Source of the DNA: Dehalococcoidia bacterium
GTDB lineage: Bacteria > Chloroflexota > Dehalococcoidia > Plut-88900
Assembly (NCBI GenBank): GCA_965197585.1
Contig: OZ240215.1
Coordinates: forward strand, 96,001 to 160,000
Reading direction: 5' to 3'
Length of the DNA: 64,000 bases
The notes under the pieces were generated by a model, which saw only the letters and a list, made by a program, of their open reading frames with translations, was not told the origin of the DNA and did not search any database. Positions within the stretch are counted from its first letter, which is position 1, and each line of letters starts with the position of its first letter. Position numbers and translations under genes: made by a program. Positions 1 through 64,000 of the stretch are shown here, piece by piece.

Positions 1-110
1 TCTGCTACGGGTGACCGACAATGCGGACATCTCAATGCTGACAAACCCTGGCAGATACCTTTCCGCTATGCGAGATTAATGCTCAACTTAACTTTAACCT
101 CGTAAGCCCG

Positions 111-590
111 CTATCCCGTCCCGTTACCCCGCTTAGGTATCATCACCCGACGCCGCAGCGTGAGAATAGTCTCATCTCTTTGATTCCACGCCCGGGTCTC
201 GACGTAGAGGATGCCGCGATCGTTCTTGCTCTTGGACTCGCGCTTCTCCAGGATTTCCGTCTCGGCGTAGATGGTGTCGCCGTGGAAGGTCGGGCTGAGG
301 TGCTTGATGGTCTCGTATTCCAGGTTGGCGATGGCCTTGCCGCTGATCTCCCTGACCGTCATGCCAACGACCAGGCTGATGACGAATAGTCCGTTCACCA
401 GCCTCTGCCCGAACTGGCTCCCACTCATGTAGTGCTCGTCGATGTGAAGGGGAGCATGGTTCATGGTGATCATGCTGAAAAGGGTGTCGTCGTACTCGTT
501 GACGGTGCGGCCGGGCCAGTGCTTGTAGATGTCACCGACCGTGTAGTCGTCGTACCAGCTCCCGAAGGCTTCTCGTCCGTCGTGGTCCAT
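111..590 (-). CDS. MaoC-family (hot-dog fold) dehydratase
   Basis: Motifs GRTVNEYD..FSMITMNHAPLHID and PTFHGDTIYAETEILEKRES. Start moved to ATG 590 (MDHDG) to avoid overlap with the upstream gene. Confidence 0.88.
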   Translation of the reverse strand: MDHDGREAFGSWYDDYTVGDIYKHWPGRTVNEYDDTLFSMITMNHAPLHIDEHYMSGSQFGQRLVNGLFVISLVVGMTVREISGKAIANLEYETIKHLSPTFHGDTIYAETEILEKRESKSKNDRGILYVETRAWNQRDETILTLRRRVMIPKRGNGTG

Positions 591-621
591 AATGCGCTCC
601 TGTTGGTAGGGTCTCGTCCTG

Positions 622-1779
622 TTAAATCTGGTGCTTCTTGAGCAGGTTACGGGCAATTACGAGCTTCTGGATTTCGTTCGTGCCCTCGCCGATCATCATG
701 AGGGGCGCGTCACGGAAGTAGCGCTCGACGGGGAACTCCTCTGTGTAGCCGTAGCCGCCGTGGATGCGCATGGCCTCCATCGTGACCTCGTGGGCGGTCT
801 CGCTGGCAAACAGCTTGGCCATGCCGGCCTCAAGGTCCGACCTTTCGCCCCGGTCCTTCTTGGCTGCGGCGGACAGGGTCAGGAGCCGGGCTGCCTCTAT
901 CTTTGTAGCCATATCGGCGAGTTTTAGCTGGATGGCTTGGTGCTCGGCGATGGGCTTCCCAAAAGTCACCCTCTGCTGTGCGTAGGTTATGGCGGCGTCG
1001 AACGCGGCTTGGGAGACACCCACGGCACGGGCCGCGATGTTCACCCTGCCACCCTCCAACCCCGACATGATGTGCTTGAACCCCTGCCCCTCGACCCCCC
1101 CCAAGAGGTTGGTTATCGGCACCCGGAAGTCGTCGAAGGCGAACTCCGTGGTGTCGATGCCCCGGTACCCGAGCTTCTTGATCTTCTTGCCGACGGTGAA
1201 GCCTTCACCGCCTTTTTCGATTATGAATAGACTTATGCCTCGGTAGCCCGGCTTGGCGTTCGGGTCCGTCTTGGTCAAGAGTGCAAAGGTGTTGCCCTGG
1301 ATGCCGTTTGTGACGAACATCTTGGAGCCGTTAATAACGTAGTCGTCGCCATCCTTCACGGCCATGGTCTGGATGGACTGGAGGTCGCTGCCGCCGCCCG
1401 GCTCCGTGAGCCCGATGCCTCCGCGCTTTTCGCCCGTTACGATTTTGGGCAGAAAGCGGTGCTTCTGCTCCTCCGTGCCGAACTTGACGATGGCGTAGGT
1501 CATGATCGAATGGCTGCCGATGGTTCCGCTGAGGCTCATCCAACCCTTGCAAAGCTCTTCGATGATGAGTGCGAAGGTCACGTTGTCGAGCCCCAGGCCC
1601 CCGTACTCCTTCGGGACGACGGCCCCGAACAGGCCCATCTCCTTCATCTTCTCCACCATCTCGTGGGGATATTCGTCGGCGTGCTCAAGCTCTGAGACGT
1701 AGGGCTTCACGTCCCGGTTGACGAACTCCCGGATGGTGGAAACCATCTGCTTCTGCTCTTCCGTCAGGACAATGCTCAT
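622..1779 (-). CDS. Acyl-CoA dehydrogenase
   Basis: LTEPGGGSD, INGSKMFVTNG, IHGGYGY, IGEGTNEIQK motifs. Start at ATG 1779 (MSIVLTEEQ) after a GGAGG RBS. Confidence 0.93.
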   Translation of the reverse strand: MSIVLTEEQKQMVSTIREFVNRDVKPYVSELEHADEYPHEMVEKMKEMGLFGAVVPKEYGGLGLDNVTFALIIEELCKGWMSLSGTIGSHSIMTYAIVKFGTEEQKHRFLPKIVTGEKRGGIGLTEPGGGSDLQSIQTMAVKDGDDYVINGSKMFVTNGIQGNTFALLTKTDPNAKPGYRGISLFIIEKGGEGFTVGKKIKKLGYRGIDTTEFAFDDFRVPITNLLGGVEGQGFKHIMSGLEGGRVNIAARAVGVSQAAFDAAITYAQQRVTFGKPIAEHQAIQLKLADMATKIEAARLLTLSAAAKKDRGERSDLEAGMAKLFASETAHEVTMEAMRIHGGYGYTEEFPVERYFRDAPLMMIGEGTNEIQKLVIARNLLKKHQI

Positions 1780-1826
1780 CCGGTCCTCCCTAAGGGCTAT
1801 ATAATCGTGGCTTGGATGATCGGCTA

Positions 1827-3062
1827 CTAAGTGGTGGGCCCCGTGATCCCGAGGGCCCCGCCCGGCTGCTCCAGCAGCTGGATTCGGGCCTGGGTCCTGA
1901 CCGGCAGCCCAAAGATGTCTATGAATCCCTTCGACGCACTCTGGTCGAAGGTGTCTCCCTGGTCGTAAGTCGCGAGCTCGAACTGGTAGAGTGCCTGCGG
2001 GGCCTTGCGCCCGACCACCGTGCACTGGCCCTTGTGCAGTTTGACTCGAATTGTGCCGGTGACGTGCCGCTGGGTGCTCTGCACGTAGGAGGCCAGGTCC
2101 TGGTGCAGGGCCGTGAACCAGAGGCCGTTATAGATCAGGTCGGCGTACTCCTGGGCTACCCTATCCTTGAATCGGGCCTGTTCCTTGCTGAGGGTCATGT
2201 CTTCCAGGGCCCGGTGGGCGGTGGTGAGGACAATGCCTGCTGGAGCTTCATATATCTCCCGGGACTTGATCCCGACCAGCCGGTTCTCAACGTGGTCGAT
2301 TCTCCCCACCCCGTGCGCCCCTGCTGCCTTGTTCAGCATGTCGATCAGCTCCACACCGCTGACGTCCCGACCATCCAGCCGAATTGGAATACCCGTCTCG
2401 AATTCGATCTCGTGGTATGCCGGTTCGTCGGGTGCGTTAGCCGAGGATACGGTCCACTGGTAAACGTCCTCCGGAGGCTCGACCCACGGGTCTTCCAGCA
2501 CCCCTGTCTCTATGCTCCGGCCCCATAAGTTCTCATCGATGGAGTAGGGGTTGGCCTTGGTCAGCGGCACGGGGATGCTGTGCTCCTTGGCGTAGTCGAT
2601 CTCCTGCTCCCGGGTCATACCCCACTCGCGGGCCGGGGCGATGATCTCGAGGCTGGGGGCAAGGGCCCCGACGCTCACGTCGAACCGGACCTGGTCGTTC
2701 CCTTTGCCGGTGCAGCCGTGGGCAACGGCATAGGCGCCCGTCTCCAGGGCCACGTCCACGAGGAGTTTGGCCATGAGAGGTCGGGCGAGGGCAGTGGCCA
2801 GGGGGTATTTTCCTTCGTATACGGCGCCCGCTTGCAGGGCGGGCCAAACGAAGAACTTTACGAAGTCTTCACGGGCGTTGAGCACCTCGGCCTGAACGGC
2901 TCCCGTGCCCAGGGCCCGCTGCCGCACCTTTTCCAAGTCTATCTCGCCGCCCACGTCTACGGTAAGAGTCACGATCTCGGCGTTGTAGCGGTCGGAAAGC
3001 CATTTGATGGCTACGGAGGTGTCGAGCCCCCCGCTATATGCAAGGACGATCTTTTGGGTCAC
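1827..3062 (-). CDS. argG: Argininosuccinate synthase
   Basis: LAYSGGLDTS, AHGCTGKGNDQVRF, ENRLVGIKSREIYEAP signatures. Confidence 0.98.
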   Translation of the reverse strand: MTQKIVLAYSGGLDTSVAIKWLSDRYNAEIVTLTVDVGGEIDLEKVRQRALGTGAVQAEVLNAREDFVKFFVWPALQAGAVYEGKYPLATALARPLMAKLLVDVALETGAYAVAHGCTGKGNDQVRFDVSVGALAPSLEIIAPAREWGMTREQEIDYAKEHSIPVPLTKANPYSIDENLWGRSIETGVLEDPWVEPPEDVYQWTVSSANAPDEPAYHEIEFETGIPIRLDGRDVSGVELIDMLNKAAGAHGVGRIDHVENRLVGIKSREIYEAPAGIVLTTAHRALEDMTLSKEQARFKDRVAQEYADLIYNGLWFTALHQDLASYVQSTQRHVTGTIRVKLHKGQCTVVGRKAPQALYQFELATYDQGDTFDQSASKGFIDIFGLPVRTQARIQLLEQPGGALGITGPTT

Positions 3063-3079
3063 GGTATTCCTCTGTAAGT

Positions 3080-4270
3080 CTAGCCTTGGGCCACGGCCCC
3101 GAGGGCCGCATCCAGTATTTCGATTGCCTTGTCCGCCTCATCATCGGAAAGAATCAGGGGTGGGATGAGTCGGAGGGCATTGGGCTTTACGGGGTTTACG
3201 AGCAGGCCGCGCTCGCGGCACTCGTTGACGAGGGCGCCCGAGACATTCTCGCTGAGGGCCAGGGCAAGGAGCAGCCCGACTCCCCGCACTCCCACGGCCA
3301 GGTCGTGCTTGCCGGTCAGCCCTTCAAGGCCGGCCCGTAGCCGCTCCCCGACCCTTCGGGCATTACCAACAACGTCGTTCTCAAGGATGTAGCGCATGTT
3401 GGCTGCGCCGACCGCGGTGCCCAAGGGGTTTCCGCTGAAGGTGGAGCCGTGGTCGCCGGGTTCAAATACGGACGCCGCCTTCTTGGCCATGACTGCGCCT
3501 ATGGGGAACCCCCCACCTAGGGCCTTGGCCAGGGTAATCACGTCGGGCTCCACCCCGAAATGCTGGTAGGCGAACAGGTTGCCCGTCCTCCCGATGCCCG
3601 TCTGGACCTCGTCGAAGATAAGGAGCAGGTTCTGCTGGTCGCACCAGTCCCGGACCTGCTGGAGATACTCGCGGGAGGGGACATTGACGCCGCCCTCGCC
3701 CTGGATGGGTTCCAGCATCACTGCGCAGGTGCTCTCAGATGTGGCTGATATAACGGCTTCGATGTCGTCGAAGGGGACGTTGGTGAAGCCTTGGGGGAGG
3801 GGGGTGAAGGTGGCCTGGTGGTCGGGCTGGCCCGTGGCTGCGACCATTGCGAACGTGCGCCCGTGGAATGAGTTCATCGCCGAGATGACCTCGTAAGCTC
3901 CATTCAGGTTGACCTTGCCGTGCTTTCGGGCGATTTTTATGGCCGCTTCGTTGGCTTCCGCTCCGCTGTTTTGGAAGAACACCTCATCACAGCAGGAGTT
4001 TTCGACCAGGAGCTGGGCCAACTCTACCTGGGGAATCGTGTAGTAAAGATTGGAGACATGCCAGAGAGTCTGGCTCTGTTTCTGTAGCGCCTCGACCAAG
4101 ACAGGGTGGCAGTGCCCCAGCCCCGTGACCGCGATCCCGCCCACGAAGTCCAGGTACTCCTTCCCGTCTTCATCCCAGACCCTGACGCCCTCGCCCCTGA
4201 CCAGGGTCAAGGGCTGGCGGCGGCCCGTCTTCATAAAATACTTGGCTTCCAGCTCCTGCCAATTCACCAT
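3080..4270 (-). CDS. argD: Acetylornithine aminotransferase
   Basis: Class III PLP motifs NSGAEANEAAIK, SFHGRT, DEVQTGIGRTG, LAKALGGG; arg operon context. Confidence 0.93.
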   Translation of the reverse strand: MVNWQELEAKYFMKTGRRQPLTLVRGEGVRVWDEDGKEYLDFVGGIAVTGLGHCHPVLVEALQKQSQTLWHVSNLYYTIPQVELAQLLVENSCCDEVFFQNSGAEANEAAIKIARKHGKVNLNGAYEVISAMNSFHGRTFAMVAATGQPDHQATFTPLPQGFTNVPFDDIEAVISATSESTCAVMLEPIQGEGGVNVPSREYLQQVRDWCDQQNLLLIFDEVQTGIGRTGNLFAYQHFGVEPDVITLAKALGGGFPIGAVMAKKAASVFEPGDHGSTFSGNPLGTAVGAANMRYILENDVVGNARRVGERLRAGLEGLTGKHDLAVGVRGVGLLLALALSENVSGALVNECRERGLLVNPVKPNALRLIPPLILSDDEADKAIEILDAALGAVAQG

Positions 4271-4325
4271 ATCTTTTTCCTTTCTAAAGACCCGATAACA
4301 TTGTCATCTCGATGCCCCATATTTC

Positions 4326-4353
4326 TGTCATCCCGAGGCCCCGCGAGGGATCT
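4326..4353. repeat. REP-like palindrome family B (TGTCATCCCGAGGCYCCGCGAGGGATCT)
   Basis: Near-identical copy at 29735-29762; a related copy is split by IS481 (15371-15379 + 16441-16459). Confidence 0.75.
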
Positions 4354-4430
4354 AAGGCGCATGCAGGCGGCCCGCTTATGATTCGCTTTCCACGATATTG
4401 CCAATGGGGCCCGTGGGTTGAGGTTTCCAA

Positions 4431-4490
4431 TCCCCTCTCCCATCTAGGGAGAGGGCTAGGGTTGAAGACTCGCTGAGGCGAGTGAGGGTG
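4431..4490. repeat. REP-like palindrome family A (CCCTCTCCC-n5-GGGAGAGGG-CTAGGGTGAGGGTG) with internal insert
   Basis: Hairpin plus conserved tail. Other copies at ~12907, 12972, 14169, 16474, 18367, 21106 and 26460. Confidence 0.8.
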
Positions 4491-4518
4491 TTTCTTTTTC
4501 CTTACTAATGTCAGCTAA

Positions 4519-5310
4519 CTATTCTCCCCCGAACCACGTCCCAGGCCCCTTGCCCTCGACCGCATCCAGCAAGGCGTGCGGCCGACGCCCGTCAGTTATC
4601 ACGGCCCTTACCGACGCCTCTGAGGCTTTTAGGCAAGCCTCGACCTTGGGAATCATACCCGAGTTGATAACTCCGGATTCGATCATGTTCTGCACGTCGT
4701 CTCTCGAAAGGGAGGATGCACAGGTGCCGGTCTCGTCCAAAATCCCTTCCACGTCGGTGAGAAAAACAAGGGTTGAGACATGAATCTCGGAGGCCAGGGC
4801 GCCGGCCACGGTGTCGGCGTTGACGTTCAGGATGCCCCTCCAGTCTGCGCTGCCGTTTCGCCGTTGGGAGGCTATGGGCGACAGGACGGGGAGAAAACCG
4901 CTCTTAACAAGGGCCTCTAAAGGCGTGGGGTCCACCCCCGTGACCCGACCCACATACCCCAGCTCCGAGTCCCGCACCTCCGCCTGGATAATTCCTCCGT
5001 CCACACCGCTCAGACCGACGGCTCGACCCCCGCACCCGGCTATCGAGGCAACCAGTTCCTTATTTACGAGACCTGCCAGGACGGCCGTGGCGACTTCAAG
5101 TGCTGGACCGTCGGTGACTCGCAGCCCGCGGACGAATCGCGCCTCGACCCCGTGACGCCGCTGCCAGTCCGACACAACATTGCCGCCGCCGTGAACGACG
5201 ATAATCTCGACTCCGTCGCGCTGGAGGGCAGCCAGGTCTGAGAATAGGGTGTCGGACGCGCCGAGGGCCCCTCCCCCAATCTTGACTACTGCCTGACGCA
5301 TCCCCTTCAC
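4519..5310 (-). CDS. argB: Acetylglutamate kinase
   Basis: VVKIGG, VHGGG, GLRVTD, NVNADT, GMIPKV motifs. Confidence 0.95.
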   Translation of the reverse strand: MKGMRQAVVKIGGGALGASDTLFSDLAALQRDGVEIIVVHGGGNVVSDWQRRHGVEARFVRGLRVTDGPALEVATAVLAGLVNKELVASIAGCGGRAVGLSGVDGGIIQAEVRDSELGYVGRVTGVDPTPLEALVKSGFLPVLSPIASQRRNGSADWRGILNVNADTVAGALASEIHVSTLVFLTDVEGILDETGTCASSLSRDDVQNMIESGVINSGMIPKVEACLKASEASVRAVITDGRRPHALLDAVEGKGPGTWFGGE

Positions 5311-5322
5311 CTTGACCCGGGC

Positions 5323-6543
5323 CTAGGTAGTGTACTCGCTGTTGAAGGTGACGTACTCCTCGGAGAGGTCACACGTCCAGGCCGTCGCCGACGCTTCTCC
5401 AACATTCAAGACCAGCTTGATCGAGACCTCTTCCTGGTCCAGTGAACGAGAGACCGCGTCTTCGTAATAGGGGACGGGGGTGCCGTTGTTGAGCATGAAG
5501 ATATCGTTGATGAAGAGGTCGGTCTTCGACTCCTCGATATACGCGCCCGTCCGACCCAACGCAGCCATGAGGCGTCCCCAGTTGGGGTCGTTCCCGTGTA
5601 TCGCGCTCTTGACCAGCATAGAGGTCGATATGATTCGAGCGGCGTTACGGGCCTCATCCAGGGAGAGGGCCTTTTCGATGATGATTTCGATTATCTTGGT
5701 AGCGCCCTCACCGTCCCGTGCTATCTGCTTGGCCAGGAAGGTGCAGACCTGTTTCAGCGCCTCCGTAAAGGTCTCCCCCTCGGCCCCGTCTCCCGAGATC
5801 GGCGCATTCCCTGCCAGCCCGTTGGCCAGCACGGTGACTGTATCGCTGGTACTGGTGTCTCCATCGATGCTGATCATGTTGAAAGAGTCACCCACGGCAT
5901 TCTCAAGAGCAGTCTGTAGAAAAGCAGGATCGACCGCCGCGTCCGTAGCGATAAACGAGAGCATAGTAGCCATGTCCGGGTGTACCATTCCCGCGCCCTT
6001 GGCTATCCCCCCGACCACCGCCTGGGTCCCGCCACCCGTGTCAAAAGAGACCGCGATCTCCTTGGGGTGGGTGTCGGTGGTCATGATGGCCCGTGCCATG
6101 AACGGCCCTCCATCATCAGTGACCTCAATTTCCTCTATCCCCGCCCGTATTCGGGCCATCGGCAGCTCGACGCCTATGACGCCGGTACTGGCGATCAGCA
6201 CGTCCTCTGCCGCAACTCCGAGCTTATTCCCCGCCAACACTGACATCTCTACCGCATCGATCCGCCCCTGCTCCCCGACCGACACGTTGGCGATGCCGCT
6301 GTTTACTACAACGGCTTGAGCATATGGGTCTTTCAGGTAGTCCCTGTTGACCAGAATCGCGGGTGCCGTTACCCGGTTCTTGGTGAAGACGGCTGCAGCA
6401 GCGGCGCGGGCCTCCGAGTAGATAAGCCCGAGGTCCAGTTTGTCGACGCCGTAGGGTTTGACTCCGCAGTAAACACCGCCGGCGCTGAACCCTTTGGGGC
6501 TGGTAACGGTGCCGCCTTCAATCCGTTCTATAGAGCCTTTCAT
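5323..6543 (-). CDS. argJ: Ornithine acetyltransferase ArgJ
   Basis: ASTGVIG, IMTTDT, AKGAGMVHPDMATML, RDGEGATK, DPNWGR, TCDLSEEYV. Start at ATG 6543. Confidence 0.96.
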   Translation of the reverse strand: MKGSIERIEGGTVTSPKGFSAGGVYCGVKPYGVDKLDLGLIYSEARAAAAAVFTKNRVTAPAILVNRDYLKDPYAQAVVVNSGIANVSVGEQGRIDAVEMSVLAGNKLGVAAEDVLIASTGVIGVELPMARIRAGIEEIEVTDDGGPFMARAIMTTDTHPKEIAVSFDTGGGTQAVVGGIAKGAGMVHPDMATMLSFIATDAAVDPAFLQTALENAVGDSFNMISIDGDTSTSDTVTVLANGLAGNAPISGDGAEGETFTEALKQVCTFLAKQIARDGEGATKIIEIIIEKALSLDEARNAARIISTSMLVKSAIHGNDPNWGRLMAALGRTGAYIEESKTDLFINDIFMLNNGTPVPYYEDAVSRSLDQEEVSIKLVLNVGEASATAWTCDLSEEYVTFNSEYTT

Positions 6544-6638
6544 TGCTGCCTTTCCGTGCCTCGATCCTCCCTGGACAGGCGTCGTGAAGTATATCACTTT
6601 TGGTCTTGGAGGCATGAGACTCGGTGTTCATTGAAACG

Positions 6639-6673
6639 GGAAAAGCCGACGGGAGTATCCCGTCGGCTTTTCC
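6639..6673 (-). terminator. Intrinsic terminator hairpin
   Basis: Perfect 16-bp inverted repeat GGAAAAGCCGACGGGA-gta-TCCCGTCGGCTTTTCC downstream of the UGSC gene. Confidence 0.8.
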
Positions 6674-6715
6674 ACCGAGCCTGGTTTCTTATGAAATCGT
6701 CTAGCTCGGCAGGAG

Positions 6716-7273
6716 TTAGGACATCCTGCCGTTCGTGAGGATGTCCACAATCTGGGGCAGGGCGTCCTTGGCCCGTGCCTTCAGGTCGTCATCCGCTAGG
6801 CTGCCGATGGGGTGCTTGACCACCACAAAGGGGTAGTCAGGGAGGCCGCGGGTGCGGGCGATGGCCTGCACTCCGGGTATGAACTGGTCGCTGATTATGA
6901 CAGCGGTGGGTACGCCCCGGTCTTCGAGGGAGATCGCGTCGTGCATACAGCACGTACTGCAGGAGCCTCAGTCCCCGATCGCAATCAGGGTGGCATCCGC
7001 CTTCTCCGCTAGCTCGTCGAGTAGCTCGGGGGGTGATACGTCGGAGACGTTTGGCCTGGCGACGAACGTGACGTCGGAGATCTCATACTCCGACTTGATG
7101 AGATCGGTGACCATCCAGAGGAGCTTGTCCCCGTTGAGCCTCCGGTCATGCAAGAGCCCGATGCGCTTGCCGTTGAGGCTGTCGATCTTGGGGGCCATAT
7201 CGATGTGCTCTTCGAGCATCTCGTCGCCCCTCGGGTCTAGGGCGATCATAGTTTTCAGCATGTCGCTGACCAT
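6716..7273 (-). CDS. UGSC-family selenoprotein (185 aa, Sec at UGA 6970-6968)
   Basis: ORFs 6968..7273 and 6716..6946 are in frame, joined by GAC-TGA-GGC-TCC-TGC-AGT-ACG-TGC-TGT-ATG = D-U-G-S-C-S-T-C-C-M. The paralog at 16553..17104 has UGA at the same position. Confidence 0.9.
6938..6967 (-). promoter_or_regulatory. Putative bacterial SECIS element
   Basis: Hairpin CGTGC-TGTAT-GCACG at +14..+28 after the UGA, with GU in the loop at +20/+21. Confidence 0.65.
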
Positions 7274-7483
7274 GGGTGCCTCCTTTGCTGACGTTAGTGG
7301 AACCAGTATACCACGCAGTGTGTCAATTCAGGCTGTCATTCCAAACGAAACTTCTAGGCGCTTGATTTAGCGTACCTTAAACTAAAGGTTGAGAGTGGTC
7401 TGAGGCATCGATGTTCAGAGTTGGCTTCCAGCCACCTTCCCGGCGACTGCCCCAAGTGTAGGCGAGGAAAGCAGGGTATGTAA

Positions 7484-8206
7484 TTGAGAGCGGTTACATG
7501 GAATGTCGAGTGGGCGACCGCTAGATCACGGCGTACCCCTGAAATACTGAGACGTATTGACGGTCACGCCCCCGAAATCGTCTGTCTCACCGAGACGGAT
7601 GTAAGGTTGCTGTCTCAACGCGGGTACACCATCTGCTCAGAGCCCGACGCCGGTTACGGAATCAAGATGAGCCGGCGTAAGGTCATACTCTGGTCGCGAG
7701 AGCCTTGGGACGAAGTAGATGACGTGGGGCTCGATTCGATGCCACCGGGCCGTTTTGTGGCTGGAGTCACGCAGACTTCCTTGGGCGAAGGCACAGTCGT
7801 TGGAGTCTGCATTCCCTGGTTCGGATCCCGGACCGAGGCTAGGCGCAAGGCGGAACGCAAGGAGCGGTGGGCAGACTATGAGCAGTATCTGGTCGGTCTC
7901 ACTGAAATTCTCGGACGAGCGACTGCGAAGCGTCTGATAGTGATGGGGGACTTCAATCAAGTTATAGGAACAGGTAGCCGAGCACCTGTCGACCTGCGGT
8001 TGGCGCTTAAAGAGGCCTTCCTGCCGAGCATGAAAATCGCTACATCAGATCTTGCCTTCCAGGGCCGCAAAAGCATCGACCACATTGCTCTGAGTAATGA
8101 TTGCGCAATTGGATCCCTGGAAGTAATCAGCAACATCCACGAAGAGAGAAAACTCTCAGACCATTTCGGAATAGTCGCCGACCTGACTGCCCAGCAATTG
8201 CCTTAG
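7484..8206 (+). CDS. Endonuclease/exonuclease/phosphatase family protein
   Basis: VTWNV, VCLTE, MGDFNQ, IDHI, SDH motifs. Confidence 0.88.
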   Translation: MRAVTWNVEWATARSRRTPEILRRIDGHAPEIVCLTETDVRLLSQRGYTICSEPDAGYGIKMSRRKVILWSREPWDEVDDVGLDSMPPGRFVAGVTQTSLGEGTVVGVCIPWFGSRTEARRKAERKERWADYEQYLVGLTEILGRATAKRLIVMGDFNQVIGTGSRAPVDLRLALKEAFLPSMKIATSDLAFQGRKSIDHIALSNDCAIGSLEVISNIHEERKLSDHFGIVADLTAQQLP

Positions 8207-8294
8207 CATATGGCTGTTCTTGTGAGGGTGGACCACTCGGAAGGAAGCGTGGCTCCACGCAGATCACTTCGTGCTTAGAAGAGGTTGGGCGGGC

Positions 8295-9110
8295 CTACTT
8301 CCAATTCTGCTGCAACAACGGCTGATAAGTAATCCCCGTGGTCACACTCAGACCCGCGTCCACGGGTAGGGTAACTCCCGTGACCCACCGAGCCTCGTCG
8401 CTCGCAAGGAACACCGCCGCCCACCCCACATCCCATCCCGTCCCCTCCGTCCCGAGAGGCGCCGCCGCCATCCGCCTCTCCCGCATCCCCTCTTCCATCC
8501 GGGGCGCGACCATCGGCGTGTAGACCAGGCCCGGCGCTATGGCGTTGACACGTATGTTGTCCGGGCCGTGGTCTGCAGCCATGGAGAACGTCAGACCAAT
8601 AACCGCCGCCTTGGAAGTGGTGTAGGGAGTGCTGTGATGTGCCCTGAGCCCCGCTGTCGAAGCAATATTGATTATCGACCCACCGCCGTCCTCTTTCATC
8701 CGTGGCACGATGTGACGGCTGCACAGCATCATGCTCTTCACGTTGACGGCCATTACCCGGTCCCACTCCTCAGGCGTCACATCCAGCACCGACCCTCGCT
8801 TGGATATGCCCACGTTGTTCACCAGCACGTCGATGCGGCCGTAGCGTTCGATGGCCGTCTCAGCGAGACGGCTGGCGTCCTCTTCGACAGTGACGTCAAC
8901 CTCGATGGTGGATGCCACTCCTCCCTCCGCCTCTATCGTGGCGAGGGTCTCGCGGGCACGGTCCTCGTGCAGGTCCGCAAGCAATACCCTCGCTCCCTCC
9001 TGAGCGAAAAGAATAGCCGTGGCCTTCCCATTCCCCATGCCCGGCCCGCTGGACCCGGCCCCCGTAATTATGGCTGTCTTTCCCGCTAGTCTTCCTTCGG
9101 TGTTGGGCAT
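8295..9110 (-). CDS. Short-chain dehydrogenase/reductase
   Basis: TGAGSSGPGMGNG, VNNVG, YxxSK (YTTSK), RVNAIAPG. Confidence 0.93.
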   Translation of the reverse strand: MPNTEGRLAGKTAIITGAGSSGPGMGNGKATAILFAQEGARVLLADLHEDRARETLATIEAEGGVASTIEVDVTVEEDASRLAETAIERYGRIDVLVNNVGISKRGSVLDVTPEEWDRVMAVNVKSMMLCSRHIVPRMKEDGGGSIINIASTAGLRAHHSTPYTTSKAAVIGLTFSMAADHGPDNIRVNAIAPGLVYTPMVAPRMEEGMRERRMAAAPLGTEGTGWDVGWAAVFLASDEARWVTGVTLPVDAGLSVTTGITYQPLLQQNWK

Positions 9111-9394
9111 TACTACCCCTTCCTATCTGACCCGCTGAAAGCAATCAGTGGGCTGGATTGCCCTTTCCCCTGTGCTTTTCTCAATCTACCTATGTTTGCC
9201 GTCTCGAATAAACGCGACCTTGGGATTCCCAGAATCCCTCCCACCGCCAGCAGGACGAGTCCCCACCGATGAACCCTTCGGTTGCCCTGAAATAGCCTAG
9301 CACCTAATCATAGCTATGATATTTGCAGCTTATCCCTTGAATGTCTGTTAGTCTAATCAGCGCGTATTACAAACATAAGGAGGGAATCTTTAGC

Positions 9395-9709
9395 ATGCCA
9401 ATCCAGAGCGCTCTACCACCAAAACCAGCGATAACTGAAGACAATACACGATACACCCACGAATATTTGCGTGCGTGCGCCATCAAAGAGGAAAGGAGCA
9501 TGTTAGGGATGGGCGCACCCAAAGAGCATGCCAGCAATTACCCCTCCCGGGAGATTCAGGCGCACCTAAACAGGCGAGCCTCAGAAGGCTTGAGGTTGGC
9601 ATTCATGGAGCCACATTGGTACTACGGGCGGGAATATATCAGCGCGGCTATGTCTATCACGAGGCCACTTGCGATCATTGGGTGGTATCTGACTTTTGAG
9701 AGGGCCTAA
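9395..9709 (+). CDS. Hypothetical protein (~104 aa)
   Basis: ATG 9395 preceded by AAGGAGG; protein-like composition; no motif recognised. Confidence 0.55.
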   Translation: MPIQSALPPKPAITEDNTRYTHEYLRACAIKEERSMLGMGAPKEHASNYPSREIQAHLNRRASEGLRLAFMEPHWYYGREYISAAMSITRPLAIIGWYLTFERA

Positions 9710-9722
9710 TGAGGTCTGCTCG

Positions 9723-10730
9723 TTATTCTATTTCGCCGGTCTCGAAGATATGCGGCCCGAGGATTCCCAGCAATCCACTCGCAGCCAAATGCACCGTCCG
9801 ACCCGTCGGGTCTAGAGGCGGGGCCACTTCACAAATGTCTATTGCCTTGATGATGTCGTAGCTGGAAAGGGCTTCCATCATTTCCAGGAACTCCACGCCG
9901 GTGATTCCCGTGAATATCGGTGCCCCCGTCCCTGGTGACTCCGACCCATCCACCACGTCGATGTCTATCGTCACGTAGACAGCGTCCACACTGTGCCCCA
10001 CCACTTCCATCGCACTCCTCACAATTTCCGCCGGTCCCTGCTCCCGGATCATCTTGGCCGTGGTGACCTGCATGCCCCCCGACCTGAATATTCGGTGCTG
10101 CGCCGGATCGATTACCGATCCGTTTAGCCCGACCCACGCCATGTTGGTATAGGAGATGTGGGTGTCCTCGCTGAGCCGCCGGGCCTGCGTCCCGTGAGTG
10201 TACTTCCCCCCGACGCCGTGAACGTCCCGGAAGTCAGGGTGACTGTCGATATGCAGATACCCGAGCCTCGGGGACCCGCCCCGCTCCGACATCCCTTTCG
10301 AGAAGCCTGCAAATCCCGGGTAGGCCACGTAATGGTCGCCGCCAAGGAGTACTGGTACACCCCCTCTCTTCACAACATCGGCGACGCCCTTGATAACGAT
10401 TTCGGTCGTGTCCCGCATGTCCGTGGGGTTGATGTCGAAATCACCAATGTCGATGAGGGGTGGAGAGGCTACGGGCTTTCGCCAGATGCCGGTTTCCACG
10501 TCCATAAGGGTGTTCTCTGCTGAAACCTCGTAAGCCCCCCGATGCTGCATGGAGGCCTCACGGATGCCGCGGGGGCCGTACCGAGCCCCGGGCCGCCCTG
10601 TGACTACCCCCTGGTCTATCGGCACTCCCGCCACGACCAATGTTCCTTCCTCAACGTCCTCCACGCCCGCGATCTTGCCGCTGAAGAAAGAGGGGAAACC
10701 TGTGTATGACGTGTACAGCTTGCCTGCCAT
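9723..10730 (-). CDS. Ureohydrolase (agmatinase/guanidinase-like) family protein
   Basis: GARYGPRGIR, GGDH, DSHPD, HGT, DIDVVD metal-binding motifs. Confidence 0.9.
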   Translation of the reverse strand: MAGKLYTSYTGFPSFFSGKIAGVEDVEEGTLVVAGVPIDQGVVTGRPGARYGPRGIREASMQHRGAYEVSAENTLMDVETGIWRKPVASPPLIDIGDFDINPTDMRDTTEIVIKGVADVVKRGGVPVLLGGDHYVAYPGFAGFSKGMSERGGSPRLGYLHIDSHPDFRDVHGVGGKYTHGTQARRLSEDTHISYTNMAWVGLNGSVIDPAQHRIFRSGGMQVTTAKMIREQGPAEIVRSAMEVVGHSVDAVYVTIDIDVVDGSESPGTGAPIFTGITGVEFLEMMEALSSYDIIKAIDICEVAPPLDPTGRTVHLAASGLLGILGPHIFETGEIE

Positions 10731-10782
10731 CGGTTGACCTCCGGGACTGGGTTAGTTTTGGTTGTGGTCTTTCGAATAGGAC

Positions 10783-11823
10783 CTAGGGCTCTACAATCGA
10801 CTCGATAACCGACGTACTCGAATGTCCATGAGAGAATATAGGCACCATCGCCGAGACCGCACCTCCCGTACCCCCCGCCACGTACAGGTGCAATTGCTCG
10901 GGTAACGTGGGAACGGATCGCTCCTCACTGACCGGGTCTTCGAACGGTGTGACGCCGCCCAGCTCATATGCCCGCTCGGCGTCGAATACCAGCCCCGGGC
11001 TCATTTCGTTCACGCGCTCTGCTATATATTCCTTGATCTCGGCCTTTGTCATGCCCGCGGGCGCTATATTGAAAAGATGCTCGCCGCTGATGATTAACAC
11101 CAACTCGCCGTGGCAATTGATGTTCGCGGCTATGGCATGGCTGATCGTGTCCAGGATCGCCTTGGGCGAGTTGTCGGCGTAGTTGAACACCGGGATTGGG
11201 GGCAGAGCGGGGAAAAGGCTTACTGTACTCGTCGATGGATCGAAACCCTTCTCGACATGATACGGTTCCCAGATGCTGCTCTCCTCATCCTCCGCGATGC
11301 AGCAGGTGTAACGCGCCGGGCTCCCGAACGCCGACTTGTCCGTCACGCCCGGTATCTCCCCGCAAACGTTCATCAATATCAGCCGCAGCGTCCGCCCGAT
11401 AGTTGAGTTCGCCCGCCACCCGGGCCCGAACAGGTTCCACCCGGAGTTGATGTCCAGCTTCTTCCGGATGGGCCCATTCACCACGATCATCGGCGCCGAC
11501 ATTCCGGATGTCGTCTCGCTTATGCCTGAGAGGTTGAACTCCGGCTTTAGCATCGCCCTCACAGCGGCCGCAACTACCGGAGCGTACTCAGCCTTGCAGC
11601 CGGCCATTATGGCGTTGACGGCAACCTTCTGAGCGGTGACGATCCAGTTCCGGCTCTCCCGTGTCCCGAGCACCTCATCAGGCGAGAGCCCCCCGGCTTC
11701 GAGGAATGCCTGCACGGCCTCCGCGGTGGGGGGCACGACGGGCAGGCCATCAGTCAAGCCCTGTTCGAAGAAATACTCGATTGCCTGGATAGTATCGGGA
11801 AGCTCTGTGCCCTTGGTCGTCAT
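10783..11823 (-). CDS. Conserved ~346-aa 'TDGLPVVPPT' protein (UGSC-associated family), paralog 1
   Basis: Shares TDGLPVVPPT, KVAVNAIMAGCK, RANSTIGRTLRL and DKSAFG with 11833..12873 and 17134..18177. Confidence 0.85.
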   Translation of the reverse strand: MTTKGTELPDTIQAIEYFFEQGLTDGLPVVPPTAEAVQAFLEAGGLSPDEVLGTRESRNWIVTAQKVAVNAIMAGCKAEYAPVVAAAVRAMLKPEFNLSGISETTSGMSAPMIVVNGPIRKKLDINSGWNLFGPGWRANSTIGRTLRLILMNVCGEIPGVTDKSAFGSPARYTCCIAEDEESSIWEPYHVEKGFDPSTSTVSLFPALPPIPVFNYADNSPKAILDTISHAIAANINCHGELVLIISGEHLFNIAPAGMTKAEIKEYIAERVNEMSPGLVFDAERAYELGGVTPFEDPVSEERSVPTLPEQLHLYVAGGTGGAVSAMVPIFSHGHSSTSVIESIVEP

Positions 11824-11832
11824 GATCTCTTT

Positions 11833-12873
11833 CTAGGCCGCGGATACGGGTTCAAGTACGCTTTTACTCAGAACGCCCTGTCCCCACAACGGAATAATCG
11901 TGGAATGTCCGCCGCCCTCTCCACCTGCGACCAGCAGGGTAATGCCTTCAGGAGTGGTGGAAATGCCCGAGTCGTCCGGGTCATCGGTGCCCGGGTACCA
12001 GGTCCCGCCCAGCGCCCCGATCCGCTCCCGTTCGTAGGCGAACTGAGGCTGAAACTCGTTGGCTCGCTTGGCCAGGTATTCCTTGACGTCCTGCTTGCTC
12101 CATCCCGCCGGCCCGATGTTCTGCGCGTGCTCGGGGCTCATTATGAGCATTACTGGCCCGTGGCAGACCAGGTTGGCGGCGATGGTGTGGCTCAGCGTGT
12201 CGAGAATCTGCTCCGGGATCGGGTCCGACTGGTTGAACACCTCCATTGGATGACAGACAGGGAAAAGGCCCACCGCACTCGACTCAAGCGCCATCCCCCG
12301 CTCGACGTGATACGGCTCCCATGGGCTCGCTTCTTCGTTCTCAGCTATGCAGAAGGTGTACCGCCCCGGGTGCCCGAACGTCGACTTATCTGTCACACCC
12401 GGAATTTCCCTGCATACGTTCATCAGCACGAGCCTGAGAGTACGGCCGATGGTAGCGTTGGCCCGCCACCCGGGCCCGAACAGGTTCCATCCCCCGTTGA
12501 CGTTTAGTTCCTTGCGGATTGGGCCGTTCACTACGATAAGTGGCGCCGAGGTCCCTGCCGTCTCCGCGATGGCGGATGCGTTGAACTCGGGCTTCAGTAG
12601 AGCCCGTATGGACGCAAGCACAACTGGTGCGTATTCGGCCTTGCAGCCCGCCATCACAGCGTTGACCGCCACTTTCTGAGCGGTCACGACCCAGTTACGG
12701 CTCGCCCGAGTCCCTATCACCTCCCCGGGCTCCGTACCCCCAGCCTCCAAAAACGCGCCCACGGTTTCCGCCGTAGGAGGCACGACAGGGAGGCCGTCTG
12801 TCATTCCCTGCTCGTAGAAATACTCAATCGCCTCGACGGTATCCGGTAATTGAATTCCGGCGGATTCGCTCAA
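11833..12873 (-). CDS. Conserved ~346-aa 'TDGLPVVPPT' protein, paralog 2
   Basis: Same motifs; tandem with paralog 1 (9-bp gap); TTG start after GGAGG. Confidence 0.85.
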   Translation of the reverse strand: MSESAGIQLPDTVEAIEYFYEQGMTDGLPVVPPTAETVGAFLEAGGTEPGEVIGTRASRNWVVTAQKVAVNAVMAGCKAEYAPVVLASIRALLKPEFNASAIAETAGTSAPLIVVNGPIRKELNVNGGWNLFGPGWRANATIGRTLRLVLMNVCREIPGVTDKSTFGHPGRYTFCIAENEEASPWEPYHVERGMALESSAVGLFPVCHPMEVFNQSDPIPEQILDTLSHTIAANLVCHGPVMLIMSPEHAQNIGPAGWSKQDVKEYLAKRANEFQPQFAYERERIGALGGTWYPGTDDPDDSGISTTPEGITLLVAGGEGGGHSTIIPLWGQGVLSKSVLEPVSAA

Positions 12874-12906
12874 GATGACCTCCCGGTCTCCGTGTGTGTT
12901 GTCCGA

Positions 12907-13010
12907 TCCCCTCTCCCTGGATGAGACCTTTGCGTAACCTCGATGGGAAGGGTAAGGGTCGGTGTCCTATACCCTCTCCCTTGATGGGAGAGGGCTAGGG
13001 TGAGGGTGAA
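12907..13010. repeat. Two family-A REP-like palindromes, the first holding a solo 17-bp MITE end
   Basis: GAGACCTTTGCGTAACC (12923-12939) sits in the hairpin loop; canonical copy at 12972-13010. Confidence 0.75.
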
Positions 13011-13067
13011 AGAACATTCTCCCAGAACAACCTTGCATACGTATTCACGCCTCAGGCGTGGCAACCC

Positions 13068-14102
13068 CTAATTCCGGAAATGAGGCATGATCTCTTCACT
13101 GAACTTACGCATCATGCCTATCTTGTCGAAGATCGTGAAGAGGACGGTGGAGATGGTGGTAACGCCCATGTTGCCCAATTCCTCGATCTGCTGCCTGATC
13201 CCCTCCGACGGACCTGTGAGGTGGTAGGTGTCGATCATCCTTTGGGTGACGAGCTTGGCATGAGGCGCGTCAACGTGTTCATGGAAATACTCGTTGTAGG
13301 CCTTGGCCGCGTTCGCCGAGTCACTCATCAGCTCTTCCACTATCCCCGGCTCCCGATGCTCCATCCGCCTCCGAAGATCATGAATCTCCGGTACGTCCCG
13401 GCTGAAGAACTGGTGCATTTTGATGTACATCGTCGGGTACGACGAAACCTCTTTACGCGCCTCCTCCTTGGTATCGGAAATGTAGGTCATGTTGCGGCAC
13501 CAGATGTCTATCTCCCCCGGGTCCCGACCCGCCTCTTCCGCTCCCTGGTGTATCAACTCCACCCGCCACTTCGCCATCTCCGGATGCACCCCAATGAAAA
13601 TGGCCCCGTCGGCTATCTTTCCCGCCAGCTTGCACAGCTTCGGCCCGTCCACTGCCAGGTAAATGGGAACCTTGGACTTTGACCACTCCGAGTGCATCTT
13701 GGCCCCCTGCCACTCCACCTCTTCCCCGGCCATGTAACCCCGCAGAAAATTAATAGCCTTTTCTACCTCCTTGGTGGTACGGGGCCGCATCGATTTACCG
13801 AACCGCCCCCCCGCCCCCAGCCCCAGAATCGCCCTCCCCCCCGACACTTCGTTCAGGGTGGCATGGCCCGTCGCAGTGACCGACGGGTGGTAGGTTATCG
13901 GGTCCGTGACCGCGGACATCAACCCGATACGTTTAGTGCTCAGCGCCGCTATGGTCAGGCTGGAATACATGTCCCGGGACAGGTTCGGCTGGTCTACCCA
14001 CCCCATCATGGAAAAACCACACTCCTCGGCTGCCCTGGCGTGGGCCGGGATGTCGTAGGCAGGTATATTCCGCCCCATCCCGACAGTGAAATTCATCTTC
14101 AT
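13068..14102 (-). CDS. LLM-class (luciferase-like, flavin or F420) oxidoreductase
   Basis: ARAAEECGF, ALSTKRIGL..VTDPITYHP, SGGRAILGLGAG, AGKIADG. Confidence 0.9.
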   Translation of the reverse strand: MKMNFTVGMGRNIPAYDIPAHARAAEECGFSMMGWVDQPNLSRDMYSSLTIAALSTKRIGLMSAVTDPITYHPSVTATGHATLNEVSGGRAILGLGAGGRFGKSMRPRTTKEVEKAINFLRGYMAGEEVEWQGAKMHSEWSKSKVPIYLAVDGPKLCKLAGKIADGAIFIGVHPEMAKWRVELIHQGAEEAGRDPGEIDIWCRNMTYISDTKEEARKEVSSYPTMYIKMHQFFSRDVPEIHDLRRRMEHREPGIVEELMSDSANAAKAYNEYFHEHVDAPHAKLVTQRMIDTYHLTGPSEGIRQQIEELGNMGVTTISTVLFTIFDKIGMMRKFSEEIMPHFRN

Positions 14103-14168
14103 GCTTGGCGTATCTCCTTAATTGATCTCTGCATAATCCCAACAAATCGTGCTGTGGGTGGTGTCCAG

Positions 14169-14208
14169 TCCCCTCTCCCTTGATGAGAGAGGGCTAGGGT
14201 GAGGGTGA
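14169..14208. repeat. Family-A REP-like palindrome
   Basis: TCCCCTCTCCCTTGATGAGAGAGGGCTAGGGTGAGGGTGA. Confidence 0.8.
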
Positions 14209-14289
14209 TTTAAGTATTGCAACACCAGCTACTCAGATGTCTGGTGGGCATTATAGGCTTTGTCGGTTTCGGTCCGTAGACACATTGGC

Positions 14290-14979
14290 CTAGTGCGGCA
14301 TCTTCCTCGCGGCTGCCCGGTACCGGCAGAACTCGCACCTGCGGGCCGAGGGCGGAGGCTCGGGGAGGTCAAGCAAGGTGACAACTTCGCTGAGAAAGGC
14401 ATCGAACGCGGCATCGTCACGGGGCATCTCCTTCCACTCCACATTGCCGCTATAGGATATCCGGCCTTGGGCGTCCCTAACAAGCGCGTCGGGTTCCACG
14501 CAGACGAGACCAAGCCGGGTGATGGGAGAGAGGGCCAAATTGCCGGGCGCGGCGCGCTCCAGCGCATAGGCGTAGGCGTGGAGCTGCCGTGTGTAGAGAG
14601 GCAGGTGACCGCTCTGTGTAGACGTGGTCTTGAAGTCGATAATTCCGTAGCTGCCGTCCTCAAACTCCAGCACCGAGTCAAAACGCCCGCGGATAAAACA
14701 CGTGGACGCCCGGCCTGGCAGTGCAATGGGCCTGGACTCGACCCAACTCTCTCCGTACTTCACCAACCCCGGCGGCAGTGTGTCCGAAATCTCCGCATTC
14801 GGCCTGTCGTTGAAGTATTCGTTCATCAGCCGGTCGATGACGCTGAAGATACCGGGGAAAGGAGTTCGGGGTCGGTAGAAGCCTCGAGCGACCTTAAGAT
14901 AGAAGCAACGCTTGCACTCCTCCCAGAGAAAAGCGAAGTCCGAGGGGCTGAGTTTCCAACTTTTTGTCGAAGTGGTCAT
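14290..14979 (-). CDS. PD-(D/E)XK nuclease superfamily protein
   Basis: LSPS..C.RCF N-terminus, GRFD, IIDFKT, QLHAYAYAL, C-terminal CEFC. ATG 14979 overlaps the upstream TGA (ATGA). Confidence 0.85.
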   Translation of the reverse strand: MTTSTKSWKLSPSDFAFLWEECKRCFYLKVARGFYRPRTPFPGIFSVIDRLMNEYFNDRPNAEISDTLPPGLVKYGESWVESRPIALPGRASTCFIRGRFDSVLEFEDGSYGIIDFKTTSTQSGHLPLYTRQLHAYAYALERAAPGNLALSPITRLGLVCVEPDALVRDAQGRISYSGNVEWKEMPRDDAAFDAFLSEVVTLLDLPEPPPSARRCEFCRYRAAARKMPH

Positions 14980-15344
14980 AAAGTGGGAGTGGCGAACAGG
15001 GGCGCGACACCCCAATGCTCGGCAATCTTGCCCTGCTCCACGCGGATGGTGTGTACTCCGGCCGAGACGGGACTCGGGCCTCCGCCGCACTCCTCCAGAA
15101 TCAAGGCTACAATACCTTCCCGGGCCCGTAACTCCGATATAGCGTAGTCCGATCCGCTCCCAAACAGACGTCGGGAGGCCAGAGACTGCTTCAACACCTC
15201 TCGGTCGGAGGGAAGCCCCGGAGGGCCCGCGTGTTCTCTAAAATCGGCGGACACCAGATCGTCAATGAGAATCATGCAGCTTTGGTTGGCAACTTCCTCC
15301 ACCAACCGCCGCACTACCTCGCAGTCCGCCGAGGCCTTCATCAT
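14976..15344 (-). CDS. SnoaL/NTF2-like (ester cyclase-like) protein
   Basis: VVRRLVEEV.NQ...LIDDLVSADFREH...R.EQGKIAEHWG pattern; this is the real 3' part of the long 14976..16436 ORF. Confidence 0.65.
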   Translation of the reverse strand: MMKASADCEVVRRLVEEVANQSCMILIDDLVSADFREHAGPPGLPSDREVLKQSLASRRLFGSGSDYAISELRAREGIVALILEECGGGPSPVSAGVHTIRVEQGKIAEHWGVAPLFATPTL

Positions 15345-15379
15345 TTCCCTCGACAGAACCCTTTGAAGTATGTCATTCC

Positions 15380-16435
15380 TGTAAGTGTTAGGTAATTCGT
15401 TGACAGATTGGTATAAGAGGCCAACACCAATCTGGAGGCGAGAATGCGAGACAATAGCAAGGACCTCACCCTTGAACGTAACTACATTCAGAAGTGGCGG
15501 TTCCTCATCCATGAGTATCAACTGGTCAAGGCAGGGAAGCATCCCCGTTTCCGCTTCGCCCAGGACTTCTACTCCTTCCACGGCACTAGCCGTCAGACCT
15601 TTGCCAAGTACTACAACCGGTTCCTCCTCTCCCCCTCCGACAACGCCTTCCTCCCCCGTAAGCGGGGTCCCGGGTGGAAGTCCCGCCGCACCCTGCCCTA
15701 CATTGAGCAGAAGGTCATCAACGAGCGCCTTAACGGTACCAACCGTTACGAGATCTATGCCATACTCAAACCCATCCTTAAACACAACACCCCTAAGCCC
15801 TCCACCATCTACGCCATCACCAGACGCCACGGTTTCAATAGGCTCACAAAGCCGATGCAGCAGTCGAAGCGCAAGATCATCAAGACCCGGGCAGGAGAGC
15901 TGGGCCACCTGGACAGCCACTACCTCAGCCGGGATACCATCGTGGGCACCAAGCACCGCTACTACCTGGTGGGCCTCATCGACGCCTACACCCGTCTGGC
16001 CTGGGCCGAAGTGGTCGGAGACATCAAGAGTCTCTCCGTTATGTTTGCTACTCTGAAGTCCATCAATTTCCTTAACGTGGAGTACGGCATCCAATTCGAG
16101 GCCATCCTCACCGACAACGGCCCCGAGATGGCCTCCCCAAGGAACACCGAGGGCCACCCCATGGAACGGATGCTCAATGAGCTGGGCATAAAGCACCGCT
16201 ACACCCGCCCTTATAGGCCCCAGACCAACGGGAAGATAGAGCGGTTCTGGAGAACCTTGAACGAGGACCTGCTGGAGGGGACAACCTTCGAATCGGTCTC
16301 GGAACTGAAGGACGAGCTTCAGCAATACCTGATCTACTACAATACTCAGAGACCCCACCAGGCAATGGACGGAAAGACCCCTTTGGAGACCCTTAAATCC
16401 ACCTAATTCTGTCAACGAATTACCTGACATCCACA
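15380..16435 (+). mobile_element. IS481-family insertion sequence
   Basis: TGT...ACA ends, 28-bp inverted repeats (24/28 match, core AGGTAATTCGTTGACAGA), 5-bp target duplication ATTCC at 15375-15379 and 16436-16440. Confidence 0.92.
15444..16406 (+). CDS. IS481-family DDE transposase (integrase core)
   Basis: GHLD, ILTDNGPEM, HRYTRPYRPQTNGKIERFWRTL, YYNTQRPHQ. Confidence 0.95.
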   Translation: MRDNSKDLTLERNYIQKWRFLIHEYQLVKAGKHPRFRFAQDFYSFHGTSRQTFAKYYNRFLLSPSDNAFLPRKRGPGWKSRRTLPYIEQKVINERLNGTNRYEIYAILKPILKHNTPKPSTIYAITRRHGFNRLTKPMQQSKRKIIKTRAGELGHLDSHYLSRDTIVGTKHRYYLVGLIDAYTRLAWAEVVGDIKSLSVMFATLKSINFLNVEYGIQFEAILTDNGPEMASPRNTEGHPMERMLNELGIKHRYTRPYRPQTNGKIERFWRTLNEDLLEGTTFESVSELKDELQQYLIYYNTQRPHQAMDGKTPLETLKST

Positions 16436-16473
16436 ATTCCGATGCCCCGCGAGGAACCTGGGGCGGGGTCCTG

Positions 16474-16513
16474 TCCCCTCTCCCTTGACGGGAGAGGGCT
16501 AGGGTGAGGGTGA
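16474..16513. repeat. Family-A REP-like palindrome
   Basis: TCCCCTCTCCCTTGACGGGAGAGGGCTAGGGTGAGGGTGA. Confidence 0.8.
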
Positions 16514-16552
16514 TGTCCCGAAATTCACCCCGACACGGCCACCGCAGACGGC

Positions 16553-17104
16553 TTACCCTTCCACTTCCAGAATCTTTAGAATCTGGGGAACGGCCGCCTG
16601 CGCCCGAGCCTTCAGATCCGTCGGGGTCAGCCGTCCGATCGGGTGATGAATTATGACGAATGGATAATCGGGGATGCCCTGTATCTCGGCGATGGCCTTA
16701 GCCTGGTTTACAAACTCGTCCGTGATGAGCACCGCAGAGGGTACGCCCAGTTTTTCGAGCTCAATTCCGTCGTGCAAACTGCACTGAGAGCAGGAGCCTC
16801 AGTCCCCGATCGCTACTACGGCGAAATCGCTCTCCTTTGCCAGCTCGGCCACCGTGTTAACCGGCGCCGGTCGAGACGCGTCAGCCTTGCTGGAAGCCTT
16901 CACGTTCTTCAACTCGAACTGCTCACCCAGCAGGTCTCCGACCATTTCCAGAAGCTCGGTGGCGTTATGCTTGCTGTTGGATAGCAGCCCGAGAACCTTT
17001 CCTTCAAGCTTGCCGGGCCTCGGGGCCATCTCCGCCTCGGCGTGGAGGGACTGGGCCCTGGGGTCCATCACAGTGATGCCCCCGTTCTTGGTCTCGGTTG
17101 TCAT
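16553..17104 (-). CDS. UGSC-family selenoprotein (183 aa, Sec at UGA 16801-16799)
   Basis: In-frame GAC-TGA-GGC-TCC-TGC-TCT-CAG-TGC-AGT-TTG-CAC = D-U-G-S-C-S-Q-C-S-L-H joins ORFs 16799..17104 and 16553..16777; colinear with 6716..7273. Confidence 0.9.
16769..16798 (-). promoter_or_regulatory. Putative bacterial SECIS element
   Basis: Hairpin GTGCA-GTT-TGCAC at +15..+27 after the UGA; loop GU at +20/+21, the same register as in the paralog. Confidence 0.65.
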
Positions 17105-17133
17105 GGCGCGCTCCTTTCCCGTGTGTTGGGACT

Positions 17134-18177
17134 CTACATACCGGGTATTTGCTTGGTTACCGACTTGGTTCCCTTGCCGCCGCCCCAGGGCATAATCGTG
17201 CAGAAAAACCCTCCCGCCGTGCCCCCGGCCACGAGCACCATCAGGTTGTCGGGGCTTTCGACGGCAGCAACGACTTCAGAATCGTCGTGCGATCCTTCCT
17301 CGGGGTCCCAGCCCCGGTCCATGCCGCTCCAGAAGGAATAAGGGCGTTTCGTCGCTTCGAAAAGATAGTTCTTTACGTAGTCCTTGGACAACCCTTCCTC
17401 ACGAATGTGGAGCAGTACCTCAGGGCTGATTACTACCATGAGTTCCCCACCGTTCGGCATCCCGTTGGCCAGGATTCCCCCGGCCAGGGAGTTGAGAATG
17501 CCCTCGGCGGTGTGGCTGCCGTGGTCGCTGCCTTGGATGGGAGCATTCCCCGCGTAGACCGTTACCGCGCTCGATTCCAGCGCCAGCCCGCGCTCCACGT
17601 GGAGCGGAGCCCAGGGGCTGAGCTCTTCGTTTTCGGCGAAGCAGTAGCTGTACTTACCCGGGTGCCCGAACGTCGACTTGTCCAGTATCCCCGGCACCGA
17701 GCCACACACGTTCATAATGATGAGCCGGATCGCCCTGCCTATTGTGGCGTTGGACCTCTTGGTAGGGCCGAACAGGTTGTTGGCGTAGTTGATGTCCAGT
17801 TCCTTCACGATTGGCCCATGTACCAGGACCATGTGGCCCGTGCCCGCCGTGCTCGCCGAGGTTCCGTGAAGGTTGAACTTCTCTTCGCACATCGCCGAGA
17901 TGGCGGTGGCGACGACGGGCATGTATTCGGGTTTGCACCCGGCCATGATGGCGTTGATGGCCACCTTCCCGGCGGTGATCTCCCGCTTGCGGGTCGGTAT
18001 CGTGCCGAGCACGTCCCCAGGAGCCTTGCCGATTGCGTCCAGGAATCGCGTCACCATATCGGGCGTAGGAGGCACGACGGGCAGGCCGTCGGTCAACCCC
18101 TGCTCGAAATAGAACTCGATAGCCTCAACGGTATCCGGTACTTGGAAAGTCTGAGAAACTGACTCGCTTTGCGCCAT
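17134..18177 (-). CDS. Conserved ~347-aa 'TDGLPVVPPT' protein, paralog 3, operonic with a UGSC selenoprotein
   Basis: Same motifs as paralogs 1 and 2; stop is 29 bp upstream of the UGSC start. Confidence 0.85.
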   Translation of the reverse strand: MAQSESVSQTFQVPDTVEAIEFYFEQGLTDGLPVVPPTPDMVTRFLDAIGKAPGDVLGTIPTRKREITAGKVAINAIMAGCKPEYMPVVATAISAMCEEKFNLHGTSASTAGTGHMVLVHGPIVKELDINYANNLFGPTKRSNATIGRAIRLIIMNVCGSVPGILDKSTFGHPGKYSYCFAENEELSPWAPLHVERGLALESSAVTVYAGNAPIQGSDHGSHTAEGILNSLAGGILANGMPNGGELMVVISPEVLLHIREEGLSKDYVKNYLFEATKRPYSFWSGMDRGWDPEEGSHDDSEVVAAVESPDNLMVLVAGGTAGGFFCTIMPWGGGKGTKSVTKQIPGM

Positions 18178-19281
18178 ATGGGAGAACCCCCGAAAAATCA
18201 GATGAGAAGCGATGGAATCTTATCACAACCTCACTCCCTAGGGGGGAGCCTGCCCGCCTTCGGCGAATCATTCCCGCACCCTATCGGGAATCCATCCCAC
18301 TCCCCCCAGTACTGAATTAGAGGCCCATGTGCGTGCCTTGCACGCACATGGGCCTCTATTCTTATCTCCCCCTCTCCCTTAATGGCCCTAAGGGAGAGGG
18401 GGACCAAGGGGGTGAGGGTTCCCCGGTGAGGCCGGGGCGATGTCCCCCTAAAAGTGACACGAACCCCTTGACTCGAGCCGTACACATGTACTATATTCAC
18501 CCCCGATTGGCCCATCACTCACCCTAAACCCAAGGAGGAACCACAACCCAGGGGGGAACCCCAGCCCCGGCCCCGAGGACTCAACGTCCCAGCCCATCCC
18601 AAAGGGCGGCCCACACGCCGCCCCACGGCTCAAGCGAAAGCGGAACGTCCGCCTACGGAGGACCGCCATCTCCTCATACCAAAGGCCCCGGCTCTCCCTT
18701 CCCCCGCAACCCAGGCGATGGAAGGTCCCACAGACTTGTTCGGCAGGCCCCGTCCAACGACGCCCCTGCCGATTCAACGCTTACCGTCATTGGAAGCCGT
18801 TTACCCCGGCCCATTGCGTGCCGGTTTCCCCGGCAGGTCAACCGACCCCCGGTTTAGCAAGGCCCTCGTGCCTTGTTTGTCCCGCCGTCCCTGCCACCCG
18901 TCTACCCGGCGGATGGACCGGGACGCCGGTTATGAAAGTCCGCCTCAGGCGGCATCTTCCCCGTCAGCGGTCCGGTCAAGTGCCGCTGACGGTGGGATCG
19001 GCCCCACACAACCCTGACCGCAGCCGACAACATGTGGGGATAATCCAGCCCGGCGCCGACGGCACGGCAACCCCCGGCCTGGTTTCTAGTCACCGGACCC
19101 TCCATCGCCTGCCCCTCCAAAACACACATAAACCCACAAACCCCACCCACAATCGAAGATGGAACATCCGCCTCTGGAGGATCCGCCTCAGGAGGACTCA
19201 ATGTCCCCGGACGCTGGCAGACATGCCCCCCCGCTTGCGTGATACACTTCTCGTGACCCAGTCCCCCACCCCGAGGCCCTG

Positions 19282-20136
19282 ATGGAAGACTCGCAACCCG
19301 GCGCACCCAAAAGCGCTTTCGCCCAACTGATGGCCCCTCCTCACCGGGACATCGATCTGTCTCGTGCGGCCCTCCTGATTGCCCAGGGGGAATACCCTGA
19401 CCTGGACATACCCTACTATCTGCATATTCTGGAGCGCCTCGGGCGGAGAGTTCGGTCCCGCTCCAAGGATGCATCGCCCAAGGCCGCCATTGAAGCCCTA
19501 AACCGCGTATTGTTTGAAGAGGAGGACTTCCGGGGCAACGAGGAAGAGTACTACGACCCCCGCAACAGCTATCTCAACGAAGTGATCGATAGGCGAATCG
19601 GCATCCCCATCACCCTCTCGGTCGTATATATCGAGGTCGCCCGGCACGCGGGCATCGAGATAAAAGGGGTCGGGTTTCCGGGCCACTTCATCGTCAAGCA
19701 CGAAAGTGAGGACGGCCCGATCTACATCGACCCCTTCTATAAGGGCCTGATACTCGATACGGAACACCTTGCCCAGAGGCTCCGCCTCACGGGTGGCGGA
19801 TTCATGCCCTTCCGGGAGCATCACTTGGCCGCATGTACAGAGGCCCAGCTCGTCACCCGGATGCTGAACAACCTCAAGGGCATACACGCCTCCCGACGCG
19901 ACTACGGAAAAGCCCTCACGGTCATCGAAATGATGATCGATGTATCGCCCTGGGACCTCGACGAGGTTAGAGACCGGGGCAAAGTGCGTCTCCAGCTGAA
20001 GGACTATTCCATGGCCCTAGTAGACCTGGAGACTTACCTCAACTTCCGCCCAGATGCCGAAGACGCCGAGGTCATAGGAAGAAGCGTGCAATATCTAAAG
20101 GGCCTGGCTCCCAGGGGCCCCGCCAAGGAGTTTTGA
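19282..20136 (+). CDS. SirB1-like / transglutaminase-like protein with TPR region
   Basis: YYDPRNSYLNEVIDRRIGIPITLS, GVGFPGHF, RMLNNLK. Confidence 0.9.
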   Translation: MEDSQPGAPKSAFAQLMAPPHRDIDLSRAALLIAQGEYPDLDIPYYLHILERLGRRVRSRSKDASPKAAIEALNRVLFEEEDFRGNEEEYYDPRNSYLNEVIDRRIGIPITLSVVYIEVARHAGIEIKGVGFPGHFIVKHESEDGPIYIDPFYKGLILDTEHLAQRLRLTGGGFMPFREHHLAACTEAQLVTRMLNNLKGIHASRRDYGKALTVIEMMIDVSPWDLDEVRDRGKVRLQLKDYSMALVDLETYLNFRPDAEDAEVIGRSVQYLKGLAPRGPAKEF

Positions 20137-21098
20137 GCGTGACCCTGATCATCCGCGAAGAAGAGGTAATGCAACTCCTGACAATGGAGGAGACCCTTGA
20201 CGCGGTCGAAGGCGCGTTTCGCAGTCAGGGTGAAGGGACGTCCTTAAATCGTGCCCGACGCCGCTTCCACGTTCCCGGCAGGGGCAGCATGCAACTCATG
20301 TCCGGCGTCTGCTACTACCGCAAGGCTATGGGCCTGAAGGTGTATACCTCCTACCGCACCGGCACCCGATTCATGGTCCTCCTCTTCAGCGCCGAGACCG
20401 GAGACCTTCTCGCCATCGTCCAGGCCGACCATCTTGGCAGGATGCGCACGGGAGCGGCTTCCGGTGTCGGCGCCAAATATCTCGCAAAAGAAGGGGCGAA
20501 GGTTGTGGGGATGATCGGCTCCGGGGGCCAGGCCGTAACGCAGCTTGAGGCTGTATGCGCGGTTCGAAATATTGAGACCGCCAAGGTCTACAGCCGCCGC
20601 CCCGAACCCCTCGCCGCGTTCTGTGACAGCATGTCCCAAAAGCTCGGCATCGACGTATCCCCCGCCCCCACCCCCGAGGACGCTATCACCGGAGCGGATG
20701 TGGTAGTGACGATCACCAACGCCCGTGACCCGGTGGTCAAGGGAGAATGGATCGCCGAAGGTGCCCACATCAACGCTGCGGGCAGCAACTCACTGATACG
20801 CAAGGAGATTGACGGTGAAGCCGTCCGTAAATGTGGCCTCATCACCGTCGACTCCCGGGAGCAGGCCCAACTCGAATGCGGCGACCTCCTCGTTCCCGCC
20901 GAGCGCGGCGTGGTTAAATGGGAGACCCTGACAGAACTCGGCGACGTGGTGTCGGGCAAAGCGCCAGGCAGAACATCGGACTCACAAATCACCCTCTTCG
21001 AGTCCCAGGGCCTCGCAATCCAGGACATTGCAACAGCCATGAGAATCTACGAATTGGCCCGCAAGCAAAACCTAGGCCAGGAAATCGACATTTTCTAA
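20133..21098 (+). CDS. Ornithine cyclodeaminase / mu-crystallin family protein
   Basis: RMRTGAASG, IGSGGQA, HINAAGS, ITLFESQGLAIQDIA. Confidence 0.9.
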   Translation: MSVTLIIREEEVMQLLTMEETLDAVEGAFRSQGEGTSLNRARRRFHVPGRGSMQLMSGVCYYRKAMGLKVYTSYRTGTRFMVLLFSAETGDLLAIVQADHLGRMRTGAASGVGAKYLAKEGAKVVGMIGSGGQAVTQLEAVCAVRNIETAKVYSRRPEPLAAFCDSMSQKLGIDVSPAPTPEDAITGADVVVTITNARDPVVKGEWIAEGAHINAAGSNSLIRKEIDGEAVRKCGLITVDSREQAQLECGDLLVPAERGVVKWETLTELGDVVSGKAPGRTSDSQITLFESQGLAIQDIATAMRIYELARKQNLGQEIDIF

Positions 21099-21126
21099 AG
21101 AACAGTCCCCTCCCATATCCCTTGAC

Positions 21127-21259
21127 GTGACCTTTGCATAACCCATGTCGGAGGGGCCGGGGCCGCTCGTGCTGAGCCCCGTCGAAGTATGAGCGGTGGG
21201 AGGGGAATGGCGATTAGAATAGCAAAGAATGGCTTGCCTTGCGGTTACACAAAGGTCTC
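21127..21259. mobile_element. 133-bp MITE inserted in a family-A palindrome
   Basis: Terminal inverted repeats GTGACCTTTGCATAACC / GGTTACACAAAGGTCTC; 5-bp direct repeat TTGAC on both flanks; contains a family-C palindrome. Confidence 0.8.
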
Positions 21260-21366
21260 TTGACGGGAGGGGGCTAGGGTCGGAGACTCGCTGAGGAGAG
21301 TGAGGGTGTTGTCCCGAAATACTGCAAGATTAGTTGTGTAAGACTCAGGATCAATAGGAGGAAATC

Positions 21367-22284
21367 ATGGAATACCAAGTCTGGCTAAACGGCGAGTTCA
21401 TGCCTAGAAGCGAGGCCAAGCTCGGCCTGACCGACAGGGGCCTGAGGCTCGGTGACGTGGTCTTCGATACCTCTCGCACCTTCAATGGCAAGGTCTTTCG
21501 CCTCGAAGACCACATCGACCGCCTCTACCGCTCCCTCACCTACGTCCGCATCGACCCCGGCATGACCAAGGATGAGATGATCGACATCACCCTCGACGTC
21601 GTTCAGCGCAACGAGTCCATCCGCGAGACCGGGGACGACTACATGGTCACCCAGTTCATCACCCGCGGCGAGGGCGGACGCTCTGCCTTGGCTCTGAAGC
21701 CCAACATTGCCATCTGGATAGATCCGTTGGACCACGCCCGAATGGCGCCCCACTACAGCGACGGTGCCCACGTAGTCATTCCCAAGATCAGGAGCTATCC
21801 CTCAGACGCCCTTGACCCGAAGATCAAGCACTACAGCCGGCTCAACTTCGTACTTGCTGAATTGGAGGCCACGGACATCGATCCCGAGGCCTTCCCCGTC
21901 CTCACTGATGCCCGTGGCAACCTCACCGAAAGCATAGGCTCTAACTTCTTCATCGTCACCGACGGCAAGATAAGGACCGCCGGGGACTCGGCCATACTCC
22001 AGGGCGTCACCCGGAAGGTCATCGGCGAGTTGGCGGAGCAGTTGGGCATCCCCTTCATCGAAGAGGAAATCCAGCCCTACGACGCCTACACCGCCGACGA
22101 GGCATTCCTCGCCACCACTCCCTACTGCGTCGTGCCTGTAGGAAGAGTCGACACCCGCACCGTCGGCCAAGAGGTTCCGGGCCCTATCACCCAGCAACTA
22201 ATGGCTGCCTTCTCAGAGCTGGCCGGGTTCGATATCGTCGAGCAGTCCATCAACCGGGCTCGCGCCGTAACTGCTGCCCGTTGA
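21367..22284 (+). CDS. Class IV PLP aminotransferase (BCAT/D-amino acid aminotransferase-like)
   Basis: DRGL..GD.VFD, HIDRL, PLP lysine in KIKHYSRLN, ILQGVTRK, ADEAFL. Confidence 0.9.
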   Translation: MEYQVWLNGEFMPRSEAKLGLTDRGLRLGDVVFDTSRTFNGKVFRLEDHIDRLYRSLTYVRIDPGMTKDEMIDITLDVVQRNESIRETGDDYMVTQFITRGEGGRSALALKPNIAIWIDPLDHARMAPHYSDGAHVVIPKIRSYPSDALDPKIKHYSRLNFVLAELEATDIDPEAFPVLTDARGNLTESIGSNFFIVTDGKIRTAGDSAILQGVTRKVIGELAEQLGIPFIEEEIQPYDAYTADEAFLATTPYCVVPVGRVDTRTVGQEVPGPITQQLMAAFSELAGFDIVEQSINRARAVTAAR

Positions 22285-22569
22285 CTCCGCCATTCCTGTC
22301 GAAGGTCCGCCCCTGGCGGGAGGTCCTCAAAGTATGAACGATGGGCGTCTTGTCCCCTTTCCCCGTCAAGGGAGAAGACTGGAGCCAGCCCTGTGCAGAC
22401 TAAAGGTGTGCGGTAGGGCTCTGGATCCCTTGTCCCATTCAAATAACCCCGTATGACCGTCTTTCCTGCGGAGGCAGGCCGAAGGTGCGCCATAGCGTGA
22501 ATCCAGGGGTAATGCGAGGTAGGGGTACTCCCTGTAGGGTTAAATCTCGGTGGCTCCTCTGGGTGGGGT

Positions 22570-22600
22570 CGCTCGTGCTGAGGCTCTCGAAGTATGAGCG
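22570..22600. repeat. REP-like palindrome family C (CGCTCRTSCTGAG...TCGAAG...GAGCG)
   Basis: Copies at 21163, 26513, 29627, 29821 and 31966. Confidence 0.75.
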
Positions 22601-22650
22601 AGGGGCGGCCCACGGCGGAGCAAACGGCAGGATGGTCCCAGGCTGGACTC

Positions 22651-23859
22651 CTACGCGCGAGTCCTCACCTTGGCCCCGAACAACCCCGGGTCCAGGTCCG
22701 AGTCCCACGTCGCCTCGAGCAGCGTCAGCGCGCCCAGCCTCCCGATCTCGTCCCCCGACTTTGCCGCAAGTCCGTTGCCGCCTGTTGCCACGCCTATGCG
22801 CTCGTCCACCATATCTATGTAGGGCAATTCCGTAGGCGTCTTGCTCACGGCGCACGTGCCCAGGGTCACGCGTTCGTCCGGGAGAGCTTGCAGGTAGGGA
22901 ATCGTGGCCCGGATCTTGGCCCATAGGCGGGCTCGCTCCGCCGGGGTGCCCGACCCCCTGAACCACGCCTTGATCGCCTCCATGCTCCCCAGGCTCCCGT
23001 GCCCTTCTGACCCCCCGATCTTCATCCGGTACTTACCGTCCCTGTACTGCACGGGTGGGACGATGTAGCTGCTATCGTTGGGTCGGCCGGTCATGTAGAT
23101 CATGCTGGGCAGGTCCGACAGGTCTCCCGCCTCCGACTCCGTAAGCTCGATGTAGACCACGTTGACTGCCAGCACGTCTACGTCCAGCGTCCGTGGCACC
23201 AGCCCCGAGTCCCTCGTGAATCCCCCCGCTGCCACCAAAACCCTGTCCGACCGGTATACCCCGCCCCCCGACGTCCTCACCTCAACCCCGCCCGCCCCAC
23301 TCTCCGCCGAGACCGCCTCCTCGCTGATAACGTCGGCGCCGTGCCCCTTGGCCAGGGCCGTCTCCGCCTCCACGATGCCGCGGGCACTTATGTGTCCGGC
23401 ATCGGATGACTGGTACAACCCCGAGCATTGTGACTCGAAACAGAGCTTCGGAAACCGTGACTCTAGGGTCTCCGGCCCCAGTTTCTCAAACCCTTCGTTA
23501 AGGTCGAGCATTACCTGCTCGGAATTGGGCACGTATTCGGAGACTGCCCGGTCAAGCGGCCCCACGGACATCTGCCCGACCTCGTGGTAGAACGGTATGC
23601 CAGATCGAGATTCCATGTCTCGATACCGCCTGATCGACTCCCGGGCCAGCTTTGCCCAAACAAGATGCGGATCTAGAATCCGTGTTATCCGACCCTCGTC
23701 GTAGTGGTCCCCGAACACACCGTCGTGACTTGACGGGTCCCGAGGCTCGTCGGGGCCTATCAGCGCCACCCCTTCCGTCCGCTCCGCCAGGTGCCGCGCC
23801 GCCGCCGACCCGATCATCCCTTTTCCTATGACTATGTATTTGTAGCTAGCGTCTGCCAT
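22651..23859 (-). CDS. FAD-dependent oxidoreductase (DAO/sarcosine oxidase-like)
   Basis: VIGKGMIGSAAARHL, HYDEGRITR, VLVAAGG, GGNGLAAKSGDEIGRL. Confidence 0.88.
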   Translation of the reverse strand: MADASYKYIVIGKGMIGSAAARHLAERTEGVALIGPDEPRDPSSHDGVFGDHYDEGRITRILDPHLVWAKLARESIRRYRDMESRSGIPFYHEVGQMSVGPLDRAVSEYVPNSEQVMLDLNEGFEKLGPETLESRFPKLCFESQCSGLYQSSDAGHISARGIVEAETALAKGHGADVISEEAVSAESGAGGVEVRTSGGGVYRSDRVLVAAGGFTRDSGLVPRTLDVDVLAVNVVYIELTESEAGDLSDLPSMIYMTGRPNDSSYIVPPVQYRDGKYRMKIGGSEGHGSLGSMEAIKAWFRGSGTPAERARLWAKIRATIPYLQALPDERVTLGTCAVSKTPTELPYIDMVDERIGVATGGNGLAAKSGDEIGRLGALTLLEATWDSDLDPGLFGAKVRTRA

Positions 23860-24510
23860 TCAACCCAATGCCTCGAATACCCATATCTGAAAATCTACGT
23901 CAGGCTCCCGCAAAGGGATGGCCGCAAAAGGCTCAGTCACCTCCACAAACCGCCATCGTCCCGCCTGCTCTAACTCGGCATGCTTCTGCGGGAAGTCCGA
24001 GCCCCGGTAGTAGTCGGGCCGCAGGGTGTACATTAAATGGCCCCCGGGCCTCGTGACCCGGACCAGTTCGTCCAGGGAGTCGGCTGAGGCGTGGCTAATG
24101 GTCAATGCGCCCACACTGACTACGGCGTCGAACGCCCCATCTTCGAAGGCCAGCGGAGCCCCTAGCTTCATCTTGTAAAGGCCGCTGTAAGCAGACTTGC
24201 CCTTCGCCACTTCCAGCATCCCCGACGACAGGTCTATCCCAACGATGTTCTGAAATCCCGCCCGGCGAAGCGCTGAACCCGTAAGTCCGGTCCCCGCGCC
24301 CGCATCCAGGAGCAGAGAATCACGGGTTGCATAGCGGCTGCAGACATCGGCCATGTGGCCCGGGGCCGGCCATCCGTAATCCCCCGTGATGTCGTTATCG
24401 TAGTCCTCTGCCCACGCGTCGTACTTCCGCCCCACCTCCCCGATGTCCCGAGACGCGTACACGTCATACAGACGCATGTTGGGCTCGTTGCCGCCGCCCT
24501 CGCTACTCAA
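23860..24510 (-). CDS. Class I SAM-dependent methyltransferase
   Basis: YDAWAEDYD, LLDAGAGTG, GIDLSSGML, VRVTRPGG. Start uncertain (TTG 24510 or ATG 24477). Confidence 0.88.
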   Translation of the reverse strand: MSSEGGGNEPNMRLYDVYASRDIGEVGRKYDAWAEDYDNDITGDYGWPAPGHMADVCSRYATRDSLLLDAGAGTGLTGSALRRAGFQNIVGIDLSSGMLEVAKGKSAYSGLYKMKLGAPLAFEDGAFDAVVSVGALTISHASADSLDELVRVTRPGGHLMYTLRPDYYRGSDFPQKHAELEQAGRWRFVEVTEPFAAIPLREPDVDFQIWVFEALG

Positions 24511-24524
24511 AACGCCACCCGACC

Positions 24525-25727
24525 CTAAATGACCTGCTTGTCCTTCAGGCCGATTACCTCGTCCCACGAGTAGTCCAGTAGCTCCGTCAGCAGCTCCTCG
24601 GTGTGCTGTCCCAGCTCCGGAGCGCCACTCCTCACTTTGCCGGGAGTCTCGCTGAATTGAATGGGCAGACCCAGCATTTTCACCTTGCCGGCGTTCGGGT
24701 GGTCTATCTCCACGACGTATTCATTGGCGATTGCCTGTTCGTCCGAAAGGGCCTCCATGTAGTCCTGTACCGGGGCCCAGAGGACGTCGGTGGCGTCCAG
24801 GATTTCCCGCCACTCTTCCCGGGTCTTCTTGGCGAAGGTCTCTTCCAGTATGCCTATTAACGTATCGCTGTGGGCAAAGACCCTGTCCTGCCCCGATATA
24901 AACCGCGGGTCCTCCATCATCCATTCCAGGTCCAGGGCCCGACACGTGGCTTCCCAGTCCCGCTCCATGTCCAGCACGGAGAGGCACAGCCATTTTTCAT
25001 CCTTCGTCTTGTAGACGTTCCAGAATGGGCTCAGCGCCCGACGTCTGTATTCCCCGGGCACATTCCCTGAGAATAGCGTTCCCTGGGCCATCAATGCCCC
25101 CACTGCCAGCTGCGTCCCGAACAACGACTCCTCTACCTTCTGCCCGATGCCCGTTCGTTCCCGGGTAAGCAGACCCATAGTAGTGCCCAGGCACAGCATG
25201 AATGCCCCGGTCTGGTCTGCCATCCCGCCCCATACCTGCATCGGCGCCGAGGTCTGGATCTGGCTCATGATTCCGCCCCGGGCCTGCGCCGCCAGGTCCG
25301 CCGACGGCCTCGCCGAGTCCGGTCCCTTTGGCCCGAATCCGTACCCCGCCGAGTACACCAGCTTCGGATTGATCGCATGCACCGACTCGTAATCGAATCC
25401 CAACCTCTTTAGAGAGGGCTCTCGGAAGTTGGACACGAATGCATCGGCCTTCTTGATCAGCCGGATCATCACCTCTTTGCCTTCGGGGGTCTTCAGGTCG
25501 ATGGCCAGGCTCTTTTTATTCCGGTTGTTGTTCTCGAAGTAGTAATTCAGATCAGCCCCCGAGTTTTTCCCGAAATTCCAGGTCGACAGATACCGCCCCG
25601 GGTCCCCCGACACCCGCTCCTCCACCTTTATAACCTCGGCACCCATGTCCGCCAGCATCGCCGTGGACACCGGCCCGTGCTGCCATATGGTCATGTCGAT
25701 TATTAGTAGGCCTTCTAATGCCATCAT
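24525..25727 (-). CDS. Family III CoA-transferase (CaiB/BaiF)
   Basis: LADMGAEVIKVE, NRNKKSLAIDLK, GFGPKGP, APELGQHT. Confidence 0.93.
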   Translation of the reverse strand: MMALEGLLIIDMTIWQHGPVSTAMLADMGAEVIKVEERVSGDPGRYLSTWNFGKNSGADLNYYFENNNRNKKSLAIDLKTPEGKEVMIRLIKKADAFVSNFREPSLKRLGFDYESVHAINPKLVYSAGYGFGPKGPDSARPSADLAAQARGGIMSQIQTSAPMQVWGGMADQTGAFMLCLGTTMGLLTRERTGIGQKVEESLFGTQLAVGALMAQGTLFSGNVPGEYRRRALSPFWNVYKTKDEKWLCLSVLDMERDWEATCRALDLEWMMEDPRFISGQDRVFAHSDTLIGILEETFAKKTREEWREILDATDVLWAPVQDYMEALSDEQAIANEYVVEIDHPNAGKVKMLGLPIQFSETPGKVRSGAPELGQHTEELLTELLDYSWDEVIGLKDKQVI

Positions 25728-25796
25728 GGGCCGTTTACCTCCTGAAAAAGCCGCAGTACAGGAACGCGGCTAACATAGGCTTGCACTTATAGGTTG

Positions 25797-26438
25797 TCAA
25801 GCAGACTCGATCCTACTGAACTCCGCCTCCCTCCCCAACGCCCTTTCGTACTCCTCCGGCGTGTTCATGTCCAGGTAGATGAGCGATGACGACACCTCCA
25901 CGTTCCCCACCCGACCCCCATCCTGCCTCACTACCTGCTTTAGCCCTAACCCTTCCTCCGTGATCGCCAGCATCTCGTCCCTTAAGCTGCCGTCAAAGAC
26001 CGTCGGGTGACCCCTGCACCCCTTGTGGACGGGTATAGTGATCTGTGATCCTCCGAGAAGGTGCACGTTAACTACCTCATCAATTAACCACGAGGGACGA
26101 GGCTGGTCCACGTTCAGTAACAGTAGCGCCTTGGAGTTGATCGCGGCTTCCCTCACCCCAGCCATCACCGACGATGCCCGCCCCTGCTGATAGTCATGGT
26201 TCTCCACAACCTTCACGCCCTTCCTCTCCACCACCCGCGCCCTGATAGCCTCCGCCTCATGCCCGACAACCAGTATCACCCCGGACACTCGGCTCGCCGC
26301 CATCTGCTCCAGCTGATATTCGACTAACGTCGTCCCCATCCAAGGGAGCAGCGCCTTGGGCTGACCCATTCGCGTGGAAAGCCCCGCGGCAAGCAATATC
26401 GCTGAGACACCGGTGCCAGTTGGTGAGTTTGTGGACAT
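25797..26438 (-). CDS. Molybdenum cofactor cytidylyltransferase (MocA-like) nucleotidyltransferase
   Basis: LLAAGLSTRMGQPKALL, DQP, GHPT, DMNTPEEY; adjacent to an XdhC gene. Confidence 0.85.
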   Translation of the reverse strand: MSTNSPTGTGVSAILLAAGLSTRMGQPKALLPWMGTTLVEYQLEQMAASRVSGVILVVGHEAEAIRARVVERKGVKVVENHDYQQGRASSVMAGVREAAINSKALLLLNVDQPRPSWLIDEVVNVHLLGGSQITIPVHKGCRGHPTVFDGSLRDEMLAITEEGLGLKQVVRQDGGRVGNVEVSSSLIYLDMNTPEEYERALGREAEFSRIESA

Positions 26439-26475
26439 TAGCCCGTGCCTAGAGACTTGTCCCCTCTCCCTTGAT

Positions 26476-26608
26476 GAGACCTTTGCATAACCAGTGTTGG
26501 AGGGGCGTGGGGCCGCTCGTGCTGAGGCTCTCGAAGTATGAGCGGGGGGCGGAGGTTAAGTGATCTGGATGGTACAAGGGGAATCACCTCTAGTCATGCA
26601 AGGGTCTC
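26476..26608. mobile_element. 133-bp MITE (second copy) inserted in a family-A palindrome
   Basis: Ends GAGACCTTTGCATAAC / GTCATGCAAGGGTCTC; same length and internal family-C palindrome as 21127-21259; degenerate flanks TTGAT/TCGAC. Confidence 0.75.
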
Positions 26609-26752
26609 TCGACAGGTTGCGGATATGCCTCTGACGTTAGAGGGCTAGGGCCTGCCCTCAGATTGTCGAAGAGGTGAGGGTGAAGTTAATCCTGCACGGT
26701 CAGCTACGAAAGAGTCGCGTAAGGCTTGACCTACGCGGCCCCGGCAAGCGGT

Positions 26753-27874
26753 CTAAGCCGGGACTCCGGCCTTCTCCCGCGCCTTGAGCACCAGCTTCTC
26801 CTCCATCTTCATCGAAGAGCCGTCCCCGCCGTGCCTCACCATCTCGATCTCCGCCATGACGCTCAGGGCTATCGACTCCGGCGTCCGCCCCCCGAGGTTC
26901 AGGCCCACGGGAGTTCGGATTTCGCTCACCCTCTCCAGCGGCACGCCGGATGAGAGCAAAGTCGGGAAAATCAGGAGCGCCTTTCGCCTGCTGCCCAGCA
27001 GCCCGATGAACTTGGCCTGAGACCTAGCCGCCTCCAGCAGGGCCATGTCGTCGTACTTGTGCCCCCGAGTCGCCACGACCACGAAGGAGTTGGCCGTTAT
27101 GCCGATGCGTCGAATCCCGGCGTCATAGTCGTCTACGACGAGGGCGTCGGCGTCCGGGAACCGTTCGGGATTGGCGAACTCTTGCCGGTCGTCGACTACT
27201 CGGGTCCGATACCCGAGGAACGTCGCCAGTTTGTAGATGGAGTTGGAGACGTGACCACCCCCGACCAGCACTACGGTGGCAGGGCTGGTGAAAGCTTCCA
27301 CGTATATCTCCGTCCCGTCCTTCGACGAGATGAAGTCCTGCCGGCCGAAGTCCATGGCCTTGTGGCCGACTTCCGACGCTGCATCGTCCAGCGAGGTGTC
27401 TCCCAGGGACCCTACCCTGGCCCCGTCCTCCCGGATGAGCAGCTTCGTCCCCACCGGCCCCGAGAGCGCGCCCTTCTGCGTGACGGTCGCCAGTGCGACC
27501 CCACCCTCGCCCCGATACGCTGCGTTTATCTCACGCGTGTAGGTGTCGAACAAAGGGTTCTTCTGGGGCTGGTCGATCATGATGTACATGGTGCCGCCGC
27601 AGACTAGGCCGTCCTGTGCCGCGAGGTCATCGTTCAGCGTGAAACCCTGAACATCTGCGGGGGTGTTCTCGACAATGGCCAACTTGGATGCGGTGTATGC
27701 GTCCGCCTCTATGCAGCCGCCCCCGAGGGTCCCCGCGAAGGACCCGTCCTCCCGCACCAGCATCTTGGCCCCGGGCTTCTGGGGCGTGGACCCCTTGGTT
27801 CTGACTACCGTGGCCAGCGCAAAGGGCTTGCTCTTCTTAATCAGGCCGCCGACTTCCTCGAATATCTCTCGCAT
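26753..27874 (-). CDS. XdhC/CoxI family molybdoenzyme accessory protein
   Basis: GSTPQKPGAKM, GTLGGGCIEA, CGGTM, VGGGHV, TRGHKYD, GLLGSRRK, TPESIALS. Confidence 0.93.
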   Translation of the reverse strand: MREIFEEVGGLIKKSKPFALATVVRTKGSTPQKPGAKMLVREDGSFAGTLGGGCIEADAYTASKLAIVENTPADVQGFTLNDDLAAQDGLVCGGTMYIMIDQPQKNPLFDTYTREINAAYRGEGGVALATVTQKGALSGPVGTKLLIREDGARVGSLGDTSLDDAASEVGHKAMDFGRQDFISSKDGTEIYVEAFTSPATVVLVGGGHVSNSIYKLATFLGYRTRVVDDRQEFANPERFPDADALVVDDYDAGIRRIGITANSFVVVATRGHKYDDMALLEAARSQAKFIGLLGSRRKALLIFPTLLSSGVPLERVSEIRTPVGLNLGGRTPESIALSVMAEIEMVRHGGDGSSMKMEEKLVLKAREKAGVPA

Positions 27875-27962
27875 GATAGTGCTCCCTGCCGGCTTCGGCT
27901 GCTTCTCGTGACTAGCCGATTATACATCGAAAGCCCGTGGCTTTACGAGAATCTACCTCCCG

Positions 27963-29477
27963 TTAGGACGTAGGCGAGGCCGACGCCGACGGCGCTGGCG
28001 AAGGCGTAAGCACCCTCGCATGGGGCCTCGTCTTGTGGAATGAGGCGACTACTGCTCCGAAGAAGAGGACGCCCATTACCATGAGGGTGGCGACCCGGAA
28101 GCCGTCGAAATAGTGGGCCTGGGCCTGAGCCTCGGTGAGGTCGTTGACCAGGGCGGGTATGAACATCGACAGGGCAGTCGCAGACGCTGTCGCCCCAAGG
28201 GCGTGGCCGATCTCGCGTGTGGTCTCCAGCAGGCCGGATGCTACACCTCTGTGCTCCAGGGGCAGCGCACTCATAACTGTCGCATTGTTGATCGGGTTGA
28301 ATATGGCTGTGCCCATGGTGATTGGCAGCATGAGGAAGGGCACGATCCACCAGCTGATGTTGGGGGCCAACAGTCCCAATGCAAGGAACCCTAAGGCTAT
28401 GGTTGCCATGGCCGCTGGGCGGAAGAGTCGGGACCCGTGCTTATCGTAGAGCCAGCCGGCGACCATGGGCATGAACAGCCCGACCCCCTGGTTCGGTATG
28501 AGGACGATCATGACGAAGATGGGTGAGAGGCCGAAGCCCTGCTCCATGAGTATCGGGACGAGGGTCATGGCCGCGAGCATCGAGAAGTGGAAAGCAGTGT
28601 TGGAGACCAGGGAAAGTGTGAAATACTTTTGCTGGAAGTGGCGGAAATCAACGATTGGGTTTCTGACCTTGTGCTCGACGAAGGCAAAGATGACAACGAG
28701 ACCCAGGAACAGGAATTGCATGGGGAGGTGGTAGGTGAGAGCCTCGGAGGAAGTGAAGGACTCCTCGCCCCCGTGCAGGTGGTTCGTGGAGAGGATCAGG
28801 ACGGAGGCGCTGGCAACGATAAAGCCCGCGCCTATGAAGTCGATAGGGCCCGTGTCGCGCTTCTCTTTGTCTTCGACTTCGGTCTGGGAACCCCGGATGA
28901 GGCCCAGTGAGGCGATAACGGCCAGGATGCCGATGGGTAGGAAAGTGGCGAAGGCGATGCGCCATGTGGCGAATTGCAGGGAGAGGCCGAAGCTGGCGAG
29001 GCCCAGCAGTGTGCCCAGGCGGGAGCCCATGATTGGCACCGCAAAGGCGCGGCCTCGCTCGTTGATCGGAAAGGCTGAGGCGAGTATGGCATTGGCGTTG
29101 CCGATCATCAGCGCCGCCCCCACGCCCGACACCGCCCTGAACGCCATGACCTCCCAAAGGCTTTGCGCGACGACTATAAGTCCCGCACCAAGGGTCGAGG
29201 AGATGACGCCAAGGACGTAAACGCGACTATGTCCGTACCTGTCACCAAGCCGGGCCCCGAGGAGTGCGCCACTGCCGAGTGCGAGGAGGTAGACGATGAC
29301 AATCCAGGCCGCCTCGTCGATGCCTACGGAGAATTCCTTGGCCAGGGTGCCGACGGAGAGGGCCACGGGAAGGCTGGACATCTGGGTCAGAATGTGGCCG
29401 GCGGCAAGCGCGAGCAACACCTGACGGCGTCGTTTCGTTGCCAGCAGAACGGAGAGGGACGCCGGGAGTCTCACCAT
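27963..29477 (-). CDS. MFS transporter (14-TM, DHA2-like)
   Basis: ARLGDRYG motif A, FRAVSGVG, ERGRAF; many hydrophobic segments. Confidence 0.9.
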   Translation of the reverse strand: MVRLPASLSVLLATKRRRQVLLALAAGHILTQMSSLPVALSVGTLAKEFSVGIDEAAWIVIVYLLALGSGALLGARLGDRYGHSRVYVLGVISSTLGAGLIVVAQSLWEVMAFRAVSGVGAALMIGNANAILASAFPINERGRAFAVPIMGSRLGTLLGLASFGLSLQFATWRIAFATFLPIGILAVIASLGLIRGSQTEVEDKEKRDTGPIDFIGAGFIVASASVLILSTNHLHGGEESFTSSEALTYHLPMQFLFLGLVVIFAFVEHKVRNPIVDFRHFQQKYFTLSLVSNTAFHFSMLAAMTLVPILMEQGFGLSPIFVMIVLIPNQGVGLFMPMVAGWLYDKHGSRLFRPAAMATIALGFLALGLLAPNISWWIVPFLMLPITMGTAIFNPINNATVMSALPLEHRGVASGLLETTREIGHALGATASATALSMFIPALVNDLTEAQAQAHYFDGFRVATLMVMGVLFFGAVVASFHKTRPHARVLTPSPAPSASASPTS

Positions 29478-29572
29478 TCACCTGCTACGGGCGAATGGCG
29501 TCGAGCCTTATGTGCGCGGGTACATATGGTCTCCACCAAGGAACAATATATCACAACCCTTCCCATCCCTTC

Positions 29573-29853
29573 CGTCATTCTCGTGCCCAGACACGGGAAT
29601 CCAGACTCCCAACCCACGGTCCTGCCCCGCTCATCCTGAGCGCCGTCGAAGGGTCGAGCGGATACGCACGCCAGACTCCCACGATTCCTCCGCAGGAGCG
29701 CCTACTGTGCTCGCCCCCCATCCCACCCCTGGCATGTCATCCCGAGGCTCCGCGAGGGATCTAGGATTTGCCCACTCACACTCCATACCCTCGTCATCCC
29801 CAAGCACCCACGCCCCGCCTCGCTCATGCTGAGCTTATCTAAGGGTCGAGCGG
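29573..29853. repeat. Cluster of REP-like palindromes (families B and C)
   Basis: CGTCATTCTCGTG..CACGGGAATC (29573), family C (29627, 29821), family B (29735). Confidence 0.7.
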
Positions 29854-30274
29854 ATGCAAACATCTGCCCCTCTCTATGGCACGCATCCTTGTCTTATGAG
29901 AAACGATTAATGAAGAAGCGTCTCCCAAGCACAAGCTCAACCAGAAAATCAAAAGCTAGGGGCAAAGAAGCATGAGTTTCCTCCTACCGTCGGCAAGGCT
30001 AACTTTGCCCCTCACTCATTGGGGGTTGTTTGCTCGTCTGCGCCCGAGCCGGTCAAATGCACCAAGTTTTAGCTCATTGACACTGCCGAGGCCCTTTTGC
30101 ACAATACCCCTAACACAATCACGTTATGTGCCGACCGCAGAATGAACCCTCGTGCCGCGGGACCTCAAAAACAAGATGCTATTCTTCAGCGGCTTTACCC
30201 TAAGGTTCACTATTCCCATTTTCGCTTTAGCTGCTACCACCAAGAGGAATAGCTACTAGAAAGGGCTCTTCAAT

Positions 30275-31906
30275 TTGGATCTCCAGAATGCCGTCTTGTC
30301 AGTTGGGCTCCTCATTGTAGCTGCCAAGCTGCTCGAGGGCTTATTCAAACGGTTCAACCTGAATTCAATCATCGCCTATGCAACTACTGGAGTTGTCCTT
30401 GGTCCCCTAAGCGGAGTCGTTAAAACCAGCCCAGGCCTCGAAGTTTTTTTGGGCATCGGTATATTTGTCTTCTTTTTCCTAATAGGCTTGGAGGAGCTGG
30501 ACATTAGGGGATTTTTTGCGGCCATTCGTGGCCGTCTCTTCCTTGCCTCCGTATTGTCTGTGACCATATCGCTATTGGTGTCCCTGGCAGTCACCAGCGA
30601 TCACCTTTTTGATCTCCATCTAGGGCTAGACTTTACCGGAGCTTTGGGATTGGCTGGAGTGCTGTCCCTGTCCAGCCTTGGCCTCGTGGCCAGGGTGCTG
30701 ATTGATGAAGGCCGACTGAGAGAGCCTGTGGGAGTCCAAATCTTCACCGCTGCAATAATCGCCGAGCTAATCGCTTTGTTTGTTGTGGGATTCACCATAA
30801 GCGAACACTTTGACCCTGTGGGACGTGGCCACAGCCTGGACTGGATCAGCGTGCTGACCCTGGTGGGGCAAATTCTCGGATTTGCAGTTGCTACATGGTT
30901 CGTCTCCACCAAGTTGCTGCCCAGGGTGATCGTTCTGTTGCATCGATTCTTAAGAGTGCCGCAACTTTCTTTTGGGCTGTTGCTGGGCGGGCTTTTCTTG
31001 GTAGTGGCCTTGGCCGAGCAGGTTGGACTTCACGGGTCCCTTGGTGCTCTGCTTTTTGGTGCCGCTCTCTCCACGTTGCCGTACCAGGTTCGGCGCGACA
31101 TCATGCCGGGTATGAAAGGCACCGCCGAAGGGTTGTTCGTTCCCCTGTTCTTCGCCTCCGCAGGACTACATTTGAGCCTGGAGTTCCTACAGCTGCCCTT
31201 GGAGACTGTACTCGCGCTAACGCTTGTGCCTCTAGCCGGCAAATTCGTTGCAGCGTTTATCAGCGTATACATTACCCGCCTTCATGCTCCCTTCGCCACT
31301 GCCATGGGCCTGATGGCCAAGGGAGTGGCCGAAATCGCCCTTCTTCTCTTGCTCCTACAGACCGGTACCATTGACAAGGGAGTCTTTTCTTTGCTGGTTC
31401 TAGTCATGTTCGGATATATCCTTCTGACCCCCATGGGAATCAGTTTTGCAATTGGAAGACTTAAACATTCCGAAACTGTTATCCCCCGGGGACAAATGCC
31501 TCCCTCGTTGGATCGCTTTGCCCTGGAGGGCATCACGATAAAGGATATCCTGGACCGTTCTCGAAGCTACCCAGAGCAATCACTTACGTTAAAAGCGTTC
31601 GTTGACAGTTGGATTCTGCCGCAACAGAACGACTACGTGGTTGTAGATAAGGGGAAATTCGCTGGCATAGTGTCGTTGAGCATGTTGCGCTACCTTCCGC
31701 GCAGCGAGTGGGGGCACACTCACCTTGGCCGAGTGCTGCGCCGACATACGCCCAATGCTAATTCGGAGGAATTGGTGGAAGATGCTCTCCAGCGAATGAC
31801 TGAAAATTCGCTAACAGTGCTACCGGTACTGGACAAAAATACAGGTGAGTTCATCGGCACTGTTGCAAGCCATGAAATACTGGAATTGGTGATGTTTACG
31901 GTTTGA
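30275..31906 (+). CDS. Cation:proton antiporter (CPA2-type) with C-terminal CBS pair
   Basis: FFFLIGLEELD, LGALLFG, FVPLFFASAGL, MAKGVAEIA; CBS-like VVDKGKFAGIVS and LPVLD..GEFIGTV. Confidence 0.88.
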   Translation: MDLQNAVLSVGLLIVAAKLLEGLFKRFNLNSIIAYATTGVVLGPLSGVVKTSPGLEVFLGIGIFVFFFLIGLEELDIRGFFAAIRGRLFLASVLSVTISLLVSLAVTSDHLFDLHLGLDFTGALGLAGVLSLSSLGLVARVLIDEGRLREPVGVQIFTAAIIAELIALFVVGFTISEHFDPVGRGHSLDWISVLTLVGQILGFAVATWFVSTKLLPRVIVLLHRFLRVPQLSFGLLLGGLFLVVALAEQVGLHGSLGALLFGAALSTLPYQVRRDIMPGMKGTAEGLFVPLFFASAGLHLSLEFLQLPLETVLALTLVPLAGKFVAAFISVYITRLHAPFATAMGLMAKGVAEIALLLLLLQTGTIDKGVFSLLVLVMFGYILLTPMGISFAIGRLKHSETVIPRGQMPPSLDRFALEGITIKDILDRSRSYPEQSLTLKAFVDSWILPQQNDYVVVDKGKFAGIVSLSMLRYLPRSEWGHTHLGRVLRRHTPNANSEELVEDALQRMTENSLTVLPVLDKNTGEFIGTVASHEILELVMFTV

Positions 31907-32315
31907 GGTCACGATAACTGAGGCATCCTGCTTTGACGCTAGATTCTATGACTATCCCCCCACTCCCGCTCATCCTGAGCCCTGTCGAAGAGTCGAGTGG
32001 ATACCCGTATCAACCCCCACACTCCTCACCAAAGTGACGCGGGCCCCTTGTGCCACCGACCCGCCATCCTTATCCTTTATCCATGACGAAATTCGACGCC
32101 ATCGTCACATATATTCCACACCTTCTTCACACACTTATTCCGTGACAAGCAGGCGAAGGTAACGCCTGAATCTCGAATTCAATCAATACTCGTGCCTGAT
32201 AATGCAAAACAATCAGAAGTCCCCGGCCTCCCGGACCGCTACAAGAGTGTTAAGACGAAACAGCGTGCTATAATCGTCCATCTCTCAGACTAGACATAAC
32301 ACCTTGGAAGATCAC

Positions 32316-32945
32316 ATGGCCCCAGACCTGTCAGTCACCATCTATTCCGACTACATATGACCTTGGTGCTACATCACGTCGGTACGGCTGGACAAGGTCA
32401 AAGATGCACTCGGCCCTCGGGTGGAGTTCCAATGGAAGAGCTATGCCCTCCTCATGGGCCGCGCCGACTCCCGCCTTGTCACACCCCACGGCAGGACCTC
32501 CCGTGCCGCGGCCGCAGAAGCTGAACCTCAGGCCCGTTTCGAGCCCTGGGCCACTGACAAGTCCTACATCTCCTCCAGTCTTCCCGCTTTGGAAGCCGCC
32601 AAGTGTGCCGCCGCCCAGGGACCCCAAGCTTTCGAGTCCTACCACCGTGCCCTGTTCCGGGCAATCTTCGTCGAGAGCATTGACGTCAGCGACTATTCGC
32701 AGCTAACGGCCCTCGCCGCCCGTGAAGGCCTGGACGCCGAGAGATTCAAAAGGGATCTGGATGGCGGTCAACAGAAAGTGGCGGTCATCGGCGAGCATCT
32801 GGAGATGGTGATGGACTACGGAGAAGCGCCGGCGGGACTGCCGCTGGTGCTCATCGAAGGTCGGGAGCCGATAGTCGGGGCCGCACCAGCCGACCTTTAC
32901 CGCAGGATATTGGAGCGAGCCATTGAGAAGCGAGGGGTGGTGTAA
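32316..32945 (+). CDS. DsbA/FrnE-like thioredoxin-fold selenoprotein (209 aa, U-P-W-C; UGA 32358-32360)
   Basis: ATG 32316 reads MAPDLSVTIYSDYI-UGA-PWCYITS, in frame with ORF 32421..32945; matches the FrnE-type SD..CPWCY motif with C replaced by U. Confidence 0.88.
32361..32397 (+). promoter_or_regulatory. Putative bacterial SECIS element
   Basis: CCTTG/CAAGG basal stem, TCA/TGG, bulged C, then GTCG-GTA-CGGC apical hairpin with GU at +22/+23. Confidence 0.65.
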
Positions 32946-32951
32946 CCGGAC

Positions 32952-33260
32952 ATGGCAGTGATGAGGCTATCCACGTTCACTCCGAAGCCCGGCAATGAGG
33001 AGCGAATCGCAAACCTCCTCGAAGCCCTGGACACGGCTTTCTCTCTCCAGCAGGGCTACGTGCTCGGGCTACGATTTACGGGCCGCGCCGGCTCTAACGA
33101 GATGGGCCGCATATTCGTCTGGGAATCCCCTGAGGCAGCCGACACCGCAGAATCCTCTCCCGAGGCTTCCCCACTCTCAAGGCGCATTGAGGCGTTATCC
33201 GAAGATGCGCGCCTGGACCGTACCTTCGACCTCCAGGGCTATGCCCTGCGCCCGAGCTAG
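32952..33260 (+). CDS. Antibiotic biosynthesis monooxygenase-like (dimeric alpha-beta barrel) protein
   Basis: KPG.EE, QQGY, VWESPEAA pattern; 6 bp after the DsbA-like gene. Confidence 0.65.
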   Translation: MAVMRLSTFTPKPGNEERIANLLEALDTAFSLQQGYVLGLRFTGRAGSNEMGRIFVWESPEAADTAESSPEASPLSRRIEALSEDARLDRTFDLQGYALRPS

Positions 33261-33679
33261 TCGGGCACTACGGCAATCACGTCCACTTCCAGAAGTAGGT
33301 CCGGCCTCGCAAGCCCGGCCACAACCACTGAAGTTATAGCTCGAAGCTTCACTTCGCCTAAGGCAGCCTTCCGTGCGCGGCTCATCCCCGCGAAGTTTTC
33401 TTTACCCACCACGAACTGGAATACCTTCACTATGTCGTCCATGCTCGCCCCGACCGAGGTGAGAATAGTCTCGATATGTCTCCAGATGGCTAGGCCTTGG
33501 GCCTCGACATCGCTTCCTCCCTCCGCCTCCCCGTTCAACCCCCGAGCCGTCTGCCCCGAGATGTGAATCGTATTGCCGACCCTTATCGCGTGACTGATCT
33601 TCTGGTGCTCAGGAAATGACCAGATGCCGGGTACCGTATAGCTGGTCCAGTGTTTTGACCCTGTCTCTGCCGAGCTCAT
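33257..33679 (-). CDS. Rid (YjgF/YER057c/UK114) family protein
   Basis: HAIRVGNTIHISGQ, GASMDDIVK, GLARPDLLLEVDVIA. Confidence 0.9.
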   Translation of the reverse strand: MSSAETGSKHWTSYTVPGIWSFPEHQKISHAIRVGNTIHISGQTARGLNGEAEGGSDVEAQGLAIWRHIETILTSVGASMDDIVKVFQFVVGKENFAGMSRARKAALGEVKLRAITSVVVAGLARPDLLLEVDVIAVVPD

Positions 33680-34077
33680 TGGCCTATCTCCGCAATCACG
33701 TCCACTTCCAGCAGAAGCTCGGGTTTTACCAGCCCCGAGACTACTATCGCCGTGATGGCCCTCAAGGGCGCCTCTCCTAATACTTTGCGCCGTGACCTGG
33801 ACATCCCCGCGAAGTTATCCGCCCCGACTACGAACTGGAACACCTTGACTACGTCGTCCATCGACGCCCCGGCCGCCTCCAGCACCTTACCAATGTTCTC
33901 CCAGATCAGGTCTCCCTGCGCCTCTACGTCTCCCTCGCCCACCACGTTCCCGTCAACATCCAGTGCTACCTGCCCCGAGATGTACACGGTGTTGCCCGTC
34001 CTCACCGCATGGGCAATCTTCAAATTGTCTTTGTACGAAAATATGCCGTCGACGTTGAACTCTTGCCAGTGATGCAT
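33676..34077 (-). CDS. Rid family protein (tandem paralog)
   Basis: HAVRTGNTVYISGQ, GASMDDVVK, GLVKPELLLEVDVIA; ATGA overlap with the downstream paralog. Confidence 0.9.
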   Translation of the reverse strand: MHHWQEFNVDGIFSYKDNLKIAHAVRTGNTVYISGQVALDVDGNVVGEGDVEAQGDLIWENIGKVLEAAGASMDDVVKVFQFVVGADNFAGMSRSRRKVLGEAPLRAITAIVVSGLVKPELLLEVDVIAEIGQ

Positions 34078-34582
34078 CTTTGGTCCTCTTTCCTTCTCGG
34101 TTACGGGGCCCGAGCCCCGATTTCAGGAGGGGATGATATGCCTGCCGCGCCTGGGTGTCAAAGATGAGAGTTTGGAAACCTTCTATTCCTGCTGCAACGT
34201 TAGACCAATTGGTCGACTGTTGGGATGAGGGGATATAATCCTATTGTGAACAGGCTCAGAAATATAACCAAAGTTCTATGGGCCTCGAACGGACGGCCAA
34301 GGCTCTTCGAACACAGGGCAGTTCTATCCTTAAGGCACTCTGATCGATCCGATGAGAGCACCAATTCGTGCGCCGGGTTGCGCAGCGCAAAACGAGACTA
34401 AAGAGGACGTATTCACAGACGAAGGCCTAAGATAAATTCAAGATAAACCACAGTCACCGGCACATTGTTTGGGCTGTTATGTCTGAAGAACAAAGGCCGG
34501 AAAACCCTGATTTAATACTTAGATGACTAAATCGAAGCACTGGTAGGCCAGTGTCCGCATTGAAGAATCTCGAGTTAGTTGC

Positions 34583-35545
34583 ATGAAATACGCCTTAGGC
34601 GGCATTCTCATTGCCATCGTCATCCTCACGATTGGGATTGGCTATACGATGCGTGCCAATGCTCAAGAGTCTTTGGAGTGCACGTACTACTACTACGACG
34701 AAGACGGCGAGAGCAACCATGCCACTACCAGTTGCGATAGCAGCGGTCTGCCTATACCCCCTTCCGATCCGTCTATCAATGTGACGACATGTGCCGTCAG
34801 CAGTGGAGGCGCGGAATGCCAGTTCCCCTGTGGAAGCGACCCCAGATCATGGTGCAGTCTCCTTGATGGTGACCCCCCTCCGCCACCACCGCCGCCGCCA
34901 CCTCCACCACCTCCGCCACCTCCACCACCTCCACCGCCTCCCACTGCTACGCCAACGCCCACTCCTCGCCCTATACCAACCTCAACTCCACGGCCCAGGC
35001 CAACTGCCACTCCCCTTCCTACGTCTACACCCACTCCGACACCGATGCCAACTCCCACCCCAACTCCGACGCCGCCACCCACTCCGATTCCCACGCCCAC
35101 GCCAACCCCAACGCCCACGCCAACCCCAACGCCCACGCCAACCCCAACGCCCACGCCAACCCCAACGCCCACGCCAACCCCAAAGCCCACGCCAACCCCC
35201 ACCCCAACGCCCACGCCAACCCCCACCCCCACCCCAACACCGACTCCGGTTCCCACTCCCGTTCCCGCTCCGACACCTACTTCGGCCCCCACACCCACAC
35301 CCACCGCCATCCCTACTGCCGCGCCGCTATCTACTCCCGGGGGAGAATCGACGCCTCAAACCGACTTGCAAGATTTGGAGCAGCCTGCGGCACCCGTAAT
35401 CGGCGACGCCATACCGCGCATCCGCAACACGTTGGGGGGTATTGCTTCCAGCCCGCGGAGACGGACCACCCTAATAGTTATTCAGGCTGTCACCAGTGCC
35501 TTCGCCCTTGGCGTATTCTCCTACCTGATAGCGCGGAAACGCTAA
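34583..35545 (+). CDS. Exported Pro/Thr-rich protein with small Cys-rich N-domain and C-terminal membrane anchor
   Basis: Signal-like N-terminus, six Cys, poly-Pro then (PT)n, C-terminal hydrophobic helix followed by RKR. Confidence 0.75.
35102..35191 (+). repeat. Coding tandem repeat, 18-bp unit CCAACCCCAACGCCCACG (PTPTPT)
   Basis: Four exact units plus one variant. Confidence 0.85.
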
Positions 35546-35592
35546 GGGTAAAGACGAGATGCCGAACAGGGAATGTGTGGCATAAGGGCCTG

Positions 35593-37527
35593 TTAGACAG
35601 ACCCTTGCAACAGACTTTCTTCCATCTCAGGCACAGAAGGGCTGTCTGTCGTAATTGGTAGCGTCATGATGAACTCGGCGTATTCACCGAATACAGTGTC
35701 CACGGATAGATCACCCCCGAACCTGCGGGCCACGTCGGCCGCTAGAGGAAGACCTAACCCTGCCCCTGCTGCTCCGTCCCGTGTCGAGAAGAACGGGTTG
35801 AATATACGTCCAAGCACATCATCGGATATTCCGGTGCCGTTGTCCCGCACTCGTATCTCCACCATATCACCGACCCGACGACTTGAAACGGCCAGAACTG
35901 GTTCATAGCCTTCCGAGATCTGCCGTTTCTGGTCCATGGCATAGAAAGCATTCGAAACCAGATTTAGCAGCGCCTCGGAGAAATCTCTTTCGACCAACGT
36001 CGTCTCACCTACAGATTTATCCAGGTCAAGAACTGGTTCCACTGAGAAGTCCTGCCACTGGGCATTAAAGGTGTTGCACCCCGAATTCACCGCCTCCCGC
36101 AATACTTCATTCAAGCCGACCACAACGGGGTCTCCGCCCGTGACACCCAACCCCCGCATCCGTTCGACAATTGCCAGGGCACGCCCACCGTTGGAAAGGA
36201 CGCGATTGAGGCTTGCGGTCATCTCCTGGGTGATGTCATCCAGTAAGGCGGTATCGTCCTTTGACATTCTATCCCTGTAGTTGTCCAGCATCTCCGTTAG
36301 TTCACTGTACAGTTCGAGAGAGCCTTCGGAGAAGTTATTGACGAAGTTCAACGGATTACTGATCTCATGCGCCACCCCCGACACCAGCTCACCCAAAGCC
36401 GCCAGTTTCTCCTGGGCCACCAGCCGGGCCTGGACCCGTTTCAGTTCTGCGTTGGTCACACGCAGCTCTTCGTATAGCTTCTCGACCAAATTCAAACGCT
36501 GGACTTCCAGGGCTTGCTGTCTGAAGACTTCCAGGGCGTTGGCCAATTCTCCAATCTCGTCGCGGCCCACTTCTGGCACCGGAGTCTCCAGGTCTCCGTC
36601 GGCCATCTTCCTCATGCGATCAGACATGCGGGAAAGCCGCCTGACCATACCGTTGCCTACCCAGATCCAGGCTGCCAAAGTCGCCGCAATCACGCTGATT
36701 ACGCTGATACCTGCCAACAGCGTTCGGCCTTCGTCAAAACTGCTCACGGCAAGTCCCAGCGCTTCTGAGGAATGCTCGCTGGATGCAGTCAGCAGCGCCG
36801 TCACTGAGCTTTCTAATGCGGCACTCGACCCGTCGAAGGATGCTGCCAGCTCCCTGATGTTGGTTTCCAGTACCAGCTGTTGGCCGCGGATGTAGAAGAC
36901 CCCCGCACCTTCGCCCAAAGATGACACCGCTGGGTCTATGCCGGTTGCATGTATGCCTAAAAACCTCTCCAGCATCCCCTGAAGGGATGGATCATCCGGA
37001 GCTTGCAATGCCTGCCGCAGCACCGACAGTGCAGCCTCTGACTCCCCGATATCCGAGGAGGTTGTTGCCAGGCGTAACCGGTAATCGAATGCGAGGTCGT
37101 TTGCCGTCAGCAAGGCATCGCGGGCTAGTACTAGACTGTCTATAACCTCGGCCAGGTCATAGGCCGTATCGCTGACGGCCTGGGCTTCGGTTGCTAGGGT
37201 CGGCACACCGCTCACGCTTTCCAAGGCGGTCTCCAACCTTTGTAGAGACCTGGCGATGGCTTCAGTATCCTGGCGTTGGAAGCCGGATTCAGCGTCGGCC
37301 ACCACCTCGAGCCCCAGAATCCGTAAGCGTTCCGCCTCACGAGCGGCTATCCAGGACGACTCCAAAGCCGGCACCGACTCCGATTGGACCCGGTAGTTAT
37401 GGTCTCCGCTCTGCTCGAAGTAGTAGACGGCAACCCCACCGGAGATTAGCGTCAGTGCCACAGCAAATCCCAAAGCTAGATACAGTCGTGTGCCGATGCG
37501 CCGCCATCTATCTATGAAGAATCGCAT
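35593..37527 (-). CDS. Membrane sensor histidine kinase (HAMP, HisKA, HATPase)
   Basis: Two TM segments, GRDEIGELA, GVAHEISNP, NLVSNA, DNGTGI, FNPFFST, GAGLGL. Confidence 0.93.
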   Translation of the reverse strand: MRFFIDRWRRIGTRLYLALGFAVALTLISGGVAVYYFEQSGDHNYRVQSESVPALESSWIAAREAERLRILGLEVVADAESGFQRQDTEAIARSLQRLETALESVSGVPTLATEAQAVSDTAYDLAEVIDSLVLARDALLTANDLAFDYRLRLATTSSDIGESEAALSVLRQALQAPDDPSLQGMLERFLGIHATGIDPAVSSLGEGAGVFYIRGQQLVLETNIRELAASFDGSSAALESSVTALLTASSEHSSEALGLAVSSFDEGRTLLAGISVISVIAATLAAWIWVGNGMVRRLSRMSDRMRKMADGDLETPVPEVGRDEIGELANALEVFRQQALEVQRLNLVEKLYEELRVTNAELKRVQARLVAQEKLAALGELVSGVAHEISNPLNFVNNFSEGSLELYSELTEMLDNYRDRMSKDDTALLDDITQEMTASLNRVLSNGGRALAIVERMRGLGVTGGDPVVVGLNEVLREAVNSGCNTFNAQWQDFSVEPVLDLDKSVGETTLVERDFSEALLNLVSNAFYAMDQKRQISEGYEPVLAVSSRRVGDMVEIRVRDNGTGISDDVLGRIFNPFFSTRDGAAGAGLGLPLAADVARRFGGDLSVDTVFGEYAEFIMTLPITTDSPSVPEMEESLLQGSV

Positions 37528-38033
37528 GCAGAAAACGGCTCCTGGAATCGTCTGGAACTTCCAGAAATTGCCTTTGAAAATTCTCTAGTAGCTAGGATAT
37601 CACAGCCGGTATGGGCTAGTGACCAAGGCTTAATTTATGAGAGCCGAAGCGCTGTAGAAGAAGGGAGTTCTGCTAAAATCCGTATCAATTACAGTGTACA
37701 TTTCTACTGTACGTTGTCACCGATAATCGACTGCTGGACGAAACCGGTGATATAGGACAGACCTGCAGATAGGTCAATGGACGTACCATCCATTCCCGGC
37801 GTGCTCAAGGCCCAGGCCTGTTGGCCCCTCCCGATTTGTGTTACAACTAGCGAGGTTGCATCAGTATGTTTAGGAAGAGTGTGAATCTTACGCCCGCTGC
37901 ATAAATGGAAAGTCATTAACGCTCGTGACTCCTTCCAAATTATTCAGGATTCACATCGGACAAGGGCTGGGTTTGTATCTCGGTCCTACAGGTACGCCTA
38001 AACTGGGGATTTCTACCGTCTAACGGAAGCCTT

Positions 38034-38810
38034 ATGGACATTAACGACATCTTCACCAAGGGACTGGACCTTAATGAGGCCTTAGATTTGCTGTGGCCGG
38101 TCTCGATTTACGTTCTGGGCATGGCTGCCTATGCAATCTTTGTCTTCAAGTTCTATCGGTTTGTGGCTGCTCGGGATGTGTTTGACCTGGACCTGTCCAG
38201 GTATGAAGAGTCGAGTCACCGATGGATACGATCTTCGCTCCACTTTACTTTGTACGTGGCGAAATATCTCATTCTGTTTCCGGTATTCGCATTCTTCTGG
38301 TTCGCAGTCCTCACTCTTGTATTGGCCTTCCTCTCTAAAGAGCAAACCTTCGCGGATACGCTGTTGATAGCCCTTGCCACGGTCAGTGCAATCCGAGTCG
38401 CAGCCTATTACAAGGAGGACCTATCCCGAGACCTCGCCAAGATGCTGCCCTTCGCAGTCCTCGGTGTATTCCTCATCGATGCGTCATTCTTCTCCGTCTC
38501 CGATTCCCTTGACTCTCTCAAAGGGGCAGGAGACTACACCGAAAACATCTTGTACTACCTTTTGTTCCTCATTGGCCTGGAATTTGTGTTGCGGCTTCTG
38601 ATGGGGATCATAAAACTCATAGTAGGCTTAAGAAATCGGATTCGGAAACAGCGTGCCCCCACTGTGGATGTTGAGTCCTCTCCTTTGAAGGAAGAAGCGA
38701 CAACTGAACAGGAATCAGAGCGTGGAAGTCCAACAGAAGACCATCAACCCGAGCCGGCCTCCTGCGGCGCAGAGGATGGAGAATCCTCCAGCCCGACGAA
38801 AAATCCCTAG
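38034..38810 (+). CDS. Hypothetical multi-pass membrane protein
   Basis: About five hydrophobic segments, DLSRDLAKMLPF motif, acidic tail. Confidence 0.75.
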   Translation: MDINDIFTKGLDLNEALDLLWPVSIYVLGMAAYAIFVFKFYRFVAARDVFDLDLSRYEESSHRWIRSSLHFTLYVAKYLILFPVFAFFWFAVLTLVLAFLSKEQTFADTLLIALATVSAIRVAAYYKEDLSRDLAKMLPFAVLGVFLIDASFFSVSDSLDSLKGAGDYTENILYYLLFLIGLEFVLRLLMGIIKLIVGLRNRIRKQRAPTVDVESSPLKEEATTEQESERGSPTEDHQPEPASCGAEDGESSSPTKNP

Positions 38811-39163
38811 AACATCGCCTTATTCGTGCGCAACAAATATCTGCTATCAGAGAGACGTAGTCTGGCTGAACAGACTGCGGAAGGCACTAGGAACTACGAA
38901 ATAAAGGTGATCTGGGACAATAACGAGCAGGAGTGGGAATAGTGTTGGTGGGTCAGAGTTGGACGTGAGGGAATGGGCATTATCGTGTAATGCCCTCCTT
39001 CATCTAATGAGTACATAAGGGTGTCAGTGCGCGGATTAGCGGCGACCGTCATCCCGACCATCTACTCGGCACAACTCTTTAACACGCCCCTCCTGTGAAT
39101 ACCCACCAAGAGGCACTGGTTTGCCGTCCACCCCTTCCGCCTCAACAGCTAGATCCCCACAAC

Positions 39164-39301
39164 CTACATAGGACCTTCATTACTCTCGACCACCCTCGGG
39201 ATTTTAGCCTTCAAATGCGGCGGCGCGCTAGACATGAACTCATCGTGAGGCATCATCCCCAAGTCGATGTGGCTATCAGGCGATATGACCCTGCAGGTCA
39301 T
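39164..39301 (-). pseudogene. N-terminal remnant of an amidohydrolase-family gene
   Basis: MTCRVISPDSHIDLGMMPHDEFMSSAPPHLKAKIPRVVESNEGPM* resembles the IS.DSH start of amidohydrolase_2 proteins; further stops follow. Confidence 0.65.
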
Positions 39302-39401
39302 TCATCGTATCCTGCCGTTCTCAGGCAGGATACGATGAAGCCAAGCCGGTTGTGTCCGATGTCAACAGCTTCTACTTATTCTAGTTTGGACCTGCTCTTT
39401 G

Positions 39402-39936
39402 CTACTGGGTTGCGGTGATATACATCTCCTCAGCCCAGTCCAGAATTTCTCCCAAATAGACCTCATCCAGGATGATTCCGTAGGGGGCGTTTGCCGCCGA
39501 GGTGGGCAGCTCGTCTCGTACATCGTCAAAGGCAGGGTCGTCCAACAATGGTATGGCTTTCCGGTTGACCGGCCCATATGAGATGTATTTGGACATCTGA
39601 ACGTTGATCTCGGCGAAGGTTACCCAGGCGATGACCAGGTTGCCCAACTCGTACCTTTCGGGATGCAACTCCTTCATGCCGTTGACCATGTCCCATCCGC
39701 TTATATTAATGATGTGGCCGCATTCCCAGCAGATGCCCAAGGGAGCGCCTTCACCTTCCACCGCATCAAAGATTCGACCGTTCCAGGCAGAGCACATGTC
39801 GACCTCTCCGGCGATAAGCATCTGGGGACAGTCTGAGCCACTGCTCCAATACACTATGTCGCTGTCTTCGTCGTCAACCCAATCGGCAAACCAGGCGAAA
39901 TCTTCCTCTATTTGCTCTCTGCTCGGTGTGTTGGCA
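39402..39936 (-). pseudogene. C-terminal fragment of a PotD-like solute-binding protein
   Basis: WSSGSDCPQMLIAGEVD..WNGRIFDAV..ICWECGH..YGPVNRKA aligns with the repeats of 47764..50235; N-terminal half and signal peptide are absent. Confidence 0.8.
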
Positions 39937-39998
39937 GGATTCGAACCCCTGACCCCCTCAATGCCATTGAGGTGCTCTCCCAGCTGAGCTACAGCCCC
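39937..39998 (-). pseudogene. Truncated tRNA-Ala(GGC), 5' 62 nt only
   Basis: GGGGCTGTAGCTCAGCTGGGAGAGCACCTCAATGGCATTGAGGGGGTCAGGGGTTCGAATCC. D and anticodon arms are intact; the T-stem 3' strand and acceptor 3' strand/CCA are missing. Confidence 0.85.
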
Positions 39999-40095
39999 AC
40001 TTGAGCGAATCGCGGACTAAGAAGATAGCAGATTGGGTAGTAGCTATCAACAGAGGGGACTCTGCCGCTCCCAATGGACTAGCTGATGCAGAGTG

Positions 40096-40974
40096 TTAGC
40101 GAGAGTTAAGTACCTTCTGCATCGTGATCCCGATTTCAGCAGGACTATAGGCAATCGTGGCACCCGCGTCACTGAGAGCCTGTGCCTTAGCCTTGGCGGT
40201 GCCACTCTCGCCAGTGATGATGGCCCCGGCGTGACCCATCCGACGCCCGGGAGGTGCGGTAGCGCCTCCGATAAACGAGACCACCGGCTTGGTCATATTG
40301 CTCTTGATAAACGCCGCTGCCTCCTGCTCCCGAGACCCGCCTATCTCTCCTATCATCACTATAGCTTCGGTTTCGTCGTCCTCTTGGAAAAGACCGAGAA
40401 TCTCCACGAAGTCAGACCCGATTATCGGGTCTCCACCAATGCCCACACACGTTGACTGACCAATCCCGAGCTCGGTCAACTGAGCGACGGCCTCGTAGGT
40501 GAGGGTGCCGCTCCGGGAGACGATGCCGACTCGACCGGCCATGTGTATGTTGCCCGGCATGATTCCCACCTTGGCCTTGGATCCGGGGGATATCGCTCCT
40601 GGGCAGTTGGGGCCGATCAGGCGGACGGGCTTGTCCTTCAGATACTTGCCCACATTGACCATGTCCAGCACGGGTAGCCCCTCGGTGATGGCGATGATCA
40701 GGGGCACTCCTGCATCGGCGGACTCTAGGATAGCGTCCGCAGCGAAAGGGGCGGGAACGAAAATCAGGGCGACATTTGCATCCGTCTCGGCAACGGCCTG
40801 GGACACGGAGTTGTATACCGGCACCCCCTCCACGTCCGTTCCCCCTTTGCCCGGAGTCACCCCGGCGACCAGGTTCGTGCCGTAGTCTCGGCAGCGCATG
40901 GCGTGAAAGCTGCCGTCTCTGCCGGTGATGCCCTGGACCATCAGCCGTGTATTGTCGTCTACTAGAATGCTCAT
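40096..40974 (-). CDS. sucD: Succinyl-CoA synthetase alpha subunit
   Basis: [32 protein letters not shown]. Confidence 0.97.
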
Positions 40975-40986
40975 TTGTATAATTCC

Positions 40987-42150
40987 TTAGCGGGAGTTCT
41001 GGGCTGCAACTATCCTCTGGGCGGCGCCTTGGAGGTCGGGGACGAAGGCGATGTTCAGCCCCGAATCTTCGAGAATCTGCCGTCCCTCATCGACGTTCGT
41101 TCCCCTCATCCTCACCACCACCGGCATGTCCACGTCGACCTCCCTGGCCGCTGCCACAATGCCCCGGGCAGCCACATCGCAACGAAGGATGCCGCCGAAG
41201 ATGTTTACCAGCACCTTCTTCACTTTGGGGTCCGACACCAGGAGCTTGAAGGCCTGGGCGATCTTCTCTTCATTGGCGCCACCGCCCACGTCCAAAAAGT
41301 TGGCCGGCGCAGCCCCGAGAAGCTGGATAATGTCCATGGTAGCCATCGCGAGACCCGCCCCATTGACCATGCACCCCACGTCGCCGTCGAGCTTGATGTA
41401 GTTGATGTCATATTCGTTGGCTTGTACGTCCAGGGGGTCTTCTTGGGAATCATCTCGCAGGTCTTGTACGTCCCGGTGACGGAAAAGGCCGTCGTCATCG
41501 AAATCCACCTTGGCGTCCAGTGCCATCAGCGACCCGTCTCCGGTCAGGATCAACGGGTTAATCTCGACAAGCGAGCATCCCTTCTCCCGCATTAGCCGGT
41601 ACAGCCCCGCGAATATGGCCCCGGCTGGGCGGACCTGCTTGTCCCCAAGCCCAAGACCATAGGCTAGGCGCCGGCCCTGGAAGGGCTGAAGCCCGATAGT
41701 TGGGTCGACCCGCTCCTTGAGTATCTTCTCAGGGGTGGCCGCAGCGACCTCCTCTATCTCCATGCCTCCCGCTTCGCTGGCCATGATTACCGGCACGCCT
41801 GCTGATCCGTCGATGACGATTCCGACGTACAGCTCCTTGCCCTCCGGCGCAGCCTTTTCGACAAGCACTTTCCCGATGGGTACGCCTTCCGCAGTGGTCT
41901 GATGGGTGACGAGCCGGGTCCCTAGCAGCGATTTTGCGTGGGCCGCGGCCTCCTCCGGCGTATCGGCTACCTTTATGCCCCCCGCCTTGCCCCGGCCCCC
42001 GGCGTGGACTTGCGCTTTGACGACGACTCGTCCGCCCAATTCGCGGGCGATCTCGGCGGCTTGCTCCGGGGTCTCAGTAGCGCGACCTTCGGGTACAGGG
42101 ACTTTGTACTGGGCCAGCAGGATCTTGGCCTGATATTCGTGAATTTTCAT
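40987..42150 (-). CDS. sucC: Succinyl-CoA synthetase beta subunit
   Basis: MKIHEYQAK, KAQVHAGGRGKAGG, EINPL, NGAGLAMATMD, NIFGGILRCD. Confidence 0.97.
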   Translation of the reverse strand: MKIHEYQAKILLAQYKVPVPEGRATETPEQAAEIARELGGRVVVKAQVHAGGRGKAGGIKVADTPEEAAAHAKSLLGTRLVTHQTTAEGVPIGKVLVEKAAPEGKELYVGIVIDGSAGVPVIMASEAGGMEIEEVAAATPEKILKERVDPTIGLQPFQGRRLAYGLGLGDKQVRPAGAIFAGLYRLMREKGCSLVEINPLILTGDGSLMALDAKVDFDDDGLFRHRDVQDLRDDSQEDPLDVQANEYDINYIKLDGDVGCMVNGAGLAMATMDIIQLLGAAPANFLDVGGGANEEKIAQAFKLLVSDPKVKKVLVNIFGGILRCDVAARGIVAAAREVDVDMPVVVRMRGTNVDEGRQILEDSGLNIAFVPDLQGAAQRIVAAQNSR

Positions 42151-42235
42151 TTTAGGCTCCTTTAACGAGCGGCGATTATGATATCTGACAGGCTATGACC
42201 TGTCCATTAAGTCGGAATGAGGCGTATGTTTCCTG

Positions 42236-43495
42236 CTAGCCCTTTTCCAGCTTGGGAGAGGGCATCGATAGAAGGGGCCGGTCCCGGATCGCGAGTACAG
42301 CTATATACCCGACTACCGAGAGGATTAATGCCAAGAGCCAAACATCTTGATAGTCGCCGCTATTGTCGAACATTAGCCCGCCTATGAAGGCGCCCAACCC
42401 CCCCGACATCTGGTGCACCATGTTGGCTGTTCCCGTAAGCGCTCCCAGATTCCTGACGCCGAAACCCCGAGCCAGGTATATCGGGGCGAGTGGAGCGGTC
42501 ATAAGGAATGTAAACCCGTAAAGAAGGCCGAAGACGATAACAGCCGCGGGGGAGGTGGAAGTCACAACTAGGGCGAAGATCACGATTCTTATTAGGAAGC
42601 ACACCCCGGAGGGCTTGCCAGGCCCAAAGGCATCGGAAAGGTACCCCGAGACCAGCACTCCGAACATTCCCATTACTCCCATAATCGCCAGCAAATTGCC
42701 GGCCAGAAAAGGGGTGAGTCCCTGATCGGTTGCAAAGGCGACGATATGCGTGCTGACAAGGAAGTCCTGGAAGCCGCAGATGGATAACATGAATATCAGC
42801 GTGAGGAACTTCCGGGAGGTTACAACCTGTTTGTAGGCGATGCCGGTTTCAGGAGTTCGACTCTCCGCACTCTGGTTTGCTTTCTCTACCGACCCGGTGG
42901 CCTCTTGCACTTTGGGACGGGAGCGGATGAAGGCCAAGGTCATCGGCACACTGAGGGTGGGTATCATCAACCCAATGATCATGTATGAGGTCCTCCAGCC
43001 CCAGTCGAGCAGAACGGACGACAATAGCGAGATTATTACCAGCTGTCCTATGGCGCCGCCGGTAATTGCGGTGCTATTGGCCTTGCCCGGATTGTTCGGG
43101 AACCAGCGGCTCACGAGGACGATCATGACGCCCAGGTTCGAGCCTCCGCTCCCGACCGCAAATACCACCCCGTAGAGCAGGAAAAGCTGCCACGGGGCTT
43201 TCACGAATCCGGTGAATCCGGCGCCCGCGGCCATGACCAGAACAAAGGCCGCAATGATCAGCCGAAAGCCGTACCTGTCTGCGAAACGCCCCGCCAGCGG
43301 CATAGTAAGTGCCGAGACCACCATATAAGTGGTCTGTACCAGGGAAAGGGGGCCCCGACTCCAGCCCAAGTCCGCCTCAAGAGGCTTGAGTACTACACCG
43401 AAAGCCATCCGAGACCCGCTGTTGAAGAAGATAACCACGAAGGCAGTGGCTAGCACTAGCCAACTACGATCTATCCTACGGGCCCAATTCAGCAT
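42236..43495 (-). CDS. MFS transporter (12-TM)
   Basis: GRFADRYGFR, SRWFP, GWRTSY, GYLSDAFG. Confidence 0.9.
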   Translation of the reverse strand: MLNWARRIDRSWLVLATAFVVIFFNSGSRMAFGVVLKPLEADLGWSRGPLSLVQTTYMVVSALTMPLAGRFADRYGFRLIIAAFVLVMAAGAGFTGFVKAPWQLFLLYGVVFAVGSGGSNLGVMIVLVSRWFPNNPGKANSTAITGGAIGQLVIISLLSSVLLDWGWRTSYMIIGLMIPTLSVPMTLAFIRSRPKVQEATGSVEKANQSAESRTPETGIAYKQVVTSRKFLTLIFMLSICGFQDFLVSTHIVAFATDQGLTPFLAGNLLAIMGVMGMFGVLVSGYLSDAFGPGKPSGVCFLIRIVIFALVVTSTSPAAVIVFGLLYGFTFLMTAPLAPIYLARGFGVRNLGALTGTANMVHQMSGGLGAFIGGLMFDNSGDYQDVWLLALILSVVGYIAVLAIRDRPLLSMPSPKLEKG

Positions 43496-43529
43496 GTTCT
43501 TCGAGTGTTGTTGGAGCCGGAAGATCTAG

Positions 43530-44724
43530 GGAAGCTCTGAACAACTCACTGTAAACCAGCTTAGGTTGTCTTGCATGGAGTTTTGGGGAGAGGTTGGGTC
43601 GTAATGTTGCGTCCCGGTGGCTTATTTGCATCCTATGTTCTGGCCTGTCAGGGCATCCAGTCACCATCAACCCGGATTTGACCACACTGCTCCTCCGTCA
43701 CACCGCTAAGTGGCGCTCGGCCCTTACCAAGTTGGCCAGCCCCAGCAGCATCGCCACCCGTTGCGTGTTCTTGTACAGGCCCCTGTAGCGGACCTTGGCG
43801 TAGCCGAAGTGCCGTTTCACGTACAGGAACGGATGCTCCACCTTAGCCCTGATGGATGATTTGCTCTTCTCCGCCAAGGCCTCGCAGCTCCCCGCCCTCA
43901 GTTTCCGACGCCGTCCAGGTCTCATCGCCACCCGCCACTCCACATCCATATCCCGATTCTCCGCCCGCTTCTCCACTCCCTGATATCCCGCATCTCCCCA
44001 CACTCGCCTCTCCCCTCCATGCAGCAGCCGGTGCGCCTCCGTCACGTCATGCACGTTCGCAGCTGTCGTACTCATACTGTGCACCACCCCCGTGTCAGCG
44101 TCTGCACCAATGTGCACTTTCATACCGAAGTGCCACTCCTTCCCCTTCTTCACCTGGTGCATATCGGGGTCTCGCTCTCCAGCACGGTTCTTCGTAGACG
44201 CCGGCGCCTCGATGATGCTCGCATCCACAATCGTACCCTCCCTGAGCCTCAGTCCCCGAGACTCCAGATGACGGTTGATCTCCTCGAACAGCCCCCGACC
44301 CAACTCCTGCTCTTCCAGCAGATGGCGGAAGTTCAGTATCGTAGTCTCGTCAGGCAAGGGGCCGGACAGCCTCAGACCTGTGAACCGCCTCACCGACTCC
44401 ACCTCGTAGAGCATGTCCTCCATGCCCGGATCGCTCAGGTTGTAGAACAGCTGCACGCAGTGTATCCGCAGCATCACCGACAACTCGTAGGGCCTCCGTC
44501 CACGGCCTGCCCTGCAATAGTAGGGCCGGATTCGCTCCTCTAACTTTCCCCATGGAACCAGGTCCTCCATCCGCTCCAGAAATATCTCCCGGCGGGTCTT
44601 TCGCTTCTTGCCCTCGTATTCCAAGTCTGCAAATGTCGGCTGCTTCATCAAATCTCACCTCAGCTTTGGCCTTACTCTCCTTATCTTACTATTACCTATG
44701 CCCCTATACTTGTTCAGAGGTTTC
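43530..44724 (-). mobile_element. IS5-family (IS5 subgroup) insertion sequence, 1195 bp
   Basis: Inverted repeats GGAAGCTCTGAACAA / GAAACCTCTGAACAA; CTAG duplication at 43526-43529 and 44725-44728. Confidence 0.9.
43698..44651 (-). CDS. IS5-family transposase
   Basis: KRKTRREIFL, PDETTILNFRHLLE, VDASII, WHFGMKVHIG, GDAGY, RAKVEHPF, KVRYRGL. Confidence 0.96.
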   Translation of the reverse strand: MMKQPTFADLEYEGKKRKTRREIFLERMEDLVPWGKLEERIRPYYCRAGRGRRPYELSVMLRIHCVQLFYNLSDPGMEDMLYEVESVRRFTGLRLSGPLPDETTILNFRHLLEEQELGRGLFEEINRHLESRGLRLREGTIVDASIIEAPASTKNRAGERDPDMHQVKKGKEWHFGMKVHIGADADTGVVHSMSTTAANVHDVTEAHRLLHGGERRVWGDAGYQGVEKRAENRDMDVEWRVAMRPGRRRKLRAGSCEALAEKSKSSIRAKVEHPFLYVKRHFGYAKVRYRGLYKNTQRVAMLLGLANLVRAERHLAV

Positions 44725-45858
44725 CTAGGTCACGCGCTCCAGAAAGCGCCGATACGCCTGCATCAGCTCCCGCGCCCGATCCCAAGCCTCAGACGGGTGA
44801 ATGCTGGGACAGTCGTAGTCTAATAGGTCTTTCAGCCGGCCACGGGTCTCCTCTAAATATAGAGCAGTCCCGTCTCCCTGCACTTCGGAGATGCCGAATA
44901 CGGGCAGAGCCGCTCGCCCGATCCTTTCCGCCTCCCCCCGAGATAACTCCTCAGGAAGGGCCAGTTCTGCGCCATCTGTCCCAAGCCTGACTGGATAATC
45001 GCCTGGCAGCCCAAGAGGTGAATTTACAGTCATAAGCTCCCGGCTGTCCTGAGCAATTGCAAGGGCATTCTTTACCGCCGAGGCCGCGGGGGTTGGGAAC
45101 AGGGGTGGATAGCCTTCGACGGGGAAGAAACGGCTTCGCATGGCCGCCTCGATGAGCGATTTCGGGTCGTAGTTCGATGTGACGTCTTTACCGTCTACCG
45201 AGAGCTTGAGAAAGTAGGGCATCTTGCTGGGTCCAGCATGGAGCATGGCGCTGCCGCCGCTAACAAGGAAGACCTGAACGGCGTCTGCGGTGCACTCGTG
45301 CTCTGCGGCGACGGTACGGCGTATCTCGTAGGCCAAATGCTCGCAGTTTCCCGCCCCGCACACCGCCCCGAGCCCCGCGCTCCAGAGCATCGGGTTTACA
45401 ACGTCGGCAAAGGATACGTTGACGACCGGCGTATCGGGTGTGGCGCTGTCCCGAGCCTTCATCACGTTGTAGGCGGGAGCTAGGTGCCAGGGCAGCTGTG
45501 CCCCGATGGTCAGGGCCGCCCGGGCCTGCTCTCCGGCCTCACCCGGGACTCGGGATAGCTGCTCGGTAACGGACCTGGGAGAAAGCAGAGATGATATGTT
45601 GATCACCACGTCCGGCTTGACGTCGGCGAGGACTGCTGCGGTCTGAGACACATTGCTTAGATTGACAGGGTGGAATGCGAAGGACTTGTCATGGCCGTTC
45701 ATTGACGCGCCGATGGCAGCGAGATTGGTGCGGTATCGCCCCCAGTCGGCGCGTAGGTCGGCAACGGCTATGGCGCCTACACCAGGCTCCCGAGCCAGGA
45801 ACTCCAGTGCCCAGGCGCCCACGTCGCCCAGCCCGATGATCAGTACTGTGGTGCTCAA
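44725..45858 (-). CDS. Rossmann-fold NAD(P)-dependent oxidoreductase (saccharopine dehydrogenase/LDH-like)
   Basis: IIGLGDVG dinucleotide motif, VVNVSFADVVNP, PLGLPGDYPV. Confidence 0.7.
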   Translation of the reverse strand: MSTTVLIIGLGDVGAWALEFLAREPGVGAIAVADLRADWGRYRTNLAAIGASMNGHDKSFAFHPVNLSNVSQTAAVLADVKPDVVINISSLLSPRSVTEQLSRVPGEAGEQARAALTIGAQLPWHLAPAYNVMKARDSATPDTPVVNVSFADVVNPMLWSAGLGAVCGAGNCEHLAYEIRRTVAAEHECTADAVQVFLVSGGSAMLHAGPSKMPYFLKLSVDGKDVTSNYDPKSLIEAAMRSRFFPVEGYPPLFPTPAASAVKNALAIAQDSRELMTVNSPLGLPGDYPVRLGTDGAELALPEELSRGEAERIGRAALPVFGISEVQGDGTALYLEETRGRLKDLLDYDCPSIHPSEAWDRARELMQAYRRFLERVT

Positions 45859-45906
45859 GGCATAATCCCCAAATCGATGCTATAAACCTGACTCTCGTAG
45901 CGTGGA

Positions 45907-45925
45907 TGGCGGAGGGAGTGGGATT
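45907..45925 (-). repeat. att-like tRNA 3'-end fragment (AATCCCACTCCCTCCGCCA, probably tRNA-Ser)
   Basis: Identical 19-mer at 58749-58767; T-arm/acceptor sequence ending in GCCA. Confidence 0.85.
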
Positions 45926-46776
45926 TAGCTATAAAATTACGGCTTCCGACTATGACTTCCCACATTTGTTACCACCCCATCAGCGCAAATGATTAGTACG
46001 AGTGCACGTTGGTGGCCAAGGGAGACTGTACCAGAACCTTTTAATTCGTTGTAGAGTTGCGAGTTTCCAGTAGTGGAACACCAGATATAGAAAAAGTGGA
46101 GCCTTTGGGATAACACCCTTTACATGGTCGCCCGTAATACTAACTTATTCAGAGAAGCTGCGCAGGGTTCGATTCCACCTAGGTGGGCCTGAGTTGACCG
46201 CAGGCAGTACCACGTTCGAGTTGACGGTGGCGTTCCTGCCCAACCAAGTGGAGACACGAGCCCGAGGGTACAGTTGCGCCGCTGGCCCACCAGCCTTTCG
46301 CTTTGATTGGGTGCCCACCCGAGGCCGGCTCCCAACTCTGTCTAACCCATCCCATGAGGCTCGAACTGCCCATTTGGCTCGTGATGCCGAGGGGGGAGAC
46401 GACGGGTCCCCCTCAAGAACGATAGCAGCCCCCACGAATGGTGTCGTCCGACTACGTGCTGGCCTCAAGTCCACCGCCCACGAGTACCTGAGTATTTCGT
46501 GTCTATTCTGTACCGTGAATGTTCACGGCTGTTTCGCAATAGACATCAAACTCTGCACTACTCCTGGGCAGCAGAACTGAATTCCACTTCGGAAATCTAG
46601 CTGACCGAGGATTCATTTTTTAGTCTTGGCGATTGTTAGTTCGCAAGTTATTGGCATCGGGAAACACATACAGCATTCTTCTCTCCAAGAGAGGTGAAAT
46701 TGGGAGGGGTAATTGCAGACTCACACATGATCATATTGTAGGATAGGCCCTACCAATTCAGGTTTGGAGGAATGCC

Positions 46777-46920
46777 TTGGAAGCGTATTGTGTGAAGTGC
46801 AGGTCCAAGAGGGAGATGAACAACTCCCAGTCCGTTACGATGAAGAATGGGCGCCCGGCCACTCAGGGTGTATGCCCAGTCTGCTCCACAAAGATGTTCC
46901 GGATCGGTAAAGCCGAATAG
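46777..46920 (+). CDS. Small Zn-ribbon protein, DUF5679-like (47 aa)
   Basis: TTG after GGAGG: MEAYCVKCRSKREMNNSQSVTMKNGRPATQGVCPVCSTKMFRIGKAE; two CxxC pairs; too short for the ORF track. Confidence 0.85.
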   Translation: MEAYCVKCRSKREMNNSQSVTMKNGRPATQGVCPVCSTKMFRIGKAE

Positions 46921-46938
46921 TCCGGCAGTCTCCAGCAA

Positions 46939-46972
46939 GCCAGAGGGTCCTGCTTCAGCAGGTGCCTCTGGC
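46939..46972 (+). terminator. Hairpin terminator after the small Zn-ribbon gene
   Basis: GCCAGAGG..CCTGC-TTCA-GCAGG..CCTCTGGC followed by TTCT. Confidence 0.55.
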
Positions 46973-47763
46973 TTCTGGCTTCTCCCTCGGCTACCGGTTG
47001 GCCTGCTCCGTCGGTTCTTGGTGGTTTCCCCCGATGTGGCAGGATAGGATTCCGACTACAAGTTCAGAACACATATCAATGCGAAAGTTCTTGATTTTGT
47101 CCAGTTTGTTGAACTGTGTTTGACTGTAGGCATTACCATTTCCGAGTTTCGCCTGAAGCTGTCATGACAAGCAAGTCGCTTGGATACATCGCCACCACCG
47201 CAAATAATCACTCGGAGATTGTCACACAGAATCTAGCTTGAGACCTCCTTCGGATGCAGATTACCTATTCACGTATGCGTCAAACGAGGGTATCTGCGGT
47301 GAGCTCCGCGGCGTAACCAAAGGACACGTGCTGCAACGTCACTTCAGTCACTATCTGTGGCATCCGACATTCCTCTTATTACGTACCCCAAGATAACTAC
47401 ACTCAATACGACAGAACATTACAGGACTTGTAGTAAACAAAGACAGTGTGCTAGCATCCCGCTAGGCCGTGGGCAGGATGCCAGGAGGTGTATGTGGTCT
47501 TCACTTATTTGTCCCTCACCTAATTCCTTGCTGGCCTATCGTTTCCGTGATCTTGCCTCTACTGCCCTAACCTTCTCCCTCCCACTTCCTCCTCGGATGC
47601 ATCACACCGGAAACGCTCCAATTGCTTCAGCGCGATGCAGTTACCGTCCATTGTGACCCGTATTGCTTACCGATACCGAATAGGAGTCTTTTATGTGCCG
47701 TTCTAAGGTCTGCCCATCACAATCCTTGGGGCAGTTGGGGCCGTTGTTTATGAGGAGGATCCA

Positions 47764-50235
47764 GTGAAACAATTCGTGGCTAATCGGAAGGGACCTTGGC
47801 AAAAGCGGCTCCTGTACATCGGGATTCTAAGCATCACGTTGCTGGCCCTGCTGGTATTCGCAACATGCGGTGACGATGATCCAGAAGAAATTCCCGGTAC
47901 GGCTACTTCCGTCGCGGTAGCTCCCACGCCCGAAGCGCCTGGCACTACCCTGAGGCCGAGGAGTGAGTGGACCGAGGAGGCTCCTGCTACCAGGGCCGAG
48001 ATAGAAGCTGAACTGGGGAAGTACAGGGGTAAGAGCATCAGCGTCCTAGACGGCGGCGGCGCTTGGCAAGCCGCCCACCGCAAGGCTTATTACATTCCCT
48101 TCCAGGAGCAGTTCGGCATCGAGATCATCGAGGACACCGCCTCCTCCATCGTCGGCCAGATCCGCGGCATGTCGGAGACCGGCAACATCACCGTGGACAT
48201 CGGTGTCTGGGGCATTGACGTCGCCATCCAGCTTGGCCGCTCGGGCCACGCCGCAGAACTCGACTACTCCGTCATCGACCTGCGAGACCACTTCCCCGAT
48301 CTGGTGGAGGCCGGTAAACCCTACATCGCCGGCGGGGGAGACATTTTCTCCACAGTAGTTGCCTACAGCACCGAGTCCTTCCCCGATTCCGGCCCCCAGC
48401 CCTCCACTATGGCTGACTTCTTCGACTTGGAAGAATTCCCCGGCAAGCGGGGTATGTGGAGCTTCTGGCAGATCAACCCCCACCTCGCCTACATTGCCCA
48501 GCACCCCGAGGTCTTCGATAACCCTGGTGCCCTTGCTTCGCTCTCCAGCCTCACCGACGCCCAGATGGAGGAGGCCTGGACCTACCTCGACGATTTCGTC
48601 GCGAGAGCAGGCAGCGACTTCATCACCTGGGACAGCGGCTCCGACTGCCCAGCCCTCTTGATAGCTGGTGAACTGGATCTCTGCACCACCTGGAACGGTC
48701 GTATCTACGACGCCGTAGTCGCAGACGATGCGCCCATCAACATCTGCTGGGAATGCGGTCACGTCATGGACGCCGACTACTACTTCGTCCCCAACGGGCT
48801 GAAAGAACTTGACGCCGAGAGATGGGAGATGGCCCAACTCTTCCTGGCATGGATGTCCTTCCCGGACATCAACGCCCAGGAGTCCCTGTACATCCCCTAT
48901 GGACCCGTGAACCAGAAGGCCCTGCCACTCCTCGATGACCCGGCCTGGGATCACATCAGGGATGCCCTGCCCACTGCCCCCGACAACGCCCAGTACGGCC
49001 TCTTCCTCGACTCCTCCTGGGCCGGGGCCACCGCAGATGCTGCCCAGGAACGTTGGTCTTCTATCCTGCTGAGACAAGAACAACCTGAAGCACCTGGCAC
49101 GACGCTGAGGCCCAGGAACGAGTGGACCGAAGACGCCCCTGCTACCAGGGCCGAGATCGAGGCCGAGCTAGGCAAGTACAGGGGCAAAAGCATCAGCGTC
49201 CTGGACGGCGGCGGCGCTTGGCAAGCGGCCCACCGCAAGGCCTATTACATCCCCTTCCAGGAAGAATTTGGCATCGAGATCGTCGAGGACACTACATCAT
49301 CCATCGTCGGTCAGATTCGCGGCATGTCCGAGACAGGCAACATCACCGTAGACATAGGGGTATGGGGCATTGACGTTGCAATCCAGCTAGGCCGTTCGGG
49401 CCACGCTGCAGAGCTCGATTACTCCGTCATCGACCTACGAGACCACTTCCCCGATTTGGTAGAGGCTGGTAAACCCTACATCGCCGGTGGCGGAGACATC
49501 TTCTCCACCGTAGTCGCTTACAGCACCGAGTCCTTCCCCGATTCCGGCCCTCAACCCTCCACAATGGCCGACTTTTTCGACCTGGAAGAATTCCCTGGCA
49601 AGCGGGGTATGTGGAGCTTCTGGCAGATCAACCCGCACCTCGCCTACATAGCCCAGCACCCCGAGGTCTTCGAAAACCCTGGTGCCCTTGCTTCGCTCTC
49701 CAGCCTCACCGACGCCCAGATGGAGGAGGCTTGGACCTACCTCGACGACTTCGTATCGAGAGCCGGCAGCGACTTCATCACCTGGGACAGCGGATCCGAC
49801 TGCCCAGCCCTCTTGATAGCCGGTGAATTGGATCTCTGCACCACCTGGAACGGCCGCATCTACGACGCGGTAGTGGCCGACGATGCGCCCATCAACATCT
49901 GCTGGGAGTGCGGCCACGTCATGGACGCCGACTACTACTTCGTCCCCAATGGGCTGAAAGAACTCGATGCAGAGAGATGGGAGATGGCCCAACTCTTCCT
50001 AGCTTGGATGTCCTTCCCGGACGTCAATGCCAGGGAGTCCCTGTACATTCCCTATGGGCCCGTGAACCAGAAGGCCCTGCCACTCCTCGATGACCCGGCC
50101 TGGGATCACATCAGGGATGCCCTGCCCACTGCCCCCGACAACGCCCAGTACGGCCTCTTCCTCGACTCCTCCTGGGCCGGGGCCACCGCAGATGCCGCCC
50201 AGGAACGCTGGTCTACAATCCTACAAACCAGATAA
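47764..50235 (+). CDS. Lipoprotein with two tandem PotD/PotF-like solute-binding domains
   Basis: Lipobox-like LVFATC; 385-aa period (47929/49084); motifs DFFDLEEFPGKRG, WNGRIY, YGPVN. Confidence 0.88.
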   Translation: MKQFVANRKGPWQKRLLYIGILSITLLALLVFATCGDDDPEEIPGTATSVAVAPTPEAPGTTLRPRSEWTEEAPATRAEIEAELGKYRGKSISVLDGGGAWQAAHRKAYYIPFQEQFGIEIIEDTASSIVGQIRGMSETGNITVDIGVWGIDVAIQLGRSGHAAELDYSVIDLRDHFPDLVEAGKPYIAGGGDIFSTVVAYSTESFPDSGPQPSTMADFFDLEEFPGKRGMWSFWQINPHLAYIAQHPEVFDNPGALASLSSLTDAQMEEAWTYLDDFVARAGSDFITWDSGSDCPALLIAGELDLCTTWNGRIYDAVVADDAPINICWECGHVMDADYYFVPNGLKELDAERWEMAQLFLAWMSFPDINAQESLYIPYGPVNQKALPLLDDPAWDHIRDALPTAPDNAQYGLFLDSSWAGATADAAQERWSSILLRQEQPEAPGTTLRPRNEWTEDAPATRAEIEAELGKYRGKSISVLDGGGAWQAAHRKAYYIPFQEEFGIEIVEDTTSSIVGQIRGMSETGNITVDIGVWGIDVAIQLGRSGHAAELDYSVIDLRDHFPDLVEAGKPYIAGGGDIFSTVVAYSTESFPDSGPQPSTMADFFDLEEFPGKRGMWSFWQINPHLAYIAQHPEVFENPGALASLSSLTDAQMEEAWTYLDDFVSRAGSDFITWDSGSDCPALLIAGELDLCTTWNGRIYDAVVADDAPINICWECGHVMDADYYFVPNGLKELDAERWEMAQLFLAWMSFPDVNARESLYIPYGPVNQKALPLLDDPAWDHIRDALPTAPDNAQYGLFLDSSWAGATADAAQERWSTILQTR

Positions 50236-50284
50236 GCTTGAAATACAAATAGGCGTGCCAAAGCAGAAGTGATAAAACGTTGTA

Positions 50285-50321
50285 GCACGGGTCCCGGTAT
50301 CAGCTAGACCGGGACCCGTGC
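50285..50321. terminator. Strong hairpin downstream of the solute-binding gene
   Basis: GCACGGGTCCCGGT-n9-ACCGGGACCCGTGC (14-bp stem); no U tract. Confidence 0.5.
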
Positions 50322-50425
50322 CCAACGTGCCTTTGGCATTCAATTCCTGGACAAACCACCACTGAACGGGGCTGCAAGTCTCTGGGAACGCGTAGCCCTA
50401 TGAACGACCCATCCGGAGTAGAACG

Positions 50426-50962
50426 TTGGCAAAGAGGCTAAAGTCGGTCAGAGAATTGAGTGAACCTCTTAAGGAATTCATCAAGCGACCCAACCCTGCC
50501 GTTCTGGGCACGCTACGAAAAGACGGCACTTCTCATCTGACCGTCGTTTGGTACGAATATGACGAAGGCGATGACTTGGTCCGCATAAGCCTCACCGATA
50601 CCCGGGTCAAGTATAAAAACGCCCGTCGAGACCCGCGCGTCTCATTGGCCATCGTCGCCACCGAAGACGCCCGCTGGTTGACGAAAGACGACGCCTCTAA
50701 AGTAGCTTACAAGGAGGTTGTTCTGGAAGGTTCGGCCCAGTTCACCGATGAGGGAGCCGATGAAGTAGACCGTCGAATAGCCGTCAATTACTACGGGTAC
50801 GAGGAAGGAACCAAGTACGCCGAATATACTCTGGCGGCAACTTCCGAGAATCGCATAGTGATGTACTTCAGGCCCGACAGGATAATGGCCTGGGACTTTG
50901 AAGTGGAGGATGACGACCACCGGCCATGGAAGGTCGAAGCCGATATCCCATCGGAAAAATAA
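50426..50962 (+). CDS. PPOX-class (probably F420-dependent) oxidoreductase
   Basis: LGTLRKDGTSHLTVVWY, RVKYKNARRDPRVSL. Confidence 0.85.
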   Translation: MAKRLKSVRELSEPLKEFIKRPNPAVLGTLRKDGTSHLTVVWYEYDEGDDLVRISLTDTRVKYKNARRDPRVSLAIVATEDARWLTKDDASKVAYKEVVLEGSAQFTDEGADEVDRRIAVNYYGYEEGTKYAEYTLAATSENRIVMYFRPDRIMAWDFEVEDDDHRPWKVEADIPSEK

Positions 50963-52470
50963 TGGACATATCGCCACCAGAAAAGCAAGATTTGCTCGAT
51001 GCCGCGTCCAAGAACTACCTTGACCTGACAGAAGAGGAGTTGGACGGGTTTAACCTCCTGCTCCAAGGGATATTCAGTGAGTTGGAGGCCCTTGACAGGC
51101 TGTCTTCAGCCGTCCCAGCACCAGTTACGGGACCCCGGGACTTCGGGCAAAGGCCCGGCCCTGGCAAAGATCCCTACAATGCTATCCTACGCCGATGTAT
51201 GGTCAAAGGCTCCGGGTCAGGCAAGCTGTCCGGAGTCAGGGTTGGCGTGAAGGACAACATTTCGGTATCCCGTATGCCTATGACCTGCGGGTCCCATTTT
51301 CTTTCGGACTATATTCCCGACACCGATGCGACGGTAGTACAGCGAATTCTAGACGAGGGCGGAAACATCGTCGCCATGCTGAACATGGACGACTTTGCCT
51401 GGTCGGGCAGCGGTGAGACAAGCGTGTTCGGCCCGGTACGGAACCCGCACAGCACTGAGTATTTGGCAGGCGGCTCCTCTGCTGGTTCAGGCGCCGCCCT
51501 TTTCTACAACGACATCGACGTCACCTTGGGCTGCGATCAGGGTGGTTCGATCAGGATACCGGCGGCTTGGTGTGGGGTAGTGGGACTCAAACCCACCTTT
51601 GGTCTCGTCCCCTACACGGGAATAGTATCCGGAGAGACCACCTTCGACCACGTAGGGCCCATGGCCCGTTCCGTCGATAAAGTTGCCCTGATGTTGGACG
51701 TTATCGCTGGTAAAGATCCCTTGGACCAGAGGCAAGGTCACGTTCCCCGGCAAAACTATACCGATTTTCTAGGCCAGGATGTAGCCGGGATGCGGATAGG
51801 CATTGTAAAGGAGGGTTTCGGCGCGGAAGACTCGGAAGAGGAGGTTGACGAAGCCGTTCGCAGCGCATTGGCGGATGTAGCCAGCTTGGGAATCGAGACC
51901 ACGGATGTCTCCATACCGTATCACTTGAGCTCACTGGCTATTTACCGAGGGGTGATCCCTGAAGGTGCGACCGCTCTGCTTCAGACGTGGGGGCTCGGAT
52001 ACAACCACCTGGGCTACTATGACTCTGGGCTGGGCACTGCGATAAGGGATGGACTAGAGTCCAGGGCGAACAGTCTTCCGCCTGATGTAAAGTTGACCCT
52101 GCTATTGGGCAGCTACCTCCGTGAGCGTTACGGAGGCTGGGCCTACGCCAAATCTCAGAACCTCAGACCCGCTTTGAGGAAGGCATATGACGACATGCTT
52201 TCGGAGGTGGACATTCTTGCAATGCCTACGGTGCCAACCCTGCCCTTCAAGTACGACCCCGACCAGGATTGGATAACCAGGATTGACCGTGGTGCGGTCG
52301 TGTCCAAGAACTGCGCCCCGTTTAATGCCTCGGGGCATCCTGCCATCTCGCTTCCATGTGCAAAGGTCAACGGACTGCCCGTGGGGTTGATGCTCGTGGC
52401 CAAACATTTTGACGACGGGTTGTTAATCAAGGTTGCTGATGCACTACAGAGGGAGATGGGGTGGGATTAG
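50962..52470 (+). CDS. Amidase-signature family amidase
   Basis: GVKDN (Lys), GGSSAGS, DQGGSIRIPAAWCGVVGLKPTFG. Start at ATG 50962 (TAATG overlap). Confidence 0.93.
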   Translation: MDISPPEKQDLLDAASKNYLDLTEEELDGFNLLLQGIFSELEALDRLSSAVPAPVTGPRDFGQRPGPGKDPYNAILRRCMVKGSGSGKLSGVRVGVKDNISVSRMPMTCGSHFLSDYIPDTDATVVQRILDEGGNIVAMLNMDDFAWSGSGETSVFGPVRNPHSTEYLAGGSSAGSGAALFYNDIDVTLGCDQGGSIRIPAAWCGVVGLKPTFGLVPYTGIVSGETTFDHVGPMARSVDKVALMLDVIAGKDPLDQRQGHVPRQNYTDFLGQDVAGMRIGIVKEGFGAEDSEEEVDEAVRSALADVASLGIETTDVSIPYHLSSLAIYRGVIPEGATALLQTWGLGYNHLGYYDSGLGTAIRDGLESRANSLPPDVKLTLLLGSYLRERYGGWAYAKSQNLRPALRKAYDDMLSEVDILAMPTVPTLPFKYDPDQDWITRIDRGAVVSKNCAPFNASGHPAISLPCAKVNGLPVGLMLVAKHFDDGLLIKVADALQREMGWD

Positions 52471-52540
52471 GGATTGAGACTTCTAGACATCTGGCGGAAA
52501 ACTTCATTCTAAATTGACTACTTGACCAGAGAGGAGAGCC

Positions 52541-52957
52541 GTGGCCAAGAAAGAAGCCGTACATTCGAAAGTCGCACCGAACAGCAGCCATCATTTCAAC
52601 TGGGGGCTCATAGTTTCTGATTTTTCCGAGATGTTCGTGCTCACGGGAAGGGTGGACGGCGATGCCGAAGACAACTGTCTACATCCCGGAGACCCGGTAG
52701 GACAGACCAGGGGCATATTCGAACAAGCCAAGGCCCTACTGGAGCAAAAAGGATGGAGCCTATCGGATGTCATTAGGATCGACATCTGCGTTACCAAAGA
52801 CGCCGACTATGCAAAGAATGAAGCGGGCATCATGCAGGTCTGGGAAGAATTCTTCAAGGATGTAGACCCTCGGCCCGCGGCGGGCACCCTGAAAATTGTA
52901 GATGGGCTCTTCAGGCCCGAATTTCTCGTGGAGTTGGAGTTCCTGGCAGCCCGTTGA
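52541..52957 (+). CDS. Rid family protein (divergent)
   Basis: PGDPVGQTR.IFE, GWSLSDVIRI, VDGLFRPEFLVELEFLAA. Confidence 0.8.
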   Translation: MAKKEAVHSKVAPNSSHHFNWGLIVSDFSEMFVLTGRVDGDAEDNCLHPGDPVGQTRGIFEQAKALLEQKGWSLSDVIRIDICVTKDADYAKNEAGIMQVWEEFFKDVDPRPAAGTLKIVDGLFRPEFLVELEFLAAR

Positions 52958-52984
52958 GGATGGTTCCGTAGTTGGAAAGAAGCT

Positions 52985-53770
52985 ATGAGACTGGAAGGCA
53001 AAGTTGCGATCATTACCGGCGCCACCTTTGGCATCGGACGGGCTACTGCCCAGTTATTCGCTCGCGAGGGTGCAAAGGTTGTGGCTGCCGGCCGCACCGC
53101 CGAAGCTGGAGAGTCTCTGATTGAAGAGATTCGATCAGAGGGAGGACAGGCCACCTTTGTCCGGACTGATGTCTCCGATTCTGGAGACGTCCAACGAATG
53201 ATCGGCACGGCTGTCGATTCCTACGGCAAGCTGGACGTGCTTTTCAACAATGCCGGTATCGTTACTTGGGGCAAATTGGTCGACGAACCGGAAGAGGAGT
53301 GGGACCGCTGCATAGACATCAACCTCAAGGGAGTTTTTCTGGGCATTAAATATGCGGTTCCCGTCATGATCAAGAACGGTGGCGGCTCCATCATCAACAA
53401 CTCGTCGATCTGGGGTGTGGCTGCCAGCCACCGGGGAGGGGTGGCGTACCACGCCTCCAAGGGTGGCGTGATAATGCTTACCAAAAAAGCCGCGTTGGAC
53501 TACGGTAGTGAGAGCATTCGGGTCAATAGCATAGTCCCCGGAGACATAGCCATGATTGGCGACGCCCCGGACGAATACTGGCGGCAGCCTGACGTCATCA
53601 GTGACCGGCTGCGCCGCCAACCTCTTCCCAGAATTGGCATGCCTATGGATGTCGCCCCGATGGTGGTTTTCCTAGCTTCGGACGAGGCAAGCTTCGTCAC
53701 GGGAGCTACATTCATGGTTGATGGCGGCAACACCATGACCGAGTACGGAGCGTTGAATGGTCCCGGATAG
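52985..53770 (+). CDS. Short-chain dehydrogenase/reductase
   Basis: TGATFGIG, FNNAG, YHASK, RVNSIVPG. Confidence 0.93.
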   Translation: MRLEGKVAIITGATFGIGRATAQLFAREGAKVVAAGRTAEAGESLIEEIRSEGGQATFVRTDVSDSGDVQRMIGTAVDSYGKLDVLFNNAGIVTWGKLVDEPEEEWDRCIDINLKGVFLGIKYAVPVMIKNGGGSIINNSSIWGVAASHRGGVAYHASKGGVIMLTKKAALDYGSESIRVNSIVPGDIAMIGDAPDEYWRQPDVISDRLRRQPLPRIGMPMDVAPMVVFLASDEASFVTGATFMVDGGNTMTEYGALNGPG

Positions 53771-53795
53771 CCTATGCTCCCGAATCACTGGTTGA

Positions 53796-55199
53796 TCACC
53801 TGTTGTTCAGGTCTACCGGAACTCTTTTGATGAACCTTCCATTGCCAGGCCTCCCCAGAAACTTGTCATCCGCGACTATTGTCTCTCCCCGAAGAAAAAC
53901 CGTTTTCACCGCGCCGGTAATTTCGAAGCCTTCATATGGGTTGTAGTCAACTTGCATGTGATGGGTATCACTGCTTATCAGTTTTTGCTTGGTTGGGTCG
54001 AAGATAACCAGGTCGGCGTCACTGCCGGCCTGTATGGTTCCCTTCCGCGGATAAAGACCAAACATCTTGGCGGGCGTCGTGGCCAGTACGTCGACCAGAC
54101 GGGTCAAGCTCATCCTGCCCTCGTTGAGCGCTCCGTGGTGCATCAACTCAAGTCTGTTTTCGATGCCTGGCGCCCCGAAAGGTATGCTGGAAAAGTTGTC
54201 TAGGCCCAGCCTCTTGCCCCGAGGATCATGGAAACAGAATGAAGAATGGTCTGTTGAAACAATTTGCAGGTCATCACTGGCAAGACCTTTCCAAAGCTCC
54301 CCTTCGTTCCCTGGGGGGCGAAGCGGTGGGGCCATAACGTATTTTGCGCCATCAAAGCCGGGCCGCTCGTACTCTCTCTCAGAGAGAAATAGGTACTGGG
54401 GGCAGGTCTCGGCATATACGGGCAGGCCGCGTGCTCGGGCCTCCCTGACCTCCTTTAGAGCGCCCGCCGCCGAGAGGTGGACGATGTAGATGGGCACTGC
54501 AGCTATCTCCGCAAGCAGAATTGCCCTGCGCGTAGCTTCTACTTCGGTGCTCATCGGTCTGGTAACGGCGTGATATTTCGGTTCGAAGTGACCGTCGGCC
54601 AGGGCCTGATTTACAAGGACATCAATTATGCCGCCGTTTTCCGCATGTATACAGACCAGTGCCCCGGTTTCCTTGGTCTGGAGCAGCATCTTGAGGATAG
54701 CCGCATCGTCCAGCATGAAGGTCCCGGGATATGCCATAAACAGCTTGAAGCTCGTCACGCCTTCGTTTGATACCAACCCGTTCACATCGCCGAGCTGGTT
54801 CTGTGAAAGCTCACTAACAATAAGATGGAATGCATAGTCTATGGCCGCTCGGGATTCCGCCTTCTCGTGCCATGCATCCAGTCCCTCTTGAAGTCTCTGT
54901 CCCCTTAGTTGTGTCGCAAAGTCAATAATGGTCGTAGTTCCGCCCCAGGCCGCAGCGATAGTCCCACTTTCGAAGTCGTCCGAGGTTCGAAGGCCATCGT
55001 AAGCATCGTCGAGGTGGGTGTGGACGTCGATACAGCCCGGAAGCACGAGACAGCTTTCGGCAGATACCACTTCCGCACCTTCAACGGACAGGCCGGGGCC
55101 GACGGCTGTGATTTTTTCGCCCGTGATCCCGACATCAGCCTTGAAGGTGTCGCTGGCAGACACTACAACTCCGTCCTTGACTATTCGTTCAAATTCCAA
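53796..55199 (-). CDS. hydA: Dihydropyrimidinase / D-hydantoinase
   Basis: PGCIDVHTH, GGTTTIIDF, SFKLFMAY, IHAENG, VHLS, ETCPQYL, STDH. Confidence 0.9.
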   Translation of the reverse strand: MEFERIVKDGVVVSASDTFKADVGITGEKITAVGPGLSVEGAEVVSAESCLVLPGCIDVHTHLDDAYDGLRTSDDFESGTIAAAWGGTTTIIDFATQLRGQRLQEGLDAWHEKAESRAAIDYAFHLIVSELSQNQLGDVNGLVSNEGVTSFKLFMAYPGTFMLDDAAILKMLLQTKETGALVCIHAENGGIIDVLVNQALADGHFEPKYHAVTRPMSTEVEATRRAILLAEIAAVPIYIVHLSAAGALKEVREARARGLPVYAETCPQYLFLSEREYERPGFDGAKYVMAPPLRPPGNEGELWKGLASDDLQIVSTDHSSFCFHDPRGKRLGLDNFSSIPFGAPGIENRLELMHHGALNEGRMSLTRLVDVLATTPAKMFGLYPRKGTIQAGSDADLVIFDPTKQKLISSDTHHMQVDYNPYEGFEITGAVKTVFLRGETIVADDKFLGRPGNGRFIKRVPVDLNNR

Positions 55200-55224
55200 T
55201 GCCCACTCCTCTTTGTTTCCGCGG

Positions 55225-55300
55225 GTAAGAGCCTGGCTATCGCCTCGCCTATCCCCCCGGCTCCTCGGGTGACTATTGCCACCTTACCCTCCATTCTCAC
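55225..55300 (-). pseudogene. N-terminal remnant of an SDR gene
   Basis: VRMEGKVAIVTRGAGGIGEAIARLL (degenerate TGxxxGIG), then runs into the hydA start region. Confidence 0.65.
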
Positions 55301-55480
55301 GGTTCATAACCCCCTTTTCCATCGTCTGTCAGGCGAAATCCGAGCCCGTGCCGCCACTGTGACTCCGCCATATTTGACTCGTCCACTGCCCCGTCTGGTC
55401 TATCAGATTTCCTCAACCCCCTGTACGCCAGTCCTAAGAGAGGATCGGTAATGTCATATGGCACAGCGGCAGACGGTAAA

Positions 55481-55694
55481 CTAATTTCCGAAGCGGAAGA
55501 GTTTTGCGGCGGTTGAGTATACGAACTTAGTCTGCTCGTCTGCCGGAATATCTTTCAGGATCTCGCCCAGGACCTGCTGGGAACGGGGCCAGGTCGACTC
55601 TCTGTGGGGATAGTCGGAGCCCCACATGATGTTGTCGACGCCAATCAAGTCTCGGTGGGTCATTCCGATGAGGTCCTCGGTGAAGTTTACAAAC
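55481..55694 (-). pseudogene. C-terminal remnant of an amidohydrolase-family gene, cut by IS30
   Basis: FVNFTED..G...RDLIGVDNIMWGSDYPHRESTWPRS...TAAKLF. Confidence 0.85.
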
Positions 55695-56684
55695 TGTGGA
55701 TTCACATTTGAAGTGCAACACGCTTTCCAAAAAGATCTCTGGCGGAGTCCTGTAGCCCAGGCACTTGCGCGGGGTATTGTTGTAGGCCTGAATCATCTGC
55801 GTAAACCGCTCCTGGGGCAACGTCGCCAAGTCCGTCTTGCGGGGCAGAGTTCGCCGCAACCGGCCTATAGCGTTCTCCACCCCGCCCTTCTGCCAGGGGG
55901 AGTGGGTATCGCAGAAGAAGGTCTCGATGCCCAGTTCGTGGAGCCGGTAATGGAGTGCAAACTCGGTCCCGTTATCGAAGGTCACCGTCCGGTGCCATTC
56001 AGGCGGCATCTGACCGAGCACCTGCGACATGGCCCCTGCGATGGGCCTGGATGCCTTGCCAGGGGGCCTGAGCGCTATGAGGATGCGGGAATAGCGTTCG
56101 TGCATGGTCAGCACCGCATGTCCATAGGTACTGAACAGCATCAGATCCGCCTCCCAATGCCCGGGAGTGCGGCGGTCAGCAGCACTCTGCGGACGCTCGG
56201 CAATCGGGCGCCGCATAGCCATGAAGGAGGCAGGACTGACCCCTTTGCGCCCTCGCCAGCCCCGCTTCGACTTGGCTCGAGGAAGGTAGTGTCTCCACCC
56301 ATAGTTCTTCTTCCGAGCCATCTGGCCATATATGAATCGGTAGATGCTCTCATGGGAGATGACCCTCTTGCCTGACTCCATCGCCAGCCGACCCGCCACC
56401 TGCTCCGGAGACCAACCCTGCTTGAGCCGACAGAGCACCTGCTCCCGCAGACCCCTGTCCCGCTCCAACCGGGACCCGCTCCATCGCCGGGCATGCGCCT
56501 GTTGGTACGCATACCTGGGCTCGTATCCCTGGGTTCTTGAACCATTGCGCTTCAGATCCCGAGCAACTGTCGATGGCGAGCGATCCAGACTTGCCGCGAT
56601 TTGGCGGACTGAGTATCCCGCGGCTTGTAGTCGGGCCACTTCACATCGCTCTTCAATGGTGACATGTCCATAACTCTTTCCCAT
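55527..56684 (-). CDS. IS30-family transposase (reads through the IR into flanking DNA)
   Basis: SVRQIAASLDRSPSTVARDLKRN, WSPEQVAGRL, GHWEAD, TFDNGTEF, SPWQKGGVEN, NNTPRKCLGYRTP. Confidence 0.93.
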   Translation of the reverse strand: MGKSYGHVTIEERCEVARLQAAGYSVRQIAASLDRSPSTVARDLKRNGSRTQGYEPRYAYQQAHARRWSGSRLERDRGLREQVLCRLKQGWSPEQVAGRLAMESGKRVISHESIYRFIYGQMARKKNYGWRHYLPRAKSKRGWRGRKGVSPASFMAMRRPIAERPQSAADRRTPGHWEADLMLFSTYGHAVLTMHERYSRILIALRPPGKASRPIAGAMSQVLGQMPPEWHRTVTFDNGTEFALHYRLHELGIETFFCDTHSPWQKGGVENAIGRLRRTLPRKTDLATLPQERFTQMIQAYNNTPRKCLGYRTPPEIFLESVLHFKCESTVCKLHRGPHRNDPPRLDWRRQHHVGLRLSPQRVDLAPFPAGPGRDPERYSGRRAD

Positions 56685-56728
56685 GACAACACCTTAACCA
56701 AGTGTTGCACTTCGTTTGTGAGTTTAGA
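55695..56728 (-). mobile_element. IS30-family insertion sequence
   Basis: Inverted repeats TGTGGATTCACATTTGAAGTGCAACAC / TCTAAACTCACAAACGAAGTGCAACAC; no clear target duplication. Confidence 0.85.
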
Positions 56729-57180
56729 CCATGGTCGACGGGTCCAGGTAGAGAGTCTTGACGCCAGATGTCGGATGGGTTTGCACCAGCGTGTGGGTTA
56801 GGTAGGCGTCTGTGCCAGAATTTCTTCGCAGGGTACGCACTCGTCTTCTCGAACAAACAAACGTGATCTCGTATACGCCCCCTATCCTCATGGTGTTGCC
56901 CGACCTGGCGAACGTGACTAGGCGCGTTCAAGCGGAGTTGCGGGAACACAAAACGAGGCTGGGTGTCCCAGAGGGAATGCTTGCGGCCTTATGCGTGAAC
57001 CCGGAGACTGAGGTCTATAAGTATCTGGCCGATCTCATCAATGATAGCGACGGACTGAAGCATACCTGCCTCACATGCCTGACATGCAGATTCAAGGGCC
57101 CATAAAGAGAGGCCAGAGGCCCGGCGACTAATTGGAAGACTAGTACTTTGGCGCTACAAATCAGAGTATATGAAGAGGTG

Positions 57181-57411
57181 ATGACAATGCATGACAGACT
57201 GCTGAGGCGTCGACAGGTTGAGGAAATCACGGGCATGGGCCGCTCGTCGATCTATCGGCTGATGAAGGACGGTGAATTTCCCCGGGCCGTAAGGATCGGC
57301 CCTTCCGCCGTCAGATGGAAGGCAAGCGATATCACGGCCTGGATGGAGTCCCGGCCGGTGGCCAGGAATGAATTTGACCCGCCGGGTGCGGGCTGGATAC
57401 GGCCTTCATAA
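57181..57411 (+). CDS. AlpA-family regulator / excisionase
   Basis: RLLRRRQVEEITGMGRSSIYRLMKDGEFPRAVRIGPSAVRW. Confidence 0.92.
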   Translation: MTMHDRLLRRRQVEEITGMGRSSIYRLMKDGEFPRAVRIGPSAVRWKASDITAWMESRPVARNEFDPPGAGWIRPS

Positions 57412-57453
57412 GCGGAGCCGGTGCTCGGAATGGCTGTTCCGACTTCCTTGAGA

Positions 57454-58635
57454 TTAGCCGGTCAGGTAGTCCGCCCACTGCTTCATGAGTGTGCGCCGCC
57501 GCTCGAAGAGGTCGGACCTGGCGTAGGCCTGCTCAGTGGAATTGCTCAGGGTGTGGGCATGGGCCGTCTCTGAGACGGCCCACGGGGTGTCCGTTTGCTC
57601 CAGCGTCCAGTTCTTGAAGCTGCTGCGGAACCCGTGGACAGTGGCACGATCCGCCAGGCCGACCGAGCGGAGCACCTTCGTCAACGTCATGTCGGACATC
57701 GGCGTCCCCGGCTTCAGCGGGGACGGGAACACTAGACCGGTGTCTTCACGCAGTGTAGAGGCTTCACCAAGCAGGTCGAGTGCCTGTCCGCTGAGGGGGA
57801 TCCGATGCTCCATGCCTGCCTTCATCCGTTCAGACGGTATCCGCCAAACCTGGTCTTGGAGGTCGATCTCGTCCCAGATTGCGCCCCTGGCTTCACCGGA
57901 GCGCGCCGCCGTGAGAACCAGGAATCGGAAGCACAACTTGGCGGACATCGAAGCTTGGGACGCTGCAACCGTCTCGAGCGCTGCCCCGGCTTCCTGATAG
58001 GGCAGCGCTCTGAAGTGTGCCTTCACCTTCGGCATAGTGGGCAAAGCGCCGTCGACAGCTTCGCCCGCCGGATTGGACTCCATGAACCCGTATGATATTG
58101 CCCATTTGAAGACGGTCCTCATACGCTGACGGACCCGACGGGCCGTCTCCGGACGAGTTGTCCATATCGGGGTGAGGACTTGCAGCACATCCCCGCGGTC
58201 TATCCGGTCCAGGGGCGTGTTTCCCAGAACCGGCATTGCATGACGCTCCAGGGTCTGAATCCAGCCTGCAGCGTGCCTGGGATTGCGCCAGCGGGGCTTG
58301 TTGGCCTCATGGACGGCATAGGCGGCTTCCCTGAAGGTCGGCATCGCAGGCGCGTGCTTTTCGGCCACAGGATCCCTACCTTCCGCAATGGCGGCGCGGT
58401 AGTCCGCCGCCTTCTCGCGAGCAAGAGCCAGACTTACGGACGGGTATCCGCCCAGGCCGATATCTCGTCGGCGTCCGTCTACGGTAATGCGCAGGACCCA
58501 TGACTTGTGTCCCGCTTTGCAGATATAAAGATGCAAGCCTCCGCCATCGGAGTATCGCCCCGGCTCCTCAGGGCCTTCACCCGCGTCGTCGATAACGTCA
58601 CAGATCTCCCTCTCTGTCCCGAGCTGTTCCCACAT
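57454..58635 (-). CDS. P4-type tyrosine recombinase (integrase), probable 5' frameshift
   Basis: PGRYSDGGGL arm-binding domain; catalytic R (ARSGE), K, HGFR, H and Y (QAYARS). The canonical N-terminus starts at GTG 58601 in another frame. Confidence 0.9.
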   Translation of the reverse strand: MWEQLGTEREICDVIDDAGEGPEEPGRYSDGGGLHLYICKAGHKSWVLRITVDGRRRDIGLGGYPSVSLALAREKAADYRAAIAEGRDPVAEKHAPAMPTFREAAYAVHEANKPRWRNPRHAAGWIQTLERHAMPVLGNTPLDRIDRGDVLQVLTPIWTTRPETARRVRQRMRTVFKWAISYGFMESNPAGEAVDGALPTMPKVKAHFRALPYQEAGAALETVAASQASMSAKLCFRFLVLTAARSGEARGAIWDEIDLQDQVWRIPSERMKAGMEHRIPLSGQALDLLGEASTLREDTGLVFPSPLKPGTPMSDMTLTKVLRSVGLADRATVHGFRSSFKNWTLEQTDTPWAVSETAHAHTLSNSTEQAYARSDLFERRRTLMKQWADYLTG

Positions 58636-58748
58636 CTGAGATGGGAGACATCAGGAACCGGGAAGCGCGCCTAGATGCACGATGAGGGTTGATCAGCCAT
58701 GCAATAAGGGTGTCTTGGGACAATAAGGGCCAAGGAAATAAGGGATAG

Positions 58749-58767
58749 TGGCGGAGGGAGTGGGATT
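58749..58767 (-). repeat. att-like tRNA 3'-end fragment (second copy)
   Basis: TGGCGGAGGGAGTGGGATT, identical to 45907-45925; the rest of the tRNA is absent. Confidence 0.85.
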
Positions 58768-59397
58768 AGGAGTTAGCTACGGAATACCTGCAATTTAGTG
58801 CCCATTCCCACAACGCTTACCACACTTATAGGTCGAAGGTAACGCTCCCTGAAGATCACCTCGCAATGTATGGTAACACGCCTTCTCCTATGACTATGAC
58901 CGGAGTGACTGAATCTGGCTTGCGGAACGCATTTAAGTGTCGGTCGCGTAGGGCCTTGATTAGAGGTTCGGGTCTGGTCAGGTACATCTAAGCGTATTGT
59001 ACTGCGAACTTTTCGGTGGGTCGTGTCAATCTAAGTAGCCGCCTCATAGGCCGCAAACGGTTATTGCCGGTAGACAGACCCATCTTCGAGATGTGGCTGG
59101 CCTGATGAAGCTACAAGAATCTGATGTAGATATTATGGTCAAGCCGCATAATGACGGCTATGCCTACTACGTACAGGGGAGAGCCCATTAACCAGGAGTG
59201 GCCTTGCATGAACTCTTCGGTGTAGTTCGCAGATCATCAAGACACTGAGTTGGGATGCTAAGCGGAGTGAGCCTATTATTAGGCTGTGCTCCGGAGTATT
59301 CCCGAAGGCTCACTTCCGTGCCGGCCATTTCATGGTGGGAGGTCAGGGTATCACTCACCACAAGGTAAATGAACTAATGGAACTGCAGGACTACCTA

Positions 59398-60201
59398 CTA
59401 ATGTTTGTAGTCCGGCAGTGGGTCTTCCTGACCAAAATTGCTGTAAACTGTCGATCCGCCATCTACCGGGAGCAAGGCCCCAGTCACAAAAGAGGATTCC
59501 TCACAGGCTAAGAACAGTGCAGCATTGGCTATGTCCGTCGGTACGCCCACCCTGCGGATGGGTTGTCTTCTCGACAAGTCTTGTTGCACTTCGGCGTAAG
59601 CGATGGTCTCATCAGGAGTTCCCGCCATTTCTGTAGCGATGACTCCTGGCAGAATACAATTAACTCTAATGTTAAACCTGGCATAGTCCACCGCGGTCTT
59701 TTTTGTAAGGCCGACTATTCCTGCTTTGGACGCTGTATAGGAGGCTCCGTCAAAGGTGGCTGCCAAAGTTGCCACACATGAAGAGATGTTAATAATTGAA
59801 CCGCCACCTACTTTTAACATCTCAGGGATAGCATACTTCGTGCACAGAAATAACCCCTTTAGGTTGACATCTATGACTTCGTCCCACATCTCTTCCGTTT
59901 CGTCTGCGAGCGGGCCTGAATAAAAGATAGCCGCATTGTTCACCAATATATCCAGCTTGCCATATTCTTGTATCGCGGCCCCGATGACATTTCTTACGTC
60001 AGCATTCTTGGATTGGTCCGTTTGGACATATATCGCACGTCCTCCCCGCTCAACAATGTCCTTTGCCGCCTCCTGGCCGGACGATTGGGTGCGTGCTGCT
60101 AACACTACTGCCGCTCCCTCCTCGGCGAAGCGAATGGCGATACCTCTACCAATACCCTTGCTGCTGCCCGTTACCAACGCCACCTTGTCCTTCAATCTCA
60201 T
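59398..60201 (-). CDS. Short-chain dehydrogenase/reductase
   Basis: TGSSKGIG, VNNAA, YTASK. Start at ATG 60201 after GAGGAGG. Confidence 0.93.
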   Translation of the reverse strand: MRLKDKVALVTGSSKGIGRGIAIRFAEEGAAVVLAARTQSSGQEAAKDIVERGGRAIYVQTDQSKNADVRNVIGAAIQEYGKLDILVNNAAIFYSGPLADETEEMWDEVIDVNLKGLFLCTKYAIPEMLKVGGGSIINISSCVATLAATFDGASYTASKAGIVGLTKKTAVDYARFNIRVNCILPGVIATEMAGTPDETIAYAEVQQDLSRRQPIRRVGVPTDIANAALFLACEESSFVTGALLPVDGGSTVYSNFGQEDPLPDYKH

Positions 60202-60474
60202 ATACCCCTCCTCTAAGCGACAATTGTATACACGCGGACAAATTATACCAGAAGGCAACTGCTAATCATTGAGGACTAATATTATATGTAGAACAATAAC
60301 ATAAGCACATGTCGTTTATACACACCAGACCCACACGCTTCAAATCGGGAGACCGCAAATTTGCAAATCAGGATCTAAAGAGGTTCTACAATTGCCATGC
60401 CAAACTTTGTTAATGGTGCTAGATAATGTTCGCTAATATTACCTAGTAGGAGCGGAGGCTCTAGATTAGTTACA

Positions 60475-61401
60475 CTAGCGGCTGGATCTCGTGTTTCCCA
60501 GGCGAGGATCTAGCAGATCTCTTAGGCCATCTCCAAAAACCTGCACACCGAAGACAAAGAGGCTGATTGCAAAGCCGGGAAAGATTACCAGCCAAGGTGC
60601 CTGACGCATCTTGTTTAGGGAGTCACCAAGCATACCTCCCCAAGATGGAAATGGAGGGGGAACACCGAACCCGAGAAAGCTTAGGGCTGCCTCTAAGAGT
60701 ACGGCCCAGGCTACGCTTAGGGTAGCTAGGATGATAATGGTGGGCATAATGTTTGGAAGGATATAGAACATCATTATCCTGAAGTCGGAACATCCAACTG
60801 CCTTTGCCGCCTCTACGTATTGTAGCTCTTTAGTAGCCAAAACCGCCCCTCTTACAACCCGTGACAACCATATTGTGAAGAGTATCCCCAAGACCACAAT
60901 CACCTTAAACATTCCTCCTTCAGGACCCCTCCATACATCCTGGAAAATACCGACGACCATTAGCGCAAATAGCAAGAATGGAAAAGCCATCAAGCCATCT
61001 ACTAGGCGTTGTGCTGCAATATCAACCTTCCCGCCGATGTAACCGGACAGAGTGCCTACAATAACGGCCCCTCCAACCCCTATGGCCGTGGCACACAACC
61101 CCACGATCACGGATACCACTGCCCCTTTAACTATTCTGCTATATTGATCCCGGCCAAGGGCATCGGTACCAAACCAGAATTCCGCACTGGGAGCTTTGAG
61201 GCTGTTGCTGGCATCCTCAGGGAGTTCATTGATGCCTTCTCGAGCTATCACAGAGGAAGAGAGAGCTATAGCAAGCCACATTACTACAATAAGAAAACCC
61301 ACCCTGGCTAGAGGCTTCTCCTTGAACATGCGAACCAGAAGCCTCACCAAAGGGTGTTTAGTAATGGGGATTAAAGTCGTTCTAATACCGCTTTCCAGCA
61401 C
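60475..61401 (-). CDS. Peptide/nickel ABC transporter permease (DppC/OppC-like)
   Basis: FGTDALGRD, YVEAAKAVG (EAA motif), EAALSFLGFG, GDGLRDLLDPR. Confidence 0.93.
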   Translation of the reverse strand: MLESGIRTTLIPITKHPLVRLLVRMFKEKPLARVGFLIVVMWLAIALSSSVIAREGINELPEDASNSLKAPSAEFWFGTDALGRDQYSRIVKGAVVSVIVGLCATAIGVGGAVIVGTLSGYIGGKVDIAAQRLVDGLMAFPFLLFALMVVGIFQDVWRGPEGGMFKVIVVLGILFTIWLSRVVRGAVLATKELQYVEAAKAVGCSDFRIMMFYILPNIMPTIIILATLSVAWAVLLEAALSFLGFGVPPPFPSWGGMLGDSLNKMRQAPWLVIFPGFAISLFVFGVQVFGDGLRDLLDPRLGNTRSSR

Positions 61402-61506
61402 TGAATTCTCGGCCAGCTAACCTTGAATTCCAATGGTATAGCCTGCCCCCTTCGCGAAAATTCTGTCAGTAACCAATTGGCAAGAGGGGAAACGCATATT
61501 GATCCG

Positions 61507-63555
61507 CTATTGACGAATTCTAGGGTCCAGATAGGTATAAAGAAGGTCTACTCCGAGATTAACAAACACTATGAAGAACCCCATGGTCAGTGCCACTCCT
61601 TGAAGTGTGGAAAAGTCTCGGAGCTTAACACTATCAAACCCAAGGCGTCCCAACCCAGGCACACCAAATATCTGCTCGATAACCACTAGTTCACCTGCTG
61701 TGGCCGCAAATTCAATTCCCATAACACTGACCACGGGTATCATGGCGTTCTTAAGCAGATGACGCCTAACTATTACTGTTTCCCTAAGGCCCTTGGCCCA
61801 AGCAGTTCGAATGTAATCTTGGCGAGCTATCTCTAGGGCCATTGCCCGGGTTATTCGCATAATGCCAGCCATTAAGGGTATAGCGGCAATGGCGGCCGGT
61901 ATTGCTATATAGCCGAGATTGGCAAAGGGGTTGTCGGCGAAGCTTATGTAAGCCAATGGGGGAGTCCAATTAAAAAGAATGGACGGAATAATGATTACGA
62001 GAGTAGCTGACCAGAAAGTGGGCACTGCCAACCCACCTACAGCTACAATCCGGCCAGCATAGTCTCCCACGGTGTCCTGACGTAGCGCTGACAAAACCCC
62101 GATAGGAACTCCCACTAGTGACGCCATCAATACGGCCAATAGCCCCAACTCAAAAGTTATCGGGGCGGCTCTAGTTAATTGGTCTATTACCGGTGTGCCT
62201 ACAGCAGTGGTCACTGATTTCCCTAAATTCCCTCCAACGACGCCCCACTGCCATTCAACTTTTGTCCCTATGGCGTGGGCTGTAGTGCCAGTCATAAGGA
62301 CTTCCCCGAGGGCTTTTGTTGTATTGCTTTCAACCTCTACCCAGTGGATTCCACCGTCTATGCTTCTGAGGATGGTGCCATTATCGCCTACTGCCAGACC
62401 GCTATTGGCGTCGCTAAATGCTACTGAAAGCAGTTCAACGTCCGTATCCAGCAACTGTGCAACCCAGTGGATCCCTCCATCACTGGTAGTAAGAATAGTC
62501 CCTTTGTCTCCCACTATGTATCCCTGCAGCGGGTTGATGAAAACGATATCATTAAGTCGGTGCGCTGATGTGCTCTCCTTGATAACCCATGTAATACCTC
62601 CATCAAGAGTGTGAACGATGACTCCATGATCCCCAACTGCCCAGCCTTGCTTAGCACTTATGAAGTGAAAATCAGATATCTCTGAGTCTGTGCCAAAGAC
62701 GGATGTTGTCCATACATAACCACCATCAGTTGTGAAGAGAAGCTGGTTGTTCTCGGTCAAAATCCAACCGTTGTTGGCATCGATAAAAAGAACCTCCAGC
62801 AAGTTCTCAGTATTGTCAACCGATTGCTGTACCCATGGTTCTATTGTGCCATTTTCTCCCATGAGCATCTGGTGCAGAATTTTATCTACATCATCATCGG
62901 TCAGGTTCTCAGTCCGGTCTCGGAAGGGAGCTGCCTTGATAAATGAGGCGACTTCCTCCCTGGGAAATAAAGAGTCTTCATTCGCAGCCTTTTGAAGTAG
63001 CTGCTTTATCTGCTGTGTTTCGTTCAAATATTCAGCTATATCCCTTATTGCCTTATTGACAAAGAAAACAACACCATTATCTCCCACGATCCATCCGGTA
63101 TCCTTGTCGATAAAGGATAACGCAGTAATGTCCACTTCTTTGCTTCTAGCAAAAAAGGTCCATTGGAGACCTCCGCTAGAGAGTTCGAAAACTCTGTTGT
63201 TCCTCCCTAGTCCCCAGCCATTGTTTTGATCTACAAAAGTCATACTCCTTCCTTTATTATTGCTAATCGGCTTAATGTTTCTCCACGTCGCACCACCGTC
63301 GGTACTTTTCAATCCCTCGGTCACAAATATAGGCCACCCTATCAACCATTGGACATATTGCTGAAAGGGATTGGCACTAAGTCCCAGCCTCTCCTTCAAC
63401 AATTCCACGCCCTCCTCGCTAATGGAGCCTGAGCGTCCCGCTATTATATCCAGTGAGCTGGCAGGCACTACTCTTATCACCGCAAAGACAAGGATGGTTA
63501 CGATTAATAGCGTAGGGAAGACAAGGAGAAGTCTTCTAATGACATATGTCCCCAC
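61507..63555 (-). CDS. Peptide ABC permease (DppB/OppB-like) with inserted Ycf48/BNR-like beta-propeller
   Basis: YVIRRLL N-terminus; QDYIRTAWAKGL, HLLKNA, EQIFGVPGLG, DPRIR; ~360-aa insert with T/S-x-DGG-x-x-W repeats. Confidence 0.88.
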   Translation of the reverse strand: MGTYVIRRLLLVFPTLLIVTILVFAVIRVVPASSLDIIAGRSGSISEEGVELLKERLGLSANPFQQYVQWLIGWPIFVTEGLKSTDGGATWRNIKPISNNKGRSMTFVDQNNGWGLGRNNRVFELSSGGLQWTFFARSKEVDITALSFIDKDTGWIVGDNGVVFFVNKAIRDIAEYLNETQQIKQLLQKAANEDSLFPREEVASFIKAAPFRDRTENLTDDDVDKILHQMLMGENGTIEPWVQQSVDNTENLLEVLFIDANNGWILTENNQLLFTTDGGYVWTTSVFGTDSEISDFHFISAKQGWAVGDHGVIVHTLDGGITWVIKESTSAHRLNDIVFINPLQGYIVGDKGTILTTSDGGIHWVAQLLDTDVELLSVAFSDANSGLAVGDNGTILRSIDGGIHWVEVESNTTKALGEVLMTGTTAHAIGTKVEWQWGVVGGNLGKSVTTAVGTPVIDQLTRAAPITFELGLLAVLMASLVGVPIGVLSALRQDTVGDYAGRIVAVGGLAVPTFWSATLVIIIPSILFNWTPPLAYISFADNPFANLGYIAIPAAIAAIPLMAGIMRITRAMALEIARQDYIRTAWAKGLRETVIVRRHLLKNAMIPVVSVMGIEFAATAGELVVIEQIFGVPGLGRLGFDSVKLRDFSTLQGVALTMGFFIVFVNLGVDLLYTYLDPRIRQ

Positions 63556-63604
63556 TTAAATGACCTCTAGAACTTTTGCTTCAAAGCCGCCAAGACGGAT
63601 ATTC

Positions 63605-63642
63605 AATTGGGAGCGGCTGCGAACCGCAGCCGCTCCCAATTG
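63605..63642. terminator. Long hairpin between the solute-binding and permease genes
   Basis: AATTGGGAGCGGCTGCG-AAC-CGCAGCCGCTCCCAATT; typical post-SBP attenuating or stabilising stem-loop. Confidence 0.7.
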
Positions 63643-63670
63643 TGTGAGTAGCTTCTATTAATCCTCGTGC

Positions 63671-64000
63671 CTATTTCCGACCCGGTGCATCCTCCGCTAA
63701 CCAAGCCTCCAACAGCCACGCGCCTATTTCGAACTCTTCCTTAAATCCTACGTTATTTACCCAGCCATGCCAGCCGCTATCGGCAGATGGGCTAGAACTG
63801 CAGATGTAGTAGAATTTATCGGAAAGATACCGGTAGATATCGTCCCACAGCGCCTTTCTTTGCACAGGGTCAAGTTCAGCCCTTTGGGCCAGCAGCATGT
63901 CCGTGAGAACAGGGTCATCCACGTGGCTTGAATTGAAGGGCGAACCCGGCAGATACCAGATGGCAGTTGCCCCCTCGGGATCATTCCATAGCAACTGCGA
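63671..64000 (-). CDS. ABC solute-binding protein family 5, C-terminal part (runs off window)
   Basis: NSSHVDDP.LTDML.AQRAELDPVQRKALWDDI.RYL pattern; upstream of the two permeases. Confidence 0.8.
   Translation of the reverse strand, partial: SQLLWNDPEGATAIWYLPGSPFNSSHVDDPVLTDMLLAQRAELDPVQRKALWDDIYRYLSDKFYYICSSSPSADSGWHGWVNNVGFKEEFEIGAWLLEAWLAEDAPGRK

Follow-up and report, generated by a model that had tools for sequence, protein, structure and literature searches.

The UGSC family of selenoproteins has been known since about 2007. In glycine and D-proline reductases, the selenoprotein B subunits attack the bound substrate directly. In the GOS survey, Table 2 counts 255 Sec and 21 Cys sequences of UGSC, and the survey's passages on the family rank it among the most abundant aquatic selenoprotein families, regard it as a probable thioredoxin-like redox protein and note its fusion to an unnamed domain, 'Unknown_1' (PMC2398784). 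Where PMC13188914 deals with the family, its function is still given as uncharacterised. Here, we describe a UGSC gene (UGSC-1) in a 64,000-nt stretch of a Dehalococcoidia genome, referred to as the window, together with a family of partner proteins that we infer to be 'Unknown_1'.

The ORF list contained UGSC-1 as two pieces in the same frame, one of 101 aa that runs to a TGA (6968..7273, minus strand) and one of 76 aa (6716..6946, minus strand). The TGA at 6970-6968 is the sole interruption of a frame of 185 codons, and the read-through product has U102 in the context ...AIGD-U-G-S-C-S-T-C-C-M-H-D... A single PF24696 match (E 6.6e-54, 183.1 bits against a cut-off of 25) covers residues 12-180 of this product (profile positions 3-171 of 172), across the TGA, and GC3 is 0.78 on the 5' side of the TGA and 0.83 on the 3' side. 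As one Pfam match spans the TGA and GC3 is similar on both sides, UGSC-1 is one gene and not two. The read-through product also scored 142.1 bits against NF041046 (curated cut-off 125), and its identity is thus that of a UGSC-containing protein (NF041046, PF24696), an already named family that the first-pass annotation of this DNA had missed. That annotation had otherwise described the gene well: a 185-aa gene cut in two by the ORF track, a UGA that opens a UxxC motif with a Cys-rich stretch and a hairpin behind it, a terminator of its own and no adjacent partner gene were all found again here (Table 1). The terminator-like hairpin folds at -28.6 kcal/mol (z -4.7), and none of 200 shuffled sequences was equally stable; it was not listed by a pattern scan of the minus strand for promoters and terminators. 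The single promoter-like match from the pattern scan falls within the coding start. UGSC-1 is a separate transcription unit, flanked by an ArgJ gene (5323-6615, minus strand) and a gene of the endonuclease/exonuclease/phosphatase family (7484-8206, plus strand). No partner-family gene adjoins it on the same strand, the nearest, partner A, being 3.5 kb and four genes away. For annotation, the 101-aa and 76-aa fragments should be joined as one selenoprotein gene, a routine correction that is also due for 16553-17104 and for a DsbA-like gene at 32316-32945.

Table 1. Features of the UGSC and partner genes in the window.
Feature	Position	Strand	Description	Basis
UGSC-1	6716..7273	minus	Probable 185-residue UGSC-family selenoprotein gene; ATG 7273-7271, stop TAA 6718-6716	Read-through translation
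In-frame TGA	6968..6970	minus	Candidate Sec U102, first residue of U-G-S-C	Homologue alignment
SECIS-like stem-loop of UGSC-1	6925..6970	minus	Lower stem UGAG/CUCG takes in the UGA	Folds
Core hairpin of UGSC-1	6935-6961	minus	Upper stem CGUGC/GCACG (5 bp), apical loop UGUAU	
Shine-Dalgarno-like AAGGAGG	7279..7285	minus	5 nt 5' of the UGSC-1 ATG	Read from sequence
Intrinsic-terminator-like hairpin	6640..6672	minus	15-bp stem, loop UAC, then U-rich tract	
Partner paralogue A	10783..11823	minus	346 aa, unnamed family, candidate large subunit	AF2 pLDDT 85.3, pTM 0.86
Partner paralogue B	11833..12873	minus	346 aa, 9 nt upstream of A, same strand	
UGSC-2	16553..17104	minus	183 residues, TGA 16801-16799; 29 nt past partner C	PF24696 E 3.5e-55
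Partner paralogue C	17134..18177	minus	347 aa, directly upstream of UGSC-2	ORF list, member of alignment A2

If the TGA encodes Sec, as the first-pass annotation had proposed, homologues with Cys at this position should exist, and they do. In an alignment of 40 UGSC sequences (38 natural Cys forms and the two TGA-containing copies from the window; alignment A3), the column is Cys in 38/38 Cys forms and TGA in both window paralogues, and G100, D101, C/U102, G103, S104, C105 and S106 are invariant in 40/40. Among 19 database homologues, four are full-length proteins with DCGSCS and 14 are stubs of 101 aa (59-95% identical). As these stubs are 101 aa long and align across all 101 residues, they stop exactly at the TGA codon. 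The family cut-offs, the Cys column, the stubs that end there, the stem-loop and two further TGA-interrupted genes (see below) all support the selenoprotein reading, and to judge from the sequence, UGSC-1 is very probably a genuine Sec-encoding UGSC gene. Since the family was already known, it is a new member rather than a new kind. UGSC-1 matches the family over its full length and has U-G-S-C at the family's conserved position, where Sec and Cys forms alternate; nothing sets it apart as a copy. Its peculiarities are local, namely an extra Cys pair behind the motif (C108, C109) and the detachment of its partner gene.

We then compared the stem-loop with the published bSECIS model, which specifies a loop of 3-9 nt, an upper stem of 4-16 bp, a G in loop positions 1-2, a distance of 16-37 nt from the UGA and an MFE of at most -7.5 kcal/mol (PMC13188914, Fig. 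2 legend). The UGSC-1 stem-loop satisfies these rules on loop, stem, spacing, G and MFE, as its 28-nt core folds at -11.0 kcal/mol and its loop starts 18 nt past the UGA. In UGSC-2, the UGA is followed by the hairpin GUGCA-GUU-UGCAC, whose 25-nt core has a folding energy of -6.2 kcal/mol; only together with its lower stem (-13.5) does it pass the threshold. The consensus fold of the two genes contains 12 pairs, one of them compensatory, and identical residues share identical codons in 11 of 13 cases within residues 100-118 versus 35 of 67 outside this segment (one-sided Fisher p 0.028). When the folds were compared with shuffled sequences, 21/200 shuffles were as stable as the UGSC-1 core (z -1.5) and 3/200 as stable as its 50-nt fold (z -2.1); for UGSC-2, these numbers were 25/200 for the core (z -1.2) and 59/200 for 50 nt (z -0.5). 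Stability above that of shuffled sequence is thus absent in three of these four folds. The SECIS-like hairpin of the first-pass annotation is present and obeys the bSECIS constraints; in folding energy, it does not stand out. As the scan of the genome collection was built on a Cys-codon pattern and returned Cys forms alone (428 loci confirmed), conservation of the element rests on two paralogues of one genome.

Going by what is established about Sec decoding in bacteria, the stem-loop, which begins with the UGA, would recruit SelB and tRNA-Sec, and these would read the codon as Sec. The apical loop of this element contains GU and starts 18 nt past the codon. Across the whole window, no Rfam family was matched at gathering thresholds and ARAGORN found no tRNA and no tRNA-Sec; selA, selB, selD and tRNA-Sec were looked for within these 64 kb and none was found. 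As Sec machinery genes are absent from the window, Sec decoding in this organism is deduced from three interrupted genes only. One of these is UGSC-2, which is 46% identical to UGSC-1 and has its TGA at the homologous codon. The third is a DsbA-like gene with U-P-W-C (32316-32945), which scores 34 bits against PF01323 as called and 70 bits on read-through. A scan for coding sequence that flanks a TGA returned 20 candidates, among which the two UGSC genes alone had family support; by their coordinates, the remaining candidates are antisense to called genes or at gene boundaries. The pattern TGAGGNWSNTGY occurs eight times in the window versus one expected, and lies in long frames only at 6959-6970 and 16790-16801. 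A third match that truly codes for U-G-S-C, at 2189, was discarded (18-codon frame), as were the other five, which encode other residues.

Two alternatives to Sec decoding have to be weighed against these observations. An organism-wide genetic code in which TGA stands for a standard amino acid could account for three in-frame TGAs per 64 kb. However, TGA is the ordinary stop of 15 of the 58 called ORFs, which means that the code is not reassigned; in addition, the TGA-flanking scan gave family support to the two UGSC genes only, and each of the three in-frame TGAs corresponds to a redox-active Cys in the alignments. A reassigned code is therefore hardly credible. It is also very improbable that the TGA is a real stop and UGSC-1 a pseudogene, a sequencing error or a pair of small genes. 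Gene callers do split UGSC-1, databases list its relatives as proteins of 101 aa and the window shows no Sec machinery, but the same TGA codon occurs in two paralogues that are only 46% identical and, by inference, in the 14 relatives at 59-95% identity. The frame on the 3' side of the TGA is fully conserved, with its GC3 of 0.83, and one family match runs across the codon. A separate 3' piece would have no ribosome-binding site and would lose the invariant motif. Moreover, UGSC is on record as a selenoprotein family, as the 255 Sec and 21 Cys sequences of the survey illustrate (PMC2398784).

As described above, UGSC-1 has no adjacent partner. In 79 of 80 Cys-form loci of other genomes, UGSC is adjoined on the same strand by a member of an unnamed family of about 350 aa (gaps of 8-268 nt), and in the lone exception the contig ends 127 nt past UGSC. 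This partner family comprises 6879 representative clusters at E <= 0.001 and has an invariant Cys in an A-G-C motif. In the window, partners A and B are 63% identical, and the identity of C to either of them, assessed via homologues in common, is 43-46%. Partners A (10783-11823) and B (11833-12873) had been noted to lack a UGSC neighbour, which is correct, whereas partner C ends 29 nt upstream of UGSC-2 and forms a contiguous module with it (16553-18177). Two other ORFs that were considered as partners proved unrelated: one of 354 aa (17098-18162, plus strand), an antisense shadow of partner C, and one of 486 aa (14979-16436). Searches of Pfam and NCBIfam with partner A gave no match, and none of 48 partner-family members had a consistent match to a named family, PrdA and GrdE included. 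The Pfam and NCBIfam models for pyruvoyl proproteins of the PrdA/GrdE type matched none of these 48 members at E <= 1. In the ESM Atlas, the partner matched unnamed clusters only, and no usable named match was left once UGSC-bearing clusters had been set aside.

The two families are also joined in natural fusions, which occur in either order. One of these, P0151, is 40% identical to partner A (E 3e-63). Among 50 long partner-family representatives that were scanned, 34 contained PF24696, whole or partial; 22 of the 34 start just past the Sec position and three end in ...GD just before it. Such ends are expected if gene callers cut Sec-containing fusions. In the same set of 50, an AhpC/Redoxin domain occurs in two representatives and a ferredoxin:thioredoxin reductase beta domain in another two. 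As one of these four (P0266) also has a partial UGSC domain, three long representatives have another thiol-redox module instead of UGSC. Partner proteins are fused to each other as well, with seven natural two-domain proteins of 709-741 aa among the best 150 family representatives. A further UGSC-partner fusion ORF, at locus L045, was rejected as an artefact of ORF calling: its partner match spans residues 48-264 only and the linker looks out of frame.

The AF2 model of UGSC (pLDDT 89.7) consists of five beta-alpha units, and its best PDB matches are flavodoxins, FMN reductases and lumazine synthase (TMq up to 0.49). This model points to a flavodoxin-like alpha/beta fold; a thioredoxin fold around UxxC/CxxC was not found in it. 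The model would place U102 at the N-terminus of a helix, straight past a beta-strand, and C105 one turn further on, a geometry that would suit a redox-active selenol/thiol pair cycling via a selenenylsulfide. For the partner, Foldseek returned nothing from the PDB at E <= 0.001, and its best match, a class I fumarate hydratase chain (E 4.1e-3, TMq 0.31), was judged uninformative. The natural Cys-form UGSC-partner pair of an actinobacterial locus (L010) was predicted to form a complex with a score of 0.82, a value reached by 116/157 solved complexes and 2/215 mismatched pairs, a comparison that is rough only since own alignments were used; the best of three controls scored 0.01. Contacts agreed between runs at 87% or more, and the pLDDT of the partner chain was at least 89. 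As profile searches of PDB sequences returned no relative of UGSC or the partner, the model had no solved relative to copy. The predicted interface takes in residues 96-98, the C-G-S of C-G-S-C, and the contact residues listed for this model do not include the invariant partner Cys. The first-pass annotation had assumed a partner family for UGSC, and its existence is strongly borne out by the linkage in 79/80 loci, the natural fusions and this predicted complex.

How does this pair compare with described selenoprotein systems? Like PrdB, GrdB, GrdF and GrdH, UGSC appears as a small UxxC Sec subunit in a tight complex with a larger, substrate-binding subunit that is encoded alongside. There is also weak, recurrent similarity over the Sec region: 29 of 40 UGSC members, in a hand count over the member rows listed, have sub-threshold matches to the GrdB, PrdB, GrdF, GrdH or TIGR01918 models (best E 4.7e-5). 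The curated cut-offs are far above these scores (17.3 versus 300 bits for TIGR04483 and 11.9 versus 602 bits for TIGR01917). Unlike in those systems, the sequence of the large subunit shows no relation to PrdA and GrdE, the pyruvoyl proteins. The hosts of UGSC are Chloroflexota and Actinomycetota rather than amino-acid-fermenting clostridia, its loci are bordered by catabolic genes of an aerobic type (alcohol dehydrogenases, SDRs, ABC transporters), and Cys forms are common in the family. With the UxxC selenoproteins of the thioredoxin fold (Trx-like, Prx-like, DsbA-like), UGSC shares a UxxC at a helix N-terminus and the exchange of Sec and Cys among homologues, and in the fusions of the partner with a Prx-like module, that module appears to replace UGSC. 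In contrast to these proteins, UGSC is modelled as a five-stranded parallel beta-alpha-beta sandwich and has an obligate genomic link to one partner family. The AF2 model also departs from the thioredoxin-like guess in the survey's passages on the family (PMC2398784), being flavodoxin-like instead.

In view of the linkage in 79 of 80 loci, the fusions, the modelled interface and the swaps with other thiol-redox domains, UGSC is most likely a dedicated selenol/thiol redox subunit. Comparative genomics suggests that UGSC would be the small redox subunit of an enzyme, and not a free-standing redoxin, with a member of the ~350-aa partner family as the large subunit. The Sec motif would be placed in the subunit interface, where Sec would either reduce the catalytic centre of the large subunit or attack a bound substrate directly. 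In the window, partner C and UGSC-2 would form a complete, contiguous module, and UGSC-1, with its own ribosome-binding site and terminator, would most likely serve the tandem partners B and A. We consider this explanation, taken as a whole, likely. Of its parts, a role of UGSC-1 as a subunit alongside the partner family is on balance probable.

Two other readings of UGSC-1 deserve attention, as each explains part of the data. UGSC-1 might be a free-standing, general thiol/selenol oxidoreductase without a dedicated tie to A and B, which would leave partner C and UGSC-2 as the only true module. Its own ribosome-binding site and terminator and its unrelated flanks (arginine biosynthesis, nuclease family) fit this, as do the survey's description of a probable thioredoxin-like redox protein (PMC2398784) and the presence of two UGSC genes versus three partner genes in the window, a stoichiometry that is not 1:1. 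We nevertheless regard it as quite improbable, because the linkage is nearly absolute across the family, UGSC and partner are fused in both orders, relatives have UGSC-1-type genes beside A/B-type partners and the modelled fold is flavodoxin-like rather than thioredoxin-like. The two-domain partner fusions (7 of the best 150) also speak against it, since they suggest that a single UGSC could serve A and B jointly. Alternatively, UGSC could be the catalytic nucleophile of a reductive cleavage of the glycine/D-proline reductase type, with Sec attacking a carbon of the substrate that the large subunit holds. The recurrent sub-threshold similarity to GrdB, PrdB, GrdF and GrdH in 29/40 members argues for this, as does the match of UGSC-1 residues 78-163 to positions 124-201 of the PrdB profile, a segment that would hold the PrdB Sec (U151 in C. 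difficile, as given in PMC11229817). The architecture of a large and a small Sec subunit is also the same, with Sec modelled in the interface. However, the partner does not resemble PrdA or GrdE, the pyruvoyl subunits, and its fusions to peroxiredoxin-like and FTR-beta-like domains better fit a replaceable electron donor. Cys forms, moreover, are very common in UGSC (the 428 confirmed loci), whereas the U151C variant of PrdB is described as inactive (PMC11229817). A nucleophile of this type thus seems unlikely, and the dedicated redox subunit remains our preferred reading.

A more far-reaching version of the preferred reading, which we put forward tentatively and would not expect to hold in full, is that UGSC and its partner constitute a class of two-subunit reductases, dependent on selenol/thiol, that has not been described before. 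The small subunit would then be distant kin of protein B of glycine and D-proline reductase and the catalytic large subunit would be new, while the enzyme would be widespread in aerobic Chloroflexota and Actinomycetota. The A-G-C cysteine of the partner and Sec might form one active site across the interface, and tandem A/B with a detached UGSC-1 might represent a heteromeric variant. For the function of UGSC, the redox subunit of a two-part enzyme is a concrete, experimentally testable hypothesis, based on near-obligate linkage, fusions in both orders, the interchange of redox modules and a confident interface model with Sec at the contact. The Cys-form modules of culturable actinobacteria are tractable systems in which to find the substrate.

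Whether A and B are the cognate partners of UGSC-1 is evenly balanced in our judgement, and the support for it is indirect, coming from metagenome assemblies of related Dehalococcoidia. In one of these, a partner gene (V3U90_00315) and a UGSC-1-type stub (V3U90_00320) have consecutive locus tags. In another, V3U26_00205 and V3U26_00210 are an A-like and a B-like gene in direct succession. A UGSC-1-type stub (67% identical) lies on a contig of 2932 nt, the same size as the contig of V3U26_00205 and V3U26_00210, which is circumstantial. Coincidences of contig size, of a circumstantial nature, were seen at both 2932 nt and 1955 nt.

Reading through the in-frame TGA at 6970-6968 joins two ORFs into one gene, UGSC-1, whose 185-residue product carries the candidate selenocysteine U102 in the context ...L-I-A-I-G-D-U-G-S-C-S-T-C-C-M-H-D.... 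The first-pass annotation had described just such a split gene with a U-G-S-C-x-x-C-C motif. The read-through product gave one PF24696 (Pfam) match across the TGA (E 6.6e-54) and 142.1 bits against NCBIfam NF041046 (curated cut-off 125), and these profiles assign the predicted protein, over its full length, to the UGSC (seleno)protein family. In the sequence, AAGGAGG is found 5 nt ahead of the ATG. A 15-bp hairpin with a U-rich tract lies 44 nt past the TAA; it was absent from the list of a simple pattern scan, and folding (-28.6 kcal/mol, z -4.7; none of 200 shuffles was equally stable) confirmed the claim that the gene has its own terminator. As had also been stated, UGSC-1 has no adjacent partner gene: its neighbours are unrelated, namely ArgJ downstream and an endonuclease/exonuclease/phosphatase-family gene upstream on the opposite strand. 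The arginine-biosynthesis cluster directly past the terminator appears unrelated to UGSC-1.

Coordinates and main characteristics of features in the window
Feature	Position	Strand	Remarks
UGSC-1 5' ORF	6968-7273	-	101 aa, terminates in TGA 6970-6968
UGSC-1 3' ORF	6716-6946	-	76 aa, same frame as the 5' ORF
Arginine-biosynthesis cluster	3080-6615	-	ArgJ, amino-acid kinase (ArgB-like), class III aminotransferase (ArgD-like)
Partners A and B	10783-12873	-	346 aa each, 63% identical
UGSC-2	16553-17104	-	46% identical to UGSC-1, TGA 16801-16799 at homologous codon, PF24696 E 3.5e-55
Partner C	17134-18177	-	third relative of A/B, ends 29 nt ahead of UGSC-2
DsbA-like candidate selenoprotein	32316-32945	+	TGA 32358-32360, Y-I-U-P-W-C motif
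REP-like ~54-nt intergenic repeat	12957-13010, 14156-14209, 16461-16514; also 4434-4454		copies 87-100% identical
682-aa ORF	61507-63555	-	ABC-transporter permease matches (BPD_transp_1 and its N-terminal domain)
Mobile-element genes	43698-44651, 55527-56684, 57454-58635	-	DDE transposase, rve-type integrase with HTH domains, phage-type tyrosine integrase

A 40-sequence UGSC alignment bore out the expectation of homologues with Cys at the UGA position: all 38 Cys-form homologues have Cys in the TGA column, and G-D-C/U-G-S-C-S is invariant. Database homologues of UGSC-1 numbered 19 at E <= 0.001 among 170 candidates. Fourteen, at 59-95% identity, are exactly 101 aa long and align along their entire length, which indicates that they are stubs stopping at the UGSC-1 TGA codon; four are full length with D-C-G-S-C-S, and one, of 161 aa, diverges from the family sequence just ahead of the motif. 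The TGA codon is not reassigned, as it stops 15 of the 58 called ORFs. A scan for TGAs flanked by coding sequence gave 20 candidates, with family support only for the two UGSC genes. When the DsbA-like candidate was read through, its PF01323 score rose from 34.1 to 70.1 bits and profile coverage from positions 78-189 to 2-189 of 191; the 60 nt past its UGA folded no better than shuffles (z 0.06). This TGA-interrupted gene supports probable selenocysteine use in the source organism. UGSC-1 is, on this sequence evidence, very probably a genuine selenocysteine-encoding UGSC gene, and was rightly spotted. As the family itself has been known since about 2007 and is now under curated models, UGSC-1 adds one member rather than a new family.

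In both paralogues the UGA lies within a stem-loop with a lower stem UGAG/CUCG, an upper stem GUGC/GCAC and an apical loop (UGUAU in UGSC-1, AGUUU or GUU in UGSC-2) that contains GU. The consensus, drawn from these two genes of one genome, comprises 12 pairs, one of them compensatory; the outside loci were collected by Cys-codon pattern and are Cys forms only. The bacterial SECIS model, as outlined in PMC13188914 (Fig. 2 legend), has a loop of 3-9 nt and an upper stem of 4-16 bp; the same source places a G within the first two loop positions and sets a distance of 16-37 nt from the UGA and an MFE <= -7.5 kcal/mol. The SECIS-like hairpin annotated past the UGSC-1 UGA falls within all of these published limits (spacing 18 nt, -11.0 kcal/mol). 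The UGSC-2 core has -6.2 kcal/mol alone and reaches the MFE threshold only with the lower stem (-13.5). Fold energies are undistinguished from those of shuffles in both UGSC-1 (z -1.5 and -2.1) and UGSC-2 (z -1.2 and -0.5). Within residues 100-118, codons are identical at 11 of the 13 residues shared by the paralogues, versus 35 of 67 elsewhere (p 0.028), a modest nucleotide-level signal near the UGA. Around the UGA, the two genes, only 57% nucleotide-identical overall, share an unbroken 18-nt stretch, GGGGACTGAGGCTCCTGC (6953-6976 and 16784-16807, minus strand), which takes in all synonymous positions.

UGSC-2 and partner C form a complete contiguous module (16553-18177, minus strand). The plus-strand ORF at 17098-18162, favoured by longest-ORF choice, was rejected as an antisense shadow of partner C. 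Partners A, B and C had zero matches in Pfam and NCBIfam, and any one family of either database matched at most 4 of 48 partner-family members (E <= 1); judged by these profile searches, the partner family is without a Pfam or NCBIfam model. At E <= 0.001 it comprises 2605 of 8000 scored proteins and 6879 representative clusters; the 120 proteins listed have no Pfam domain, and the named ones are called hypothetical. Among 80 loci with Cys-form UGSC, mostly from Actinomycetota, a same-strand partner gene adjoins UGSC in 79: 78 have it downstream, across gaps of 8-268 nt, and 3 upstream. The single locus without one ends 127 nt past UGSC. The other genes nearby vary and are of catabolic types: zinc alcohol dehydrogenases (34/80), SDRs (27/80), ABC transporter parts (25/80), amidohydrolase_2/PaaX (19/80), IclR regulators (14/80) and aldehyde dehydrogenases (12/80).

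The two families also occur in one chain. P0151 (561 aa) begins with a UGSC domain of the Cys form and continues into a partner domain that shares 40% identity with partner A (E 3e-63). We scanned 50 representatives longer than one partner domain (410-741 aa), taken from the 150 best partner-family matches. Nine have an N-terminal UGSC domain, complete in eight and without the first 28 profile positions in one. Another 22 start with only the portion of the UGSC profile past the Sec position, the gene-caller product expected from a Sec-containing fusion, and three have the reverse order and terminate in ...G-D just ahead of that position. An AhpC/Redoxin domain replaces UGSC in two, and a ferredoxin:thioredoxin reductase (FTR) beta domain is present in two, one of which, P0266, also has a UGSC piece and is counted among the 22. 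Fusions to peroxiredoxin-like (AhpC/Redoxin) or FTR-beta-like domains were seen in P0223, P0251, P0262 and P0266. Thirteen of the 50 are without any known domain. Seven of the 150 best representatives (P0153, P0157, P0158, P0163, P0165, P0166 and P0239; 709-741 aa) consist of two complete partner domains fused in tandem, resembling the adjacent B-A pair of the window joined in one chain. A 2008 GOS survey describes UGSC fused to an unnamed domain, 'Unknown_1' (PMC2398784); we infer that this domain may be the partner family.

The UGSC-1 model (pLDDT 89.7, pTM 0.83) is a five-fold beta-alpha sandwich in which U102 opens helix 103-118, straight past strand 94-98. The PDB structures that it matches best are flavodoxin-like (TMq up to 0.49), unlike the thioredoxin fold proposed for the family in the 2008 account (PMC2398784). 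The partner model (pLDDT 85.3, pTM 0.86) had no match among PDB structures at E <= 0.001. A complex modelled on a natural Cys-form UGSC/partner pair (locus L010), relatives of the window proteins, scored 0.82, versus 0.01 for the best of three controls. Of 157 solved complexes 116 attain this mark, and of 215 mismatched pairs 2 do, figures that are approximate here because the alignments were our own. Runs share at least 87% of contacts, with a partner-chain pLDDT of at least 89. UGSC contributes to the interface its residues 96-98, which are the motif's C-G-S and correspond to U102-S104 in UGSC-1, together with 101-102, 105 and a conserved N-terminal stretch, 1-13. The partner contributes the invariant or nearly invariant N70, G100, S104, T105, N152, G155 and Q163 (partner A numbering); the invariant C76 (A-G-C) is outside the listed contacts, and residues 69-70 and 73 are inside. 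The modelling supports a putative binding of UGSC to the partner protein.

This evidence agrees with UGSC being a dedicated redox subunit of the partner enzyme, on which it would dock its U-x-x-C pair as a selenol/thiol centre. That peroxiredoxin-like and FTR-beta-like modules swap with UGSC points to a need of the partner for a thiol-type reductant. More specifically, the Sec could act as nucleophile in catalysis, the role it has in PrdB and GrdB, the selenoprotein B subunits of D-proline and glycine reductases. In support, sub-threshold matches to selenoprotein B models occur in 29 of the 40 UGSC members listed (best E 4.7e-5), and the matched region would include the PrdB Sec, U151 in C. 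difficile (PMC11229817). However, these scores are far under the cut-offs, the partner family shows no similarity to the pyruvoyl subunits PrdA and GrdE, and Cys forms of UGSC are abundant; we regard a catalytic Sec as rather unlikely. The redox-subunit reading offers, as a by-product, a testable functional hypothesis for the UGSC family and its large unnamed partner family.

In the window, four intervening genes separate UGSC-1 from partners A and B, which it had been proposed to serve. Among related Dehalococcoidia assemblies, one has a partner gene next in locus-tag order to a UGSC-1-type stub (V3U90_00315 and V3U90_00320), and another an A-like (69%) next to a B-like (70%) gene (V3U26_00205 and V3U26_00210). 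The contig of the latter two is 2932 nt long, as is that of a stub 67% identical to UGSC-1 and 42% to UGSC-2; a 1955-nt contig is likewise recorded for a UGSC-1-type stub (79%) and for an A-type partner (71%). These records favour, circumstantially, the proposed pairing of UGSC-1 with A and B.

The REP-like repeat carries the inverted repeat CCTCTCCC-N5-GGGAGAGG, with three exact matches in a pattern search versus 0 expected. Its copies are found in the intervals that separate minus-strand genes, and one lies just past the UGSC-2 stop. All three mobile-element genes are in the second half of the window, and no tRNA gene that might serve as an attachment site was found within it. The 682-aa ORF has a BNR/YCF48-like beta-propeller match between its permease matches, an unusual insertion for a permease.

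Follow-up and report, generated by a model that had tools for sequence, protein, structure and literature searches.

The gene at positions 16553..17104 (minus strand) is in all likelihood one functional selenoprotein gene of the UGSC family, in which an in-frame UGA would be read as selenocysteine (Sec). It was analyzed within a 64,000-nt stretch of a Dehalococcoidia genome (the window). Translation of the reading frame gives 183 codons, from the ATG at 17104-17102 to the TAA at 16555-16553, with a single in-frame TGA at codon 102 (16799..16801, minus strand). This codon occupies the Sec position, the U of the motif U-G-S-C-x-x-C, and its translated context is AIGD-U-GSCSQCSLHD. A ribosome-binding site, AAGGAG, was read from the sequence at 17111..17116 (minus strand), 6 nt 5′ of the ATG. 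The 183-residue protein matches PF24696, the ‘UGSC family’, with 187.2 bits (cut-off 25; positions 1-171 of the 172-position model, residues 11-180), and NF041046, the ‘UGSC family (seleno)protein’, with 149 bits (cut-off 125; positions 2-146 of 147). The alignment to a single profile, PF24696, continues across the TGA. As a kind of gene this is nothing new: the selenoprotein family to which it belongs is known and curated, and the gene is an unremarkable member of it. The original prediction had called it a ‘hidden’ selenoprotein, a description that does not apply, since the family is already curated under both models.

The UGSC family has been in print since 2007/2008, where it is presented as a selenoprotein with predicted SECIS elements (PMC1976440, PMC2398784, PMC13188914), and the name used in the literature is the ‘UGSC-containing protein’ of Zhang and Gladyshev. 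In its passages on this family, the GOS analysis counts 255 Sec members and 21 Cys members, points out a UxxC motif and a possible thioredoxin-like fold, and lists a ‘UGSC/Unknown_1’ fusion (PMC2398784). The family also appears in a 2022 review (PMC9312934) and in a 2026 review, in a table of which it is entered under NF041046 (PMC13188914).

The genome carries three UGSC copies. A paralogous selenoprotein gene of 185 residues is located within the window at 6716..7273 (minus strand), with its UGA, also codon 102, at 6968-6970 and the hairpin GUGC-UGUAU-GCAC at 6941-6953; the translated context of its TGA is AIGD-U-GSCSTCCMHD. The third copy (L002:1465-2043) lies elsewhere in the genome. These two copies match NF041046 with 142 and 148 bits, respectively. 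All three copies contain one TGA, and in all three it is followed by GUGC-N5-GCAC, with GU as the second and third bases of the loop. The two paralogs of the window had been described as widely diverged in protein sequence while keeping the same nucleotides around the TGA, and this was borne out: the proteins share 46% identity over 168 residues, yet the 21-mer ATCGGGGAC-TGA-GGCTCCTGC has exactly two occurrences in the window (6959-6979 and 16790-16810, minus strand in each case), compared to an expectation of 0 in 100 shuffles. The third copy carries the identical 21-mer. The hairpin was likewise found as described, with a GUGC/GCAC stem at +15..+27 and GU at +20/+21 (in the numbering of the original prediction) in both genes, GUGC-AGUUU-GCAC in the 16553 gene and GUGC-UGUAU-GCAC in the 6716 gene, and the peptides after the UGA differ as claimed (SQCSL versus STCCM).

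Sec incorporation would require a dedicated machinery, and its components were found in this genome, which consists of one contig of 3.43 Mb; the loci that are 98-99% identical to the query belong to Dehalococcoidia MAGs. The selB, selA, and selD products score 369.6, 542.7, and 385.4 bits, all above the curated cut-offs, and a tRNA-SeC with the anticodon tca (UCA) was called by ARAGORN. The selD gene (L022, C1:3357253-3358176, minus strand) carries one in-frame TGA of its own, and the selenophosphate synthetase is probably itself a selenoprotein here. TGA terminates 6 of the 35 long frames in the window, and therefore there is no sign of genome-wide reassignment of this codon.

Conservation of the UGA was examined in a scan of relatives, taken at one genome per species. 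The scan gave 448 relatives, and the best 80 loci were retained; together with the three copies of the genome itself these make 83 loci and 84 genes, as one locus (L045) holds two genes. TGA is present at the same aligned position in 84/84 genes of this set (best 80 of 448 relatives plus own copies), which come from Dehalococcoidia, Methylomirabilota/Rokubacteria, and Alpha- and Gammaproteobacteria. Among 401 Chloroflexota genomes, 50 have a match, and 86 of the 92 matches over the cut-off carry one TGA, a tally that was counted by hand from the table and takes in the unpublished G038 and G227; three of the six matches without TGA are fragments missing the site. No variation is seen at residues D101, U/C102, G103, and C105 across 50 aligned homologues. 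The earlier argument that a stop kept in both copies points to recoding rather than pseudogenisation is upheld on this wider basis, as the profile runs through the TGA, the codon is kept in all three copies and throughout the homologues, and selA, selB, selD, and tRNA-Sec are present.

The hairpin GUGC-AGUUU-GCAC that follows the UGA is very probably the SECIS element, judging from its position and from its codon usage. It spans 16772..16784 (minus strand), nt 18-30 counted from the U of the UGA, with G23 at 16779 and U24 at 16778. The 4-bp stem (nt 18-21 with nt 27-30) and the GU at nt 23/24 are found in 84/84 Sec genes (best 80 of 448 relatives plus own copies), and the 13-mer hairpin occurs among these 84 genes in only five sequence variants.

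Evidence that this hairpin is maintained as RNA was obtained from synonymous codon usage. Synonymous diversity was defined, for each codon column, as the frequency of differing codons between two sequences with an identical residue, and was calculated for 55 representatives of less than 85% nucleotide identity, in the 141 columns with at least 300 same-residue pairs. The mean over these 141 columns is 0.49. Values of 0.05 or lower occur in only three of them, and these three are the consecutive codons 107, 108, and 109, which encode the loop and the 5′ side of the stem. At codon 107, Thr is always ACG (42/42) and Gln always CAG (12/12), codon 108 is always the Cys codon TGC (55/55), and at codon 109, Ser is always AGT (52/52) and Cys always TGT (3/3), with the qualification that the representatives are related to each other and the codon counts are not independent. 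Leu at codon 110 is encoded by TTG or CTG only. At the neighbouring codon 106, Ser is encoded by six codons (diversity 0.81), and Thr at codon 128, elsewhere in the gene, is mostly ACC (38 of 49 Thr codons). The absence of synonymous variation at codons 107-109 reflects selection that acts on the RNA rather than the protein. The codons of the 21-mer around the TGA vary normally across phyla (synonymous diversity 0.17-0.74), and the identity of the 21-mer among the three copies is mostly a matter of amino-acid identity (I-G-D-U-G-S-C) and of a codon choice common to the lineage.

Thermodynamic and covariation analyses were less informative. The fold energy of a 71-nt stretch was not better than that of its shuffles (z = 0.05 and 0.31); because the hairpin is small, folding energy alone would not single it out. 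RNAalifold returned the 4-bp stem only and no covariation, the sole change in the stem being GC to GU at one pair; covariation is missing because the stem does not vary. A covariance alignment after the UGA had been proposed as a check; no covariation was detected, and the stem and GU are present in 84/84 genes. RNAfold predicted lower helices that may extend the element from the UGA to about nt 45 (16757..16801, minus strand), a possible extended SECIS that is weakly supported. A 16-pair extended structure, derived from one proteobacterial homologue, showed covariation no better than that of shuffles (49/500 and 43/500), and therefore only the apical hairpin is claimed. A search of the whole window against Rfam at the gathering score returned no SECIS family, and at E values up to 10 the region 16700-16850 gave only chance lncRNA and miRNA rows.

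Homologues with Cys in place of Sec were collected with the degenerate pattern G-D-C-G-S-C-x-x-C-x-x-H-D, which yielded 26 metagenome stretches, 15 of them true homologues, in four lineages. They are continuous open reading frames of 178-186 aa, and the partner gene described below is present there too. Lineage A (11 loci) has AUGC-UGUAU-CCAU, with a minimum free energy (MFE) of -2.5 kcal/mol for the +13..+30 stretch and no GU at nt 23/24; lineage B (2 loci) has CUGC-ACGCU-GCAC, with a weakened stem of about -3 kcal/mol and no GU. The stem is kept in lineage C (1 locus; GUGC-UCACU-GCAU, -6.0 kcal/mol, with Ser as TCA) and in lineage D (1 locus; GUGC-ACCAU-GCAC, -7.4 kcal/mol), both again lacking the GU. 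The mean MFE of the Sec forms over the same stretch is -6.7 kcal/mol. Residue 109 is free in the Cys lineages, where it is C, T, S, and T, with Ser as TCA. Cys homologues had been expected to lose the hairpin, and in this small sample of 15 loci the expectation held for the combination of stem and GU, which is kept by 0/4 lineages, but not for the stem as such, which is a stable 4-bp stem in 2/4. With two of the four Cys lineages forming a stem as stable as that of the Sec forms, the stem alone does not discriminate, and the synonymous constraint is ranked as stronger evidence for the hairpin than the comparison with Cys homologues.

Additional comparisons come from subfamilies in which the UGSC-like domain is fused to its partner. 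Fused subfamilies with very different peptides at the site (e.g., TAD-U-GSCTSW) place a hairpin at the same distance from the UGA. In the subfamily with VGH-U-STCAPAVA, five Sec forms have GCGCCGGCGGUCGCCGUGCAC in common, which can pair as CGGC-GGUC-GCCG. This stem cannot form in a Cys paralog (L104), which differs from the five Sec forms here mostly at synonymous sites; a Sec paralog of the same genome (L107) has a weaker version of the stem, which is not predicted by RNAfold. The genome in question (G292) holds these two as near-identical fused paralogs, L107 with VGH-U-STC and L104 with VGH-C-STC. Two further fused forms, L105 (G268) and L106 (G371), have neither Sec nor Cys at the site (GFGDTRSGS and ALADMGVT).

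These results bear on the possibility that the hairpin is a by-product of protein conservation, specifically of the codons for Cys-x-x-His, and that some other signal directs Sec insertion. Four of the eight stem nucleotides, the UG of the Cys108 codon and the CA of the His111 codon, are indeed dictated by conserved residues, a 4-bp stem about as stable persists in two of the four Cys lineages, no covariation was detected, and the fold z-score is about 0. Nevertheless, such a by-product would not account for the absence of synonymous variation in exactly codons 107-109 out of 141 columns, for a Ser109 that is always AGT although Ser106 uses six codons, or for a Thr107 that is always ACG where Thr128 prefers ACC. 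It also leaves aside that the GU at 23/24 is present in none of the four Cys lineages, that the loop falls at the positions of the E. coli SECIS, and that the hairpin also occurs in fused subfamilies with other peptides. This explanation was judged very unlikely, and the hairpin is preferred as the SECIS.

Two other accounts would do away with Sec altogether. Under translation table 11 the frame splits into the open reading frames 16799-17104 and 16553-16777, which could represent a pseudogene, or two small genes (101 aa and 74 aa) separated by a genuine stop, and TGA does serve as a stop for other long frames of the window (the 6 of 35 noted above). This reading is extremely improbable when set against one profile that runs through the TGA and a TGA kept in 84/84 homologues from four phylum-level groups; moreover, the Cys homologues are continuous at 178-186 aa, a single beta sheet spans the site in the predicted structure, and the downstream frame has a TTG start only. 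Alternatively, near-cognate decoding or an altered genetic code might place one of the standard residues Cys, Trp, or Gly at the UGA, with no involvement of selenium. The family does include Cys forms, presumably functional ones, with 21 Cys versus 255 Sec members in the GOS count (PMC2398784). Against it are a complete set of selA, selB, selD, and tRNA-Sec, the use of TGA as a stop in other long frames, the curation of the family as a selenoprotein, and a hairpin with the geometry of a SelB-binding element, all of which leave this account with hardly any probability. The preferred explanation is one gene with selenocysteine at codon 102. The hairpin at nt 18-30 would then act as the SECIS that recruits SelB with Sec-tRNA(Sec), and this recruitment would cause the UGA of codon 102 to be decoded as selenocysteine and not as a stop.

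An AF2 model of the UGSC protein, built from a 50-sequence alignment (mean pLDDT 92.6), predicts one alpha/beta domain with five beta-alpha units. Strands 37-42, 67-72, and 94-97 precede the UGA, and strands 123-128 and 149-152 follow it. Sec102 follows strand 94-97 and caps the N-terminus of helix 103-118; a helix N-cap right after a beta strand is the usual place of a redox-active Cys or Sec. The protein would bear a redox-active selenol/thiol pair (UxxC). The predicted domain looks flavodoxin-like. A Foldseek search of the PDB with this model matched varied alpha/beta proteins at TM 0.45-0.50, including flavodoxin-like ones such as azoreductase, WrbA, and lumazine synthase; among the matches listed, none is described as a thioredoxin, and the fold may still be thioredoxin-like. 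A sequence search of the PDB with the UGSC protein and its partner returned nothing below E = 0.5.

A weak resemblance was detected between the Sec region of UGSC and the C-terminal Sec part of GrdB/PrdB, which is a lead and not a family membership. TIGR01917 aligns with UGSC at E = 0.0047 over model positions 330-423 only, and hhalign places UGSC residues 114-160 on residues 368-409 of the genome's GrdB-like protein with the Sec register matched (E = 0.0053, probability 6.8%). No match to PF07355 (the GRDB domain) was found in the UGSC protein at E values up to 1. Membership of UGSC in the GrdB/PrdB family was ruled out by the TIGR01917 score of 15.9 bits against a cut-off of 602.2 and by the absence of the N-terminal domain. 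The genome contains two GrdB-family genes, L150:1474-2802 (C1:2153000-2154037) and L151:1435-2820 (C1:1578965-1580008), which score 508 and 491 bits against TIGR01918 (glycine/betaine/sarcosine/D-proline family reductase selenoprotein B). In both, an in-frame TGA occurs right after GVILT[AG]T and is followed by a continuation that reads U-GTGTRSGAT, and in each the UGA is followed by a 7-bp hairpin whose loop is at nt 22-24. The two genes are further selenoproteins that gene calling with table 11 would truncate.

The gene upstream of UGSC, at 17134..18177 (minus strand), encodes a protein of 347 aa that could be assigned to no named family. The end of this gene lies 29 nt before the UGSC start, and the two genes are probably co-transcribed. 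A partner homologue is found on the same strand within 400 nt upstream of UGSC in 70 of 80 loci (best 80 of 448 relatives); of the ten loci without it, nine seem to carry orthologues of the 6716-type paralog, and the remaining one is not long enough to decide. The 6716-7273 paralog itself has no partner directly upstream, like its nine orthologue loci. Fusions were sought in 20 Chloroflexota loci selected for long open frames or an absent stop; the UGSC-like domain and the partner domain are joined in one frame in 18 of these 20 selected loci, and are encoded by adjacent genes in the other two. A tblastx comparison between distant loci revealed no third conserved neighbour: only UGSC and the partner are kept across distant clades. 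From this linkage and fusion, we infer that UGSC and the 347-aa protein may act together.

The partner gave few clues to its relationships. Searches with the partner protein against Pfam and NCBIfam returned no match, and for four paralogs Pfam gave only chance matches at E values up to 10. Its AF2 model (pLDDT 90.2) found nothing in the PDB with Foldseek at E ≤ 0.001, and the best hit of a wide VIA-align search, to a subdomain of 82 residues, reached Z 5.5. At Z 3.5-4.5 the VIA-align matches included class I fumarate hydratase and L-serine dehydratase, as a lead only, and a search of the ESM Atlas returned only the partner's own unnamed family. Two of its cysteines, Cys81 and Cys179, are at least 90% conserved. 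The genome has five partner paralogs, three of them in the window and the fifth at C1:1893509-1894534. Two of the window copies form a tandem at 10783-11823 and 11833-12873 (minus strand), with 44% and 49% identity to the partner and no Pfam family; no UGSC gene adjoins them.

In the window, the UGSC and partner copies lie among genes for the metabolism of arginine, ornithine, and proline (4519-6615, 9723-10730, and 20133-22284), and the neighbours include ArgJ, an amino-acid kinase, an arginase-family protein, an ornithine cyclodeaminase/mu-crystallin, and a class IV aminotransferase. This arginine/ornithine/proline context is not kept in distant clades. Directly downstream of the UGSC gene lies a transposase with integrase core domains (rve_3, rve) at 15444-16406 (plus strand), beside an open reading frame of the PD-(D/E)XK nuclease family at 14290-15090 (minus strand). 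UGSC and the next partner paralog are about 1.2 kb closer together in L024, a relative with 99% identity, which points to the recent insertion of an IS downstream of UGSC in the window. A G+C-rich inverted repeat, CCCTCTCCC ... GGGAGAGGG, is located at about 16470-16500, some 55-85 nt past the UGSC stop, and may be a terminator, or may mark where the neighbouring IS ends.

Taken as a pair, UGSC and the 347-aa protein would constitute a two-subunit or fused redox enzyme, to which UGSC would supply the reactive selenol/thiol (UxxC) pair. A more extended proposal is conceivable and on balance unlikely: that UGSC and its partner form a widespread two-subunit or fused selenoenzyme, whose Sec module shares ancestry with the C-terminal Sec module of GrdB/PrdB and whose large subunit has a fold without a clear solved relative, and which, given the arginine, ornithine, and proline genes around the copies in the window, might be a new reductase for an amino-acid-derived substrate. 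The linkage and fusion to the 347-aa protein provide a concrete partner for working out the role of an abundant environmental selenoprotein. The leads that most deserve follow-up are this conserved, fused partner and the weak link to the Sec module of GrdB/PrdB. The Dehalococcoidia genome uses selenocysteine, and its selenoproteome, which comprises three UGSC genes, two genes of the GrdB family, and selD, is easily missed because standard gene calling breaks such genes apart. The lack of synonymous change at codons +5 to +7 offers a sequence-level argument for a SECIS of the UGSC family, with G23/U24 in its loop.

Compared to GrdB/PrdB (TIGR01917/TIGR01918), the Sec region of UGSC has the same layout of a strand, U-x-x-(C), and a helix, and likewise has E-[KR]-x-G-x-P 12 residues past the Sec and a later HP[IL]G. 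It differs in that UGSC is without the N-terminal GRDB domain of about 350 residues, and in that its partner is an unrelated protein of 347 aa.

The hairpin itself can be compared to the fdhF-type SECIS of E. coli, the upper stem-loop of which, at a distance of 11 nt from the UGA, is described as comprising nt 15-31 and as presenting G23 and U24 in its loop (PMC8659212). In both, a hairpin inside the coding sequence follows the UGA, lies within nt 15-31, and presents G23/U24 in its loop (PMC8659212). Here, in contrast, the apical stem has 4-6 bp, the lower helices are poorly supported, and no Rfam match was obtained. The bulged U17, which contacts SelB in E. coli, is absent: position 17 of the 16553 gene is an unpaired A, 5′ of the stem, and the Thr-type homologues have a paired C there. 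The bulged U17 is a feature of the E. coli element, and is not known to be one of bacterial SECIS elements generally.

With respect to the UGSC family as described, the likeness is close. The protein matches over its full length above the cut-offs, has the U-G-S-C motif with Sec encoded by TGA and a size of about 180 aa, and comes from the same kind of host, environmental bacteria. On the fold, a thioredoxin-like structure was proposed in the account of the family in PMC2398784, whereas the predicted model obtained here looks flavodoxin-like. There is no essential difference from the described family; the present gene is a further member, found in a Dehalococcoidia MAG that has three paralogs.
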